Numbered from the stretch's first letter, positions 1 to 64,000 are shown. The stretch is 64,000 nt of DNA from an uncultured Chthonomonadaceae bacterium (GCA_963817895.1 CAWFQB010000004.1:160001-224000), one strand, 5' to 3'. Numbers and translations: made by a program. The notes: a model not told the origin generated them from the letters alone.

Positions 1-2064
1 CGTATCGAGCAGACCTGCGCCAAAAAGGGCGAAACCGAAACCAACATCAAAACGGGGTGGGGCGGCATCCGCGATATTGAATTTATCGTACAACTGCTGC
101 AATTAGAGTTCGGGGCTACGCATCCGCGTTTGCGAACTCCCAATACGCTTACAGCCCTGCGTCGCCTGAACGAAGCCAACTTTTTGACGGATAAGCAGAC
201 CGAAGACCTGGAGGATGATTACCGGTGGCTGCGAACGCTGGAACACCGGCTTCAACTGCTGCACAACTTTCAAACGCAAACTCTGCCGCCCGAATCCAAA
301 CCACAGGAGCGCGAGTCTTTAGCCCGTCGTATGGGCTTTGCCGATCTTGAAAATTTTGAGGCGGAACTGAAAACTCGCCGGACGCGCGTTCGTAACTATC
401 TGGACACGCTGTTTTACGATCAGGAACGCCGCTTTTTCCCCGCAATGCCCGCTGCTGTTGATCCCCTCTGGAAGGATGTTTCCATACTCCTTGCCGATCT
501 GGAAGGGGAAGAAGGGCAAATACAACTGCGCGAGAAATTGACGCAGGCCAGTTTTCGGGATGCATCCAACGCCCTGCGCCTGCTGGAACTCATGCGCCAC
601 AGTCAAGAGTTTCAGGACGCGCCGCCGGTTGTTTCCGAACGGTTCCTGAATCTCGCGCACTCTCTGCTGGACACGATTGCGCATAGTCCCGACCCTGACG
701 CGGCTCTGGCGGGCATCGAAGCGCTTGCCGTGCCATATCGCGACCCGCTGTACATGCTGTTCGAGGGCCGTCCCGATATTATGTGGCGGCTTGTCCGGCT
801 TGCCTGCGTCCCCGTCCTTATCAATAGCCTCGCGAAACATCAGGAGTGGCTGTACCCTCTGCTCAACGAGGATGAAGCGGTTCCCGAAGCCCTGCGCGAA
901 CCGGGCGAAGATACGGAAAACAGCGAAACTCTTTCCGCCCGCTATGTGCAGGAGTTGTCCGGTCGTATCGGCAAACTGCGCAATCGGGACGCGCAATGGA
1001 AGATGATCGCCCTGTTTTATCAGCGGGAACGGCTGCGTATCGGGGCGCGGGACGTATGGGATGAGGCCGATGTTGCCGACGTGATGAAACGCCTGACCCG
1101 ATTGGCCGAGTCCACGCTGCATATTCTGCTGACGCTATGCGCCCAATCGCGGGCTGAAGCGCATCCTCGCCCCGAATGGGCGCAAACCGTCCTGAACCGG
1201 GTTGCCATAGTCGGGCTTGGACGATTGGGCGGGGCGGAACTCAATTACAGCAGCGATTGGGACATGCTGTTCGTGTATGACGTGGAACGCCCGCGCGATG
1301 ACGAATCGCGCGGCGAACGGAACGCCCTTGCCGCCGGGTTAGCGCAGGACGTACTCGCCGCCATTGACGCGCTGAACCTGCGGGGCGCGAATATCGAGGT
1401 AGATTTGCGCTTGCGCCCGTGGGGAAGCAAAGGCAATCTGATTTATACCACGCGCGGCTATCTGGATTATTTCAAAAATCACGCCGAAACATGGGAGCGG
1501 CAGGCGGTGTTGAAATCGCGTTATGTGGCAGGCAATCCAACCGTAGGCAGGCGATTGGAGCGCGTGTTGCGGGCCGTCAGCGCGGGCAGAGGCGTAACGC
1601 CCGAAGAGGAATCTGCCATCCACGCCATGAAAACCCGCATCGAAACGGAACGCTTAAAACCACAGGAACGCGAAACCGATTTGAAACTCGGCAACGGCGG
1701 CCTGAGCGACATAGAATGGCTGGCGCAACGGCTGCAATTACGGCACGGCCCGCAGCACCCGAATGTTCGCGCAACCTCCACGCTACGCGCCCTTGACGCG
1801 CTGGAAACCCTTCACGCCCTCGACCGCTCGGAAGTCAACGTTCTCACATCCGCGTACCGCCTCCTGACGCGCGTTCGCAACGCCATGACCCTGCTTGCCG
1901 GAACCCCGACCAACGTATTCCCCGCCGACCCGCAGCGCAGGCGCGTCCTTGCCCGTTTGCTCGGCTACGAAGACCGCCTCGTCGTCCGCGCCGAACAGAT
2001 GCTGCAAGAGGACGTGCAGGCCGACATGCAGGAAGTCCGCCGCATCTTCAGCCGGAGATTTTGA
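1..2064 (+). CDS. glnE: Glutamine synthetase adenylyltransferase/adenylyl-removing enzyme, 5' end outside window
   Basis: Frame is open from base 1 (NIKTGWGGIRDIEFIVQLLQL). Second NT domain GLGRLGGAELNYSSDWD, then DLRLRPWG, WERQA and DLKLGNGGLSDIEW. Confidence 0.95.
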   Translation, partial: RIEQTCAKKGETETNIKTGWGGIRDIEFIVQLLQLEFGATHPRLRTPNTLTALRRLNEANFLTDKQTEDLEDDYRWLRTLEHRLQLLHNFQTQTLPPESKPQERESLARRMGFADLENFEAELKTRRTRVRNYLDTLFYDQERRFFPAMPAAVDPLWKDVSILLADLEGEEGQIQLREKLTQASFRDASNALRLLELMRHSQEFQDAPPVVSERFLNLAHSLLDTIAHSPDPDAALAGIEALAVPYRDPLYMLFEGRPDIMWRLVRLACVPVLINSLAKHQEWLYPLLNEDEAVPEALREPGEDTENSETLSARYVQELSGRIGKLRNRDAQWKMIALFYQRERLRIGARDVWDEADVADVMKRLTRLAESTLHILLTLCAQSRAEAHPRPEWAQTVLNRVAIVGLGRLGGAELNYSSDWDMLFVYDVERPRDDESRGERNALAAGLAQDVLAAIDALNLRGANIEVDLRLRPWGSKGNLIYTTRGYLDYFKNHAETWERQAVLKSRYVAGNPTVGRRLERVLRAVSAGRGVTPEEESAIHAMKTRIETERLKPQERETDLKLGNGGLSDIEWLAQRLQLRHGPQHPNVRATSTLRALDALETLHALDRSEVNVLTSAYRLLTRVRNAMTLLAGTPTNVFPADPQRRRVLARLLGYEDRLVVRAEQMLQEDVQADMQEVRRIFSRRF

Positions 2065-2069
2065 AATCC

Positions 2070-2334
2070 ACCACCCGCTGCGCTAGAGACACAGAGAGGG
2101 AACACAGAGAGAAGATACAAGATACGAGAGAAGAGAACGAACCGCAAAGGGGCAAAGGAACGCAAAGTGGAACCCACAAGCACAACAAGAGTTAATGACT
2201 GATTTCCAGAGGCTTCTGTATTCCTTTCTCTTTTCTGTTCTTTGCGTTCTTTGCCCCTTTGCGGTTCTCCTCTCTTTGTCTTTCTCGTATTGGCTTTTCC
2301 TCGGTGTCTCGGTGTCTCTAGCGCAGCGGGTGGT
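2070..2334. repeat. Nested inverted-repeat element
   Basis: Outer 23-bp perfect IR (2070-2092/2312-2334). Inner near-perfect 28-29-bp IR (gaaccgcaaaggggcaaag..., 2139-2167/2240-2267). Purine-rich left arm, pyrimidine-rich right arm. Confidence 0.9.
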
Positions 2335-2403
2335 AAATTCTTGTATAGCGGTTTGGCAGCGGAATGGGTATACTTTGGACATATTGCGGGGGCAGGGGGA
2401 AGT

Positions 2404-3084
2404 ATGGCGCAGGCGGGCATCATCGGGTTATTGTTGGCGGGGAGTTACCTGCTCGGTTCCATACCGTTCGGGCTGTGGCTGGTCAAGAAGTGGAAGGGCG
2501 TGGACATCCGCGAGGTGGGCAGCGGCAACATCGGCTCTACCAATGTCGGGCGCGTAACCGGGCCGTTGGGGTACGCCATTGTCTTCGCGTTTGACGTGTG
2601 CAAAGGACTTGTGCCGCCCCTGGTCGCGCTGTACGCGTTGCATCTAAGCGCTGGTTGGCAGGTAGCAAGCGCGTTGTGCGCGATCATCGGGCATAACTAC
2701 TCCATATTTTTGGGCGGCAAGGGCGGCAAGGGGATCGCGACGAGTTTGGGCGCGTTGCTTGGCGTGATGCCCCTCGTAGGCATTGCCGCGCTGGGAATTT
2801 TCCTGCTGGAACTGCTGACGTTGCGCTGGGTATCGCTTGGTTCCATTCTCGCCGCGCTGTCGCTGCCGTTTCTCACCCTATGGCTGCATCCCGGCGACCC
2901 GTACCGACTGGCGTTCGCCTGCGCCGCCTGCGTCCTCGCCGTCTACAAGCACCGCGCCAACATCCAACGCCTGCGCGCGGGCATCGAACCTAAAGTCTGT
3001 ATGCCGTGGCAGAAACGCGCTGCTAACCCGCCTGTACTCACCCCTGAGATCGAAGCAGCCGCCATCAACACAAACGGGGACTAA
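2404..3084 (+). CDS. plsY: Glycerol-3-phosphate acyltransferase PlsY
   Basis: YLLGSIPFG, DIREVGSGNIGSTNVGR, GHNYSIFLGGKGGKGIAT and KHRANIQRL motifs; start reassigned to ATG 2404. Confidence 0.95.
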   Translation: MAQAGIIGLLLAGSYLLGSIPFGLWLVKKWKGVDIREVGSGNIGSTNVGRVTGPLGYAIVFAFDVCKGLVPPLVALYALHLSAGWQVASALCAIIGHNYSIFLGGKGGKGIATSLGALLGVMPLVGIAALGIFLLELLTLRWVSLGSILAALSLPFLTLWLHPGDPYRLAFACAACVLAVYKHRANIQRLRAGIEPKVCMPWQKRAANPPVLTPEIEAAAINTNGD

Positions 3085-3098
3085 AATTAAGAAGCACC

Positions 3099-5757
3099 AT
3101 GGAAAATACAGCCCCATTCGAAAATTCTAAATCGAAAATCGAAAATCCTTATGTTGACTCGCTGTGGGAAGAGTATGCCGAGATTGATATTGCGGATGTT
3201 GTGGTAGATATTGACGCGCCGGATTTGCAGGATTCGTACTCGTACCGCGTTCCTGAAATTTTGCAAAATACGCTTGTCGCAGGCGCGTGTGTGCATATCC
3301 CGTTTGCGGGGCGGGAGACTTTGGGCTACGTGCTGGCGCGGCGCAAACTGCCCTCCAACGATCCGCTGTGCGGCAAACTGAAAAGCATTATCGGGATTGT
3401 GGAAGACGCCATAACCATCAATTCCGAACAACTGCACATCATTCAGTGGATGAGTCAGCGGTATGTGTGCGATCTGCTGGACGCGCTGCGCTGTGTCGCG
3501 CCCGCGAATTTAGGCGCGCGGGTGGCGACGGTTGCGCGGCTGGCGGATACAAGTTACCGGGGCGTAGATGTAGGCGCGTCCATTCCGCAGGCGCATGTTC
3601 TGGAAACGTTGCGGGCATTGGATGGCGAGGCGGAGGTGGACGCCCTGCGCGAAGCCGCGCATCTGCCCAACTTTGCGGGCGCGTATGCCGCCCTGCTGAA
3701 AAAAGGATTGCTGATCGAATCCCGCACCATTGTTCGCGCCAAAACAGTGGGCAAAATGCGTCGGGCGTACACACTGGGCGCGGCGGCAGTCGCGCTGACA
3801 CAGGGCGGGAGCGTGGGCAACCGCAGCCCGCAGCAGCAGCGCATCCTCAACGAACTGGTACAACGCGCCCGCCACAATGAAGGCCCCATTCCCGGCGATG
3901 AACTGGTACGGGTCAGTCAGGCGTCTGCCCGCGTCCCTGCGCGGACTGGTGGACAAGGGACTGGTGCAGGCGCATGAGATCATGGTGCGCCGCGCGCCCG
4001 TATCCGCGTCCGGCGAACGCACGGTCGCGCCCGTTCTCACGCCCGGACAGCAGAACGCGACGGACAAATTACGCGCCTGTCTGGAAAGCGGCGAAACGCA
4101 AACCGTTCTGCTGTTCGGCGTCACGGCAAGCGGCAAAACTGAAGTGTATCTCAATGCCATTGCGCACACGCTGGAACAGGGCCGTAGCGCGATTGTGCTT
4201 GTGCCGGAAATCGCGCTGACCGCGCAGATCGTGGATACGTTTGTCGGAAGGTTCGGCGAACAGGTGGCCGTTCTCCATTCCAAATTATCCGAAGGCGAGC
4301 GGCACGACGAGTGGAGGCGGATGCAGGCGGGCAAGGCGCGTATCGTGGTCGGCGCGCGTTCCGCCATTTTCGCGCCTGTGCAAAATGTCGGTCTGATCGT
4401 GATGGATGAGGAACACGAGGCGTCCTACAAGCAGGAGAACACCCCCCGTTATAACGCCAAAGACCTCGCCATGGAACGCGCCCGCCTGAGCCGCGCCACG
4501 CTTGTTCTTGGCAGCGCGACGCCTTCGTTGGAGAGTTACTTTGCGGCTACGCCACAGGGAGTAGGGAGTAGGGAGTGGGGAGTAGGAAAAACCAGCGCGC
4601 GTATCGAAGAGCCGCGAGACTCGTATGCAGCGAAAAACCATCATAAAGCGAACTCCTACTCCCCACTCCCTACTCCCTACTCCCTTATCACCATGCCTGA
4701 CCGCATAGACAACCGCCCCCTGCCCCGCGTGGAGGTGGTGGATTTGCGCGAAGAGTTTAAGAAGCAGAAGACGTTGTTTTCCGAGCGGCTGGTTGCGGCG
4801 ATGATGGAGCGATTAAAAAAGAAGCAGCAGACCATTCTGTTTTTGAACCGACGCGGCTACGCGCAATTCGTGCTGTGCCGGGACTGCGGCTGGACGGCGA
4901 AGTGTCCGAATTGCGCCGTGTCGCTGGCGTACCACAACTATGAGCGTTCGTTGAAGTGTCACCATTGCGATTACAACGGGCGCGTACCCCTGAAATGCCC
5001 GGACTGCGGCGGCATGAAGGTGAAAGCGTTCGGCATCGGCACGGAAAAGGTCGAGGAAGAGGTTTTGCGCGTGTTTCCCACCGCCCGCGTCGCCCGCATG
5101 GATCGGGATACCACTTCGCAAAAGGGGGCGCATACCCGGATTATGCGGGCATTTCGGCAGGGCAACTCGGACATTCTTATCGGGACGCAGATGGTGGCGA
5201 AAGGGCTTGATTTCCCCAACGTTACGCTCGTCGGCGTTATCAGCGCGGACACGGCCATCAACATGCCGGACTTCCGGGCAGCCGAACGCACGTTTCAATT
5301 GCTGACGCAGGTGGCGGGGCGCGCGGGGCGGGGCAACACGCCCGGTGAAGTGATTATACAAACGTTCAGCCCCGACCACTACGCGGTGCAGGCGGCCATT
5401 CAGCACGACTACCCCCGCTTTTACAAGCAGGAGATTCTATTTCGGCAGGAATTGAAGTATCCGCCGTACAGCCGTTTCGTCAACCTGATTTGCGCCGATG
5501 AGATCGAAGCCAAAGCGCAGGCGCGTTCTAACGCCCTCGTTGTCGCGCTCGAACGCCTCAACCCGCCGGATGTGGAGATCATCGGGCCAAGCCCCGCGCC
5601 GCTCGCCCGCCTGAAAAACCAGTACCGCTTCCACGTCGCCCTGCGCGCTCCGGTAGACTATCCGCTTTCCGAACTGGTGCGCTCCGCCATTGCCTGCCTT
5701 ACTCCGTCTGACCGCCTGGGCTTGTACGTGGACATTGATCCTTTGAGCATGGCGTAG
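3099..5757 (+). CDS. priA: Primosomal protein N' (frameshift near 3930; in-frame palindromic insertion 4556-4685)
   Basis: GVTASGKTEVY, LVPEIALT, DEEH, LNRRGY, four CxxC pairs, GTQMVAKGLDFP and QVAGRAGR, spread over two overlapping ORFs. Confidence 0.93.
4556..4685. repeat. Inverted heptamer repeat (AGGGAGT)n/(ACTCCCT)n inside priA
   Basis: 32-bp perfect IR 4556-4587/4654-4685, translated in frame as GVGSREWGVG...SYSPLPTPYSL. Confidence 0.92.
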
Positions 5758-5765
5758 ACAAATAA

Positions 5766-5829
5766 CCCTCAACCCGGGCGTCCACAAGTGGACATACCCC
5801 TTCTCCCAAAAAAGCCTGGGAGAAGGGGA
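5766..5829. repeat. REP-like hairpin (CCCTTCTCCC...GGGAGAAGGG family) between convergent genes
   Basis: ccccttctcccaaaaaagcctgggagaagggg; near-identical copy at about 58681-58727. Confidence 0.75.
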
Positions 5830-5831
5830 AT

Positions 5832-6594
5832 TTATTTTACAGGGGGAACAGGGCTGAAGGTGAAGGCGCGTATCACAATCTCTACTTCTTTGTTATCAGT
5901 AGGAGGCTGACCGCGAAACAGCCACAGATTTAGGTGAATGGGTAGGGGCTGCTGCGGAATCAGGCGAGTCTCGTCAGGCGTGTATTCCCAATGGCTGATC
6001 TCCTTTGTTTTGTCGTCCGTTTCGCCGCGAAATGAGCGAAAGGAGATTTGCTTGCTTTGCCACAGGAATTGATGCGTAGTGAGGTCGCCGCTGCCTGCCA
6101 GTCCGAACACGGCATGGTTATCGGGCGGACGCGCACCCGATGCCTGCCAGACGGTGAAATTGCCGACAGGAGCCAGCGCGTCGCCCCAGCGCGCGAACTC
6201 AATATCAATCTCGTTTGTGCCATCCTTCCCGACATCCGAGGTCGGATAATTGAACAGTCCCAAAACCGTATTGCGGTCAAATTGATCCAGACGCCCGGAC
6301 ACTTGAAACTGGTAGCGTCCAAAGCCGAAGCGTTGCCGCGAACGTCAGTTCCGCGCACCGCCATTCGCCCGACACATGGGAGATTTTCAGGTGCAGCCAG
6401 CCGCGCGCATCCACCCACACATTACTCGCGTCCCAATGGTTCGGCCCCGGCCCGCCCAATCCCATTCCCCGAACGTCCCACGTATAGCCGGAGAATTGCA
6501 ATCCCGCAGCCTTGCTCTGTTGGGCATAGCTGACACTGACAAGATTTAACAGGGCAGTCAATGTCAACAGAACTGCCGCAAGATTTACTCTCAA
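5832..6594 (-). CDS. Secreted glycoside hydrolase family 16-like protein (frameshift near 6345)
   Basis: TTG start with AAGGAG RBS, signal peptide, FSGYTW...NVWVDARGWLHL, and catalytic EIDIE(FARWG). Confidence 0.7.
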
Positions 6595-6723
6595 TTGAAT
6601 TCTCTCCTTCGGAACGGCGAAATTAATCGTCGAGTGTTCCAATGCAGTCACAAATACAAAGCGCCCGTTCAAAATTCCTGCTATTGAAGGTACATTTAAC
6701 ATAAAGGATAAAGAGGAGGACAC

Positions 6724-7611
6724 ATGAACGCTTACGTTGAGGCAATTTTAACGAAGTATCTGCCGCAAATCATCAACGGGGATGCCGTTGCGGTTCCTGA
6801 TGATCCCGAAGAGATGAACTGGCGGCTGTTCTTTGCGCATAGTCAGGATATGCAGGGGTTTCGCGCCGATGTCTTTACAGGTGGATTGAATGAGGGCAAG
6901 CATCCCAGAGACTCATCATTCGTTGGTTTGCGGCCCCGGTGGGGCAAAGACAGTGTTTCGCTTATGCGCGATTTAGCCAGTCTTTGGGAGGATAGCGTGA
7001 CACGCGCCGCGTTGATGAAGAACAGTTCTCTTATGCGTTCGGAAGGGCAAAAACCAGAAGATGTAAGACCGGGAATTTCACTGCTGAGAAACAGCGGGAT
7101 TAGTGGCGCTCTTGTTTTTGCAGACACTCTGGAGACATTTCATGGCGAATGGGTAGCGCGAAAAACAAATGCCATGATACGCGCCTACATCCAAAACGCG
7201 CATCTGCTTGCGCCACAAGGATATAGTTTCCGCGCCTACTTGCAGAGCCTGTTGCCTGCTGGAGAATTTCCTCCTGCCAATGTCGAGCAAGCCGAGAAAA
7301 TATGGATAGCGCGTATACAGCAGGACTTTTATAACGTCGGCCCTGCGCTTTCACGCTATCTTATCTGTGATTGGCTGTTCTGGCTCTGGCGCGAAGAGCG
7401 AATTGAGTGGTTTACGGCCTATAAGCCGGACAGCGTACACACGCGCATTGTTGCCGAAGGCCGCTTACCCAAACAAGCTGAAGCGGACTTTGTTGGCTAC
7501 TGCAAAACGTTATTGATTCCAGAAGGGTTTGGAATATTGAGCGGCAAGCCATGCCCACCGCGCATTTTGAACGAATGTATCTGGCTGCGCGAAAACCGTT
7601 CCAGTCATTAA
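6724..7611 (+). CDS. Hypothetical protein, possibly distant HhH-GPD-like fold
   Basis: 295 aa ORF with GAGGAGG RBS; NVGPALSRYL...KPDSVH resembles the helix-hairpin-helix plus KPDxH pattern. Confidence 0.55.
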   Translation: MNAYVEAILTKYLPQIINGDAVAVPDDPEEMNWRLFFAHSQDMQGFRADVFTGGLNEGKHPRDSSFVGLRPRWGKDSVSLMRDLASLWEDSVTRAALMKNSSLMRSEGQKPEDVRPGISLLRNSGISGALVFADTLETFHGEWVARKTNAMIRAYIQNAHLLAPQGYSFRAYLQSLLPAGEFPPANVEQAEKIWIARIQQDFYNVGPALSRYLICDWLFWLWREERIEWFTAYKPDSVHTRIVAEGRLPKQAEADFVGYCKTLLIPEGFGILSGKPCPPRILNECIWLRENRSSH

Positions 7612-7692
7612 TTTCGCTAGACAGTAATACTCATAATGGGGTTGTGAGCGTTGAAGTACAAGCCGCCATAATTGTGTTGGAATGTCGCTCAT
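7612..7692 (-). pseudogene. N-terminal remnant of HNH endonuclease
   Basis: MSDIPTQLWRLVLQRSQPHYEYYC resembles the MS.I...LR..V..RA...CEYC start of small HNH proteins; ATGA-coupled to the upstream gene, then runs into the opposing gene. Confidence 0.45.
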
Positions 7693-7919
7693 GGCTGTTG
7701 CGTGTTCTCTGAAATATGACGCTGTGTTCGCAGTTTCAGCAGTGATAGCCATTCCGCCATGTCCACAAGCCCTTCCGCTTCTTCCTGTTCTGCAGACGTT
7801 ATAGATTGACCCTGATCTTGTTTATCCAGCAAGTCTTGAAGGCGGCGTTGTACGCCCTGTGGCAAATGAAAGTCATTAAAGTCATCGGGCATTTCGACAG
7901 TGACAGTGGATGATGACAT
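7689..7919 (-). CDS. Small hypothetical protein (antitoxin-like partner of HNH)
   Basis: 76 aa MSSSTVTVEMP...QRRLQDLLDKQDQG...EAEGLVDMAEWLSLLKLR. Confidence 0.6.
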   Translation of the reverse strand: MSSSTVTVEMPDDFNDFHLPQGVQRRLQDLLDKQDQGQSITSAEQEEAEGLVDMAEWLSLLKLRTQRHISENTQQP

Positions 7920-7920
7920 G

Positions 7921-8780
7921 TTATTCTGCTTCCTCATCAGGTTCAGCCGTGTAGGATCTGCGATTGTCGAACAGGGCCAATTGCTGTACGATGCCGTCGT
8001 CGCCTTTGAGGTAGGTTCGGGGCGGTTCCTGATTGTCGTCCAATCCGCCCATTTTGTTGACCGCTTCGGCAATGCGCGGGACGCAGTACGTTTCCATCTC
8101 CTCGCGGATTTGCGCGGTGATAAAGCGCATGACCTGCCATCCCTGCGCGGCAAGGGCATTGTTGCGACGATTATCTTCCGGCGCGCGTTCGGTATTGATG
8201 TGCCAGAAGTCGCCGTCCGTTTCGAGATCAATCTTGCCGTCCGCGCAAAACAGGGCAAAATCCAGTTTGTACTTGCCGTCCACGACCTGAATGTCGTGCT
8301 GCCGCTCGGCGCGCATGTTAAGGCGTTTGAGTTGTTCCCATAGTTCATTTTCCAACGGGCTGTCGTCCCACAAGTCGTTGATTTCGTCTGCGGACAGCAG
8401 TTTGGAGTAGGTAGTGGGAATGAACACGATACGGCGCAGGCGCAGGCTGACATCGGAGCGGGCAGAGCATCCAGACGGTGCAGAAAGATTTGATAGTACA
8501 GTTTCTCTGATTTGGCGTTGGGAAACTCTTCAGGGAACAACTCCCGTCGCGGCACGCGGCGAATCATGCGCACCCTGCCGTGCCAGCGAACGGAATATGC
8601 CTCGTCCTTAAAGATTTTTGTCTGGTAGAAGGCGAGCCATTGCGGAGGCCAGCGGCGGGGCGCTTTATCCACCGGGATACGATACCAGAGTTGTTCCTGC
8701 ACCCGCCGCCAGTCGGTTGGGGCCCTCATAATGGCGACAAGGGCTTCGCCCCGTTTGGTTGTAGATTTGCCCACAAGCAC
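7921..8780 (-). CDS. DUF559/Vsr-like endonuclease domain protein (frameshift near 8450)
   Basis: N-terminal WYRIP/AFYQTK domain; C-terminal SPLENELW, YKLDFA, ETDGDFWH, DNRRNNALAAQGWQVMRF. Confidence 0.8.
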
Positions 8781-8906
8781 ATCCTTCCGCTTTTTCAGTA
8801 GCGCAGGCAGTAGAAATCTGCGAGAAACGTAGATTTCAATTCCTGCCGCCCCGCGTTTTTTCCTGCATGAAGCAGCGGCAATTTATCGGAAAGGCGGAAC
8901 CGGAGT

Positions 8907-9365
8907 ATGATTGGAGAGTTTGCGGGCGAACATCGCTTTTTGTCCAACTTCTACAAGTCACCCATTGAATTTGAGGGTGACACGTACCCGACCGTAGAAC
9001 ATGCGTTTCAGGCGGCGAAAACGTCCGATGCGGAAGAACGCGCCACCATTCGCGCCAACGCCAACCCTGTTATCGCCAAACGAAAAGGGCGTCGCGTCAC
9101 CCTCCGCGCCGATTGGGAAACGGTGAAGCAGGACATTATGCGCGACCTGCTGCGCATAAAATTCGCAAATGAGGAACTGCGCGAACGCCTGCTGCAAACG
9201 GAAGATGAAGAATTGATGGAAGGCAACCGCTGGCACGACAAATACTGGGGCCGCTGTCTGTGCGCGAAATGCGACAACACAGGCCAAAACGTCCTCGGCG
9301 AATTGCTGATGCAGATGCGGCGCGAACTGATGGAAGAGGGGCAGAATAGGGCGTGTCGCAAATAG
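8907..9365 (+). CDS. NADAR (YbiA-like) family protein
   Basis: FLSNFY, YPTVEHAFQAAK, AKRKGR, LRIKF, LMEGNRWHDKYWG and GQNVLGELLM. Confidence 0.92.
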   Translation: MIGEFAGEHRFLSNFYKSPIEFEGDTYPTVEHAFQAAKTSDAEERATIRANANPVIAKRKGRRVTLRADWETVKQDIMRDLLRIKFANEELRERLLQTEDEELMEGNRWHDKYWGRCLCAKCDNTGQNVLGELLMQMRRELMEEGQNRACRK

Positions 9366-9445
9366 CAAGCCGACAAACAGGAAATTCGCGTTCCGACAGA
9401 GAATAGAACGGCAACTACCCTCTGTAATCTGTTGGAGCGCGATGT

Positions 9446-10549
9446 ATGAACCTGCAAACCGAACTGGAACGTGTGCGCGAGTACCTGACGAACGTTGATA
9501 AGCGTCCGACCAATGAAGCCAATACCTGCGGCAAAATTATCACACCACTACTGCTGCAATGCGGCTATCATCATGACGATATTCATGAGCAGGGACATGA
9601 TGCAGGAGGCAACATTCCCGATTACACCTTTCTGCCTAATACGCCACACACATGGTTTTTGGAAGCAAAGGCGTGGCAGTCAAATTTTACGGAAACGCAT
9701 GTGATACAGGCAACGGGCTACCCACACGCGCAAGGTAAACGTTGGGTCGTGCTTTCCAATGGGCGCGAATGGCGGTTGTACGACAACTATAACGTGCAGG
9801 TTCCGCCGCCAAACCGTCTGGTAGCAACTGCGCGATTGGGTCATGGTACGGAATTAGAAGACCTGCTTACCGCGTTGAGCAAAGAGGCCGTGCAAGGCGG
9901 CGGTTTAGAAAAGTTTGTGTTGCAAACGGTGCTGAGTACCACTCTGCAACAGGAACTTGCTTTATCAACAAGCGATGTCATCCTAGCCATCGTCAACGCT
10001 CTCAAAGTCAAAAGCAGCATATCCACTATTACGCCCGATGCTGTTGTATCCTATTTTCACGCTTTGCAAACTAATGCAACCGCGCTCCCACCACCTGTGC
10101 AGCCGTCAATCGTACCCGTTGCCACCCCTACTCAAGCAGTACCAGCTTCGCCTGCATCACCTGCTGATGTGCTGAATCTGCTGCAACTGGCGGCTGCAAG
10201 CGCAGCTATCAAAGGCAAGAAGCCACTGCTGGTCGCCTTTCCAGACGGGAGTAGTCGATCTGTATCAACTTGGCGTGACGTGACAACCGAAATAGTGTCT
10301 TGGCTGTTCCCAAGATGGAAAGCGCCTGTCATACCGTTTTATGGAAATAAGAGCAAGAAGTATTACTTCATAAATACGTCACCTGTGCATCCGACTAACA
10401 AGCCTATGCATAATCGAACAATCAATATTGACAGCAATGTGTACTATATTGATACAGGAAAATTCGTGCGAGATCAGCTACACTGTCTCTACGAGCTATG
10501 TAAAGAAGTAGGGGAAGCGCCGGAGGGGTTTCGGGTGACGTTGCAGTAG
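9446..10549 (+). CDS. Type I restriction HsdR N-terminal-like PD-(D/E)XK nuclease domain protein
   Basis: NEANT...IITPLL..GY, PDY...LEAK, VLSNGREWRLY; Pro/Ala linker and uncharacterised C-terminal domain; lower GC. Confidence 0.75.
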   Translation: MNLQTELERVREYLTNVDKRPTNEANTCGKIITPLLLQCGYHHDDIHEQGHDAGGNIPDYTFLPNTPHTWFLEAKAWQSNFTETHVIQATGYPHAQGKRWVVLSNGREWRLYDNYNVQVPPPNRLVATARLGHGTELEDLLTALSKEAVQGGGLEKFVLQTVLSTTLQQELALSTSDVILAIVNALKVKSSISTITPDAVVSYFHALQTNATALPPPVQPSIVPVATPTQAVPASPASPADVLNLLQLAAASAAIKGKKPLLVAFPDGSSRSVSTWRDVTTEIVSWLFPRWKAPVIPFYGNKSKKYYFINTSPVHPTNKPMHNRTINIDSNVYYIDTGKFVRDQLHCLYELCKEVGEAPEGFRVTLQ

Positions 10550-10567
10550 GGGCGCATTGACGGGGGG

Positions 10568-10777
10568 TTCTACCCTCATCCGGCCTCCGGCCACCTTCTC
10601 CCTGCAAGGGAGAAGGCTAAACTATTCAATGGACGCGTTGGTTACAGGTTTGTTTCAGACGTATGGCGTTCTTATGCCGTTCTAACGGCAAACCTGTTTT
10701 CTGTTCACCCGCCCATTGATCACACTGGCCTTCTCCCTTGCAGGGAGAAGGTGGCCGGAGGCCGGATGAGGGTAGAA
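10568..10777. repeat. REP doublet (REPIN-like) with 50-bp perfect inverted arms
   Basis: ttctaccctcatccggcctccggccaccttctccctgcaagggagaaggc at 10568-10617, exact reverse complement at 10728-10777. Confidence 0.92.
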
Positions 10778-10847
10778 ACTCTCATGTATGCGCGCGTGAG
10801 GTCAGCAAATCGCCGATACGCAACTTCACGCCCCCAATCAAGAAACC

Positions 10848-11783
10848 TTAAACGCGAACGTAATTGCAGCTGGCAACGAGGCGGCCCGGAGAGCGCTCCA
10901 CGACCGCAATGCCGTTCGCGCTGCCGTCATTGTTGGAGTTGCCCTCGATAGTCATGTAGCGATCATTGCTTTTGACCGGACCGGCCACGAAACCGGTATG
11001 GAAATGACCGGACTCGCCGCCGATGCACAGGAAAATATCTCCCGGCCTCGGGCTGGAAACCAGTTTGTTATTCGCCTTTGCCCACCGGTAGACCGCGCTG
11101 CAACTGGCTTTGCCGTTGATATTCGCCATTGGATTGGCAACACCCATCTGGCTGGCCGCCAACTTCACGCAATGGTACACAAACGCCATGCACCACGGAT
11201 CACCCGGCGACGCGCCCGCATCTATCAAATACTGGCTCACTTCCGGCCCTTTATTGCTGCCGAGCGGCTGTTCATGGACGCCGATCAGCGTGGTCGCGAT
11301 TTGCAGGGCTGCGCCGCTCAGGTCGTTGCTATCCGCCGCTTTGGTGAACAGCGCCTGCCACGTATTCGGCCCCACCTGCCATCCGCTTCCAGCCCCACCG
11401 ACCTTTGAAACGCGGATACGGTTTCCTCGGTGGTCGGGCCGAATAATCCTGTTTGCTGCACCCCCAGGCGCTTCTGAATAAGTTTCACATTATCGCCTGT
11501 GCTGCCCGATTGCAGTATTGTGCCGGGTAAGGGATATTGTCCAGCGCGGGGGCGGCAAACAGCGCGCTCCAGGTATTCTGGCCGACAATGCCATCAGCCG
11601 TCAGCCCCTGCGCGGCCTGAAACGCTTTGACGAAATTCTCCGTCGTGGGTCCGAACAGCCCGGTTTGCTGTACTCCCAGCCGTTGCTGAATTTCTTTACA
11701 TCGTCGCCGGTAGCGCCGGCCTGAATGTTGTTGCCCGGAAATTCGTCTGCCACAGTAATCCTGCCTCCCATTTTTACAAGCAT
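10848..11783 (-). CDS. Peptidoglycan-binding repeat plus CHAP amidase domain protein (multiple frameshifts)
   Basis: FGPTTENFVKAFQAAQGLTADGIVGQNTWSAL PG-binding motif and a second copy (GPNTWQAL); CHAP PWCMAFV...HTGFV...TIEGN. Confidence 0.75.
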
Positions 11784-11884
11784 GGTTTCGATGATAATTG
11801 CTACATAGAAGAGTATAACCGAAAACTCGGCTGTTCGATGTGATAATATTCACAGGCTGCAAGAGAGATAATGCGCTTATCCGG

Positions 11885-13334
11885 TCAGGACTGTAGCGGG
11901 AAAGTGACGATCACTTGCGCTCCGCCCTGTTGATGGTTGCTATAAGCGACTTCGCCGCGCAAATCCCACCGCGCTACGCTTTCCACCAATTCCAGCCCCG
12001 TGTTTGCGGCCTGCTCGTGCATTGAAAGCAAGCGGAAACCCCGGCCCGTCGTCGCGCACTTCCAGGCGCACCTGGTCGCCTGCCTGCCGCAAATCCAGCG
12101 TAATATCCTGCCTGCCGTGCTTGACCGCGTTACTGATAAGTTCGTTAATGAGCAGGCTGAGCGCCGCGCCGTCCTTGATGGAAAGCGGCACATCTGTCAA
12201 TGTGGGTGTGCAAATGCCGGCCTTCGAGCGTGCTGGCGATCAGGCCGAGCAGTTTGTGCAGCAGGGGGCGCGTGGAAAGATGCGTCAGGTCGGCATCGGT
12301 TTTGGCCTGTATGGTCAGCAGGTCGTGAATGGCGGCCAGGGTGCGGACATGCTGCGAAACGCGGTTCAGGGCAACGATGGAGGCCGCTTCCGTCACCTGG
12401 TCCCGCTGCACTTCGATAAGCGCGTTGATGACTTGCAGGTTGTTTTTCACCCGATGGTGGGTTTCCTGCATGGCCCGACGCAGGCGGATGTTGAGCGCTT
12501 CCATTTCTTCCTGATGCGTCCGCAGGGTTTCTTCCGTCTGCTTTTGCCGGTCTATATCCGTCAGCGTTCCGAAGTACCGGCGTGTTGCGCCCTCGCTATC
12601 CCGAACCGGCACAATGCGTCCCAGATACCAGCGATACGCGCCGTCCATGCCCCGAAACCGATACTCAATATCGAAACTGCCTTGATCGGCCTGTTCGCGC
12701 CACTCGCGCAGCGTCTTGTCCAGATCGTCGGGATGAATAGCGCGCGTCCAGCCCCGCCCCAGCGACTCCTCTTCCGTCAGTCCCGTATACTCGTACCAGC
12801 GCTGATTGAGATACTGGCAGCCGCCCTCCGGTGTTGCCATGAGCGCAATAGTGGGAACGGATTCGGTCAGGGTACGGTAGTGCGCCTCGCTCCATTTCAG
12901 CGCGTCTTCCAGACGTTTGTGCTCGCTGATGTCGCGCGTGGTTCCCACCACGCGCAGGGGCGTTACCCTCCTCATTGCGTATGGCCCGCCCGCGTATCTC
13001 TATCCAGCGTATCGTTCCGTCCACGCGCTGAATACGGGTTTGCGTAACTATCTCTGTTCCTGCCTGTATGTTCCGCCGCATCTCCGTCAGCAGCCGTTCG
13101 CGCTCTTCAGGGACGACATGCGCGATAAACTGCGTCGTTCGTCCAGGCGGGTTGTGGCGCATCATAGCCGAATATCCGTTCATGATGTGGCGAAGTCGAG
13201 ACAAACCCGTTGGCTAAATCCAGTTCCCACAGCCCCAACTCCGCCGTATCCAGGCAGAAGTTGATACGCGGGTCGCCGTCCGCCAGAGCGGTGTTTAAAG
13301 GCTCGGCTATAGCGTCAAGAGAGAGTTCGGACAT
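11885..13334 (-). CDS. PAS/PAC sensor histidine kinase, HisKA_2/HWE type (multiple frameshifts)
   Basis: Two PAS domains (YLNQRWYEYTG, IHPDD), ETHHRVKNNLQVI, INELISNAVKHG and VRDDGPGF. Confidence 0.85.
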
Positions 13335-13858
13335 AGTTTGTTCGGAAAGATTCTCTGCGTGTACACATCCCGTATGCGGCGGACGCCGTTCGCGGGAAAG
13401 CGCACCATTTTGGTGTGCCAGTAGTGGCCCTCTTCGCTGCCGCGTACCAGTTTTGTCGCCGCGGGGTTTCCATCTATATACGAGCGGAAAGACGTAAATG
13501 TCGTGCGCGGCGGCGTATGCTGTATATCTTCCGCGCCGTTTTCCTCATCGGGATCGTTTGCCCCGCTGCCCTCATCCGGGAAGCCCATGCGGACGGCGCA
13601 GGCCGGCCCGGTGTTTGTAAACACGAAGCGGCAGTCTACCGTATACCCGTCTTTGTCCACGACGATGTTGATAACTTCGCTGGTCATGGATACGGAGGGA
13701 TGCCCTGAGAGCAGGCGCGGCGTACCCCCCATAGAAATGCCGCCGTCGTTGGCGGAAGCGTGGGGAGACAGGGCGCACAAACCGCCGAGCGCGAGAATGC
13801 CGATAAACAGCGCGCGAAACGAAACAGAACCAGTCGTGAACATGCGGGCGGGGAACAT
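13307..13858 (-). CDS. Secreted DUF4424-like protein, apparently C-terminally truncated
   Basis: Signal peptide then ANDGG...VSMTSEVI...CRFVFTNTG...MGFP; ends abruptly at the kinase start. Confidence 0.5.
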   Translation of the reverse strand: MFPARMFTTGSVSFRALFIGILALGGLCALSPHASANDGGISMGGTPRLLSGHPSVSMTSEVINIVVDKDGYTVDCRFVFTNTGPACAVRMGFPDEGSGANDPDEENGAEDIQHTPPRTTFTSFRSYIDGNPAATKLVRGSEEGHYWHTKMVRFPANGVRRIRDVYTQRIFPNKLCPNSLLTL

Positions 13859-14023
13859 CGGTTTCTAACCTCCGGCGAATGAAAACAGGAAATGAAGCGT
13901 ATACAAATTAATTATGTATTTGTCTTAAATTCAGAATACCTGAACAACGGCAGTTGGTCTATAACGTTATGTATATCCTGACTGTGAATTTTAGCACAGG
14001 GTTAACGCAGAGAAGGGTTCTCA

Positions 14024-14032
14024 TGGTATAAT
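14024..14032 (+). promoter_or_regulatory. Extended -10 promoter element upstream of yacL
   Basis: TGgTATAAT in an AT-rich intergenic region. Confidence 0.45.
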
Positions 14033-14261
14033 GGGCAAGCAGGACTCTCGTGACGCTGCCAAATCGGGTTCCCCGCCACACCCTCTTTTTCAACACACCA
14101 GAGTCAGTTCTTTATTCCCAACTGCATTACTAAACTGCCGATAACGCGAATGTGTCAGAAGCGCGCAAACACGCCTGCGCGAACTGCGCAGCAGTCAGAT
14201 TAGAACATCAGGAAATGTGATGTGCCTCGGAGCACTGGAAAGCGGGTGGAATTGTTATCTC

Positions 14262-15518
14262 ATGGTACGGAAAAATTTTAAGCAATTATTCAGCATTGCG
14301 CTTGCCGTTTTGTTTGGCTGCATCGGCCTGCTGATTGGCGTGGCCGTGATGCAGCAGATTCAGCAGCCGGAGCCAACCGGCGTTCTCAACCTGTTCAAAG
14401 ACGCGACCAAAGACCGCCCCTATTATCTGAGCGCGATTGTGCTGGCAATGGGCATGATCGGCCTGCTTGTTGGCGGCGTGATTGCGCCCAAACTCGCGCA
14501 ACGCCTGATTGACGCGGGGAACATGGTCGAGCAGATGTCGGCCAAAGACAAAGTCGCCGTCGGCATTGGAACCACAATTGGCATCCTGATTTCCCTGCCG
14601 TTTTTCGTTATTACGCTGCTAATCTCCCCCACGCCGCTTTACAAAGTGATGAGCGTCTTGATTTCTATCGTGCTGGCAGTCGCCTTTGTCTATCTGAGCA
14701 TACGGGGCATTATGAGCATGAAGGACGAGCTGCGTTTTGTCGGGCCTGCCGCCGTCGCGCCGGAGCCGGAAGAGGTCAATCCCACCGTCAACTGCAAAAT
14801 TCTGGATACCAACGTCATTATTGACGGGCGTATCGCCGACGTGTGCCGCACGGGATTTCTGGAAGGGCCGCTGTATGTGCCGGGGTTCGTGCTGGAAGAG
14901 TTGCAGCATATCGCGGATTCGGGCGACGGCCTGAAGCGGGCGCGCGGGCGGCGCGGGCTGGACATTCTGAACACGATGCAGAAGGAACTGCCGCTTATCG
15001 TGCGCACCTGGGACAAGGCGCTGGACAAAGCGTACCAGAACGAAGAAGTGGATACCAGACTGGTTCGGCTGGCGAAGGCGCTCGAAGGCATGATCGTCAC
15101 CAACGATTTCAACCTGAACAAAGTGGCGATGCTGCAGGGCGTACAGGTACTCAACGTCAACGAACTGGCGAACGCGCTGAAACCCGTCGTGCTGCCCGGT
15201 GAGATTATGATGGTCGGGATCGTCAAAGAGGGCAAGGAGCCGAATCAGGGCGTGGCGTATCTGGACGACGGCACGATGATCGTTGTCGAGGACGGGCGGC
15301 GCTATATCGGCGATACGCATGGCGTGATCGTAACCAGCGTGCTGCAAACCTCGGCAGGTAAAATGATTTTTGCCCGCGTCCGCACCGAAGAGGATGGAGA
15401 CCAGTTTGACTACAACGGGGGCAGGGACGGACGAAATGACAGCAACGGCAGCGGCAACTACCAGACCAACAGTGGCAGTGGTTTTACCCGCCGCGGGCCA
15501 GGCAAGAAGGTTCGGTAG
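14262..15518 (+). CDS. yacL: PIN/TRAM domain membrane protein (YacL family)
   Basis: N-terminal TMs, ILDTNVIIDGRI, RARGRRGLDIL, TNDFNLNKVA, YLDDGTMIVVE, LQTSAGKMIFA; upstream of ispD as expected. Confidence 0.9.
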   Translation: MVRKNFKQLFSIALAVLFGCIGLLIGVAVMQQIQQPEPTGVLNLFKDATKDRPYYLSAIVLAMGMIGLLVGGVIAPKLAQRLIDAGNMVEQMSAKDKVAVGIGTTIGILISLPFFVITLLISPTPLYKVMSVLISIVLAVAFVYLSIRGIMSMKDELRFVGPAAVAPEPEEVNPTVNCKILDTNVIIDGRIADVCRTGFLEGPLYVPGFVLEELQHIADSGDGLKRARGRRGLDILNTMQKELPLIVRTWDKALDKAYQNEEVDTRLVRLAKALEGMIVTNDFNLNKVAMLQGVQVLNVNELANALKPVVLPGEIMMVGIVKEGKEPNQGVAYLDDGTMIVVEDGRRYIGDTHGVIVTSVLQTSAGKMIFARVRTEEDGDQFDYNGGRDGRNDSNGSGNYQTNSGSGFTRRGPGKKVR

Positions 15519-16731
15519 CCCGGAAAACAAAATATGGGCGATGCTCGGCGGGCGTCCCGTCATCGAATGGACACTGGCCGCGTTCCAGAACCATCCAGGC
15601 GTGGACAGCATCACGATTGCCGCCGGGGAAAGCGAAATCGAGCGATTGCGGGAAACTGTCGTTCAATTTTCCAAAGTAACGGGCGTGGTTGTTGGCGGCG
15701 CGACGCGGGCCGAGTCGGTGCGCAACGGCCTGAACGCGCTGCCTCCGGACTCCGAACTCGTCCTTGCGCATGACGCCGCCCGTCCGCTCGTCAGCGCGGA
15801 ACTGATTGGCCGCGTGATTGAAGCGACGGCGCGGGTGGGCGCGGCGGTTCCCGGCCTGCCCCTGTCCGACACCATAAAACGCGCGGACGCGAACGGAATT
15901 GTACGCGCCACGCTTCCCCGCTCTATCACCAAAAACGGCGAAACACTTTCCGGCCTGACAGCGGTGCAAACGCCACAGGGCGCGCGCGTGTCTCTGCTTC
16001 GCGTCAGGCGTATGCCCGTTTTGATTTCGCCCAATCCGAGCCGACCGACGAAGCCTCCCTTATCGAAGCGCTTGGCGAACCCGTCCAAATCGTTCCCGGC
16101 GACCTGCGCAACCTGAAAATCACACGGCAGGAAGACCTCATAATTGCCGAAGCGTTGGGTATTCAGGTGTTCGGTTATTCAGGTATTCAGAACAATGCCG
16201 CGTCTTCCCCTGAACAACCCAATCCCGAATACCTGAACACCGAAACCCGAACCGGCCTGGGCTACGACGTTCACGCATTTGCGGAGCGTGGAAGCGGGGC
16301 GCAGGCTGTTTTTAGGCGGAATTGAGATACCGCACGACCGAGGGTTGGAGGGGCATAGCGACGCGGACGTGCTGCTTCACGCGGTTTGCGACGCGTTGCT
16401 CGGCGCAGCCTCGCTCGGCGACATCGGGATTCTGTTTCCCAACACGGACGAGGCGTACAAAGGAATCGCCAGCCTGAAATTGCTGGAAGTGGTTGCCGAA
16501 CGACTGCGCGAAGCGGGGTGGCAAATCGTCAACATAGACGCGACGGTTGTTGCCGAAGCGCCCAAACTGATGCCGCACCGCATTCAGATGCAGGAGGCGA
16601 TGGCAGCGTGTTTACGGATTGAACCAAATCGCGTCAGCGTCAAGGCAACTACTTCTGAAAAATTGGGTTTTGTCGGAAGGCGCGAAGGCATGGAAGCGAC
16701 GGCCATAGCCACTGTTGTACGCGGCATCTAA
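15436..16731 (+). CDS. ispDF: Bifunctional IspD/IspF (frameshifts near 16000 and 16285)
   Basis: PAAGQARRFG, GGATRAESV, HDAARP and VQTPQ; an alternative frame continues TDEASLIE...NLKIT...RTGLGYDVHAF with no stop; then GHSDADVLLHA...SVKATTSE. Confidence 0.88.
16157..16250. repeat. Inverted octamer repeat (GGTATTCA-type) in the IspD-IspF linker
   Basis: gggtattcaggtgttcggttattcaggtattcag ... cccgaatacctgaacaccgaaaccc. Confidence 0.75.
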
Positions 16732-16753
16732 TCCCACTGGAGGAGTTAAACTC

Positions 16754-17023
16754 ATGCCGGACGATCCCAACGCTGCCCCCAATCCTAATGTGCTTTCGCG
16801 GGAACTCTACAACCTGATTGTGGGCGGTTCCGCGATACCTGTCCTGCTGTTACTAATCGGACTCAGTTGGTACCTCATCAATCGCTATATGAATCCTGAA
16901 CATCGGCAGGAGCGGCGAAACCGTGAAATCCGGCAGGCAATCGCAATGCGTGAAGAGCGGGCGGAAAGAATGGCGCTGGAGAAAGCAAAAGAGGACGCGA
17001 AGGGCGGCAATACAACTCCCTGA
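16754..17023 (+). CDS. Small single-TM hypothetical protein
   Basis: GGAGGAG RBS, one hydrophobic helix and a charged tail. Confidence 0.65.
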   Translation: MPDDPNAAPNPNVLSRELYNLIVGGSAIPVLLLLIGLSWYLINRYMNPEHRQERRNREIRQAIAMREERAERMALEKAKEDAKGGNTTP

Positions 17024-17249
17024 ATGACTCAACCAAAATTATGGGCCGCAAACTGAAAAAAGCGCTTGTCAAATGCCGTCAGGTGTGGTAAGTTTAACTA
17101 AAGAATTTTAACTGATACTGTTTTAGCTCTGTTTGCCGTGTGCGTCTCTCCCGATGGAGGCGTGTCGGACGTTCAAGCGCGTTTCGCGCTCACTTCCCGC
17201 GCTGGTTTTGTCTATTGTTGCTTGTCCATCGTTTTCTGGAGGTCGCATC

Positions 17250-17648
17250 GTGAATGATATTCGAGAGACTGCCTGCCCGCTTCCTGAATCGCCTGTCCAA
17301 TCCCGCCCCGCGTACGCGCAATCTCTGGTATCCGTTTTGTCGTTCGTGCCTCGCATTTTCGCGCTGCTGGTGCTGATTATTTACGCGCCTGTTGTCGTAG
17401 CCGCCGGCCTGCTGGTTATGCTTACTTCCCCCGGCCCCGCGTTTGTCAAAAAAGCGTACCGCCGCAGCAAAGGCTCTCAGGACGTAGTGTATCTGTATGA
17501 ACTGCGTACAGAATGTTGGCGCACCTGGCAGCCCACATCGCTAGGACGCTGGCTCCTCCATCTGGATATTCCCCGCATCCCGCGCCTCGTCAACGTGCTG
17601 CAAGGCGAAATCAACGCCGGTGAGCGCGTCCACCGCATAAACGCTTGA
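17250..17648 (+). CDS. Short, divergent bacterial sugar-transferase (phosphoglycosyl transferase)-like protein
   Basis: GGAGGT RBS plus GTG; RIFALLVL..APV...TSPGPAF...YELRT...LGRWL..LDIPRIPRLVNVLQGEI; the canonical DELPQ motif is degenerate. Confidence 0.6.
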   Translation: MNDIRETACPLPESPVQSRPAYAQSLVSVLSFVPRIFALLVLIIYAPVVVAAGLLVMLTSPGPAFVKKAYRRSKGSQDVVYLYELRTECWRTWQPTSLGRWLLHLDIPRIPRLVNVLQGEINAGERVHRINA

Positions 17649-17652
17649 GGAA

Positions 17653-17786
17653 TTCACCACAGAGGCACAGAGACACAGAGGTTTCACAGAGGGATTGGAG
17701 AGAAGGGAAGAGAACAATTGATTTTCTCCAGTTTCCTCTTCTTAAATCTCTGTGAAACCTCTGTGTCTCTGTGCCTCTGTGGTGAA
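17653..17786. repeat. Inverted repeat of the CACCACAGAGGCACAGAGACACAGAG family between convergent genes
   Basis: 39-bp perfect IR 17653-17691/17748-17786; single right-arm copies at about 46771-46810 and 52078-52116. Confidence 0.92.
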
Positions 17787-17795
17787 GTATTGCTC

Positions 17796-18716
17796 CTACC
17801 AGCCGCGATTTGCCATCAGTTCGGTTTCGGGCAGGGCGCGAATATCTAATCCCGGCATGGCTTCGCCGATTCCCATCGAGACTTCCGCAAGATACGCGGG
17901 GTCCTGATAGTGGGCAACCGCGTCCACAATGGCGCGGGCGCGTCCGGCGGGATCGGACGATTTGAAGATGCCGGAGCCGACAAAAACGGCTTCCGCGCCC
18001 AAGTACATCATCAGGGCGGCGTCGGCGGGCGTGGCGATACCGCCGGCGGAAAAGTTCGGCACGGGCAGGCGTCCCGTTTTGTGGACTTCCTCAATCAGAT
18101 GATAGGGAGCGCGGAACTCTTTGGCCGCCACCATCAGTTCATCCTCCTGCATGACGTGAACGCGGCGAATGTCGCGCATCAGCGTTCGCATGTGCCGAAC
18201 CGCCTCGACAACATTGCCGGTTCCCGCTTCGCCTTTGGTGCGGATCATGGCCGCGCCCTCGCCGATACGCCGCAACGCTTCGCCCAAATCTCTGCAGCCG
18301 CACACGAACGGCGCTTTGAACGGGTGCTTGTTGACGTGGTTCTCTTCGTCAGCGGGCGTCAGCACTTCGCTTTCGTCAATGAAGTCCACGCCAATAGATT
18401 CCAGAATCTGCGCTTCGACAAAATGCCCGATGCGGCACTTCGCCATAACGGGAATCTCATGCCCCTTGATGGCGTCCATAATCTCGCGTATCATCTTCGG
18501 GTCGGACATACGGGCTACGCCGCCATCCCTGCGTATATCAGACGGCACACGCTCCAATGCCATTACCGCCGTCGCGCCCGCTTCCGCCGCAATCACGGCC
18601 TGCTCCGGGTTCGCCACATCCATGATGACGCCGCCCTTGAGCATCTCCGCCAATCCTACTTTTGTGCGCCATGTTGACTTCTGCGCATTGATATCGTTCA
18701 TACTTCTACTCTCCAT
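17796..18716 (-). CDS. pdxS: Pyridoxal 5'-phosphate synthase lyase subunit
   Basis: [48 protein letters not shown] and terminal ANRGW. Confidence 0.97.
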
Positions 18717-18749
18717 TGCTGTACCCTGCTTTGGGTTGTCGCCCGCCTG

Positions 18750-19271
18750 CTACTTACCTATGGGTACGCCGTTAGTCGTCATTGTCATACTGAGTGTTTT
18801 AGAACGCTTTCTGAGCCAGCCACTCCCCGTTTTAATCCATAAATCTTCGGCAGTTTCATCGCCTGACATTTTCTGAGAAGTTTTCGCATCCCCGATGGTT
18901 ACGCCGGAAATGTGGTTTTTGACCACAACTGTAGCCTGGTTACTCTTCTTCAGCGTAAGCGTCTGAACTTTCTGCGTGATCGTAAGGGTTTTCATGCTTA
19001 TCATCACGGATTTTGCCGCGTCTTTGGTCTGTTCCAAATTCTTCTTCTCGCCCTTTTCGTTGATGGACACGTAATCCGGCGCATAACTGCGAAAAGTGGC
19101 GTTTACATCGTGTTTGCTGATTGCAACGCTTTCGGCATCATAGAACGCTTGAATATTTTTCCGCGCATCTGAAGCCGCGTCTGCGAACGCAAGGCCAGCT
19201 GACGCGCAAACCAGTGAGCAGGTTAAAGCAAACGCGGTTCGCTTCCATGTCTGCGTACATTGAAATGACAT
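18750..19271 (-). CDS. Secreted NTF2-like (DUF4440-type) protein
   Basis: Signal peptide, YAPDYVSI and EDLWIKTGSGWL. Confidence 0.7.
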   Translation of the reverse strand: MSFQCTQTWKRTAFALTCSLVCASAGLAFADAASDARKNIQAFYDAESVAISKHDVNATFRSYAPDYVSINEKGEKKNLEQTKDAAKSVMISMKTLTITQKVQTLTLKKSNQATVVVKNHISGVTIGDAKTSQKMSGDETAEDLWIKTGSGWLRKRSKTLSMTMTTNGVPIGK

Positions 19272-19330
19272 TGTTTGTCTCCAACTTTCAGTGAGGCTAT
19301 TACGCCGTGCCTGCCTTCAAAGTACAGTTT

Positions 19331-19928
19331 TTACATTTCTCGTCGCCATTGCAGGGCGGAAATCAGGGTTGCCTGATCCGCGTAATCCAGGTCGCCGCCG
19401 GCGGGCAGGCCGTGCGCGATTTGCGACACTTTCACGCCCAGCGGTTTCAGGCGGTTCGCCAGATACAGCGCGGTTGTCTGCCCTTCCGTTGTCGGGTTCA
19501 GGGCGAGAATCACTTCCTGAATGCCGTCGGCGACGCGGGGAAACAGTTCGCGGATTTTCAGCAGTTCGGGCGTGATGTTGTCCATCGGCGAGATCACGCC
19601 CTGCAGGACATGGTACAGCCCCTTGAACTCGTTGGTCTTTTCCATCGCGATCAGGTCGCGGGTTTCGGCCACGACGCACATCAGCGTTCGGTCGCGCTTC
19701 GTGTCGCGGCACACTTCGCATAATTCCTGATCGGTGAAATTGGCGCAAACTTTGCACAATTTAATGTGCTGCTTGACGGACAAGGATGGCTTCGGCAAGC
19801 TGCGCCGCCTCTTCCTGCGGCTGCCGCAGAATATAAAACGCCATGCGCTGCGCCGATTTCGGCCCAATGCCGGGCAGTTTTTCCAGTTCCGCCACCAATC
19901 GGGCCAGCGGTTTCGCATAGTGTAGCAT
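19331..19928 (-). CDS. recR: Recombination mediator RecR (frameshift near 19785)
   Basis: MLHYAKPLARL...LPGIGPKSAQR, C4 zinc finger, YHVLQGVISP, NPTTEGQTTA and GGDLDYAD. Confidence 0.95.
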
Positions 19929-19938
19929 GGTAATATCC

Positions 19939-20053
19939 GGGGAGTGGGTAGTAGGGGGTAGGGAGTAGTTAGTGTGCTTTGTTACGAACGAAGCCCAATT
20001 ATAGAATTCGTACTTTCCTACTCCCTATTCCCCACTCACTACTCCCTATCCCA
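19939..20053. repeat. Inverted heptamer repeat (GGGAGTA-type) between ybaB and recR
   Basis: gggagtgggtagtagggggtagggagtag ... cctactccctattcccactcactactccc. Confidence 0.8.
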
Positions 20054-20417
20054 ACAGTCCCGGCGGCAGGTTGAGGTCGCCAAGCCCGCCGGTGATCTCT
20101 TTCATGCGGGCTTCCTGACCGGCCTGCGCCTGGGCCGTCGCTTCTTTCGCGGCGGTGATAATCAGGTCTTCCAGAATCTCCACGTCGTCGGGGTCCACGA
20201 CGGCGGGATTGATTTTCACTTCCACGAGATGGCCGTGTCCGTTGACGGTGACAGTCACCATGCCGCCGCCGGCCTGCGCGGGAACGCGCAATGTTTCCAG
20301 ATCGTTTTGCAGTTTCTCGGCGTCTTCCTGCATCTTTTGCGCCTGCTTCATCAACTTCTGCATGTCGCCGAAACCCGGCATTCCGCCGCCACCGCCACCG
20401 CCGCCAAATCGTGCCAT
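20046..20417 (-). CDS. ybaB: YbaB/EbfC nucleoid-associated protein
   Basis: MKQAQKMQ, AGGGMVTVTVNG and DPDDVEILEDLI; lies between dnaX and recR. Confidence 0.95.
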   Translation of the reverse strand: MARFGGGGGGGGMPGFGDMQKLMKQAQKMQEDAEKLQNDLETLRVPAQAGGGMVTVTVNGHGHLVEVKINPAVVDPDDVEILEDLIITAAKEATAQAQAGQEARMKEITGGLGDLNLPPGLLG

Positions 20418-20543
20418 GTTTAGTATCTCCTTGTGTGGGTCCAAAACCGGAAAAATACGCCGAAATTCAGAGTGTCTGTTCTATTATACGTTTATTGTAT
20501 CCGATGCAGCCGCAAATTGCGCGTGGATTGCTGCCGCAAACGG

Positions 20544-22883
20544 TTAGCCCTTTTCGGTATGGACGACCTGACCGCCAAAAATGTCCAGCACTTCCTTCAA
20601 CATGCCGATGCTGCGGTCTTCTTCGGGTTGCGGCGTGTAGGCGGGTGGGGCGGGAGTGGGTTTCGCTGCCCCGTTGCCGTTGCCATTTCCATTAGTGGAA
20701 GCCGCGACGCCGGAAACGCCGGAAGCATTGTTGGGGGAGGGAACAGGGGAAATGTTCGCGCCATTAGAGCTACCGGCAGGCGCGGCGGGCTGTAAAATAG
20801 CAGTGTCAGCCGTCCGAAAGTTATTTGCGCCATCGTTGGGAACACTGTTGGAAGTGGTGGGCGGCGCATAGGAAGTGGGTGGCGGCGCGGCGGTCGGAAC
20901 TTCGTAATCCATCACCCGCGTCGGGCCGGTCGGCGCGGCAATAATCGCGCGGAGAATCCAGCAGCGTTCCCGTTCCCATGCTTGCGGCCATGCCTGTTCC
21001 ATTGGAAGGCGGGTCAGTCGGCAATTTCGCGCCCACACCCGCGCCCCCGGAACCGTTCTGCCCGTCCAGAAGGCATTGGATGCGATAGCCTTCTGTTTTC
21101 AAGCCCTCATTAATCTTCTTTTCAACTAACTCTTTGGCCTTGTTCTGGATACGGTCACGGGCAAACGCTTCTTTGAACGAAAGAATAATCGTATTGCCCT
21201 GCAACGCGCTTACCTGCGCTTTTTCCAGAAACCCGCCCCCGGCAGGACTAATTTTGTGTACCGATTTTACAATGCGATCCCATGATCGGCGAATCACGTC
21301 CAGCGTAACGCCTTCGGCAAACTGATGCCCGCTGAAATCGGGAGCGGGAGAGGCAGGATTGCCGTTGCCCGCGCCATTGGAAGCGTTGAACGTCGCTGTC
21401 GTGGAAACGGCGGGCGTGGATTCCTGTATAAGTGGAACAGCGGTTATCGTCAGCGGCGGGGGCGCAAGGATCTCTTCCGGTTCCGTTTCCAGCGCGTCAG
21501 CCTCGTCCTCGTCTTCGTCATCCTCGTCTTGCGTTGCGCCGTTTGCGCCGAATGAGGCAGTGGACGCGAGGGTTTGCGCGGTTTCCTGCGTGGGCGGGCG
21601 CGGCACGTTGGTCGGGGAAGCGGCGACATTGGCGCGGGAGGGCAGTTCAATGTCGTCCGTGTGCTGCAATGGGGAGGATTTGCCGTTCGCGGCAGCAGTC
21701 TGCGTTTGCGGACGCGCGGAAGGCGACGCTGTTTTCTCCTGCGGGCGGATGGCGGGGCGGGCTTGCGGTTCCGCCGTAACAACGCCCTGCCCGATCTGCA
21801 TCAGGCGCACAAGGGTTCGTTCCAGAATCCAGCGGTGCTGATTGCTATTGCGGCACTCGCGCTCCGCTGCCGACAATTCGCCCATCATTTCCAGCAGGGA
21901 AGCGGGAGCGAAAACACCTGCCTGCGATTTGAGTAGGGCGAGTTTGTCCGCGCCCAACTCCTGCGCGGCTGCCTGTTTCGCGCCCGTCGCCAGCAGCATC
22001 AGGTCGCGCAAATGTCCGGCAAGCGCGGTCAGCAGTTGGCGAACGTCCGTACCGCTGTCCACAAGGTCGGACGCGATTCCCAGTGTCGCCGCCCAATCCC
22101 CCCGGCCAGCGTTTCCGTCACCTGCGCCAGCATCTCGGTTCCCACCGTGCCAAGCGCGCGGTGTACAATCGCAGCCGTGATATGCCCGTCCGAATACGCG
22201 AGTACCTGCTCCAGAATGGAAAGGGCGTCGCGCCACGAGCCTTCCGCGCTGCGGGCAACCGCCTGTACCGCTTCCGGTTCGGCAGTAAACCCTTCGGCCA
22301 GAATCACCCGCTCGATGGACGCGCTCAAATCATGCAGGCTGCCCCGCTTGAACTGATAGCCCTGACAGCGCGAACGAATCGTAATGGGAACTTTGTGGTA
22401 CTCCGTAGTGGCGAGAATAAAGACGACGTGGGGCGGCGGCTCTTCCAGCGTTTTCAACAGGGCGTCGAACGCTTTGGCTGAAAGGTCATGCACTTCGTCA
22501 ATGATGTACACTTTGTACCGCGCTTCACTCGCGGCGTATTGCACATTTTCAATGATTTTTTCGCGCACATTGTCCACGCCGGTTTCGCTGGCCGCGTCAA
22601 TCTCGACCACATCCATGCACGTATTCTCGCGTATGGACACGCACAATCGGCACACCCCGCACGGTTCGGCGGAAGGGCCATCCTGCGCCACGCAGTTCAG
22701 GGCGCGGGACAGCAGGCGGGCGGTAGACGTTTTGCCGCAACCCCTCGCGCCGTGAAACAGGTAGGCGTGGGCAATGCGTCCGGTCCGAATCGCGTTTTGC
22801 AGCGTGGTCGTCACGGATTCCTGTCCCATCAACTCGTCGAAGTTCTGGGAGCGGTATTTGCGGTAAAGGGCGATGTAGGACAT
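20544..22883 (-). CDS. dnaX: DNA polymerase III subunit gamma/tau (frameshifts near 22090 and 20945)
   Basis: ALYRKYRSQNF, GARGCGKTS, IIDEVH, LLKTLEEPP and TIRSRC; long low-complexity C-terminus. Confidence 0.95.
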
Positions 22884-22886
22884 AAA

Positions 22887-22997
22887 AGTAGGGAGTAGGG
22901 AGTAGGAAGTAGGGAGTAGAGAAAACGCGGCTGGTTGTGCCGCTCACCCCGCATGACGCGGAGCCTTCTACTCCCTACTCCCTACTCCCTACTCCCT
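22887..22997. repeat. Inverted heptamer repeat (AGGGAGT)n between ffs and dnaX
   Basis: agtagggagtagggagtaggaagtagggagtaga ... tctactccctactccctactccctactccct. Confidence 0.88.
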
Positions 22998-23016
22998 GTT
23001 TTTGCCTTCGATGCTC

Positions 23017-23118
23017 AGAGCCGGGGTGAGGAACGTACTCGGGAGTTCAGACTTAAGGCTGCTGGGTTCCCCCCCTGACACTGGTTCATCCAACCGCCGA
23101 TACGCCCGCCCCGGCTCT
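23017..23118 (-). ncRNA. ffs: Signal recognition particle RNA (small bacterial type)
   Basis: Minus strand AGAGCCGGGG...GAACCAGTGTCAGG-GGG-GGAA-CCC-AGCAGCCTTAAG...CCCCGGCTCT: terminal stem plus helix-8 motif; directly upstream of dnaX. Confidence 0.92.
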
Positions 23119-23142
23119 CAACACCGAACGCTTCTATACACC

Positions 23143-23151
23143 ATTATACCA
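23143..23151 (-). promoter_or_regulatory. Extended -10 promoter for ffs-dnaX-ybaB-recR
   Basis: TGGTATAAT on the minus strand about 25 nt upstream of the SRP stem. Confidence 0.6.
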
Positions 23152-23257
23152 AATCGGCAACAAGAACGCAACGGCTATTTTCATGGCGACATAATCGGGT
23201 CGAAAGTTGAACAGAGCGCAGATTGTTGTATGCTTGATGCGCTTTTGTAGTGTCCCG

Positions 23258-23882
23258 TCAGGAGGGAGGGGAAGAGTTCAGGCGTCCAGTCGCCATGTAC
23301 AGCAGAATGCCCATAATTTTATCCACATCTTTAATGTAGTAGTCGGCGGCGTCAATGCGGGCAATCGCGCCTTCGAGTTCCAGAAACTTCCACTGATTGC
23401 CGATGCTGACCGCGCCGTATATCTTCGGAACATCGCTGCCTTCGCGCGCATTGAACAACTGCGCGGCAATCATTTCGGCAAGGCACTGCGCATACCCCTG
23501 TTTAATCTCCTCGTTTTTGGCCTCTGCCAGCATGAGTACGGGAGCCTCGACAAACATCTGCTGCCGGGAACGGGTCACGATGTAATCACAAAAGCCGCTC
23601 AGGTCTTGCAGCGCGTCTACGGTAAATTCCACGCCGCTAAACAGCGCGATCTCGTTATGCGCCATATAACGCGCTTCCGCCAGAATGGGCGCGATGATAA
23701 ATTCGGAGCGCGACCGTTCGGTAGACACTTGCAAAGCCATTTCCATATCGCGCTGCAAGCGCCGTAAAAACGCCGGTTCAGGCGTGACGGCAGGAATTGC
23801 GCGCGAACAGATCAGCGTTGGTTTCCAGCGTCAAATTGAACTTTTTGGTTAGCCTGCTCAGTGTGAAATCAGAATAAGCCAC
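23258..23882 (-). CDS. Conserved hypothetical PD-(D/E)XK-like protein (frameshift near 23800)
   Basis: GTG start with GGAGA RBS, AYSDFTL..., ERSRSEFIIAPIL, GFCDY, AEAK, QCLAEMIAAQLFN and IYGAV. Confidence 0.75.
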
Positions 23883-24083
23883 ACTGTCTCCCTGCTGCAA
23901 ACATTGCTGGCCTTTCACACAACAAACCCCAACCTGTCGCCATACGAACACTATACCAAAATTGCCGCAACAAAGCAACGGCAATTTACATGCAGGCAGT
24001 GGCGCTGTCGCGCGTGTAGACATGTGGATGGAACGCTATACGGTATACTTATAATCACATATACATTTTTAAGGATGGACGGG

Positions 24084-25970
24084 ATGAGTTATTATGAGGA
24101 ACAAGCCGGGTACGCCACGCTGAAAGACGCGCTGGAGAATTATACCGTAGAGAATCTGAAGAAATTGAACGCGCTGTTCAAAACGGAAAAGCCTGCGCGT
24201 AAAGCGGCGCTTGTGGATATTCTGATGGCGCAAATGAACGGCGGCAAATTGCGCGAAACGTGGGGGCGTCTGGATGCCACGCAGCAGGCGGCGGTTGCCG
24301 AAGCGCTGTACGCGCCGGATGGTCGCTACAATGCCGAGCGCTTTCAGGCCAAGTACGGCAAGTCCCCCAATTTAGGCACACGCCCGGACTGGCAAAACAG
24401 CTATCGGGAAGAAGCCTCGCTGTTGAGCATGTTTCTGCACCGCAACGTATTGCCCGAAGACTTGAAACCCCGCTTGAAGGCGTTCGTGCCGGTTCCGCCG
24501 CGCATTGTGCTGGAATCGCAGGATGAGATTGAGGATGTATTCGACCTGTTTGAAAAATCCTATGATTATGAGACGAAAAAATATACGGACGTGGTCACGC
24601 CCCTCCCGGTTGTTCGCCGCGAAACAGAGCGCGACGCGCTACAGGATGCGCCCGTGCTGCTGCGGCTTATCAGCGCGGGCAAAGTGAGCGTGAGCGAGAA
24701 AACAAGCCTGCCGACAGCGGGTTCCGTGAAAGCCATCGGCGCATTGCTGCACGGCGGCGACTTTTACGATAATATGCCCGGTGTAGAAGGGGAAGACGAT
24801 GCGCGTGATGAGAATGAAGAAGCGGTTGGGCCGGTGAAAGCGTTCGCGTGGCCGTTGCTGGTACAGGCGGGAAAGTTCGCCGTTCTGCACGGCAAGAAAT
24901 TGGATTTGACACCGGCGGGGCAAAAGGCGCTGCTGACTCCACCCTCGGAAATCCTGCGCAGTATGTGGCAAAACTGGCTAAAATCGTCCCTGTACGACGA
25001 ACTCCGGCGCATCAACAACATACGCGGGCAGACCGGCAATGGCCTGAAGAGCCTGACTTCGCCCAAAACTCGGCGCGATTCCATTGTTAAAACGATGCAG
25101 CATTGCCCTGTCGGAAAATGGGTGAATGTGGATCATTTTCTGCGCTACCTTCATGCCGAACACGATTTCGAGGTGTCGCGCGACGAGTGGACACTGTATA
25201 TCTCGTCCGCGGATTACGGCAGCCTGGGTTATGACTTTGGCGCGGGAGCCAGTCAGTGGAACATTTTGCAGGCGCGTTATACCCTGTGTTTTCTGTTCGA
25301 GTACGCGGCCACGCTCGGCCTGATTGATGTTGCCTATACCCGCCCCGCCGGGGTTCGTTCCGATTATAGCGGCTTCTGGGGCGCGGATGATCTGTACTTT
25401 TTCAGCCGCTACGATGGCTTGCAGTATCTGCGCCTGAACAGTTTGGGCGCGTACTGCCTCGGCTTGGCCGACACCTACACGCTTGCGCCGCAGGAACACC
25501 GCCCGACCCTGCGCGTTCTGCCCAACCGCGATGTCGTGATTACCGATTTGGAGGCAGCAGCGGGAGACATGCTGATTTTGAGTCTGTACGCGGAAAAGAG
25601 TTCCGAGCGCGTGTGGCGATTGGAGCAGGCAAAAATGCTGGCCGCTGTGGAGAGTGGGCGTGACCTGAAAGAATTGCGCAACCTGCTGCAAACCCGCAGC
25701 GAAAACGAATTGCCGGAAGTAATCGCGCGGTTTCTGGATGATGTGGAGGAGCGCAGCCGCCGCGTACTGGATCGGGGCATGGCGCGGCTTATCGAGTGCG
25801 CCGACAAAGATACCGCCCAACTGCTGTCACACGACCCGCGCACCAAACGCTACTGCATGGCGGCGGGCGAACGTCATATCGTGGTATCAGCAGAAAATGA
25901 GGCCGCGTTCCGCAAGGGATTGCGCCAGTTGGGGTATATCCTGCCTGCCGCGCTGCCGGAGCGGAAGTAA
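24084..25970 (+). CDS. Helicase-associated (XPB/Ssl2 N-terminal-like) domain protein
   Basis: 628 aa; FEYAATLGLIDVAY, LRLNSLGAYCLG and C-terminal LRVLPNRDV...VWRL...LPEV pattern; no Walker motifs. Confidence 0.65.
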   Translation: MSYYEEQAGYATLKDALENYTVENLKKLNALFKTEKPARKAALVDILMAQMNGGKLRETWGRLDATQQAAVAEALYAPDGRYNAERFQAKYGKSPNLGTRPDWQNSYREEASLLSMFLHRNVLPEDLKPRLKAFVPVPPRIVLESQDEIEDVFDLFEKSYDYETKKYTDVVTPLPVVRRETERDALQDAPVLLRLISAGKVSVSEKTSLPTAGSVKAIGALLHGGDFYDNMPGVEGEDDARDENEEAVGPVKAFAWPLLVQAGKFAVLHGKKLDLTPAGQKALLTPPSEILRSMWQNWLKSSLYDELRRINNIRGQTGNGLKSLTSPKTRRDSIVKTMQHCPVGKWVNVDHFLRYLHAEHDFEVSRDEWTLYISSADYGSLGYDFGAGASQWNILQARYTLCFLFEYAATLGLIDVAYTRPAGVRSDYSGFWGADDLYFFSRYDGLQYLRLNSLGAYCLGLADTYTLAPQEHRPTLRVLPNRDVVITDLEAAAGDMLILSLYAEKSSERVWRLEQAKMLAAVESGRDLKELRNLLQTRSENELPEVIARFLDDVEERSRRVLDRGMARLIECADKDTAQLLSHDPRTKRYCMAAGERHIVVSAENEAAFRKGLRQLGYILPAALPERK

Positions 25971-26024
25971 GAGAACAAAAGAAGGAATACGCACATCGAA
26001 ACGATAGAAAAGGCGGCTCGCCTG

Positions 26025-26741
26025 TTGTTGGAAAGTGACGCGGTTTTGTTCGATCTGGATAACACGCTGATTGAAACCCATATAGACTTTGCGGAGATGA
26101 AGCGGAAGACGCTGGCGTTGGGCGTGGAGTGGGGCGTGAATACAGAGACTATGGGCGATATGGACATTCTTGCCATTGTCGAAAAAGTGACAGCGATTTT
26201 GCAGAGCATTACCATGAGCGGAGCGCATAAAGATTTCCACGAAGCCGCGTATGCGATGCTGGCCGCGCAGGAGGCCGAACAGTGCGCCGACCCCGTTTTG
26301 CTGCCCGGAGCGTCCGAACTGCTGTCGTGCCTAAATCGGCGCGGCGTTCCCATCGGCGTAGTCACGCGCAATTGCCGCATGGTGGCGGACCGTCTGCTCG
26401 TGGAGGGCGATTTGCAGTGCGACGTTCTGCTGGCTCGAGAAGATGCGACTCAGGTCAAGCCGCATCCCGATCATCTGCGCGACGCCCTGCGCGTCCTGCG
26501 AACCAAATTCCCCGAACGACGCTTGCAATCGCAAAATTGCCTGATGGTGGGCGATCACGTCATGGACATTCAGGCAGGCCGCGCCGCGCAAATGCGTACG
26601 CTGGGTTTACACCGACAACACCCGCCCGAAGCGTTCGCCGATTGCCCGCCCGATGTGCTGCTCAAGGATGTTGCCGAACTCTGGGAAGGGGTGTCAGGTG
26701 TCAGGTGTCGGGTGTTGGGAAAGGGGCGTAACTTGCGTTAA
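26025..26741 (+). CDS. HAD-family hydrolase
   Basis: FDLDNTL, VVTRN, KPHPD and MVGDHVMDIQAG. Confidence 0.9.
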   Translation: MLESDAVLFDLDNTLIETHIDFAEMKRKTLALGVEWGVNTETMGDMDILAIVEKVTAILQSITMSGAHKDFHEAAYAMLAAQEAEQCADPVLLPGASELLSCLNRRGVPIGVVTRNCRMVADRLLVEGDLQCDVLLAREDATQVKPHPDHLRDALRVLRTKFPERRLQSQNCLMVGDHVMDIQAGRAAQMRTLGLHRQHPPEAFADCPPDVLLKDVAELWEGVSGVRCRVLGKGRNLR

Positions 26742-26831
26742 ATGTTTCCATTTGACAGCAAGCGCGAAATGCGCGTATGGACAATTCAAACACCCAAACA
26801 CCCGACACCCGACACCCGACACCCGACACCC
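26688..26831. repeat. Inverted heptamer repeat (GGTGTCR)n overlapping the HAD end and GT start
   Basis: gggtgtcaggtgtcaggtgtcgggtgtt ... aacacccgacacccgacacccgacacccgacaccc. Confidence 0.88.
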
Positions 26832-27700
26832 TCCTCTCTATTTGCATCGTCAACTGGAACACGCGCGATCTGCTGCTCGACGCGCTTGCCAGCATCTATA
26901 ACGCGCCGCCAAACTTTGGGTTTGAAGTGGTTGTTGTGGATAACGCTTCGCATGATGGCAGCGCCCTCGCGGTACGGGAACGGTTTCCGCAGGCAACGCT
27001 TATCGCCAACGAAGAAAATATCGGGTACGCGGAGGGCAACAATCAGGCGATGCAGCGGGCTTGCGCCGCGTATAATCTGTTATTGAACCCCGATGTGATT
27101 TTGCCTCCGGGGGGATTGGCAAAAGCCGTCGCGTTTATGGAACAACATCCTGACGCGGGCGCATTGGGCGTCCGGCAGGTACACCCGGACGGCAGTTTGC
27201 AGAAGTCAGTACGCGGATTTCCCACGCCGCTCACCGTGCTGTGGGAACTGATCGGCCTGAGTCGCCTGTTGTCCCACAGCCCCTTCTTCGGCGCGTACCG
27301 CATGACATGGTTCGATTACAGGCATGTTGCGGAAGTGGATCAGCCGATGGGCACATTTCTACTATTGCGCCGTCAAACCATAGAAGAGATTGGAATGATG
27401 GATCTGGCCTTCCCGATTTTCTTCAACGAAGTGGATTGGTGTTTGCGCTGCAAGCGGGCGGGCTGGAAAATCTGGTTCACGCCCGATGTCGAAATTATCC
27501 ATTATGGTGGCGCAAGCACGATACAGGTGGGCGGCGCGATGGCATGGGAGTCCCGGCGCGGGCTGCTGCGCTTTTATGCCAAACACTACCGCACCATCTG
27601 GCTCTGGCCCCTGCGCCTGCTTATCGCCGCCGCTTCCTGGCCCCATGCCTGGCTGCAAGCGCGAAAAAGGCAGAAGCAAGTGATGAGTGATGAACAATGA
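26777..27700 (+). CDS. Glycosyltransferase family 2 (WbbL-like)
   Basis: IVNWNT, VVDNASHDG, LLLNPD and FFNEVDWC. Confidence 0.9.
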   Translation: MDNSNTQTPDTRHPTPDTLLSICIVNWNTRDLLLDALASIYNAPPNFGFEVVVVDNASHDGSALAVRERFPQATLIANEENIGYAEGNNQAMQRACAAYNLLLNPDVILPPGGLAKAVAFMEQHPDAGALGVRQVHPDGSLQKSVRGFPTPLTVLWELIGLSRLLSHSPFFGAYRMTWFDYRHVAEVDQPMGTFLLLRRQTIEEIGMMDLAFPIFFNEVDWCLRCKRAGWKIWFTPDVEIIHYGGASTIQVGGAMAWESRRGLLRFYAKHYRTIWLWPLRLLIAAASWPHAWLQARKRQKQVMSDEQ

Positions 27701-27748
27701 GTGATGAGTAACATCCCATTCATCATTCAGCACTCCTCGTTCAGCATT
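27680..27748. repeat. Degenerate inverted heptamer repeat (GATGAGT-type)
   Basis: gtgatgagtgatgaacaatgagtgatgagt ... cattcatcattcagcactcctcgttcagcatt. Confidence 0.6.
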
Positions 27749-27765
27749 GTTGATGGAGGTGTTTC

Positions 27766-28935
27766 GTGATTACGCGCGTTCGGGTGAAAAATTTTCGCAG
27801 TCTGGCGGATATAGATGTGACGCTCGGCCCACTGACAGTGCTGGTCGGGCGCAACGGCGCGGGTAAAAGCGCGTTTTTGGACGTGTTGCGTTTTGTAGGT
27901 GAAGCCCTACAGCCAGGAATGGGATTGGAAGCCGCATTTGGTCAGCGAGGAGCAATTTCGTCTGTGCGCCGTCGAGAACCGGAGCGTCTTTGCCATGATC
28001 TTGCCATCACGGTGAATGTCGAAGCGGAAGATCTATGGGCGGAGTATGGCTTCGTTATTGATACATGCGATGACAGTCTGATGCGCGTAAAGAGGGAGAG
28101 TTTGCGGCAGGGAACAAGCGAAGCATCTGCTCAGACCATTTTTGAAATTGAAAATGGAACGTGGAAAACGTCGGCATCTACACCGTTTGGCTCACTTGAC
28201 TCAGAAGAGCAAATTCCACGCGGTCATTTATTGATGGGAACATTGTCTTCATTCAGAATAGATACCGCGAACATGTTGCGGCATCTAGTGAATACAACAG
28301 TATACAACTTCAACCCGGCGACACTTCCTACTCTCCAACAGAAACGTGATGACCGTTTGTTGTCGCAGACCGGCGATAATCTCGCCTCGATGCTGCAAAG
28401 AGCGGATGAAGACGGTTGGTTATCTCCCATTAAAGCCACTCTGCGCTTGATTGTCAGCGATATTAAAGACGTTCGTGTAGATGCTATCAACGATCATCTA
28501 CTGATAGGTTTGCTTCATAGTGACTACAAAGAGAGTGCGCTTTGGTTCGACCTGAAAATGGAGTCCTCCGGCACGATAAGGCTTCTTGCGCTACTAACGG
28601 CTTTGTACCAGAGAGCGACGTACCCCTTGATTGCTATTGAGGAACCAGAATTGTTCTTATACCCAAACTCCATGCCGATTTTGGCAGGTGTCATCAAAGA
28701 AACCGCGCTCAATCATCAAGTGATTGTAACCACGCAAAGCCCGGACTTTATTTCTGAGTTTGATGTGGAGCAGTTGCTTATTGCAGAGCGTAAAGGGGGC
28801 ATGACACTCATCGGTCCATTGTTGCCTGAACAAATGGATGCTGTTCACAAGCAATTGTTTACAACCGGCGACCTGCTGCGCATTGAAGGGCTACGCGCTA
28901 CGCCTTTTGAAGCGGTGAGCGCCGCCGATGTCTAA
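27766..28935 (+). CDS. ABC/SMC-like ATPase (AAA_21 type)
   Basis: KNFRS, GRNGAGKS, ESSGT signature, IEEPE Walker B and TTQSP. Confidence 0.9.
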   Translation: MITRVRVKNFRSLADIDVTLGPLTVLVGRNGAGKSAFLDVLRFVGEALQPGMGLEAAFGQRGAISSVRRREPERLCHDLAITVNVEAEDLWAEYGFVIDTCDDSLMRVKRESLRQGTSEASAQTIFEIENGTWKTSASTPFGSLDSEEQIPRGHLLMGTLSSFRIDTANMLRHLVNTTVYNFNPATLPTLQQKRDDRLLSQTGDNLASMLQRADEDGWLSPIKATLRLIVSDIKDVRVDAINDHLLIGLLHSDYKESALWFDLKMESSGTIRLLALLTALYQRATYPLIAIEEPELFLYPNSMPILAGVIKETALNHQVIVTTQSPDFISEFDVEQLLIAERKGGMTLIGPLLPEQMDAVHKQLFTTGDLLRIEGLRATPFEAVSAADV

Positions 28936-29584
28936 AGTTGTACCGATTGTGGAAGGCCATGGTGATGTCGGCGCAGTGCCTGTTCTCTGCTACAAACTGT
29001 TGAGGGATAGTCAGCGGTACGATGTTCAGGTAGATGTCGCCATTGATGCGAAGGGGCGCAGTAATCTGACCAAAAAGGGCGGGTTAGAGCAGTTGATTGA
29101 ACGCGCCTGGAACCGACCGGGGTGTAATGCTGTTCTGATACTCGTGGATGCGGATGATAATTGCGCGGTTCATCTGGCAAGGGATTTTACAAGGCGTATT
29201 CTGGCGATGGGCAATCCGCGCTGCGCCGTTGTTGTAGCAGTCGCTGCAATGGAATACGAAGCCTGGTTTCTGGCAATCATGGAAACACTGGCAGGTCAAA
29301 TTGTTAGAGACGGTCTGATGTTACCGATAGAAACCAGCTTCACAGGAGATGTTGAAGCAATCAGGGATGTAAAGGCATGGATAACCAGCCAACTGCCCCG
29401 TGTAGGTGGATACAGGCGGGTAGCCTACGATGAAGCACAAGACCAACTTACTATGACGCGCTTGATTGACCCAACACTGGCCCGCGCCAACTCGCGCTCG
29501 TTTCGGCGGCTGTGCCATGCTATCGAACAAATTCTGGACGCGGTTGATAACAACAAGATTGTGGTGACGCCGGAAGCGGTATGA
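28928..29584 (+). CDS. DUF4276 family (TOPRIM-like) protein
   Basis: IVEGHGD, LVDADD, EYEAWFLA, Y...DQ and SRSFRRL; overlaps the ATPase stop. Confidence 0.85.
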   Translation: MSKVVPIVEGHGDVGAVPVLCYKLLRDSQRYDVQVDVAIDAKGRSNLTKKGGLEQLIERAWNRPGCNAVLILVDADDNCAVHLARDFTRRILAMGNPRCAVVVAVAAMEYEAWFLAIMETLAGQIVRDGLMLPIETSFTGDVEAIRDVKAWITSQLPRVGGYRRVAYDEAQDQLTMTRLIDPTLARANSRSFRRLCHAIEQILDAVDNNKIVVTPEAV

Positions 29585-29608
29585 ACAACCGTAAAAGAAC
29601 AGGATGGG

Positions 29609-30361
29609 ATGATAGCTGTGGAAGAGACAGGGATGATACGGGTGCAGGAAGCAGACTTTGAGGAGGTAGCGGCGCAGCATGTAGACTTTTTCCTGCAAGT
29701 CAAAGGCATGTCCCTGATTGTGGGCGATGCCGCCCTGAACAAAGCCCGCGAAGTGCAGCAGCTTGTCAACGAACTGAAAGCCATCGGCGCGACGGACGCG
29801 GATATTAAATTGCTCGGCGTACAGGCGGACGCTTCCACCGGCATTTTAGGCCGCCACTCTTCCGCAACCTACTCGCTGAAAGCGCATTGCGCGAAATTGG
29901 AAACCATGCCGGATTATCTCGGCGTCATCACATCGCAAAAGAACACAACCGTCAACTATCTGCAATGGGATTACGGCGACCTGCGCGACATACAATTGCG
30001 CCTGCTGGATCGCTGCATCGAATGGGCAAATGAAAAAGCGCAGCGTATTGCAAAAGGCTTGAATGTAACCATTGCTGGCGTGTACCGGTTTACAGATGCA
30101 ATAAGTACATCAGAGGGAGATTTCACGTCTGCTGAACAGAGCATGGCGATGATGAGACGAAGACTTCAAGAGCAGGAGTTTGACGAGCGAGACAGACCTA
30201 GCGGAATGAACGCAAATAGGAAATACGCACTTGAGGAGAGACCACGTCGCATTACTGTGCAGGAACTCGGAATGGAGATTTCTCACAACAATCATGTTGT
30301 TATTGGGGTCAGCATCGAGTACCGAATTGCGCCGCAGAGTAACCAATCCGGCCAATCATAA
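29609..30361 (+). CDS. SIMPL (DUF541)-like protein
   Basis: ANEKAQRIAKGLNVTIAGV pattern and terminal VSIEY strand. Confidence 0.6.
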   Translation: MIAVEETGMIRVQEADFEEVAAQHVDFFLQVKGMSLIVGDAALNKAREVQQLVNELKAIGATDADIKLLGVQADASTGILGRHSSATYSLKAHCAKLETMPDYLGVITSQKNTTVNYLQWDYGDLRDIQLRLLDRCIEWANEKAQRIAKGLNVTIAGVYRFTDAISTSEGDFTSAEQSMAMMRRRLQEQEFDERDRPSGMNANRKYALEERPRRITVQELGMEISHNNHVVIGVSIEYRIAPQSNQSGQS

Positions 30362-30385
30362 TCAATGCGCGACGCTGACAGTTTA

Positions 30386-30432
30386 GCCTTCTCCCATTCT
30401 GGGAGAAGGTGGGCGAAGCCCGGATGAGGGCG
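30386..30432. repeat. Single REP of the CCTTCTCCC/GGGAGAAGG family
   Basis: gccttctcccattctgggagaaggtgggcgaagcccggatgagggc. Confidence 0.75.
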
Positions 30433-30466
30433 CAGTCTCGTAGCCAACGCAGAAAGCCGTAACCAA

Positions 30467-31537
30467 GTGGATGTATCCGTTATAATTCTCAATTGGAATA
30501 CCCGCAAACTGCTACAGGAGTGCCTGCAAACCCTGACACATCCGCAAATTGGCGTTGATGTGGAAGTAATTGTTGTGGACAATGCCAGCAGCGACGACAG
30601 CCGCGACATGGTACGGCGCGATTTTCCGCAAGTGACGCTGATTGCCAATCCCATGAATATAGGCTTCGGCGCAGGTAACAATGTAGGCATTCCCGCGTCA
30701 ACCGGTCGGTACGTGCTGTTCCTGAACTCGGATACACAGGTGACGGAGGGCGCGTTGAAGGCAATGGTGGATTACGCCGACGCCAATCCCGATGTCGGTA
30801 TTCTCGGCCCCAAACTGCTCAACGCGGATGGCAGCCTGCAATACTCGTGCCGCCAGTATCCCAATCTCGCAACCGGCTTTCTGCACAACACGCCGCTCGG
30901 ACGCCTGCTGCCCAAAAATCGCTTCGCCGCCGACTACCTGATGAAGAATTGGGATCACGCTACGCCGCGCAACGTGGATTGGGTATCCGGGGCCGCCCTG
31001 ATGATCCGCCGAACCCTGCTCGACCAAATCGGCGGCTTCGATGAAGATTATTACATGTATTGCGAAGACGTAGATTTGTGCTGGCGGGCCAATCACGCAG
31101 AATATAGACAGGGAGAAGAGGAGACAAGGAGACAAGGAGACAACAACGTCTCCCTATCTCCCTATCTCCCTATCTCCCTATCTGCTACATGGTGCGTTAC
31201 TTATTTACCGGATGCCGTTATCTATCACTACATCGGCAAAAGCAGCGATCTGGCTCCGACGCGCATGACGTATGAGTTTCATCGCAGTCAGTATCTGTTT
31301 TATAAGAAACACTATCGGGCGCAAACGCCTGTTTTGCTGCGCCCGCTGATTTTGCCCGGCATTGCTCTGCGCGCGGTCGGGCAGATGGCGCGCTGGCGCG
31401 TCCGCTACTGGCAGCGCAAAATTATGAAGTTGCGCAAAAAGCCCGCGCCGATTGAAAAGAACATTGTACCCTTGACGAACGCGGCGGCGGCCCCCTCGGA
31501 TTCTTCCGGTTTGCGCCGCCCCGGAGATGCTTCGTGA
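30467..31537 (+). CDS. Glycosyltransferase family 2 (WbbL-like) with in-frame repeat insertion
   Basis: ILNWNT, VDNASSD, FLNSD, WVSGAALM and YCEDVDLC. Confidence 0.9.
   Translation: MDVSVIILNWNTRKLLQECLQTLTHPQIGVDVEVIVVDNASSDDSRDMVRRDFPQVTLIANPMNIGFGAGNNVGIPASTGRYVLFLNSDTQVTEGALKAMVDYADANPDVGILGPKLLNADGSLQYSCRQYPNLATGFLHNTPLGRLLPKNRFAADYLMKNWDHATPRNVDWVSGAALMIRRTLLDQIGGFDEDYYMYCEDVDLCWRANHAEYRQGEEETRRQGDNNVSLSPYLPISLSATWCVTYLPDAVIYHYIGKSSDLAPTRMTYEFHRSQYLFYKKHYRAQTPVLLRPLILPGIALRAVGQMARWRVRYWQRKIMKLRKKPAPIEKNIVPLTNAAAAPSDSSGLRRPGDAS
31106..31183. repeat. Inverted octamer repeat (GGAGACAA/TATCTCCC) inside the GT2 gene
   Basis: About 78 bp, translated RQGEEETRRQGDNNVSLSPYLPISLS. Confidence 0.85.
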
Positions 31538-34116
31538 CCGAACCACCGCCCTTGCGACTTGTTGATACCGCTGCGGATACCGCTGCCAACACAAAATCCG
31601 CGCCCGATTCGGGCAATGTCGGGCCTGCGCGTAATGCCCGCGCCCTGTCATCGCTGGATCGCATTTCCCTGTATTTGATTGGCTTTGTTCTGCTGCTGTC
31701 CCCCATCATGGCGGGACTGTTCGCGTCCCTGTCGTTGAGCGCGATTCCACCTCAGGATGTGGTCAGTTGGCTGCAAATTTTGAGCGTTCCCATTGTGAGT
31801 ATTGTGGTTGCCCTTGCGCTTGGCGTGACAGTTGCGCGGGAGTGGCAAAAGCCGGTTGCGATTGGCCCGGTTGGAGGGTTGGCGGGCGGCGCGTGTGTGT
31901 TGGCAATATGGGCGGCGATTTCGCTGTTCGCGCATCCTCCCCTCAACGCTATGAAGCTGGATACGTGGTTCCTGCTGCTGGCTTCGCTGACGACGGGCGG
32001 GCTGGCGTCGCGTTTGGGACGTGACCGCAACGCCCTGCTTGCCCTGATGCTGGCCGTTGTGGCGGGGGGGAGTCTGGCGGGCGCGTGGGGCATTCACGAG
32101 TATCTGGAACACTGGAAACAGGGCAACGTCGCCCATCGCGTGTTCGGCACGTTCCTCAACCCGGACTTTCTCGCCGGGTATCTGCTGCTGACTCTGCCCC
32201 TGACGCTGGCTTGCTTTGTGTCTGCCCACGAGCGCATGACCCGGCTGCTGATCGGATTGGGGCTTGGATTGCAAACCGCGTGTCTGCTGTTCACGGTTTC
32301 GCGGGCGGGCGTGGGGATGCTGTTTGTCGTGGTAGGGGCATGGCTGCTGTTGCTCTGGCGTCTCGGCATGGCGCGAGGCAAGGGGCGAGAACTGCTTGCC
32401 GGATTGGGGCTGATGCTGTTTTCCGCGCTTCTCGCTTCGTCGCCCCTGCTGATACGCCTGACCAATACGGGCAAGCAAACGGCGGGCGGGCCGGTCGTTG
32501 CCGTTTCCAGCATCGGGGAAGCCGCGGATACGCAGGCCCATTCGGGCAAGTTCCGGCAGGTGACATGGACGGCGACCCTGCGCATGGCCCGCGCCAACCC
32601 GCTCACGGGAACCGGAATCGGCAGTTACGAAAACGCCTACCGACGCTACGCCATCGCCGCGCCCACCGTCCACGCCCACAACAGTTACCTGCAATGGATG
32701 GCGGAAACAGGCATACCCGGCGCGATCTGCCTGCTTGTCGTCCTCGCGTCTTCGACGGCCTTTGCCGTCTACGTTCTCGTCCTGAACGCCCCCCGCAAAT
32801 CCCGCCCAAAAGGAACAAACGCGAACCTTCCCGCTACGCAGCCCCATACCAATGACCTTTACATAGACGATATAGAACTTGACACAAAGGGAAAAGGCAA
32901 TCCCCAATCGTCAATCGAAAATCGTCAATCGCCAATTCTGCTGACTGGCCTTCTGGCGGCGATTGTGTGTTCCATCCTGCACAGTCTGTTCGATTCGGAC
33001 TGGTATATCATGGCGACCGCGCTGACGTTGAGCGCGATGGTGGGATTACTGGTGGCGCAGGCGCGGGATATTGCGCCGCTTGCCACGCAAACGCCGCGCC
33101 CGCTCTCGAAGGGGATGTTGGCGGCCTGTGGGGTTGTGGTTTTGCTGTTGTTGTGGCGCGGGGGCGTGACGTATCTGTCGCGGTTTCAGGCGGCGCAGGG
33201 GATGGTGTCCGAGGCCGAGTTTCGGGAGCAGGCGGCGCAGGGATTGCCTGCCGCGAAGGACACGCTGCAAAACGCCCTGCATAGTTACCAGTCGGCGGCG
33301 GACATAGACCCGTTTGCGACCGAACCCTACTCCAAACTTAGCGGCCTGTACCAGACAACAGGCGAACCGGAAAAGGCGCGAACGGCGCTGGAACAGGCAA
33401 CCCGGCTTGCGCCCTCCGGCATAACGTATTACCAACTGGGGCAATTTATCCGGCGGCAGGCGAGTCAGCAGGCAATCCAAAGCGCGTCCGGGCAGGCATC
33501 CGGCGACCCGATGGCATTGAGCGGGGAAATGATTGCCGCGCCCACCGCCGCCTATCCGCCCGCGCTGAACGCTTTTGCGCGCGCCCGCGAGTTTGACCCG
33601 CACAACCTGCAAACCCTCCGCGCCCTTGCCGAAACGTATGCGCAGTCGGGCAACACGGCGCAATCCGTACAAACCTATCAGGACATGATTGATCTGGAAA
33701 CGACACCCGTAGGCACAGTTCGCGCCATGCCGGAAGCGACCGAAACCGAGTTCGCTTACGCCCATACCCGCATCGGCAAACGGCTGCTGGAACAGGGGAA
33801 AGCGGGGGAAGCTGTCTCTCAATTCCAGCAGGCAGCCGCAATCCTGAGAACCTGGTGGCAGCACAGGGGCTATGAAATCTACCAGTTGCAGCGGGCGCAG
33901 CACCCGGATAAAGCGCAAAGCCTGACCGCGCTATATGACCGAACCCTGACGGAGTGGCAGAACGCGCTTCAAAAACAGGGCGCGACGGAAAACGCCCATC
34001 GCGCTCAGGTGGAAATGGAGCAGGCGACGTTCCATCAGGAGCAGAAAGCGGACGAAGAGGCCACGCAGAAAGCCGCCGCGCAAACCAATTCCGCGCCCGA
34101 ACAGAATACGCCGTGA
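31534..34116 (+). CDS. O-antigen ligase/Wzy_C family membrane protein with TPR C-terminus
   Basis: Many TMs, RVFGTFLNPD, TVSRAG, PLTGTGIGSY, HAHNSYLQWMAETG and TPR-like tail. Confidence 0.88.
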   Translation: MTEPPPLRLVDTAADTAANTKSAPDSGNVGPARNARALSSLDRISLYLIGFVLLLSPIMAGLFASLSLSAIPPQDVVSWLQILSVPIVSIVVALALGVTVAREWQKPVAIGPVGGLAGGACVLAIWAAISLFAHPPLNAMKLDTWFLLLASLTTGGLASRLGRDRNALLALMLAVVAGGSLAGAWGIHEYLEHWKQGNVAHRVFGTFLNPDFLAGYLLLTLPLTLACFVSAHERMTRLLIGLGLGLQTACLLFTVSRAGVGMLFVVVGAWLLLLWRLGMARGKGRELLAGLGLMLFSALLASSPLLIRLTNTGKQTAGGPVVAVSSIGEAADTQAHSGKFRQVTWTATLRMARANPLTGTGIGSYENAYRRYAIAAPTVHAHNSYLQWMAETGIPGAICLLVVLASSTAFAVYVLVLNAPRKSRPKGTNANLPATQPHTNDLYIDDIELDTKGKGNPQSSIENRQSPILLTGLLAAIVCSILHSLFDSDWYIMATALTLSAMVGLLVAQARDIAPLATQTPRPLSKGMLAACGVVVLLLLWRGGVTYLSRFQAAQGMVSEAEFREQAAQGLPAAKDTLQNALHSYQSAADIDPFATEPYSKLSGLYQTTGEPEKARTALEQATRLAPSGITYYQLGQFIRRQASQQAIQSASGQASGDPMALSGEMIAAPTAAYPPALNAFARAREFDPHNLQTLRALAETYAQSGNTAQSVQTYQDMIDLETTPVGTVRAMPEATETEFAYAHTRIGKRLLEQGKAGEAVSQFQQAAAILRTWWQHRGYEIYQLQRAQHPDKAQSLTALYDRTLTEWQNALQKQGATENAHRAQVEMEQATFHQEQKADEEATQKAAAQTNSAPEQNTP

Positions 34117-34859
34117 TGCAGACAACTCGCCATAAAGTGGTTGTGCCGCATCTGCCGCCGTCCTTGAACGGCCTGCGCGTAGCCCAACTGTCGGACTTCC
34201 ACCGCAGCCGCCTGACGCCCGACGCCCTGATAGCGGAATCCGTTGCCCGCGTTGTCCGCGAGTCGCCCGATCTTATCCTGCTTACAGGCGATTTCGTCAA
34301 CGACGACCCCGCCGACATTGCGCCCTGCATGAAACTGCTGTCCCCACTCATGGATTCGGGGATTGCGCCCTTCGGCGTGTACGCGGTTCACGGCAACCAC
34401 GATGTAAAAGCCGATTTAGCCAAATTACAGCAGGCGTTGGAAGACAGCGGCATCGCCTATCTGTGTAACCAAAGCCATCGCCTTCCTAACGGCCTGTGGG
34501 TTGTCGGACTGGATGAAGACTGGTACGGGACGCCGGATGTGGCGCAGGCGTTTGCTGATGTGCCGCCCGATGCGCCCGTTCTGGTTCTCGCGCACAATCC
34601 GGGCGAAGCCGACCTTGTTTCTGATCGCGCCTGCGTCGTCTTTTCCGGCCACACGCACGGCGGGCAAATCCGCCTGCCCCTCGTTACGAAACGCGCCCTG
34701 AAGTGGATCAAAGCCAAACACTACCGCGCGGGCTGGTACACAACCGGCAAAGCGCAATTGTACGTCAATCGCGGCATCGGCAACGCTGACGTGCCGTTCC
34801 GCTTCCTCTGCCCGCCCGAAGTATCGTTTTTTACCCTCAGCCCCGGCTCTTCCCCCTGA
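34116..34859 (+). CDS. Metallophosphoesterase (YkuE-like)
   Basis: SDFH, TGDFV, GNHD, AHNP, SGHTHGGQ and VNRGIG. Confidence 0.93.
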   Translation: MQTTRHKVVVPHLPPSLNGLRVAQLSDFHRSRLTPDALIAESVARVVRESPDLILLTGDFVNDDPADIAPCMKLLSPLMDSGIAPFGVYAVHGNHDVKADLAKLQQALEDSGIAYLCNQSHRLPNGLWVVGLDEDWYGTPDVAQAFADVPPDAPVLVLAHNPGEADLVSDRACVVFSGHTHGGQIRLPLVTKRALKWIKAKHYRAGWYTTGKAQLYVNRGIGNADVPFRFLCPPEVSFFTLSPGSSP

Positions 34860-35297
34860 GTTTCGTATTCCTGGTTCGCTTTGGGAACACGACTTTGCTG
34901 CGTTCGGAGGGAAAAGGGAGTGAGTGTGGTAGCTTTACCTGTTGAACGTGGAGTTGAGCGCATCTGTAAACCTTGCGGTTTTACGCGCTCAGGTTACGCC
35001 GGGTCGGCGCATCTAAATGGAAAAGAAAGAGAATATGTAGAGACGTTGTCGAAATAGTGGCAATGCAGCGCTTCCAGCACTCGGTCTCGTTGTGTCTAGT
35101 TTTTAAGTAGAGGCGTCGTGACCTCCGAATGGTTAAGACGGTCGGATGTGAACAGGCATCTTTTTGCACCTCCCTCCCTTGTTTGTGGGGACTGTATTCG
35201 GTTTTGGCAAGCAACGTTATATTAACATTCGCCCCCGATTTTAGAAGTATCCAAAAGCTGTTTTTGCGAAAAAAGTTTGGAAATAATTAGGGGCTAT

Positions 35298-35478
35298 CCT
35301 CTCCCTGATTCGTTCTTTGCGCGGACAGGGAGAAGGGAGTAAGCGAGTTCACTTTGTTTGTTGAATACGGGAGGAGTAGGTTCGTACAGTTTATAATCTA
35401 CGCGCGCAACTTGCGCCTTCGCTCCCTTCTCCCTCCGAACGCAGAGAGGGAATCAGGGAGAAGGGCCGGGGTTGAGGG
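35298..35478. repeat. Imperfect REP doublet of the CCCTCTCCC/GGGAGAAGGG family
   Basis: cctctccctgattc...agggagaagggag and ctcccttctccct...gaatcaggggagaagggccggggttgagggt. Confidence 0.7.
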
Positions 35479-35525
35479 TACAAGCCCCCGGCGTCGCGCA
35501 AGTCTATCGAACGCGCTCCTCTCCT

Positions 35526-36468
35526 CTACATGCCCTGTTTAGCCCGTCTGCGGCGCAGCAGCCATCCCGTTCCGGTCAAACCGCCTGCCAGAAGCAAGGC
35601 GATTGTGCCGGGTTCGGGAACAGGGGAATCAGAAGCCGGACGCCGAAACGCCAATCCCGCAGGAAAACTCAGGCCCGTCGCGAAGTCGCCCATATCATGG
35701 CCGGTTACGGAAAACTCTCGCACGGTCGAGCCACCGAAATTAACAACGTACAGGTTACCGTTTGTGTCAAATGCAAGAATTCGTGGGCACATTTAAGCCT
35801 GTCGTGGCGAAGTCACCCATATCCACTCCCGTCGGCGAAAAACGGCGAATGGCGTTCTTGGCCCGATTTACGACGTACAGGTTGCCTGACGTGTCGAAAG
35901 CCAAACCTTGTGGACTGGATAGCCCGGAGGCAAACACGCCTAGGTCTTGGCCGGTTGCGGAAAACTCTCGCACGGTCGAGCCACCGTAATTGGCGACATA
36001 CAGATTGCCGTTTGCATCAACGGCCATCCCCACGGGATTGGATAACCCTGATGAAGCGAACACGCCTAAATCCGCTCCGGTTGAGGAGAAGCGATGCACC
36101 GTATTGCCAGCATAGTTGCTGACATACAGGGTGTCGTTGTGGTCAAAAACAAGTCCATCAGCATCACTCAATCCCGTCGCTGCGAAGTTGCCCAGATCAA
36201 CCCCCGTCGGCGAAAAGCGGCGAACGTTGTTGGTAAGCGCACCGGCAATATAGAGGTAGCCTTTGGAGTCAAAAGCCATGTCGTAAAAACGAAAGGTTCC
36301 GCCTGAGGAGGTGAAGAGGCCCAGGTTCGTTCCATTCGGTGAAAAATCGTAGGCGCGATTATTGTAGTATTCGCCCACAATGAGGTGCTGAGCGTTGGCA
36401 ATGGTGGACAGCAAGGAAAAAGCAGAGGCAGCGACGACGGCGGCAAACTTGCAGGTAAAACGAAACAT
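35526..36468 (-). CDS. PEP-CTERM protein with NHL beta-propeller repeats (frameshift near 35780)
   Basis: Signal peptide; about six P.GLAFD..GNLYV.N.....VR.FS.TG.DLG.FA repeats; terminal VPEPGTIALLLAGG...RRRR. Confidence 0.9.
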
Positions 36469-36643
36469 AAAAGTTTCTCCTTTTTGAGAAAGCATTGTCA
36501 GCAGATGCGGCAAGAAAGATGCCGAGACAACATTGTTGGCTGTTGTCCAGGAAAGGGGAGAAATCGCGCAAAGTATGACACGGTTTCTCCCCTTTCTCCT
36601 CAATCCATCAGATTTTTAGCGCATAGACGCCATCATCAGGTAA

Positions 36644-36973
36644 CTACCGCCCCGGCGTACCGCCGGGATTGCCCGTTCCCGTTCCCGGCTTGCCCGGGCC
36701 ATTGCCGCCCGTTCCCGGTCTGCCTGGGCCGCCACCCGTTCCCGGTCTGCCTGGGCCGCCACCCGTTCCCGGTCTGCCCGGGCCATTGCCGCCAGTCCCC
36801 GGCTTGCCCGGCTGGCCTCCGCCAGTCCCCGGCTTGCCGCCACCGCCGTGTGGATGTTGGCGACCCTGGGCGCTTGCCGGATGCGACAGCGCCAGAGAGC
36901 AGAGTAGCGCGACTACCATAACAGGAGCGACGCCACTCAACCTGTGTGAGAGTCGAGTTGATAGAAGGAACAT
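36644..36973 (-). CDS. Secreted Gly/Pro-rich tandem-repeat peptide
   Basis: Hydrophobic leader ending ASA|Q, then six (K/R)PGTG-initiated units of 8-9 aa encoded by 24-27-bp repeats. Confidence 0.7.
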   Translation of the reverse strand: MFLLSTRLSHRLSGVAPVMVVALLCSLALSHPASAQGRQHPHGGGGKPGTGGGQPGKPGTGGNGPGRPGTGGGPGRPGTGGGPGRPGTGGNGPGKPGTGTGNPGGTPGR

Positions 36974-37330
36974 TAGATCAATCTCCTATTTCAGCCTGCC
37001 AGGCGCAGACTGAATCTTGGAATTTACTGTCCGAAAGCCTGGACAAACAATGTGGAGTGAAGCTCAGTAGAGTGGCCGGATGCGAATTGCCGAAACCCCG
37101 CGCCGCTCTCATTTGCATAGTTGGTGTAAACTTTGCCTCGCTTACAATATATCTACAAATTTTTGAATTATTTTTCTCCGTTCTTTTATTCATCAAGAGG
37201 AAGGTATTCGTGCCGTCGAAACAAAACTTACCTGTAAATAGCGGAGTATTGAATAGCGCAGCACATTCATCCACACATAGACATGCGCTTTTACACGTTT
37301 GCCGGGAATGATATCGAAAGAGGGTTTTTT

Positions 37331-40300
37331 ATGCGGTTTACCTCACGTATTCTTGGTGTTGTTACCGTGCTGTATGTCGGTGGATACTGCCAGATGCCCA
37401 TGCCTGCATCCCCGCATCACAGACAGGCGCAACCGGCAAATGACGCGCACACGTTCGGGGTGGTGGTTGAGGCGGTTGAACCCGGCTCCACTGCGGCAAA
37501 GGCCGGGCTATGTGTCGGCGATGTTTTACAGGAGTATGGCGGGCGTTCATTACGCACTGTGTTTAAATTTATGGCGGCACAGGAAAACACGGTTGCCGCG
37601 TCCATCACGCTCAAAGGGTTGCGGTCTGGTCAGCCTTTGTTGGCGCAGTTACCAATGCAGTCGCCGGGCATACCGTCACCGGATGTAACGCCAAACATGC
37701 GCGTTCACCCACAATGGTCGAATATTGCGCAGGCTTTGTATCAAGCCGGACAGACAAGCATTTTAGGAGGGCGTATCGAAGAGGGTGTTGTTTCCTGGCG
37801 AAATGCGATAGTAGAACTAGAAAATTCTGGCGATGCCGTTGAAGCGGGCTGGCTCTGCTGGCGGACGGGCGAAGCATATAGTGTTCGGGGTGACTGGAAG
37901 CAGGCGCAGCAATGGCAGGAACACGCCTGGAAGAATGTGAAGTCGGGGAATGACGCGGCTGCGCAAACATGCGTACTACATTCACTGGGAGAAGTATGGG
38001 AACATCAGGGTGATCTTGCAAGAGCCTTCGATTGGTATGAGCAGGCGCGAAAACTGAACATCGCAAATCAGAACGTCTTCTGGCAAGCCAACGATCTGGA
38101 TAGTGAGGGCGATCTTGCATTTGCGCGTCAAAAATGGAATGAAGCGAACAAATTGTATGAGCAGGCGCTCACGGTCTGCCAGCCGCAGGCTCCCGCCGCA
38201 TGGCAGACCGCGAGTATACTTTATCGCCTGGGCAAGAACGCCGAGGCACAGGCGAACCATCTACAGGCGCAAAAGCGCTATCAGGCGAACCATTACAGGC
38301 GCAAAAGCGCTATGAAGATGCCCTCGCTATCATACAAAAACAGACACCTGACTCGTGGGATGCAGCCTCAATTTGCTTCGACATGGGGTTAATGGAATTC
38401 CATCAGGAGAACTGGACTAAAGGGATAGAATATTCGCGGCAGGCGCTGATCCTCTTTCGCCGGAAAGCCCCCAACTCCAGGGAGGTGATGCAAGCCCTTC
38501 TCAACATGGGACAAGCCGCCGAGAAACAGGATGATCTGAGCCATGCCTATGCGTATCTTGAAGAAGCCCTTCATGTAATCCGAAACCACAAAACTGACGC
38601 TGGCGCGTTCACCGATATAACAGTCGAGGCGACGTGTTGCGCGCATCTTGGGATTCTTGCCTTGCGACAGGGGCATTCAGAAGATGCGCAGAAGTACGCG
38701 CAGGCTGCAATTGCCATTTATGAAACGCAAAAGCCTGTGTTACTTGATATGGTGGCTCCTCTGGGAACCTTGGGAACTCTCGCGCTTAATGAAGGAGATT
38801 TGCCACAGTCGCAGAATTACTATAAATACGCTCTCGAAATTTGTAAACGTTATGGTTCGCCGCCTGGTCAAACATTGGATGTTTTGCGCCTGCTGGATGG
38901 GGTTACAATGCTACAGGGCGCATCGTCAAACGCGCAACTATACATTCAGAGAGCGGCTAAATTACTAAAATCTACTTCCGACCCAGCGGAAAAGGCTGCT
39001 TTGCTGGACGGTCTAAGTCTGGCAGCCGTTCAACAAGGGCGCTGGAAACTAGCGCAGCAGTACGCGCAGCAGTTACTGACAATTCAACAACGCTTCTCCC
39101 CTGCCTCTTCGAGCCTGATAGAAATCTATGCTCTGCTCGGATATATTGAGGCGCAGCAGAAAGACTCCACGAACGCCCAACTCCATTTTCAGCAGATGCT
39201 CGCCCTGACGCAGAAATTTGCTCCCGACTCACTGGAGGAAGCCAATGCGCGCGCTTTCCTGGGACATGTACTGCTGGTAAAACGCGACTATGAAGGCGCT
39301 TTGAAGCAGTTTGAAGACGCCGTTACCATTGTCGAAGCGCGGCGGCAGCGGCTTGCCAACCCCGAAAACCGCGCGTTTCTGCTGGAACAACATTCCGTCC
39401 CTTTCATCGGCATGATGCAGGCGCAAATCGCCCTGAACCAGAAAGAACAGGCGTTTGAAACGCTGGAACGCGCCCGCGCCCGCAGCCTTGTAGACCTGAT
39501 CCGCGAACGGAAACCATCGGCCTCCATGCCTCCCCTGCCGGACGCGCCCCCGGACTCGGCGGAACAGCAGAAGCTCATCCGGCAGCGTAGCGCGTTGTCG
39601 CAACAACTGCTTGTCGCGGCTGCCGATCCGCAGCAGACCAAAGCCAATGAACTGCGCGAGAAGATTCAGACGCTCGACGCGAAACAGCGCGAATTGGAAA
39701 CCGCCATTCGCCAATCCTCGCCGCATTACGCCGGTCTGAACTATCCCAAACCGTTGACCTTTGCGGAAGCGCGGCAAACGCTGGATGATGGAACCCTGCT
39801 GCTGGCCTACGCGCTCGGCGCAAAGCAAAGCTACCTGTTTGTCGTGACCAACAAAACCGAACTGCGCATTGTTCCGCTTGCGGTTGGCGAGGAGGCGCTT
39901 GGGCGGGAGGTGAAGGAGCTGAATGACGCGCTGAAATCGAAGGGGAGTTACCTAAATCCTGCCCGCCTGCTTTACCGGCAGTTGGTTGCGCCCGCGTGGA
40001 AGGAGATTGCCGCTTCCCGGCGCATCCTGCTGTGTCCCGACGGCGTTCTGAATACCCTCTCCTTTGCCGCTCTGGTCACGTCCCCGCCGGACAAACCCGG
40101 TAAGCCGGGGCAGCCGGCCACGCATCTGGTGGAAGCCAAACCGCTGCACGTCATCGCGTCCCTGAGCCTGTACCGCGAATTGCAACAAATGCAGGTTTCC
40201 CGCTCCGGCAAAATACTCGCGCTTGCCGACCCGGATTCCACAAAAAGTGGGCTGCATCTCGATCCGATCCGCAAACCCTTCAGCAGATTACCGATCTGAA

Positions 40301-40822
40301 AAAACTGTACGGCAATCGCGTGGAAGCGTATACCGGCAAACAGGCGACCACAGCCGTTGTTCGGCAGCAGGGATTGCAGGCTTCCATTCTGCATTTCGCC
40401 TGTCACGGCCTGCTGGAAAATGGCGACCCGCTCTCCTCCGCCCTCGCGCTCAGTTCGGACGGCGCGGATAAGGGGCTATTGACGGCTGCGGGTATTCTGC
40501 GCCTGCATCTGCCCGCCGATCTGGTCATGCTTTCCGCCTGTAAAACGGGTTTGGGAAAGCAAACGCAATTCGAGGGCGTAGTGGGCTTGACGCGGGCATT
40601 CCAGTATGCGCGCGGCGCAGCGTGGGCGTGAGTTTATGGCAGGTGGACGCGGACAGCGCGAACGCCCTGATGAACCATTTTTATACCGAATACAAAGCGG
40701 GCATCGGTAAGGATGTCGCGTTACAGAGGGCGCAGGTCTCGATACTGCGCGATACGAAAAATCGTGGCTGGCAGCATCCCTACTATTGGGCGGCGTTCCA
40801 GATGGTCGGCGATTGGAAATAA
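37331..40822 (+). CDS. Signal peptide-PDZ-TPR-CHAT caspase-like protease (three frameshifts)
   Basis: PDZ GVVVEAVEPGSTAAKAGL..GDVL; TPR array; AFETLERARARSL; CHAT CPDGVL, LHFACHG, LVMLSACKTG, SLWQV and HPYYWAAF. Confidence 0.88.
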
Positions 40823-40839
40823 GTCAGCGCGGAGAAGGC

Positions 40840-41844
40840 ATGGAATCAGAGCAACCCGAACGGCTGTCACGTCTGCTTGACGAATACTACGCTGCTGATG
40901 CGGCTGATTTGAAGGCGTCCGGCCGTCTGGAAGAAGCAATTCTGGAGGAACTTGCGCCGCTCGTCCGTAGAAAAATAGCGTCCGAGGGGTTTCCGCGCGC
41001 CGAGGCCGAAGACATATTTCAGACAGCGTATTCCAGAACCCTTCACAGATTGAGAAGATACCGCGACAGCAAAACTCCCATTCCGAATATCTTGGGATTG
41101 GCGGCAAGAATCACAGCCTGCCTCCTTGCTGAAGAATTTCGGCGGAATTCTCCCGAGTATCGCATGGAACGCGATGTGCGCGACAGGCTGCGGCGTCCCC
41201 CGCTGAACACCCTGCTGGCGCGCTGGCAGCTGGCGGAGTGGTTGATCGGACTTGTCGAATGGCATGGCACACCCTTTCAGAAGACGCCACGCTATGCCGA
41301 ATTTTGCCGCGATGACACGCGGTTCGCGCAGGAGGGATTGGAGGGACGCCATCCCGCCAACCACAAACAGGTCAAACTACCGGAACTTTTGCTGAAATTT
41401 TTACAATGGGTGGAAACGCCACTGGAAGAAAGCAATCTGATCGCGTGTCTGGTGAGATTGCGGGGTGAATTGCCGCGCGTCATTGTTGCGTTCCCGGAAA
41501 ACGAGGAGAATGAGGAATGGCTCGCCGCGCCAAAACCGCCGGAAGCCAGATGGAACTGGGAATCCTGGTGGCAGGGACTATGCGAATTGCCTCTGATGAG
41601 CCGCGCCGCCATTCTGCTGGTCAGGGAACCGGCAGAACTTGTTTTTATAACCACGCTGGAGAATCCCTGCGCCTACGTTGCCGCCGCGCTGAACATTGAT
41701 CCCGACGAGATGGAGCGTTTGTGGGAGAAACTGCCGCTGACAGACACAGACATCGCTAACCGCTATGAAACCACAGCCAATAACATTCAACAAAGGCGTT
41801 CTTACTATCTGCCCCGGTTGTGGAGGCGGCTTATAGAGCCTTAA
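40840..41844 (+). CDS. Atypical ECF-like sigma-70 factor
   Basis: Region-2-like AEDIFQTAY...LAARIT...FRR; large insertion; region-4-like LPLTDTDIANRYETTANNIQQRR; precedes an anti-sigma-like gene. Confidence 0.65.
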   Translation: MESEQPERLSRLLDEYYAADAADLKASGRLEEAILEELAPLVRRKIASEGFPRAEAEDIFQTAYSRTLHRLRRYRDSKTPIPNILGLAARITACLLAEEFRRNSPEYRMERDVRDRLRRPPLNTLLARWQLAEWLIGLVEWHGTPFQKTPRYAEFCRDDTRFAQEGLEGRHPANHKQVKLPELLLKFLQWVETPLEESNLIACLVRLRGELPRVIVAFPENEENEEWLAAPKPPEARWNWESWWQGLCELPLMSRAAILLVREPAELVFITTLENPCAYVAAALNIDPDEMERLWEKLPLTDTDIANRYETTANNIQQRRSYYLPRLWRRLIEP

Positions 41845-41995
41845 CCTTTGAAGTTTGCTTGTGTAAGTTTGCTTGCTGTCAGGCGCTTTGATGTAAGAAT
41901 CCTGAAATCGCGCCAACTATTGTGTAGGAGAGCAACCCAATAGACTGCAAAATTGTTCTCAAAAACTGACCCTGAAATTGGATAAATCACTTTCG

Positions 41996-43634
41996 ATGAA
42001 CGAAACCAATCCACATTTGACACCCTCGGAAATTGACCGCATCCTCGCCAATGCGCGGCATCCTGACCCTTCCGCTGAAGCCGCGAACGCGCATCTGAGG
42101 GAGTGTGAGCCATGCCGCCGCGCCCTGCGCTCCCACGCGCCCGCCGTCGAAGCCCGTCTGCTGCATCTGTTTGCCCGAACGGAAAGCGATGCGCCGACAA
42201 CGAAATCAGCAAATACTACAGGGGCGGCAAGCGAATGGGAGCAAGAGGAATGGGCTGATGAGGAATGGATGCGGGCGGAGGACACGGAAAGCGGCTGGCT
42301 GCAAGAGGAGTGGGGATGTGTCGCGCAGGAGGATTTGTCCCGCTACGTTGCCGATGAACTCAGCGCGTCCGACAGAACGCGCGTCGAGACACATCTTCAG
42401 GAGTGCCATCTGTGCCGCCGGGACGCGCGGGAACTACTACAGCTTCACAAAGATGCCGAAGAACTGGTTCAATCCCTGTCCGGTTCCGCCACCTTTGCGC
42501 CGCAAGTCGCGCCACCTGTTACAGCCCCCGCTTCCCCGCAGCCTGAAATCTGACTCCGCCGCGCCTGCCGAAACGCCGAAAGTTGACGCGCCGCCTGTCA
42601 ATGACGCAAAAACGGTATGGCAGCGTTGGCGCGCGAAATGGCTGCCCGACCCTCTGTTCGCGCCGAACTCGCTTTTCCCGTTGGGAGTGGGCGCGGCGTT
42701 TGCGGCCAGCGTACTGATGTTCGGGTTTATCCTGCCCCTGCGCCAACAGCTAAACGCGCAAGTTGAAGCGCAAAAGGGGGCGGCTGCCCTGCGAATAAAG
42801 GAAGATGCCGCGCAATCCGCGCGTCTTCAGGCCGAACGGGAACAGGCCGGACAACAGCAGGCGCAAGCGCTTGCGCAAAACCGAGCGCAAGCGGCCCAAC
42901 TCCAAAAAACGCAGCGGGAATTGGCAATGGCGCGTGAGTTACAGAAGCAGAATCCTCTAGCCGGGGCGACTCCGTTGCCGAATAACGCATCGGGCGAACA
43001 AATTTTCAGCGACAAACAGGGCAGATTGGTTCGCTTGCAGAGGATAGACGCAGGCATAAGCAAAATTTATTCTCATCCTGACCTCGCCTTTGCGGAAGGC
43101 CAAAGTCGGGTTGGCAATCTTGCGTCCGGGCGAGGTGTTACGTTGGGCAGCGGGCACGATCCGACAGCCGCCATTACGTTGCTTACGCCAGTCGCCTGCG
43201 TGGTCGCCTCCACAACACCGAAATTCCAATGGCGTCCTCTTAACGGTACTGTGCGCTATCAGGTTCAGATACGGGAGGTGAACAGTTCCGTTGAACTCTC
43301 TGCAAGCAGGGAACTTGATGCTGCGGAATGGACTCGCGGTGAGCCATTGCGTCGGGGCGTCCTGTATTCGTGGCAGGTTGTCGCCATAAAGAGCAACGGC
43401 GAGAAAATCCCTTCCGACAGCAAAACGTTCCAGGTGTTGGACGCGCAAACGGCGGCGCAAATAGACAGTCTTGCGGGTTCCCCCCTCCTGCGCGGCCTGC
43501 TGTATACCAACGCGGGCGCATTTTTGGAGGCCGAACAGGAGTTCAGGCAGTATCAACAGGCCAACCCCCATTCGCCACAGGCGCGTTCGCTGTTGAAGCG
43601 AATTCAGGCGCTCCGGCAAACCTTCCAAAAGTAA
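41996..43634 (+). CDS. Membrane anti-sigma-like protein with two zf-HC2 motifs (frameshift near 42550)
   Basis: HLRECEPCR and HLQECHLCR; TM LGVGAAFAASVLMFGFIL; coiled coil; DUF928-like PKFQW...YSWQV; terminal TPR-like helix pair. Confidence 0.78.
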
Positions 43635-43861
43635 GGGCAGGGCAAGTCCTCGAATTAACGTGGAAACAGAAACGTACATAAAGCAACTGTAGCGTAGAAA
43701 AATGCATGCCGTCTGGCAGCGTAAATTGCCGACACGTTTTTCGTCCGCAGGATGATTGGCCGCAGGCCTAACAACTGGCATTTTATATGCCGGTTCCAAT
43801 GATTTCACTCGCGTTCATTCGCGTTTATTCGCGGCTCTATTTTGGATGTCAGGAGAGTGGT

Positions 43862-45214
43862 ATGTCTGCTGTCGCGCTTGTTCCCGGTCCGAAAGGCAGT
43901 GCCATTTGGGGAAACATGCCCGCGTTTCGGCGCGACCCGCTGAACTTTTTGCTGCATTGCGTTCAGGAGTACGGCGACTGGGTTCCGCTGCGGCTTGGCC
44001 CGCGCCGCGCTTTTTTCGTCAACAGCCCGGATGACATTGAAGAGATTCTGGTGGCGCAGTATCGCCACTTCAGCAAAGGCCCCGGCCTGCGCCGCAGCAA
44101 AATGCTGTTCGGCAACGGCCTGCTGACAAGCGAGGGGGATTTCTGGCGGCGACAGCGCAAACTCGCGCAGCCGGCGTTCCATCGCGAACGCATCGCGGGT
44201 TACGCGCAAATCATGGTGGACGAAACGCGCTCGTATGTGGCGGGCTGGAAAGCAGGCGAAACGCGCGATATTCACCGCGAAATGACGCGATTGACAATGC
44301 CGATTGCCCTCAAAACCCTGTTCGGCTCGGAACTGGAAAATCTGGAAAGAGTCTCCAAATCCATAGAATTGACGCAGAGCCATTTCCAAAAGTGGATACA
44401 CTTCTTCGCCATGCTGCCCGCCTGGATTCCCACGCCCCGCCTGCCCGAACTGACTCGCGCCGTTACCGAACTGGACGCGATTGTGTACAAGTTGATTGCC
44501 CACCGCCGCGCGAGCGGCGAAGATAGGGGCGATCTGCTTTCCATGTTGCTGCGCGCGCAGGTGGAGGAAGTCGAAGGGGAAAACAAGAGTGAAATTGGCG
44601 AGGCAATGACGGATAAGCAACTGCGCGACGAGGTGCTGACGCTGTTTCTCGCCGGACACGAAACCACCGCGCTGGCCCTGACGTGGACACTCTATCTGCT
44701 GGCGCAGTATCCCGACGTGGAAGCGAAACTGCGCGCGGAAGTGGAAGCCGTATTGGGCAATCGTCCCGCCACAGCAGCCGACAAACCCAATCTGAAATAC
44801 GCGGAGCAGGTGATACAGGAATCTCTTCGCCTGTACCCGCCCGCGTGGGTCATGGGGCGCACCCCGTTTGAAGATTGTACGATTAACGGACACCCGGTAG
44901 CGCAGGGCAGTACAATCATCATCAGCCAGTGGGTCGCGCATCGCAATCCGCGCTTCTTTCCCGACCCCGAAACGTTCCAACCGGAGCGTTGGGAGGGGGA
45001 TTTCGCCCGCGCGCTGCCCAAATACGCTTATTTCCCGTTCGGCGGCGGGCCGCGCGTGTGCATCGGCAACACCTTCGCCCTCATGGAGTCTGTACTCGTG
45101 CTGGCAACCCTGCTGCAATCCTGCCGCTTCCAACTCGTACCCGGTCAGAATATCGTTTTACAGCCCGCCGTCACCCTCCGCCCCCGCGACGGAATCCAAA
45201 TGAAACTGCTATGA
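43862..45214 (+). CDS. Cytochrome P450
   Basis: AGHETT, ESLRLYPP, PERW and FGGGPRVCIG. Confidence 0.97.
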   Translation: MSAVALVPGPKGSAIWGNMPAFRRDPLNFLLHCVQEYGDWVPLRLGPRRAFFVNSPDDIEEILVAQYRHFSKGPGLRRSKMLFGNGLLTSEGDFWRRQRKLAQPAFHRERIAGYAQIMVDETRSYVAGWKAGETRDIHREMTRLTMPIALKTLFGSELENLERVSKSIELTQSHFQKWIHFFAMLPAWIPTPRLPELTRAVTELDAIVYKLIAHRRASGEDRGDLLSMLLRAQVEEVEGENKSEIGEAMTDKQLRDEVLTLFLAGHETTALALTWTLYLLAQYPDVEAKLRAEVEAVLGNRPATAADKPNLKYAEQVIQESLRLYPPAWVMGRTPFEDCTINGHPVAQGSTIIISQWVAHRNPRFFPDPETFQPERWEGDFARALPKYAYFPFGGGPRVCIGNTFALMESVLVLATLLQSCRFQLVPGQNIVLQPAVTLRPRDGIQMKLL

Positions 45215-45326
45215 GATTCGCCTTCTGATGAGGATTGGACAAATACCATTCTCAACTATCTCAACGGCAAAGCAAAAAAGCCTGAAACACAGAAATATGT
45301 GCCGATTTATTCTCGGCGGAACGTTG

Positions 45327-45332
45327 TATAAT
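45327..45332 (+). promoter_or_regulatory. -10 element of the TA operon
   Basis: TATAAT about 40 nt upstream of an AGGAGG-led start. Confidence 0.45.
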
Positions 45333-45370
45333 GAAAATATAACTGTCTACCTCAGAAGGAGGATGTACCT

Positions 45371-45586
45371 ATGAACGCGCATCGCATTGAAACAACTTTA
45401 TCCTCAGATCGCACTTTGATCTTGCTGGACTTGCCGTTCAAACCCGGCGCGTCCATTGAGGTAATCATATTAGAAACGCCTGAATCTGATGATGTTGCGC
45501 CCCGTTATCCGTTACGCGGCACACCTTACCGCTTTGACTCTCCATTTGAGCCTGTTGCTGCCGGGGAGTGGGAATCCGCAAAATGA
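45371..45586 (+). CDS. Putative antitoxin
   Basis: 71 aa LPFKPGASIEVIIL...YPLRG...PFEPV; ATGA-coupled to the PIN gene. Confidence 0.75.
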   Translation: MNAHRIETTLSSDRTLILLDLPFKPGASIEVIILETPESDDVAPRYPLRGTPYRFDSPFEPVAAGEWESAK

Positions 45587-46011
45587 GCGCTGAAGAAACG
45601 ACCCTCCACGAGATGCTCATTATTGACACTCATATCTGGATTTGGTGGGTACAAGGTGACGCTCAACTTGACGCTGAAAATGCGCAGATATTAAGTGACA
45701 ACGAACCTTATGGCATCGGCGTTAGCGCTATTTCCTGTTGGGAGATTGCAAAACTGGTTGAGTACGGTAAACTGCAACTTCCGCTTCCTGTGGAACAATG
45801 GCTTCAAGTTGCCCTGAATTACCCCGGCGTTCGCCTCCTCGATCTCAGTCCGCGTATCGCTGTTGAATCAACGCAACTACCCGGCGCTTTCCATAAAGAC
45901 CCTGCGGATCAAATCATTGTTGCGACTGCTCGCGTTTACGGCTGTCCCCTGATGACTGTGGATCATAAGATACTTGCGTACCCGCATGTCAGAAAAATTG
46001 GTGTTGTATAG
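45583..46011 (+). CDS. vapC: VapC/PIN-domain toxin
   Basis: IDTHIWIWW, SAISCWEIA, HKDPADQIIVATA and TVD. Confidence 0.9.
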   Translation: MSAEETTLHEMLIIDTHIWIWWVQGDAQLDAENAQILSDNEPYGIGVSAISCWEIAKLVEYGKLQLPLPVEQWLQVALNYPGVRLLDLSPRIAVESTQLPGAFHKDPADQIIVATARVYGCPLMTVDHKILAYPHVRKIGVV

Positions 46012-46032
46012 CCTGATCAGGAGTACATTCTA

Positions 46033-46729
46033 TCAGACAACCGGGAGAAGTTCAGACACGCGAATATGGGTATCGGGACGGGCGAACGTGGTAATGTCGG
46101 CTTCCTCGTTGTATGCGGTTATTTCCGCGTAGCCGGTCGGCGTGGGATTGCGGTGTACCGCAAACCGACGTTCCTTGAGGTCGGCAACCCAGTATTCCAC
46201 GATACCGGCGCGGGCGTACAGCAGGGCTTTGTTGTTTAAATCGAAGTTCACAGTCAAGGCGGACACTTCCACGACAAGCAAAACCTCGGCAGGGGACGGT
46301 TCGTTACCGGACAGGGACGCGAGTGGAAGCGACAATACGGACACATCCGGTTCCGGCGCATTGATTTCCGCATCCGTCAGGTCAACGCCCACCGACATCT
46401 GGCACTGTATGAAAGCGTCCCCGATACGCGCGCCAACCAGAGGGTAATCAGCATTACAGTGACAGTATCTTTGCACTTTTCCACTTTTTGAGATACAAGC
46501 AAGCGAACAGGCAATATCACTTTCCTATCTCATTTTTCAAAAAGTGCAAAGATACTGCAGTGATTCTGTGCGGTAAATTCTGCGCCATTTTGAAAACAAT
46601 CTCCCCGTCAATCAGTTCGTAACGCGCGGTCAGCAATCCGCTTTCTTCCAGAAACTCGCACTCTTGCCGGGTAAACCGTTTGCGGTTCGGCGTTGGTCCC
46701 CACCCGGTCGGCGTCAATGTATCCGTCAT
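46033..46729 (-). pseudogene. Uma2 family endonuclease interrupted by a MITE
   Basis: RYELIDGEI...PH | insertion | PEPDV, LLVVEVS and KALLYARAGIVEYWV. Confidence 0.85.
46463..46557. mobile_element. 95-bp MITE with 18-bp TIRs and 6-bp target-site duplication
   Basis: TIR cagtatctttgcactttt (46463-46480) and its reverse complement (46540-46557); flanked by CAGTGA at 46457-46462 and 46558-46563. Confidence 0.9.
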
Positions 46730-46827
46730 GGCGTTCCTCCTCATTTCTTTGTCCAGATATTCTCGAAAACTCTCTATGAAACCTCTGTGTCTCTGTGTCT
46801 CTGTGGTGAAATGCTTGTTTCAAACGT

Positions 46828-49800
46828 CTAGCGCGAATTCATACGGCAGATAGGCGCGATGACGAACAATTGCGCGGCCATCCATACGGGCGCAAGGGAC
46901 TGCCGACTGTCGCGGGCAATGCGGCGAATGATCTGTGGGAACAGTCTTTGCAGCATTTTGGTTTGCGCAAACGTCGGCAGGGTATTGATGGCCTGCCGCA
47001 CCTGCTTGCGCGCGTCTGCGAACGCGCCGGCTTTGCTGGAAGCGTCTGCCGCCTGCACACCCACCAACCCGGTCACGAGCGGATACAGGAACTGGTAATA
47101 GGCGGGCAGGGACGACGTTTCGCACCCGGCGAAGATACTCCTGCGCAGGCTGCGGTTGCGCCGGACAGCGCGGCATCGAGGGCCAGCCAGAGGGCGTGTC
47201 TGGCCGTGCAGTTATCCCCCCGCAGGGTCAGGGCATGGCGATGAATGGGCGCGGCTTCTTCGTCGCGGTTCAGGTTGCGCAGGGACACGGCGCGGTTGAG
47301 CAGCATCCAGCTTTGCGCGTCGCTTCGGGTTTGCCAGTCCTGCGTCCACTCCACCGCCTTCTCGTGCTGCCGCAGGGTTGTCAGCGCATACGCCACGCTG
47401 CCCCAGGTTTCATCGTGTCGGCGCAGCAGGGCGCGATGCAGATGCGCGAATTTGTTGAACGCTTCCACGTTTTTCGCTTCGCTCAACGCCTGCCACCCAA
47501 CCGGCAAGAGCGCGAACGCCGATCTTGCCCCGCGCCGCCAGACGTTCCAAACGCGATTCCGCCTGCCACTCGCCCCGCTGTACGCAGTCTTTGGCCCAGT
47601 GCCAACCCACAACCGGCTGCGCATCCGGCTGCTCGACTAATTGCGCCAGGAGGGGCGTTAGCGATTGCCCATAACCGGCATTCCGCAGCCGTTTCAGGGC
47701 TTCCTCAATGTCGTCGCTAATATCGCCGGGAAGCAGGCAAAGCGCGTGAAGGTAATGAAGAGCGGTTCGCTCGTCCTTGCGATGCAGGGCCAGGCGAATG
47801 GCGAGAACATGCGACCAGCCTTCCCGCCCCCGCGCCAGCAGCGCGTCAACCGTCTGCTGCGCCAGAGGGGTTTCCCCATCCTCCATCTGCATCTCGAACA
47901 GGGCGACGCCCGCATACGCCGCGTCCGATGACACCATAATCGCTCGCCAGAACGCCTGTTTCGCGCCGTTTTTATCGCCGCTTTTGCGCAAAGCGTCGGC
48001 AAGGTACGTGTGGGAAATGGCGTCCTGCGGATCAAGGGCGACCATGCGCCGCGCGGCCTCCTGGTACACGTCCACGACGTTCTGGCTGCGGCTCCAGCGC
48101 GCCAGTTGTGTCCATCCCCACAGGTAGTTGGGATCATCGGCAAGCAGAGTTCGCATCTGCGTCAGGGCCTCGCGTACATGGCCCCGTTCCGCCGTGACCC
48201 AGGCCATTCGCGCCCGCAGGGAGGTCGGCACAGCCTGCCCCGCAGGAGGCTGGCAGGCGCGCAGGGCGTCGTCGAATCGTCCCTGTTCCGTCAGCAATAC
48301 CGCCTTGAGCGCATACGCCTCGTAACTGCGGGGATTGAGGAGAATGGCGCGATCCAACGCCGCCAACCGTTCGTCCAGCAGTTCAGGGCGATCCAGCGCC
48401 TTCGCCAGCATCAGCCACGAGCGCACTTCGCCCGGACGCCTGCGTGTCAGGTCGCGCAGGGCTTCTTCGGCCTCGTTGCGCCTTCCGGTCTGCTCCGACC
48501 AGTCGTGCAGGGCTTCCCACGCCCATCCATAGGCCGGTTCCAGGCGGGTAATGGCGCGGGCCTGCTCCACGGCCTCCTCGCGTTTCCCCATCTGCCAGAG
48601 CGTGTACGCCATGCCGGACAGGGTTTCCACGTCCTGCGGGTCGCGCATCAGGGCGGTCTGGAGAACCTGCCGCGACTCGTCCCATCGTCCCTGATCGCGA
48701 TAACTTACGCCCAACTGCCGCGCCAGGGGCGCGTAATCGGGAAACATCCGCATAGCCTGCTGTAGTATTTCCTGTTCGCCCGCCGGGTTCGCCTGCGCTT
48801 TTCGCGCGCCCGCCAGATCTTGCCACAACGCGGGATTGAGCGGAAAGCGGGTCGTAGCCTGCATTGCCAGTTGTTCGGCTTCGGGGGCGCGATCCAGGCC
48901 AATCAACTGCTGAATGGCGGCAGACCAGGCATGCCACAGGTCAGGGCGCTCCCGCAGGGTTACGTAAACTGCGCTGTATATCTCTTCGGGCGACAGGATA
49001 CCCTTCGCGTGCTGCCGGAATCCGAGCAGTCCGTCGCCATAGACCGTTTGCCGCTGCAATTCCGTCTGAATGAAGTAGATCGCTTCCCGTTTTTGCGCGG
49101 GCGTGTCACACGCGCCGACGAAACGGCCCAGAGCGTAATCGTTGTCAACAGAAAGCGTGATGGCGCGGCGATAATGGTCGCGCGCCGCGTCCCATTTGCC
49201 CATTTGCCCGCACAAATCGCCGAACACGGCGTAACCATAGGTGGTGTTGGGTTCCAGCAGGAGGGCCTGCTCCGCATGAAGCAGCGCCTCGTCTATGCGG
49301 TTCTGGTCGCCAAGCAGATGCGCCAGTTCGCGCCGCGCCCAGGCATCGGCGGGGTCAATGTCAATCAAGTGGCGCAAAACGCGCTCGTGGGCGGCGGCAT
49401 CGTGTTCCAGATCGTTGCCGCGCATCCATTTGGCCCACTGCTGATGCAGGCCGCAGTGGTGCGGGAAGCGGGCGGTAATCGCCTCGAAATGCTGCTGTAC
49501 CGCGCCCGGTCCGATGGATTGAAGCAGCAGATTGGCAACAGCCGCGTGCGCGTCAAGCGCCAGCGGGGCAAGGGCTAAAACCTCGCGCCAGCAGGCGAGA
49601 GAGAGCGTGTTATCATTGGCATGGCCGGCAATTTGCGCCTGCGCCCGCAGCCAGTCCACGCGGGGCGTTTTGTCGCGAGCGGCTTCCAGCAGGGTTTGGG
49701 CGGCGGGCAGTTGGTTGTGCCGGGCGCGCTGTCGGGCCGCGAACAGCAGCAGTTTGCCATCCTCCGGTCGGCGCGACAGCGCCTGTTCCAGAACGGCAAA

Positions 49801-52013
49801 CGCCTCCTGCGAACGATCCAACTCCATCAGAGCGGCATACAGCGTGTGCGCGGGGAGCGTGGATTGCTTGCCCAATCGTTCAAAGCGATTGCGCAGAAAT
49901 GCCAACGCGCTTTCGGTCTGCCGCAGATAGCGGGCCGCCGCGAAATACGCGCGCGCCAGACTTTCACTGGTATTTTCCAGACACGCGGCGAAACGGTACA
50001 GGGTAAACGCTTCGTCAAACTCCTGCCGCTCCCACAGGATGTTGGCGAGTATAAACAGATTGCCCGCTTCCGGGGACGGCGGCGAATGGCGCGTTTCAGC
50101 AGAAGCAGGGCGCGTTCGTGTTCGCGGGCATCATCGGCAAGCTCCTGCGCGTACTGCTGCCAGAACAGGGGCGCGGCGGCGGCAAGAGAAAACTGCGTGG
50201 AAGCGGCATCTCTGCCCGTTTCCGGCGTTGCGGCATCCTCTTGCGCCTCTGTTTTTCCCCATGCGGACGCCTGCCGGCATAATGTTTGCAGCAAATTCAG
50301 GCGCTCGTCACGGCGCGACAGGCGATGCAGACACGAGATATGCGCCATTTTCAGGTTCGCGTCTTCGGGAAAGCGCGCTTCCAGTTGTTGCGTGCAGGCG
50401 AGAATTTCCACCCCGTCCTCATCGTAAAAGGCCAGGGCGCGGCGGGCCTCCAGGACAAGAGTATGCTCCCCCGCCTGCGCCTGCATGATCTCGTATTCGT
50501 TCTGCGCGGCAGCGCGGTCATGCCGCACAAGGGCGCGGGAAAGCCGGTAGTAGCGGTCGTACAAAGCCTCATCGGGCAGTTCGATGCCGTCCAGCAGATG
50601 GGCGCTTTCCGGTGGCGCGAAGACCATGCCGGTCGGCCCGATGGCGCGCAGGGATTGCAGCATCTCCTCCGCCAGCGCCTCGCGAATGGCGCGAACGTAT
50701 GGGTCGCGTATCAGGAACGTGCCTCGCCGCGAATCGTAGCCGATCACGGCCTGCAAATGCGCGTAGCCCGGCCCTGCGGTTGTCAGCGTAAACGGGACGC
50801 CCCTGTCCAGCAACTGCCGCGCGCTGTCCCACGTCACGCGGAAATCGCGGGCCGTCCAGCCGCGCGATTCGGCCCAGTATCGCTCATTGTGCCAGGGCGT
50901 CCCGTTGTAGCAGATGTCGTCCGCGATTTCCAGATGGTCTACCGTCTGCTGCCAGAATCGGCCCAGAGTGGCGAGCGTAGCCGGGGCGCAGGTCATGTGA
51001 TGCTGCCGCACCCATCCGACGGGCAGTTGTACGCGGGTGGCGTCGGGAAGCGCGGCTTCCATGTTGGCGACAATGCGCGCGAAATACGGCGACTCGGATT
51101 GCTGCGCAAGCGCAATGGCGGCAGCGTAATCGCCGTTATGGTACGCCAGGTCGGAACGGATGCTTGCGATCCATAAATGCAGCTCTTTGCCCGCAAGCGG
51201 CGCCAGGATTTCCAGGCGTTCCAGCGCCACGCCGGCTTCCGGGTACATCTGCCGTTCCAACAGCATACCAAGCAGTTGATGCGTGATAACCGTGCTTTCC
51301 AGGCGTTCCGAAGCGGATTGGAGCTGTTCCAGCGCCTCCTCATCGCGGCCCAGGAGAACCAGTCCCTGCGCGACCGCCTGCACACCCGCCCGATACCAGG
51401 GCTGCAATTGCAGCGATTTTTTGGCCGCGCTCAGAGCCTCCTCGTAACGGTCGGCCTGCTCCAATGCGCTCGACCGCTCCACCCATACCCAGGGATTGTC
51501 GGGCGCAAGGGCGACGGCCTGCGCAAACCAGGCGTCGGCGGTATCGAAATCGCGCAGGGTGGCCGCGACCAGACCGCGCAGGGACAGCCATTCGGCCCGG
51601 TCGCTGCTTTCCGCTGCGGGATGCGCGTCATCGGGTTCTCCCAACCGGTTCATGGTTTTCCAGGCGGCGAGCGGCCCTTTGCGCTCCATCACAACCCGCG
51701 CATAAGCGTAACGGGCGCGGGGATGCCTGCGATCCAGGCGGTACGCGCGCAGGTGCAGCCAGTCCGCCAGTTCCTCATCGCCCAGATTGGCGGCCAGCCG
51801 CCCCGCCAGGTCACAGGAGGAGGCATCCCGCAGACCGGTGAACGGCAAATAGGGTTCCAGAACGGCATACGCCTGCAGGTACAATCCCTGCTCGACGAGT
51901 TCGCGCGCCCGCCCCATATCCCTGTTGGAAAAACGCGAAGAATCGTTGGCAGGCGAGTCGGTAAAGGAAGCGGAAAGCGCCTCGGTTGGGTTCGTTATCG
52001 TGAGCATTGACAT
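46828..52013 (-). CDS. Giant TPR protein with central C39-like (papain-fold) peptidase domain (several frameshifts)
   Basis: VRQHHMTCAPATL and AHLQAVIGYD...RDP; TPR arrays on both sides; about 1700 aa across four or more ORF pieces. Confidence 0.8.
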
Positions 52014-52223
52014 AATGAATTTGACAGTTCAGGGCAGGAAAAAGGTTCAGGTTCTCTTCTTCTCTTCTGTTCTTTTCCTCTGTGAAACCTCTGTGTCTCT
52101 GTGCCTCTGTGGTGAATGATTTTTCCATTTGCAGGGCAGGAATATCGCGCCTTCGTGGGGAATGTTTCCGGCACAGCGGACGCCTGCGCCCGCGTAACTT
52201 TGTATCACAGGAGATATTCGCCA

Positions 52224-54024
52224 ATGAACACCCCGCTTCCTGCCCACCGCCTGAACACCCCTCTGCCCAAAATCGGCATACGCCCCGCCATTGACGGACG
52301 CTACGGCGGCATCCGCGAGTCGCTGGAAGGCCCGGTTATGCAAATGGCGCGGAATGTGGCCGAGTTTCTCACTGCCAATCTGCTTCATTCCTGCGGCCTG
52401 CCCGTCGAGTGCGTGATCGCGGACGAGTGCATTGGCGGCGTGGCTGAAGCCGCCCGTTGCGCCGCCAAATTCGCCCGTGAGGGCGTTGGCGTGTCTCTGA
52501 CCGTCACGAACTGCTGGTGCTACGGAAGCGAAACAATGGACATGGACCCCGTTTTGCCGAAAGCGATCTGGGGATTCAACGGCACACAGCGACCCGGAGC
52601 CGTGTACCTCGCCGCCACGCTCGCCGCGCACAACCAGAAAGGCTTGCCGACATTCGGCATTTACGGGCGCGACGTTCAGGATTTGGAAGAGACTACGATT
52701 CCCGCCGATGTTCAGGAAAAACTGTTGCAATTCGCCCGCGCGGGTATCGCTGTCGCCACTATGCGCGGCACGTCCTATTTAGGCATGGGCGGCATGTCTA
52801 TGGGCATTTTGGGAAGCATGGTAGACCCCGATTTCTGGCAGGACTATTTCGGGATGCGTACCGAAGTCGTGGACATGACCGAATTTGTCCGCCGCATGGA
52901 TGAGAAAATTTACGACCCGGAAGAGTACGAACGCGCCCTTGCATGGACGCGCGAACACTGCAAGGAGGGCGAAGACCTGCAACCCGCCCAGCAAACAACA
53001 CGACCGCGCGCAAAAAGACAAAGATTGGGAAATCTGCGTACAAATGACCCTGATTGCCCGCGACCTGATGGCAGGAAACCCACGTCTCGCGGAACTCGGC
53101 TTTAAGGAGGAGGCGCAGGGGCATAACGCGCTTGCCGGAGGGTTTCAGGGGCAGCGGCAGTGGACAGACCACTTTCCCAATGGCGACTTCATGGAGGCGA
53201 TGCTCAACACCAGTTTTGATTGGAACGGGATACGCCAGCCGTATATGGTGGCGACGGAAAACGACGCGCTCAACGCCGCGTCCATGCTGTTGGGGCATCT
53301 GCTGACGGGAACCGCGCAACTGTTCGCGGACGTGCGAACGTACTGGAGTCCCGAAGCCGTGCAGCGCGTGACCGGGCATGTTCTGGAGGGCGCAGGCGTA
53401 AACGGCTTTTTGCATCTCATCAATTCCGGCCCTGCCGCTCTCGACTGGACGGGAGAGCAAACCGAAAACGGTAAGCCTGTCCTCAAACGCTTTGGCGACA
53501 TCACGCCCGAAGACGCCGACAAATGCCTGAACGCGACCCTGTTCCGACCGGGTACGCTGGAATACTTCCGGGGCGGCGGATACTCGACGGATTTCACCAC
53601 GCGGGGCGGGATGCCCGTGACGATGTGCCGCGTCAATCTCGTCAAGGAACTCGGCCCCGTCCTGCAAATCGCCGAAGGGTACACCCTCGACCTGCCCGAA
53701 GCCGTTCACAACGTCCTCGACCAGCGCACCGACCCGACATGGCCGACAACCTGGTTCGTGCCGAACTTAACGGGACAGGGGGCGTTTGCCGACGTGTACA
53801 GCGTGATGAACGCCTGGGGAGCCAATCACGGCGCGATCTGTTACGGCCACATCGGAGCCGATTTAATCACGCTCGCGTCCATGCTGCGCCTCCCCGTTGA
53901 CATGCACAACGTCGCCGAAAACCGCCTGTTCCGTCCGAGCGCGTGGGCGCGTTTCGGCGCGGGCATGGACAGCGTAGGAGCCGACTTCCGCGCCTGCGCC
54001 GCGTATGGTCCTCTCTACCGGTGA
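52224..54024 (+). CDS. fucI: L-fucose isomerase (frameshift near 52985)
   Basis: [51 protein letters not shown] and YGPLY. Confidence 0.95.
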
Positions 54025-54150
54025 CAACTCCCCAGGCGTGAACGCCGGGGCTTCTACGGTCATGCTCCGTGTCCTTCCCTGCGGGTGGACGCCCGGTGTG
54101 CTGCCCCACGCCCACTCTATTGTGCCTTCCACACAAATGCGTTGTTTCGG
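54021..54150 (-). mobile_element. Non-autonomous IS200/IS605-like mini element (TnpB-type right end)
   Basis: Minus strand ends AGAAGCCCCGGCGTTCACGCCTGGGGAGTTGTCAC (hairpin plus TCAC); putative left end CCGAAACAACGC preceded by CTAAT. Confidence 0.55.
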
Positions 54151-54240
54151 ATTAGCCGTTCGCGCAGGCTGATCTGCAACTAAAGAAAAAATCCTGAAGG
54201 CTGCTCTATTACTTCGTCAATTTACCCCTACGTTCTAAAT

Positions 54241-54322
54241 TGTAGGGGTTCTGCTTGCTGAACCCTCCTCATACAAGGGCTGAACCCTCCTCAAATAAGG
54301 CGCAGCAAGCAACGCCCCTACA
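54241..54322. repeat. GTAG-type REP doublet with internal 15-bp direct repeat
   Basis: tgtaggggttctgcttgctg ... cagcaagcaacgcccctaca; gctgaaccctcctca at 54257-54271 and 54279-54293. Confidence 0.65.
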
Positions 54323-54345
54323 CTTGCCTTCTACCTTGACGGAGT

Positions 54346-54516
54346 AGTGGCCTGCGAATCACTGTCTATAAAGTGCTGGAGTATCTCGCCTCAGAAATGA
54401 CGGAGCAGGAGATACTTGAGGATTTCCCCGATCTGACACACGCGGACTTGAAAGCCTGTCTCGCCTACGCCGCTGACCGTGAGCGGCGGTTTATGACCTC
54501 TCCTCTTGCCGCATGA
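54346..54516 (+). pseudogene. DUF433 antitoxin, 5'-truncated
   Basis: GLRITVYKVLEYLASEMTEQEILEDFPDLT.ADLKACLAYAADRERR with no N-terminal GKPCI segment. Confidence 0.8.
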
Positions 54517-54844
54517 AACTGCTTTTTGATGCGAATTTATCGCCACGTCTCGCCTTGCGTCTTGCCGATCTTTCCCGGCTTCAACGCATGTTCGGGATAT
54601 TGGGTTGCGGGCGGCGGATGACCCTGCTGTTTGGGAATACGCGCGCCAAAACGAGTTTATCATTGTTTCCAAAGATGCCGATATGCACGATTTGAGTCTG
54701 CTTTTCGGCAATCCTCCCAAAGTTATCTGGCTGCGATTGGGAAACTGTTCCACAGTTCAGGCAGAGAATCTCCTGCGGCGTGAGTTCGCGGCGATTAAGA
54801 CATTCTACGACGATACTACCGTTTCCTTGCTTGCCTTACGCTGA
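54513..54844 (+). CDS. DUF5615 PIN-like toxin (frameshift near 54580)
   Basis: MKLLFDANLSP then ADDPAVWEYA...VSKDAD...PPKVIWLRLGN. Confidence 0.8.
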
Positions 54845-54972
54845 ACAGCCTTAAACTGCGCCAATTTGTTCTCAACGAGAGCGGCTTCTTCCGGCGTTAG
54901 TTCCAGAAATTCTGCTGTCGTTCCCACTTTCCAGCTTTTAGCTTCTAATCTCTCCTGCTTTGCTTTATCCAT
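54805..54972 (-). pseudogene. Truncated XRE-family antitoxin N-terminus
   Basis: MDKAKQERLEAKSWKVGTTAEFLELTPEEAALVE with the HTH part missing. Confidence 0.6.
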
Positions 54973-54992
54973 TGTTTGCATCTTGTTTGTCG

Positions 54993-55865
54993 TCAACCTT
55001 TTACTGCCCCCGCTGTTAAACCTGCCATAAACTCTTTTTGCAATGCCAAAAACAGAATTACTACCGGAACGACGCTTATCAGAGTTCCGGCCATCAACAT
55101 GCCTATCTCATTGTCGTAAGAGCCGCGCAGTTGGTTGAGGGCGATGGGGAGCGTGAACAGTTCCTTGCGGTGCAGCATGATTTGCGGCCACAGGAAACTG
55201 TTCCATGTCCCCATGAAACTCATCAGGCTGAACGCGCCGATCATGGGACGCGAAATCGGCATGACTATATCCCAATAGATGCGAAACTCGGAACAGCCGT
55301 CTATCCGCGCGGCCTGCAACAGTTCGTCGGGAACCTGTACGATGGATTGCCGGAACAGGAAGATGCCGAACACGCTTACGGCTCCGGGGATAATCAAGCC
55401 CAAATGCGTATCCACCAGCCCCAGATGGTGCAGCAGTTCGTACATCGGGGCCATTGTCAACTGTCCGGGGATCATCAGGGTGGCGAGCATCAGCACGACG
55501 AGGGCGCGTTTGCCCCGAAACTCGTATTTGGCAAGCGCGAACCCGGCCAGCGAACTGAAAAAGAGTTGTACAATCACCACACTGCTCGCCAGAAACGCGC
55601 TGTTGAGCAGGCCGCGCGGCAGCATATCGGATTTCTGCGCCAGTTTGACAAAGTTCTCCCCCGTCCAATGCGGCGCGAAGAACAGGTAGTGAAACTGGTC
55701 GGCGTCGCTTTTAGTCGTTGCGGCAATCAGCCAGATCAGGGGCGTCAGCACGATCAGCGCGCAGGCCGCCAGCAGAATATAAAAGCCGATTTTAGAGATG
55801 ACAGCAGCGGTTTTGCGGTTCACGCCTGCGCGGTTTTTAGCGCGAACAAAAGTATTGTCGCTCAT
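54993..55865 (-). CDS. Carbohydrate ABC transporter permease (MalG-like)
   Basis: AGFALAK.EFRG, ELLQAARIDG, WNSFLWP and GLTAGAVKG. Confidence 0.93.
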   Translation of the reverse strand: MSDNTFVRAKNRAGVNRKTAAVISKIGFYILLAACALIVLTPLIWLIAATTKSDADQFHYLFFAPHWTGENFVKLAQKSDMLPRGLLNSAFLASSVVIVQLFFSSLAGFALAKYEFRGKRALVVLMLATLMIPGQLTMAPMYELLHHLGLVDTHLGLIIPGAVSVFGIFLFRQSIVQVPDELLQAARIDGCSEFRIYWDIVMPISRPMIGAFSLMSFMGTWNSFLWPQIMLHRKELFTLPIALNQLRGSYDNEIGMLMAGTLISVVPVVILFLALQKEFMAGLTAGAVKG

Positions 55866-56755
55866 GCGGCCTCCGTCTTCCATGCGCCCGTTATGCGCAA
55901 CTGAAACAGGCTGACAATCAACACGCCCACCGCCAGCGTCCAGCCGATGGCGGACGCCAGCCCTAAATCGCCGTTGATAAAGCCGTTGTCGTACAGGTAC
56001 ATCACGATGGTCAGGCCGGCTTTATTGGGGCCGGCCGAGTTGTTGAGCAGGATGTAGGGCAGCTCGAACAGTTGAAACGAGCCGATTGTGGCGGTAATCA
56101 GCACGAATACGGCAACGGGTTTAATTCCCGGCAATGTCACCGCCCGGAACTGATGCCAGCCGTTCGCGCCATCTATTCTCGCGGCCTCGTACAATTCCAG
56201 ATCCACCGATTGCAGCGCGGCGAGAAAATAGATCATGTTGAAACCTACGTACATCCACAGCGACGTAAGCACGAGCGCGGGCATGACAAGGGCGGGATTG
56301 GAAAGCCATTTGGTTTCCAGAGGAAAACGGGGAATCGCGCCGTGCAGGGTGGTATTGACAAGCCCGTATTTGGGCGCGTACAGCGTTCCGAACAGCACGG
56401 CGACAAACGCCTGCCCGACAAGATGCGGCGAAAAGAACGCGAACCGCCAGAACGCCCGCCCCTTCAGCCACGCTTGATTGAGGAAAATCGCCAGTCCCAG
56501 CGCGAGCGGCAACTGCAAAAAGACGGACCAGAACGCATAATGGGCGGTATTCCACAAAGCCGTGTGGAAATCCGGGTCATGCAGAATGAAGGCGTAATTG
56601 CTCATTCCGACATAGACATGATCGCGCGGCCCATTCGTGGCATACAGCGACAGTGACAGGCTTTTCACAATCGGATACAGCCCGAAAACGCAAAAAGTGA
56701 GCAGAAACGGCGCAATAAACAGGTAGGGGGCATATTGGCGAGCGCGTGTTGGCAT
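55862..56755 (-). CDS. Carbohydrate ABC transporter permease (MalF-like)
   Basis: YLFIAP, ELYEAARIDGA and VTLPGIKP. Confidence 0.93.
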   Translation of the reverse strand: MPTRARQYAPYLFIAPFLLTFCVFGLYPIVKSLSLSLYATNGPRDHVYVGMSNYAFILHDPDFHTALWNTAHYAFWSVFLQLPLALGLAIFLNQAWLKGRAFWRFAFFSPHLVGQAFVAVLFGTLYAPKYGLVNTTLHGAIPRFPLETKWLSNPALVMPALVLTSLWMYVGFNMIYFLAALQSVDLELYEAARIDGANGWHQFRAVTLPGIKPVAVFVLITATIGSFQLFELPYILLNNSAGPNKAGLTIVMYLYDNGFINGDLGLASAIGWTLAVGVLIVSLFQLRITGAWKTEAA

Positions 56756-56849
56756 GGTGTCAGGTTGTCCGGTTGTCCGGGCGTCAGGCTGTCAGGCGCA
56801 GGACAAGCAGCAGGGACGCCATTGGAACGGTATTGGGGCTAATCCTATT

Positions 56850-58654
56850 TTAACTCAGGCGAAGCCAGCAGCCGGAACCGGCGGGAACCGCAACGCTGAC
56901 GCTCGCTTCCACGACATTGAGAACGGCATCGGCAAGAACATCCCGCGCTTCTGTGTAGGGTAGGGATACAGGAAGGGCAACGCTGCGTTCTTCCGCGCTG
57001 TCGTTGATGAGAAAGACGTGTTCGGCGTTCTGGCTAGTGCGGCGGAACTGCAAACAGCCGGTCAGCCCCGGCAGTTCGGTTTGCCTGCTGCCAAGAATGT
57101 AGGACAGCAAACTCAGTTGCGCGTTGGGCAGGTTTTCATCGGCGTTAATTTGAGACAGCGGCAGGTTGATGAGCAAGGCGCGGCCTTTGCCAACGCGATT
57201 TTCCGTAAAGGCCGGGACTTCGCCGGAACCGCCGCCCGCCCTTGCGGTTGTCGTGACGATCTGAGCGCGTAATTGCGCAGGTGTGGGAGCGTCTTTCGGA
57301 TTGGGCAGGTCCGCATAAAACACGCCTGCAATGCTGACGCCGAAAAGCTGCTCGAAGGACGAGCCGGGGCGCGTGTTCAGCAAGTTCGCCCTTGTCATTG
57401 TACAAGCCCGTCGGCAGTTCGGTAACAAGGCGCGTTCCATTTTCAACAAGTGTCTTCAACTTTGTCAGCAATGTTTCTGAAATGCGCTCTGAACCGGGAA
57501 GGAAGAGAATTGGAGCGAGGAGCGAACCGTAGCGTTCATCAGTTGCTCTTCCGTGACAAAAGCGAGTGGTACATTGGCATTGACTAATGCGCGCGTCGCG
57601 CCAAAGGGTCGCTTGCAGAGGCGCGGCCTGTGGCTAAAATATGCGCCTGCGGCACGGACTGCGAGTGCCATAATTCCTGTTGCCAGCGTTCCACAGCCTG
57701 CGCCATACGTCCGGCGGTTTGTGCAGCGGGCGTGACGCGGTCCAGCCAGTCCAAAAAACCGGTGTTGCCTATATTGTATATCTTGGCTGCCACTGGTCAA
57801 ACCAAACCGATTTGAAGCCTGATGCCAGCGCAATCAGCAGAATGCGCGTCATTATCCCTGCCGTCATTGTGAACGAACGCGCGCTGCCGTAACCTGTGGT
57901 TCCTCCGGTACAATCATACAAAATGGGCAAGAGCGGGGCTGTGCTGTCAACGCCCTGTTTTGCCATTGCGTAGAAGGGACGATCCCAGTTCTCGACTGCC
58001 TTCTGTTGCAATGATAACTAGATTTCCCGGAGCGCCAAACAAAGTGTGAACCGAATCCAATCCGTAGGCCTTGAGGTGACTGATGGGCGTATGGCAATAA
58101 TGATTTTTGGTCAGGATGGGATGGTTGGGATCGGCATCATAACAAGCGCGCAGCAAGCCCGCCGCCTCTTCCTGTGACTTGCGGAAACTCGCTTCCGTCT
58201 GAAAGTCTGTCTTATCCGGGTCCCATAAAAATCCCCGGATTTCCATAATCCACGCCAGTAAAGCGGGATGTTCGCGATATTGTCGAACAAACCTTTGTAC
58301 CCATTTGGTAACATCGGCAAACGCGCCAACATTCCAACTGCCGGAATCGTCGTCCGTTCTTAAACTGTGGTGCGGCTCATTACCCGGTTCGCACCACAGT
58401 TTTAATCCGGCCTGTTCTGCGGCGTCGAAAAAACGGTCGGGATTGCGCCAGTTCATCATGCCGAGAGATTTCTCAATGTCTGTGTCACGGTTGAACGTTA
58501 CGCGAACGGTTTGAAAGCCCGTGTCTCGGATGCGCTTCAACTCGTCGCGCAAGGCGGCATCCGACCACTGCTCCCAATTCTGCAAGGCCACGCCGATTGT
58601 TAAGGGACACTCTTCATCCCATTTGCTGCGCCAATTCTGTTCCGGTTCCGCCAC
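56850..58654 (-). CDS. Clan-A glycoside hydrolase, GH42/beta-galactosidase-like (several frameshifts)
   Basis: ELKRIRDTGFQTVRV, FFDAAEQAGLK, YREHPALLAW, and a C-terminal trimerisation-like domain ending VFLIND. Confidence 0.55.
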
Positions 58655-58680
58655 TGTGTTCCCCTTTGTCTGCTGAATAG

Positions 58681-58727
58681 CCCTCAACCCCCGACCCCTT
58701 CTCCCAAAAAGCCTGGGAGAAGGGGAG
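58681..58727. repeat. REP-like hairpin, same family as 5766-5829
   Basis: ccctcaacccccgaccccttctcccaaaaagcctgggagaagggga. Confidence 0.75.
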
Positions 58728-59131
58728 CCACTCACTTTCATGAACTGAGGCAAACAGAGTTGATGAGGGTTGTTGTGCAGGTGATTTCGACGCGCCCGAC
58801 AATCTTCCCTGCAAGGGGAATGTCGGGATAACGCCGAAGTTTTCGCCGTCGTATTGAAGATACGTGAATCGGTGTTCAATGGATTGACCTGTTTTGCAGT
58901 TGGCGTACTCCCAAAGCTGTAGTTTAGTGGCATATCCACGCAAAATTGAGAACCCTGTACCGTAAATGGAGCGTATAGGCAAGTAGGGGACACTGCGCGA
59001 CGGTTGCAGAGAGAACGTAATAATGTTATACTGTTGGTGTTCGCACCTCAAAATGCGTTGATGTTTCCGCCCGTTTTGCCACTGTTTCCGCCCTGTTTTT
59101 GGGCGCTATGTTCGATTTTGGGAGATTTGTC

Positions 59132-59860
59132 ATGCCAGCCAACCGGAATGCCAACGGTCGTCCTTATGCCCGCCGCAATCAGCGCCAACAGTCGGGCAAC
59201 AAATCCAATGATACGCTTGCCGCGCTTGCCGCCTTCGGCCTGATCGCCGTACTCGCGCTTGCCGCCTTTGTGCTGCTTGGCAATCGCTCCCCCGGCACGA
59301 AACTGAACCTGCTTGTCGCGGCGGATGTGACCAACAGCGTCGGTAAGGGCGACCGGCAAAAACTGTTTGGGATTCTGGATAATACCATTGACGGGGCGTT
59401 GCCCAAAGGCACCGAAATTCGGCTGTGGGCGTTTGACGTGAACGCGCACGAGATCAGCGATAAAACGCCGCGCAAATCCGAAGACCTGTGGCCGGACGAG
59501 GATCAGTGCATCGCCCATCATCAGGACGCGCAGGGAACATTGCCTGCCAAAGCGCTAAGTGAGATGGATGCGGCTATTCAGACTGCCCAAAGTAAAGGTG
59601 AAAACGTCGCCTGCCTGCTGCTCACGGATGGCGAAGATACAGACACCAACAAAAAAGCGGAGGAACAGGCCGCGCAGAAGATTGCCGATCACAGCAATGT
59701 GAAAGCCGTCTGGTTCGCGGGCGCGTCAACGGAGAATGGCTTTCGCTCCACGCTGGAGCGGCGTTTAGGTTCCATTCTTGGCAACCGCCTTGTGATTTCC
59801 AGTAACGGCGACGCGCAGGATGGCTTGAATAAGTTTCGAGCGTTGCTTGAGAAGAAGTAG
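59132..59860 (+). CDS. Membrane-anchored vWA-like domain protein
   Basis: One TM, MIDAS-like ADVTNSV, GT, and LLTDGED. Confidence 0.7.
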   Translation: MPANRNANGRPYARRNQRQQSGNKSNDTLAALAAFGLIAVLALAAFVLLGNRSPGTKLNLLVAADVTNSVGKGDRQKLFGILDNTIDGALPKGTEIRLWAFDVNAHEISDKTPRKSEDLWPDEDQCIAHHQDAQGTLPAKALSEMDAAIQTAQSKGENVACLLLTDGEDTDTNKKAEEQAAQKIADHSNVKAVWFAGASTENGFRSTLERRLGSILGNRLVISSNGDAQDGLNKFRALLEKK

Positions 59861-59969
59861 GGATGAGATACGAGATACGAGTCAATCCTTGTTGATTTCA
59901 ACTTTCCAGCAACAATTGAGAGGCTATAAAATAGTTCCTCCTCGTATCTCGTATCTCGTATCTCATCCC
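59860..59969. repeat. Inverted heptamer repeat (GAGATAC)n
   Basis: gggatgagatacgagatacgag ... ctcgtatctcgtatctcgtatctcatccc. Confidence 0.88.
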
Positions 59970-59985
59970 TACAAAGGATTTTCCT

Positions 59986-61900
59986 ATGGACGACAACATG
60001 GGCGACGTGGAACTGCCGGAAGTGGCGGTCGTGGCGGGGAACGGGCATCATGCCGTAGACGCGGGCGTGGAAACGACCCGCGTTTTGTCCCATGCCGCCG
60101 GGCTGGAATCGGCGCGTGTCGCGCCGGCTGATGTTTTGCCCAATGGCGTTGCGGGAGCCTCCGCTTATGGAGTGACGCAGCGAACGCGGGAGGGGAACGC
60201 GCCCATGTCGGACGGGGAAACAAACGGAACCAACCGCAAACATAACGATGCGCCCTCGCTGTTCTGGAACAGTTCGCTGTCGGATCAGGAGGAGCTGAAC
60301 TGGTTTGTGCCGCCCCTCCCGCATAGCGAGAAAGCGGACGCGCCCACAGAGGAGATGCTGAACCAGTTCGGGCAAATGTTGCCGCAGCAGCCCAAACGCG
60401 CGTGGATGCTGAAGTGGAACTACCGTACCCGTTCCGCCGCCACCGCAGCGGAGCAGGCGCATGTCGAGCAGGAGGCGCAGGGGCAGTTTGCCCGCATTAA
60501 AGAGCAGGCCGAGCGCGAAATTCAGCGTATTGATTCCGATGTGAAGCGGCTGAACGCGACAGCAGCAGGAATTGGAGCACAATCTGCTTCAACGCGCAAA
60601 ACGCTTTTGCCGAGTCCGCCGCCCGCGCGGGACTGCACTGCGAAATGTCCGAGCCTGCGCCCGTTGTCACGCCCGCGCGTTCCCGTCGGGGCCGGCGCGA
60701 GGCAGCGGAAGAGGATAGCAACGCTCTGTCGCGGAACCGGTCGGCAGAATCAATCCGCAAGTGGTGGAGGACGCGCTCAATGACGCGGTTCCCACGTTGC
60801 AGGAGATGGCGGGCGAGTACGGGGTCGGGCCGGTCGGACACACGGACACGCTGGCAAGAATTTTGTCGTTTTTCATGCAGTTTCTGGCCCCGCTTGTGGC
60901 AGGCATGATGCTTGCCCTGTGTTTGGGTACGCTTGTCGGAATTCTGGATATTGACACCTTGCAGCGTTCCGACAGCGCGCCGCAGCTTGCCCTTTCCGGC
61001 GCGTTGGGCTTTGTGATTGTCTATCTGATGGGTGAACTGTTTCATACGGCTGTGGCGACGCTGGCTCGCAGTCTGGAAACGCGGGACGCGGACATGGCGC
61101 ACAAGCCTAATGTGCCGCGCTTCCGCAGCAACATGGGCATTGCGGTTGTCCTGATTGTGGTCGCGCTTGGGTTAGGCGTGGCGGAAGTGACGGCGGAGGG
61201 GCTGGGTATCCGGCAACTGCATCAGCAGCAGATTGCTCGCCAGAATCGCTTCAAGGGAACGCCCGTTGCCAATCCTTCTACTGCAAACGCGCGTCCCAAT
61301 GGCAGCGCGGCGCAGCCGGTTGCCCCCGCCCCGGCTCCCGTTTCGGAAGAGTTGCCTCTGATTGTCTATCTTGTAATCGGCACACTTATCAGCGGGCCAT
61401 ATCTCGCCTATAAAACGGCGCGAGGGTGGGGCGAAAACGAAACGCATTTGCGCGAAGCGTGGCTGACGCATCGGCAGCGCGTTTGGCTGGACGAGCGGCG
61501 GGCGCAGCCGGACGTGCAGATGGCGTTCCACCATGCGTATACGGTCGAGCAGATCGAATCCAATTTAACTCGGACGCGCTGGCAACTGCAAAATCTGGAA
61601 GAGCAGCGAACCCGCGCCCTGAACGTGGAACTCCCCGCCGGACTGCAAACGCGGCGGCGCGAAGCGCGGGCGGCGGCGGTTGGCGAAGCGGCCCGCTTGC
61701 AGCAGTCCATCGAAGACCTGATAGATGTTCACGAGCCTTTGCCACGCGCGGGACAGCAGATGTCTCCGTCGCAGGCCGGAATGAACCCGCGACAGGGCGT
61801 AAATGGCGCGAGCCTGCACCCCTCCTCGCTTCCCAACTACGGACAGGAGCCGAACCAGTTTGATTTTGACTGGTCAGGTTCCCGCAAACCCAGGGCATAA
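59986..61900 (+). CDS. Hypothetical coiled-coil, 4-TM membrane protein (frameshifts 60570-60760)
   Basis: AAGGA RBS; two overlapping ORFs with coiled coils and four hydrophobic helices. Confidence 0.6.
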
Positions 61901-61905
61901 GGCTG

Positions 61906-63069
61906 ATGTTTCGATTTCGACTGCTATTTGCCCTGATTGGCGTTCTGAGCTGCCTCACAATGGCGGGCGGCATGGAGTGGTTTTTTCGGCGCGTCAATCT
62001 GGCGGCGAATCTGGATGACCGCGCCTCGCGTGTCCTGATTGTTCGCAGCGAAATCTCGCAGCGCGTGGAACAGGCGGGCGGGCAGTCAGGCGACGTGCAG
62101 ATTACCCTGACATGGAACAACCGCAACGATCTGGATTTATCCTGTATTGATCCCAAAGGGGAAAAAATCTGGTTTCAGCACAAGCGTTCCCGTTCGGGCG
62201 GCGAACTGGATGTAGACAGCAACGCTATTTTTGGGCGGCTGACCTCGCGCCCCGTAGAAAACATCCGCTGGCCCTATGGCAGCGCGCCAATGGGAACGTA
62301 CCGCGTATACGTAGACCACTACCGCAATAATGGGGATGTGGACCCGACGCCGTTCAAAGTATCTATCTTGGAAAAGGGACGGCTGCATGAAGTGCGCGGT
62401 TCCGTTGCGCACGTAGCCGCCGATGAGCCTGCCATCAAGGTGTACGAGTTTAATAATACAGGGGAAGAGTATGGCTGGAGCGGGCTGCTGCCAGCCATTT
62501 TACGCGCCCTTCTGATTACCGGAATTTGGACAAGCTTACTGGCGCTGCTGTTTACGACCGCAATTTGGGCGGGGCAAACCGTGTTCTTTCGGCGCGTTTA
62601 CAAAAAACGCTGGCTGAAACCGCGCGCGATTTGGCTGCTCATCGGGTGGGGAGCGTTATCCGGTTTGCTGGCGGGCGTGGCGGGACAGCTTGTGTTTGGC
62701 CTACTGGCGGTTGTGCCTTCCATTCCGATTCAGATCAGTCGCTATGTAGGATGGATCGTATTGGGAGGGTTGTTCGGGTGGCTGATTTCGCTGCGGATGC
62801 CAAATCTGCCCCGCTGGCCCGCGCTTGCGGGCGGCGTATTCGGCAGTTGGTTGGGTTCCATCGCGTTTCTGATTTCACTGCAAAACAGTTCCGGGGGGTG
62901 GGGGCGATTAGAAGGCGCGATGTTGCTTGGCGGCATGGTGGGCGTGATGATAACGCTGTATCTGCCCTACAAAGAGATTATAGAACCGCTGCAAGACCTG
63001 CGCATAAGCATTGCCGCCCAACGTTTACGCCCGCATCGCAGCCGGGGAGTAGGAACGTTGAAGAGGTGA
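61906..63069 (+). CDS. YfaP/DUF2135-like domain membrane protein
   Basis: GDVQITLTWNNRNDLDL..DP.GE, GGELDVD, VENI.W, GTYRVYV; Gly-rich TM bundle at the C-terminus. Confidence 0.72.
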   Translation: MFRFRLLFALIGVLSCLTMAGGMEWFFRRVNLAANLDDRASRVLIVRSEISQRVEQAGGQSGDVQITLTWNNRNDLDLSCIDPKGEKIWFQHKRSRSGGELDVDSNAIFGRLTSRPVENIRWPYGSAPMGTYRVYVDHYRNNGDVDPTPFKVSILEKGRLHEVRGSVAHVAADEPAIKVYEFNNTGEEYGWSGLLPAILRALLITGIWTSLLALLFTTAIWAGQTVFFRRVYKKRWLKPRAIWLLIGWGALSGLLAGVAGQLVFGLLAVVPSIPIQISRYVGWIVLGGLFGWLISLRMPNLPRWPALAGGVFGSWLGSIAFLISLQNSSGGWGRLEGAMLLGGMVGVMITLYLPYKEIIEPLQDLRISIAAQRLRPHRSRGVGTLKR

Positions 63070-63177
63070 TTGGTGGTTGGTGGCTGGTTAAGCATGTTTG
63101 AACTGTCAATGTGTGTATTCATATCCGCAAGTCCTGCATTGGAACAACCAATCACCAGCCACCAACCACCAATCACC
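63065..63177. repeat. Inverted heptamer repeat (GGTGGTT-type)
   Basis: ggtgattggtggttggtggctggt ... accagccaccaaccaccaatcacc. Confidence 0.88.
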
Positions 63178-63181
63178 AACA

Positions 63182-63269
63182 TGGAGAGGACAGGATTCGA
63201 ACCTGCGATACCCGAAGGTACTGCGCGTTAGCAACACGCCGCCATCAGCCAGAACTCGGCCACCTCCCC
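63182..63269 (-). tRNA. tRNA-Ser(GCT)
   Basis: Hand-folded cloverleaf: GGGGAGG/CCTCTCC acceptor, GCGTG-TTGCTAA-CGCGC anticodon arm, variable arm GTACC-TTCG-GGTAT, GCAGG-TTCGAAT-CCTGT. Confidence 0.88.
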
Positions 63270-63273
63270 AGAA

Positions 63274-63388
63274 AAAGGATGAAGGATGAAGACAGCACGC
63301 GGTTTTCCTGTTCCTTCTTCTGTTTTGGAGATGAGGCTTTTGGAATAGTGTAGTGCCTTCATCCTTCATCCTTCATCCCTCATCCTTT
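63274..63388. repeat. Inverted heptamer repeat (GGATGAA)n between the tRNA genes
   Basis: aaaggatgaaggatgaag ... cttcatccttcatccttcatccctcatccttt. Confidence 0.85.
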
Positions 63389-63394
63389 GTAATA

Positions 63395-63465
63395 TGCCGC
63401 AGGTCCGAGTTGAACGGACGACGTCCACGTTTTCAGCATGGCGCTCTACCACTGAATTTTGAGGC
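63395..63465 (-). tRNA. Degenerate (probably pseudo) tRNA-Phe(GAA)
   Basis: CAGTGGTAGAGC D-arm, CCATG-CTGAAAA-CGTGG, GTCCG-TTCAACT-CGGAC; acceptor GCCTCAA/CTGCGGC has two mismatches. Confidence 0.7.
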
Positions 63466-63814
63466 GTCAGGGGTTTAAGTCGGGGCTGCGCGTGGTACAG
63501 TCCTGTGCTGTACATAGGCATGAAGCCTTTTTGTGACTCTACCCATCTATGTCGCTGATAATAGCACCCCATTCTAGCCACTGCCCCGCGAAAGACACAA
63601 GCCGCATGTTTGTACGTCCTCTTGTGTGAACGCAAAGGCGTCTACAAGAAGTATTCTCCATTGGAGAAATGCGGGGTTTTGCAGAAAAAGTGAGGCAAAG
63701 GGCGCAAACGTGGCGGTTTGGCATGAATCTTGCAATGGGTATAGGAAACGGTAGTCTTTTCGATACCTTCACTGCTTCTATACTTTCATTGGTGTTCACA
63801 AAGGAGACTTCTTC

Positions 63815-64000
63815 ATGCGTTTTTGTAAACTCGCTCTTGGTATGTTTTCACCTGCCCTACTCATTGGTTTCGCCAGCACCTGCGCCCCTGTCCAAGCACA
63901 ACTGCTTGTCGTCTCTGGGGATGAAAACATCACGAATGCACTCGTCGGCAATGGAACTGCCGTCAATGTCGGCAACCAACTCTTCTTCTCCAACGTGCTT
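63815..64000 (+). CDS. Secreted protein, 5' part only
   Basis: AAGGAG RBS; MRFCKLALGMFSPALLIGFASTCAPVQA|QLLVVSGD...; frame open to the window end. Confidence 0.75.
   Translation, partial: MRFCKLALGMFSPALLIGFASTCAPVQAQLLVVSGDENITNALVGNGTAVNVGNQLFFSNVL

Follow-up and report, generated by a model that had tools for sequence, protein, structure and literature searches.

The window analysed here, a stretch of 64,000 nt from an uncultured Chthonomonadaceae bacterium, contains three co-oriented genes on the plus strand, in agreement with the initial annotation, which had read them as a caspase-like protease, a sigma factor and an anti-sigma factor. The reading frame is broken four times within this trio, three times in the protease gene and once in the anti-sigma gene; the sigma gene is intact. 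The coordinates of these genes and of the features discussed below are given in Table 1.

Table 1 Features of the protease, sigma and anti-sigma locus and its divergent neighbors.
Feature	Position	Strand	Basis
Leader-PDZ-TPR-CHAT caspase-like protease, ~1150 aa with the three breaks taken as assembly errors	37331..40822	+	Pfam PDZ/TPR/CHAT
Putative Sec signal peptide, c-region atypical	37331..37435	+	Hydrophobicity heuristic; G002 leader similar
PDZ domain, GxLG[LV] loop altered	37454..37720	+	Pfam PDZ_6 5.6e-7, PDZ 6.3e-5; aligned with six other PDZ-CHATs
32-bp duplication breaking the frame, likely assembly artefact	38262..38293	+	Contig of run X1 without duplication; frame restored by skipping
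CHAT helix alpha1 region, Gln at the predicted S1 position (Glu in Arg-type partners)	40269..40298	+	S1 role predicted from clan CD topology (PMC4357240, consulted part)
His/Cys catalytic motifs	40389..40550	+	LHFACHG 40389-40409, LSACKTG 40530-40550
Long ECF-like sigma, 334 aa: sigma2, inserted domain of ~130 aa, sigma4	40840..41844	+	AlphaFold model, family search
Anti-sigma ZAS-ZAS-TM-coiled coil-helix-loop-Fn3-helical hairpins, ~545 aa, one break near 42548	41996..43634	+	Pfam, alignment, model
Single TM helix of the anti-sigma	42684..42740	+	KD19 2.0
Candidate cleavage or active-site-binding loop GVTLGS (family motif hydrophobic-M/L/R-G)	43134..43151	+	Conserved alignment column
Non-coding conserved block that matches in part the divergent promoter-like motif (A/T tract, GTAA) of acidobacterial relatives	37117..37170	-	Conserved with G002
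Divergent secreted Gly/Pro-repeat protein, candidate target	36644..36973	-	ORF, leader, repeat D1
Divergent NHL-repeat PEP-CTERM protein, frameshift near 35790, candidate target	35526..36603	-	Pfam NHL/SGL, PEP-CTERM

A leader, a PDZ domain, a TPR array and a CHAT His/Cys dyad had been assigned to the product of the first gene, and all of them were recovered by a hydrophobicity heuristic, Pfam and motifs. The putative leader has the hydrophobic core ILGVVTVLYV (KD10 2.65, by the hydrophobicity heuristic only). The CHAT domain is split across three frames in the window; the orthologue in the same-genus genome G002 has an 850-aa open frame spanning TPR and CHAT, and an intact paralogue of 1137 aa (L001) lies in the window's own genome (G000). 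Among the partner CHATs, the catalytic Cys is invariant (71/71) and the His is present in at least 90%. The S1 position is a prediction. In a PDB sequence search with a profile, only TPR appeared among the 60 matches listed, and the CHAT domain alone yielded none. Word-index homologue searches returned two matches each. A below-cut-off match to DUF928 was seen in one relative only (L192).

The second gene, described before as sigma-like, matches Pfam Sigma70_r2 weakly (0.012), and its AlphaFold model (pLDDT 90.4) contains both a sigma2 fold (residues ~1–104; model comparison with SigW, Z 11.2, rmsd 2.2, 90 aligned residues) and a sigma4 fold (residues ~235–334; compared with E. coli sigmaE region 4, Z 8.0, rmsd 1.9, 66 aligned residues). 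TIGR02937 is matched by 14 of 16 family members, with a best E of 3.9e-11; the window sigma reaches 15.9 bits at a cut-off of 42.9. Whole-model searches found no fold match for the ~130-aa insert, which in the Atlas corresponds to an unnamed cluster only (0.78). The family comprises 1451 clusters at 50% identity (E<=1e-30).

In the third gene, the HxxxCxxC motifs noted earlier lie at 42092 and 42392 (zf-HC2, 4.5e-8, in two stretches), followed by the one TM helix and an outer domain that has an Fn3 fold. In the loop ahead of Fn3, the motif column of 105 aligned anti-sigmas contains M 47 times, L 22 times, R 15 times and a gap 13 times. The G002 model places this loop far from the membrane, in coil (pLDDT 64–73), and with a cut at the motif, ~130 residues would remain on the outer side. 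RseP-type proteases generally accept shorter outer stubs, so that extra trimming must be assumed.

The trio is conserved in the neighborhood survey, a check that the initial annotation had proposed. Among 90 full-flank loci of the sigma family, 56 have both the outer domain and CHAT, 10 the outer domain only, 2 CHAT only and 22 neither; for the 48 loci of the own phylum, the respective numbers are 17, 8, 2 and 21. CHAT accompanies the outer domain in 56 of 66 loci and is found in 2 of the 24 loci that lack this domain. Gene order differs among loci, CHAT lying upstream, downstream or convergent. A peptidase-C14 caspase gene lies near the CHAT-free loci L044, L085, L092, L196 and L077, where the motifs read R/K by eye; at the 10 full-flank loci with outer domain and without CHAT, a C14 match was absent in 8.

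The TM helix is clear in 94 of 99 anti-sigmas, borderline in two and absent in three (L041, L043 and L048). Two TM-less anti-sigmas have a full-length CHAT partner, which begins at the PDZ domain and has no leader, and a further pair of TM-less anti-sigma and leaderless CHAT was found in another genus (L208). The leader-bearing PDZ-CHATs of the window, G002 and L192 are paired with TM anti-sigmas. As a counterexample, L103 has a TM anti-sigma beside a CHAT without a clear leader. By these predictions, the protease and the outer domain of the anti-sigma share a compartment in nearly all loci, switching together in three pairs. The soluble pairs may have one origin. A metagenome scan for soluble anti-sigmas yielded three loci, every one with a TM helix.

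We then compared the motif with the predicted pocket of the protease. In metacaspase, MALT1 and gingipain, P1-Arg is held by an acidic residue of alpha1 (PMC4357240, consulted part), and related proteases cut behind M or L (craspases) or behind R (separase) (PMC11506125, consulted part). In 68 anti-sigma/CHAT pairs, an R/K motif occurred with Glu in alpha1 18 times and with another residue not once, and an M/L motif occurred 27 times with non-Glu and 23 times with Glu. Within the own phylum, these combinations were seen 14, 0, 5 and 0 times. Four Arg calls in this comparison were made by eye and three rows were left out. Ten further readable pairs contained zero violations (R with Glu 5, M with Glu 3, M with non-Glu 2). 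The protease carries a similar motif in a loop of its own; set against alpha1 in 49 proteins, this motif gave R with Glu in 21, M/L/V with non-Glu in 18 and offset or other arrangements in 10.

The alpha1 column, rank 11 in the own-phylum subset, was picked with knowledge of clan CD and is a post hoc choice. A blind mutual-information scan of the motif against the CHAT columns returned lineage markers as the top columns of the full set, and in the acidobacterial subset no column rose above the permutation level. Corrected for phylogeny (trees: quick and FastTree), the S1/P1 pattern comes down to three independent pairs on supported branches, one concordant, none discordant and two uninformative, which is not significant; the association in the acidobacterial set alone is not significant either (p = 0.12).

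Among known systems, DdvS/DdvA of Myxococcus xanthus is the closest (PMC11506125 and PMC6061681, each consulted in part). DdvA is a periplasmic TPR-CHAT fused to a ZAS anti-sigma, for which a site-1 cut by CHAT followed by RseP was proposed; in the consulted part of PMC11506125, CHAT cleavage is unproven even there. Both systems have an ECF sigma with sigma2 and sigma4, here with the insert in addition, a single-pass anti-sigma with a zinc-binding cytoplasmic part, here with two ZAS domains, a coiled coil and an Fn3 cap, and an extracytoplasmic TPR-CHAT with a His/Cys dyad. Unlike the DdvA fusion, the TPR-CHAT of the window and the surveyed relatives is a separate gene with its own leader, one lineage has a PDZ domain, and the candidate targets are secreted or surface proteins instead of a CBASS/CRISPR island. 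For the RseP step, an RseP-like M50 protease gene is present in the own genome (G000 C1:1066227), known from its sequence. In the non-subscription literature found, no split or PDZ form is described, and the main text of the ECF reclassification (PMC7826278) mentions neither CHAT nor caspase. The initial annotation likewise knew of no characterization of the exported PDZ form; it did not mention DdvA, for which the site-1 role of CHAT had already been proposed.

For DdvA, non-CRISPR site-1 cleavage by CHAT is unproven because it has no known trigger and because protease and substrate form a single polypeptide. In the present system, protease and anti-sigma are separate genes in hundreds of genomes, which makes the cleavage question directly testable. 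The system offers a predicted cut site, a predicted specificity residue for which Arg and Met/Leu variants occur naturally, a candidate promoter motif, and natural soluble versions (L041, L043 and L208) that should be easy to purify. If cleavage is true, a function would thereby be assigned to exported bacterial caspase-like proteins, a large class.

Other CHAT circuits are more distant. The type III-E TPR-CHAT Csx29 cuts the separate sigma-binding Csx30 in a small C-terminal-domain loop (427–429), far from the sigma-binding part (PMC10028731, consulted part). Unlike that Craspase circuit (Csx29/Csx30/CASP-sigma), the locus has no Cas7-11, crRNA or CRISPR array, a ZAS protein of the membrane is the candidate substrate, and export is predicted for the protease. 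The Csx29 model gave 35.7 bits for the paralogue L001 at a cut-off of 300 and no match for the window fragments. The CRISPR independence inferred earlier is supported within the window: no array was found among the direct repeats of the window, and no cas or CBASS match in 37 scanned of 61 picked window ORFs. HetF-PatU3 of Anabaena resembles the system in that a CHAT-family protease has a dedicated protein substrate; it acts in cell division and heterocyst control, and the consulted part of PMC9457339 mentions no sigma/anti-sigma pair.

What is directly established for this system is its anatomy, folds, conservation and covariation patterns. The joint change of compartment and the tracking between motif and S1 residue favor the anti-sigma as the substrate. 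We consider it somewhat probable that the locus encodes a version of the DdvS/DdvA switch that is split and independent of CRISPR, in which an exported CHAT cuts the anti-sigma and the sigma is freed. From family knowledge and gene order, the tandem zinc-binding domains would keep the long ECF sigma at the membrane, with the separately exported TPR-CHAT protease presumably inactive at rest. Activation might come from a protein signal read via the TPR array, the PDZ domain probably being a lineage-specific add-on. The covariation suggests that the exposed loop ahead of Fn3 is cut behind Leu in this locus (VTL↓G) and, in relatives, behind Met or Arg. Once the Fn3/helical cap is lost, what remains could be trimmed and then cleaved within the membrane by an RseP-type protease, by which the sigma would be freed to transcribe the divergent genes for secreted or surface proteins, a step supported in acidobacterial relatives and presumed here. 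The broader proposal, which we make tentatively, is that of a widespread and hitherto undescribed trans-envelope switch family in Armatimonadota and Acidobacteriota: an exported clan-CD protease (CHAT, sometimes C14) would cut its dedicated anti-sigma by a one-residue code (a Glu pocket for Arg, Gln or a small residue for Met/Leu) that is mirrored in the autoinhibitory or self-cut loop of the protease, freeing a long ECF sigma with a new insert; one lineage would have gained a PDZ domain and later moved the protease/anti-sigma pair to the cytoplasm.

The same pairs could be read in another way, with the anti-sigma loop as a pseudo-substrate or docking motif that occupies the CHAT active site, mutual regulation of the two proteins by partner switching, and a third protein or the protease itself as the target of the cut. 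Tracking of alpha1 is almost perfect for the protease's own loop, the anti-sigma motif is mismatched in 23 of 68 pairs and sits distant from the membrane, and the 23 Glu-type CHATs beside a Met/Leu motif, most with Arg in their own loop, would fit a relaxed enzyme or an uncleavable mimic. We nevertheless regard this reading as unlikely, in view of the complete lack of Arg motifs beside non-Glu pockets, the invariant catalytic Cys and the C14 caspases that appear able to replace CHAT.

The initial annotation inferred a ligand-gated protease and drew on DegS as precedent; in this narrower model, the PDZ domain would sense C-terminal peptides and gate the protease. In the DegS-RseA-RseP-sigmaE pathway of E. 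coli, a separate periplasmic PDZ protease of the HtrA serine type acts on a single-pass anti-sigma. The locus is similar in its separate PDZ protease, its single-pass anti-sigma and the site-2 protease in the genome, and the PDZ domain precedes the TPRs in eight forms (window, G002, L001, L192, L041, L043, L208 and P0153) that match HtrA/DegS-type PDZ models weakly. Unlike DegS, the protease is a clan CD cysteine protease that HtrA models match in the PDZ only, the anti-sigma is of the ZAS type, and the PDZ is N-terminal and optional: of the 69 full-length partner CHATs, 3 carry it, as do 2 of 13 in a second set, and the 66 of the first set that lack it include L046, the CHAT nearest to the G002 orthologue on the tree. 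The window PDZ has an altered version of the GxLG[LV] loop known from the other PDZ forms, the binding loop is also altered in L001, and three PDZ forms (L041, L043 and L208) are predicted to be cytoplasmic. The PDZ thus appears to be a lineage accessory, and DegS-like gating is weakly supported and doubtful. Within the earlier proposal of a site-1 protease, this gating is the weak part; the candidate cut site, the shared compartment and the M50 gene speak for the remainder.

Instead of activating the sigma, CHAT could also be its output or be co-regulated with it, with the anti-sigma released by a housekeeping site-1 protease or a zinc/redox change. The sigma family does occur CHAT-free, beside kinases (L045, L049), transporter-fused ZAS (L036–L039, L002) and other outer domains, and CHAT is missing from 10 full-flank loci that possess the outer domain. 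CHAT, however, follows the outer domain and not the sigma, the two change compartment together, and the promoter-like motif points away from CHAT, which makes this explanation quite improbable.

The frame breaks look like assembly errors, judging from relatives without them and from control genes of the same assembly, of which 27 of 118 conserved ones (23%) contain frame switches (0.25 per kb). Besides the duplication (Table 1), two one-base losses near 40260 and 40615 were recognized relative to G002, whose CHAT is a single open frame across this region, and one surplus base near 42548 is missing in run X3 and G002 is in frame there. As to the correction from reads proposed earlier, the duplication and the anti-sigma indel are absent in related runs, and the pieces of run X2 identical to the locus are short and none bridges a break. 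The breaks are not proven errors because no same-strain run spans the locus. It is very improbable that the copy is decaying, with protease and anti-sigma truly broken in the source strain: four breaks were observed versus ~1.5 expected in 6.1 kb (P(>=4) = 0.07) and the genome's other five CHAT domains are free of breaks, but control genes are broken too, the duplication and the anti-sigma indel are each absent in a close relative, G002 has different indels of its own, and the trio has no premature in-frame stops besides the frameshifts and an intact dyad.

Upstream of the CHAT genes, GTAATA-N15-CnnCTT was found in 30 of 44 acidobacterial cases; the exact pattern occurred in none of 16 own-phylum upstream regions. 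The DdvS promoter is GTAAn16CGT (PMC6061681, consulted part), and the motif of the acidobacterial relatives also begins with GTAA; the match in the window is partial. A genome-wide A-tract/GTAA scan of G000 gave 46 unspecific matches and defined no regulon. PEP-CTERM genes were not enriched near CHAT loci (7 of 26 own-phylum loci versus 19% of random 16-kb G000 windows). Of the 35 regions with the motif, 31 have it facing a divergent gene, and among the 69 regions lacking it, 25 have such a gene; most divergent genes behind the motif start, by eye, with a signal-like leader.

The three co-oriented genes, their domains and the motifs quoted in the initial annotation were all found in the window. 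The trio is real and probably a variant of the known kind of CHAT/sigma/anti-sigma switch. Gene 2, which had been called sigma-like, has a confidently predicted structure (pLDDT 90.4) that indeed carries ECF sigma2 and sigma4 folds. In a wide structure search, its sigma2 matched ECF factors (SigW, Z 11.2, rmsd 2.2, 90 residues) and its sigma4 matched sigmaE (Z 8.0, rmsd 1.9, 66 residues). Foldseek with the sigma model gave no match at E ≤ 0.001, nearly all top rows being sigma factors, and the insert at residues ~105–235 had no structural match in whole-model searches. The family comprises 1451 clusters at E ≤ 1e-30 and is present in 44 of 251 genomes of the same phylum. The source genome itself (7.48 Mb, 14 contigs, 81% complete) holds six of these sigma loci and six CHAT genes.

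Features of the window and of loci of relatives (L numbers)
Source	Positions	Strand	Feature
Window	6048-11862		Lower-GC stretch; NADAR, CHAP and unannotated genes
Window	27766-29581		ATPase + DUF4276 pair, matching candidate defence system HEC-01A/B
Window	36973-35526		Two secreted-protein genes
Window	37117-37170		Block conserved with G002, partial match to the acidobacterial motif
Window	37331-40822	+	Gene 1, protease
Window	38262-38293		32-bp duplication
Window	40840-41844	+	Gene 2, sigma
Window	41996-43634	+	Gene 3, anti-sigma
Window	43137-43148		VTLG motif
Window	43740-43795		REP-like interspersed repeat beyond gene 3; 37 blastn matches in genome
Window	43787-45214		Cytochrome P450 directly downstream of trio, also in G002
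Window	47413-52013	-	Large C39-like peptidase with TPR arrays, split across two frames
L034	9857-12535		Long sigma + double-ZAS protein without TM, then NACHT protein
L036	9081-10775		Long sigma, then tandem-ZAS protein fused to whole sodium:dicarboxylate symporter (Pfam SDF 8e-93 + zf-HC2)
L045	6832-7866		Long sigma without anti-sigma, then Ser/Thr kinase gene (Pfam Pkinase)
L049	6783-7736		Long sigma without anti-sigma, then Ser/Thr kinase gene
L084	6403-7776		ZAS anti-sigma with DUF4384 outer domain, then secreted proteins including subtilase
L192	879-3122		Same TM-outer domain on different ZAS-free ~450-aa N-terminal part; exported PDZ-TPR-CHAT adjacent

The survey covered 140 distinct sigma loci. 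Of these, 64 belong to the own phylum, and a pattern scan, restricted to the best 80 of 328 matches and biased to Acidobacteriota, supplied the other 76. The search profiles had been iterated on the same loci as were counted. Full flanks (at least 5 kb upstream and at least 6 kb downstream) were available for 90 of these loci: 56 have both the anti-sigma outer domain and CHAT, 10 the domain without CHAT, 2 CHAT without the domain, and 22 have neither one. These counts are given without a p-value because kin loci are not independent. The trio is conserved, and CHAT presence tracks the outer domain rather than the sigma. No CHAT lay beside sigmas paired with kinases, transporter-fused zinc-binding anti-sigma domains (ZAS) or other partners. 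Where the outer domain occurs without CHAT, a C14 caspase gene is found nearby at five loci (L044, L077, L085, L092, L196). Symporter-fused ZAS also occurs at L002, L037, L038, L039 and contig C14:~250500 of the source genome, and was seen in all in four genomes of the family besides the source genome; judged by its domains, the fusion is a possible transporter-sensor anti-sigma, for which a literature search returned no matching title.

In the anti-sigma of the same-genus genome G002, the outer part is predicted to consist of a hairpin, helices, a low-confidence loop (residues 65–80), an Fn3 sandwich (structural match Z 10.7, rmsd 2.6, 91 residues) and two helical hairpins. Among 99 anti-sigmas the TM was clear in 94, borderline in 2 and absent in 3, all from genome G011, and almost all partner CHATs outside the TM-less loci have a signal-like leader, as judged from hydrophobicity and by eye. 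In the two TM-less G011 loci with a whole CHAT, the latter starts directly at the PDZ; a locus from another genus (L208, G291) again combines a TM-less anti-sigma with a leaderless PDZ-CHAT, here with an ordinary 210-aa ECF sigma. The proposed sharing of one compartment by CHAT and outer domain is predicted at almost all loci, both having switched together in the soluble pairs, but not at L103, where a TM anti-sigma accompanies a CHAT without clear leader. A single event may have given rise to the soluble pairs. Such fully cytoplasmic pairs lie at L041, L043, L048 and L208, with zinc ligands partly missing in the L043 and L048 anti-sigmas. A BTAD/SARP-like regulator gene adjoins CHAT in L208 and in L001, the intact leader-PDZ-TPR-CHAT paralogue of the source genome, which faces a second sigma/anti-sigma pair. 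The L192 contig gave no sigma match.

Just N-terminal of Fn3, the anti-sigmas share a hydrophobic-(M/L/R)-G motif, in the window VTLG in a predicted flexible loop. The CHATs themselves have a motif of this type in a loop of their own ahead of helix alpha1, absent from the G002 enzyme and from that of the window. Binding of P1-Arg by an acidic alpha1 residue is described for metacaspase, MALT1 and gingipain (PMC4357240), and topology suggests that the CHAT alpha1 column, the predicted S1 pocket, is equivalent. One alpha1 residue varies with this own-loop residue: among 49 CHATs, an own-loop Arg accompanies an alpha1 Glu in 21 and an own-loop Met/Leu/Val accompanies a non-Glu residue in 18, the remaining 10 being offset or of another type. 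Across 68 anti-sigma/CHAT pairs (three rows left out, four Arg calls by eye), R/K met Glu in 18 and non-Glu in none, while M/L met non-Glu in 27, including Leu with Gln in the window pair, and Glu in 23, a combination that would require a tolerant Glu pocket. Ten further readable pairs contained zero violations (L192 unclear, L195 near-duplicate, L200 truncated). The column was chosen post hoc, and the tree reduces the covariation to only 3 independent pairs, 1 concordant and 0 discordant. Cleavage is described after M or L for craspases and after R for separase (PMC11506125), and the Csx30 cut site as a small loop in the C-terminal domain (PMC10028731).

We lean towards a model in which signal-activated CHAT would cut the anti-sigma loop, after which trimming and an RseP-type protease, whose gene is present in the genome, would free the sigma. 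The trio may work similarly to Myxococcus xanthus DdvS/DdvA and to the Csx29/Csx30/CASP-sigma circuit. For DdvA, the CHAT step is described as a proposal and RseP action on truncated DdvA as shown (PMC11506125). Unlike in DdvA, TPR-CHAT is not fused to the anti-sigma, and no CRISPR or CBASS context was found among the direct repeats of the window and the 37 of its 61 picked ORFs that were scanned, which distinguishes the trio from both systems and, within the window, agrees with the CRISPR-independent setting originally proposed. A search of open-access literature found no description of the split or PDZ form. Alternatively, the anti-sigma motif could bind CHAT as a pseudo-substrate without cleavage, which we consider unlikely.

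Gating of the loop cut by the PDZ, a sub-model, appears doubtful. The domain is present in the putatively exported protease as annotated. Outside the window and G002, it was found in only 3 of the 69 full-length partner CHATs, and a second set had it in 2 of 13. Both the window and L001 deviate from the GxLG[LV] loop seen in other PDZ forms. The L046 CHAT, sister of the G002 enzyme on a quick tree, lacks it. The PDZ is best read as a lineage-limited accessory sensor or docking domain, not the switch core.

A motif made up of an A/T tract, GTAATA, 15 bases and CnnCTT precedes 30/44 CHAT genes and 8/68 sigma genes in the acidobacterial relatives surveyed; the DdvS promoter is described as GTAAn16CGT (PMC6061681). 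It is quite unlikely that CHAT is a mere output of the sigma. The neighbour faced by the motif is divergent in 31/35 regions, against 25/69 in regions without it, and the 12 neighbours scanned encode diverse secreted products, among them beta-propellers, outer-membrane barrels, a glycosidase and proteases. The conserved window block likewise faces secreted-protein genes. Because the exact motif was found in 0/16 own-phylum regions upstream of CHAT and PEP-CTERM genes were not enriched near CHAT loci, the sigma targets in the window are putative. The P450 gene did not recur beside the other loci viewed.

Three frame breaks interrupt gene 1 and one gene 3. A contig from run X1, about 97% identical to the window, lacks the 32-bp duplication, and its frame is restored because the duplication is skipped. 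An X3 contig is one base shorter at 42548. Another contig is 8 bases longer across 39972–40681, an excess that would fit two one-base losses in the window plus an in-frame indel, and G002 has one additional base at about 40260 and one at 40615. The TPR-CHAT of G002 is an 850-aa open frame, and this genome shows different indels of its own. Decay of the window copy is very unlikely, assembly error being the likelier, though not proven, cause of the four breaks. Frame switches affected 27 of 118 control genes (G001 genes with close orthologues in the source genome; 0.25 per kb), a rate predicting 1.5 breaks in the trio against the 4 observed (P = 0.07).
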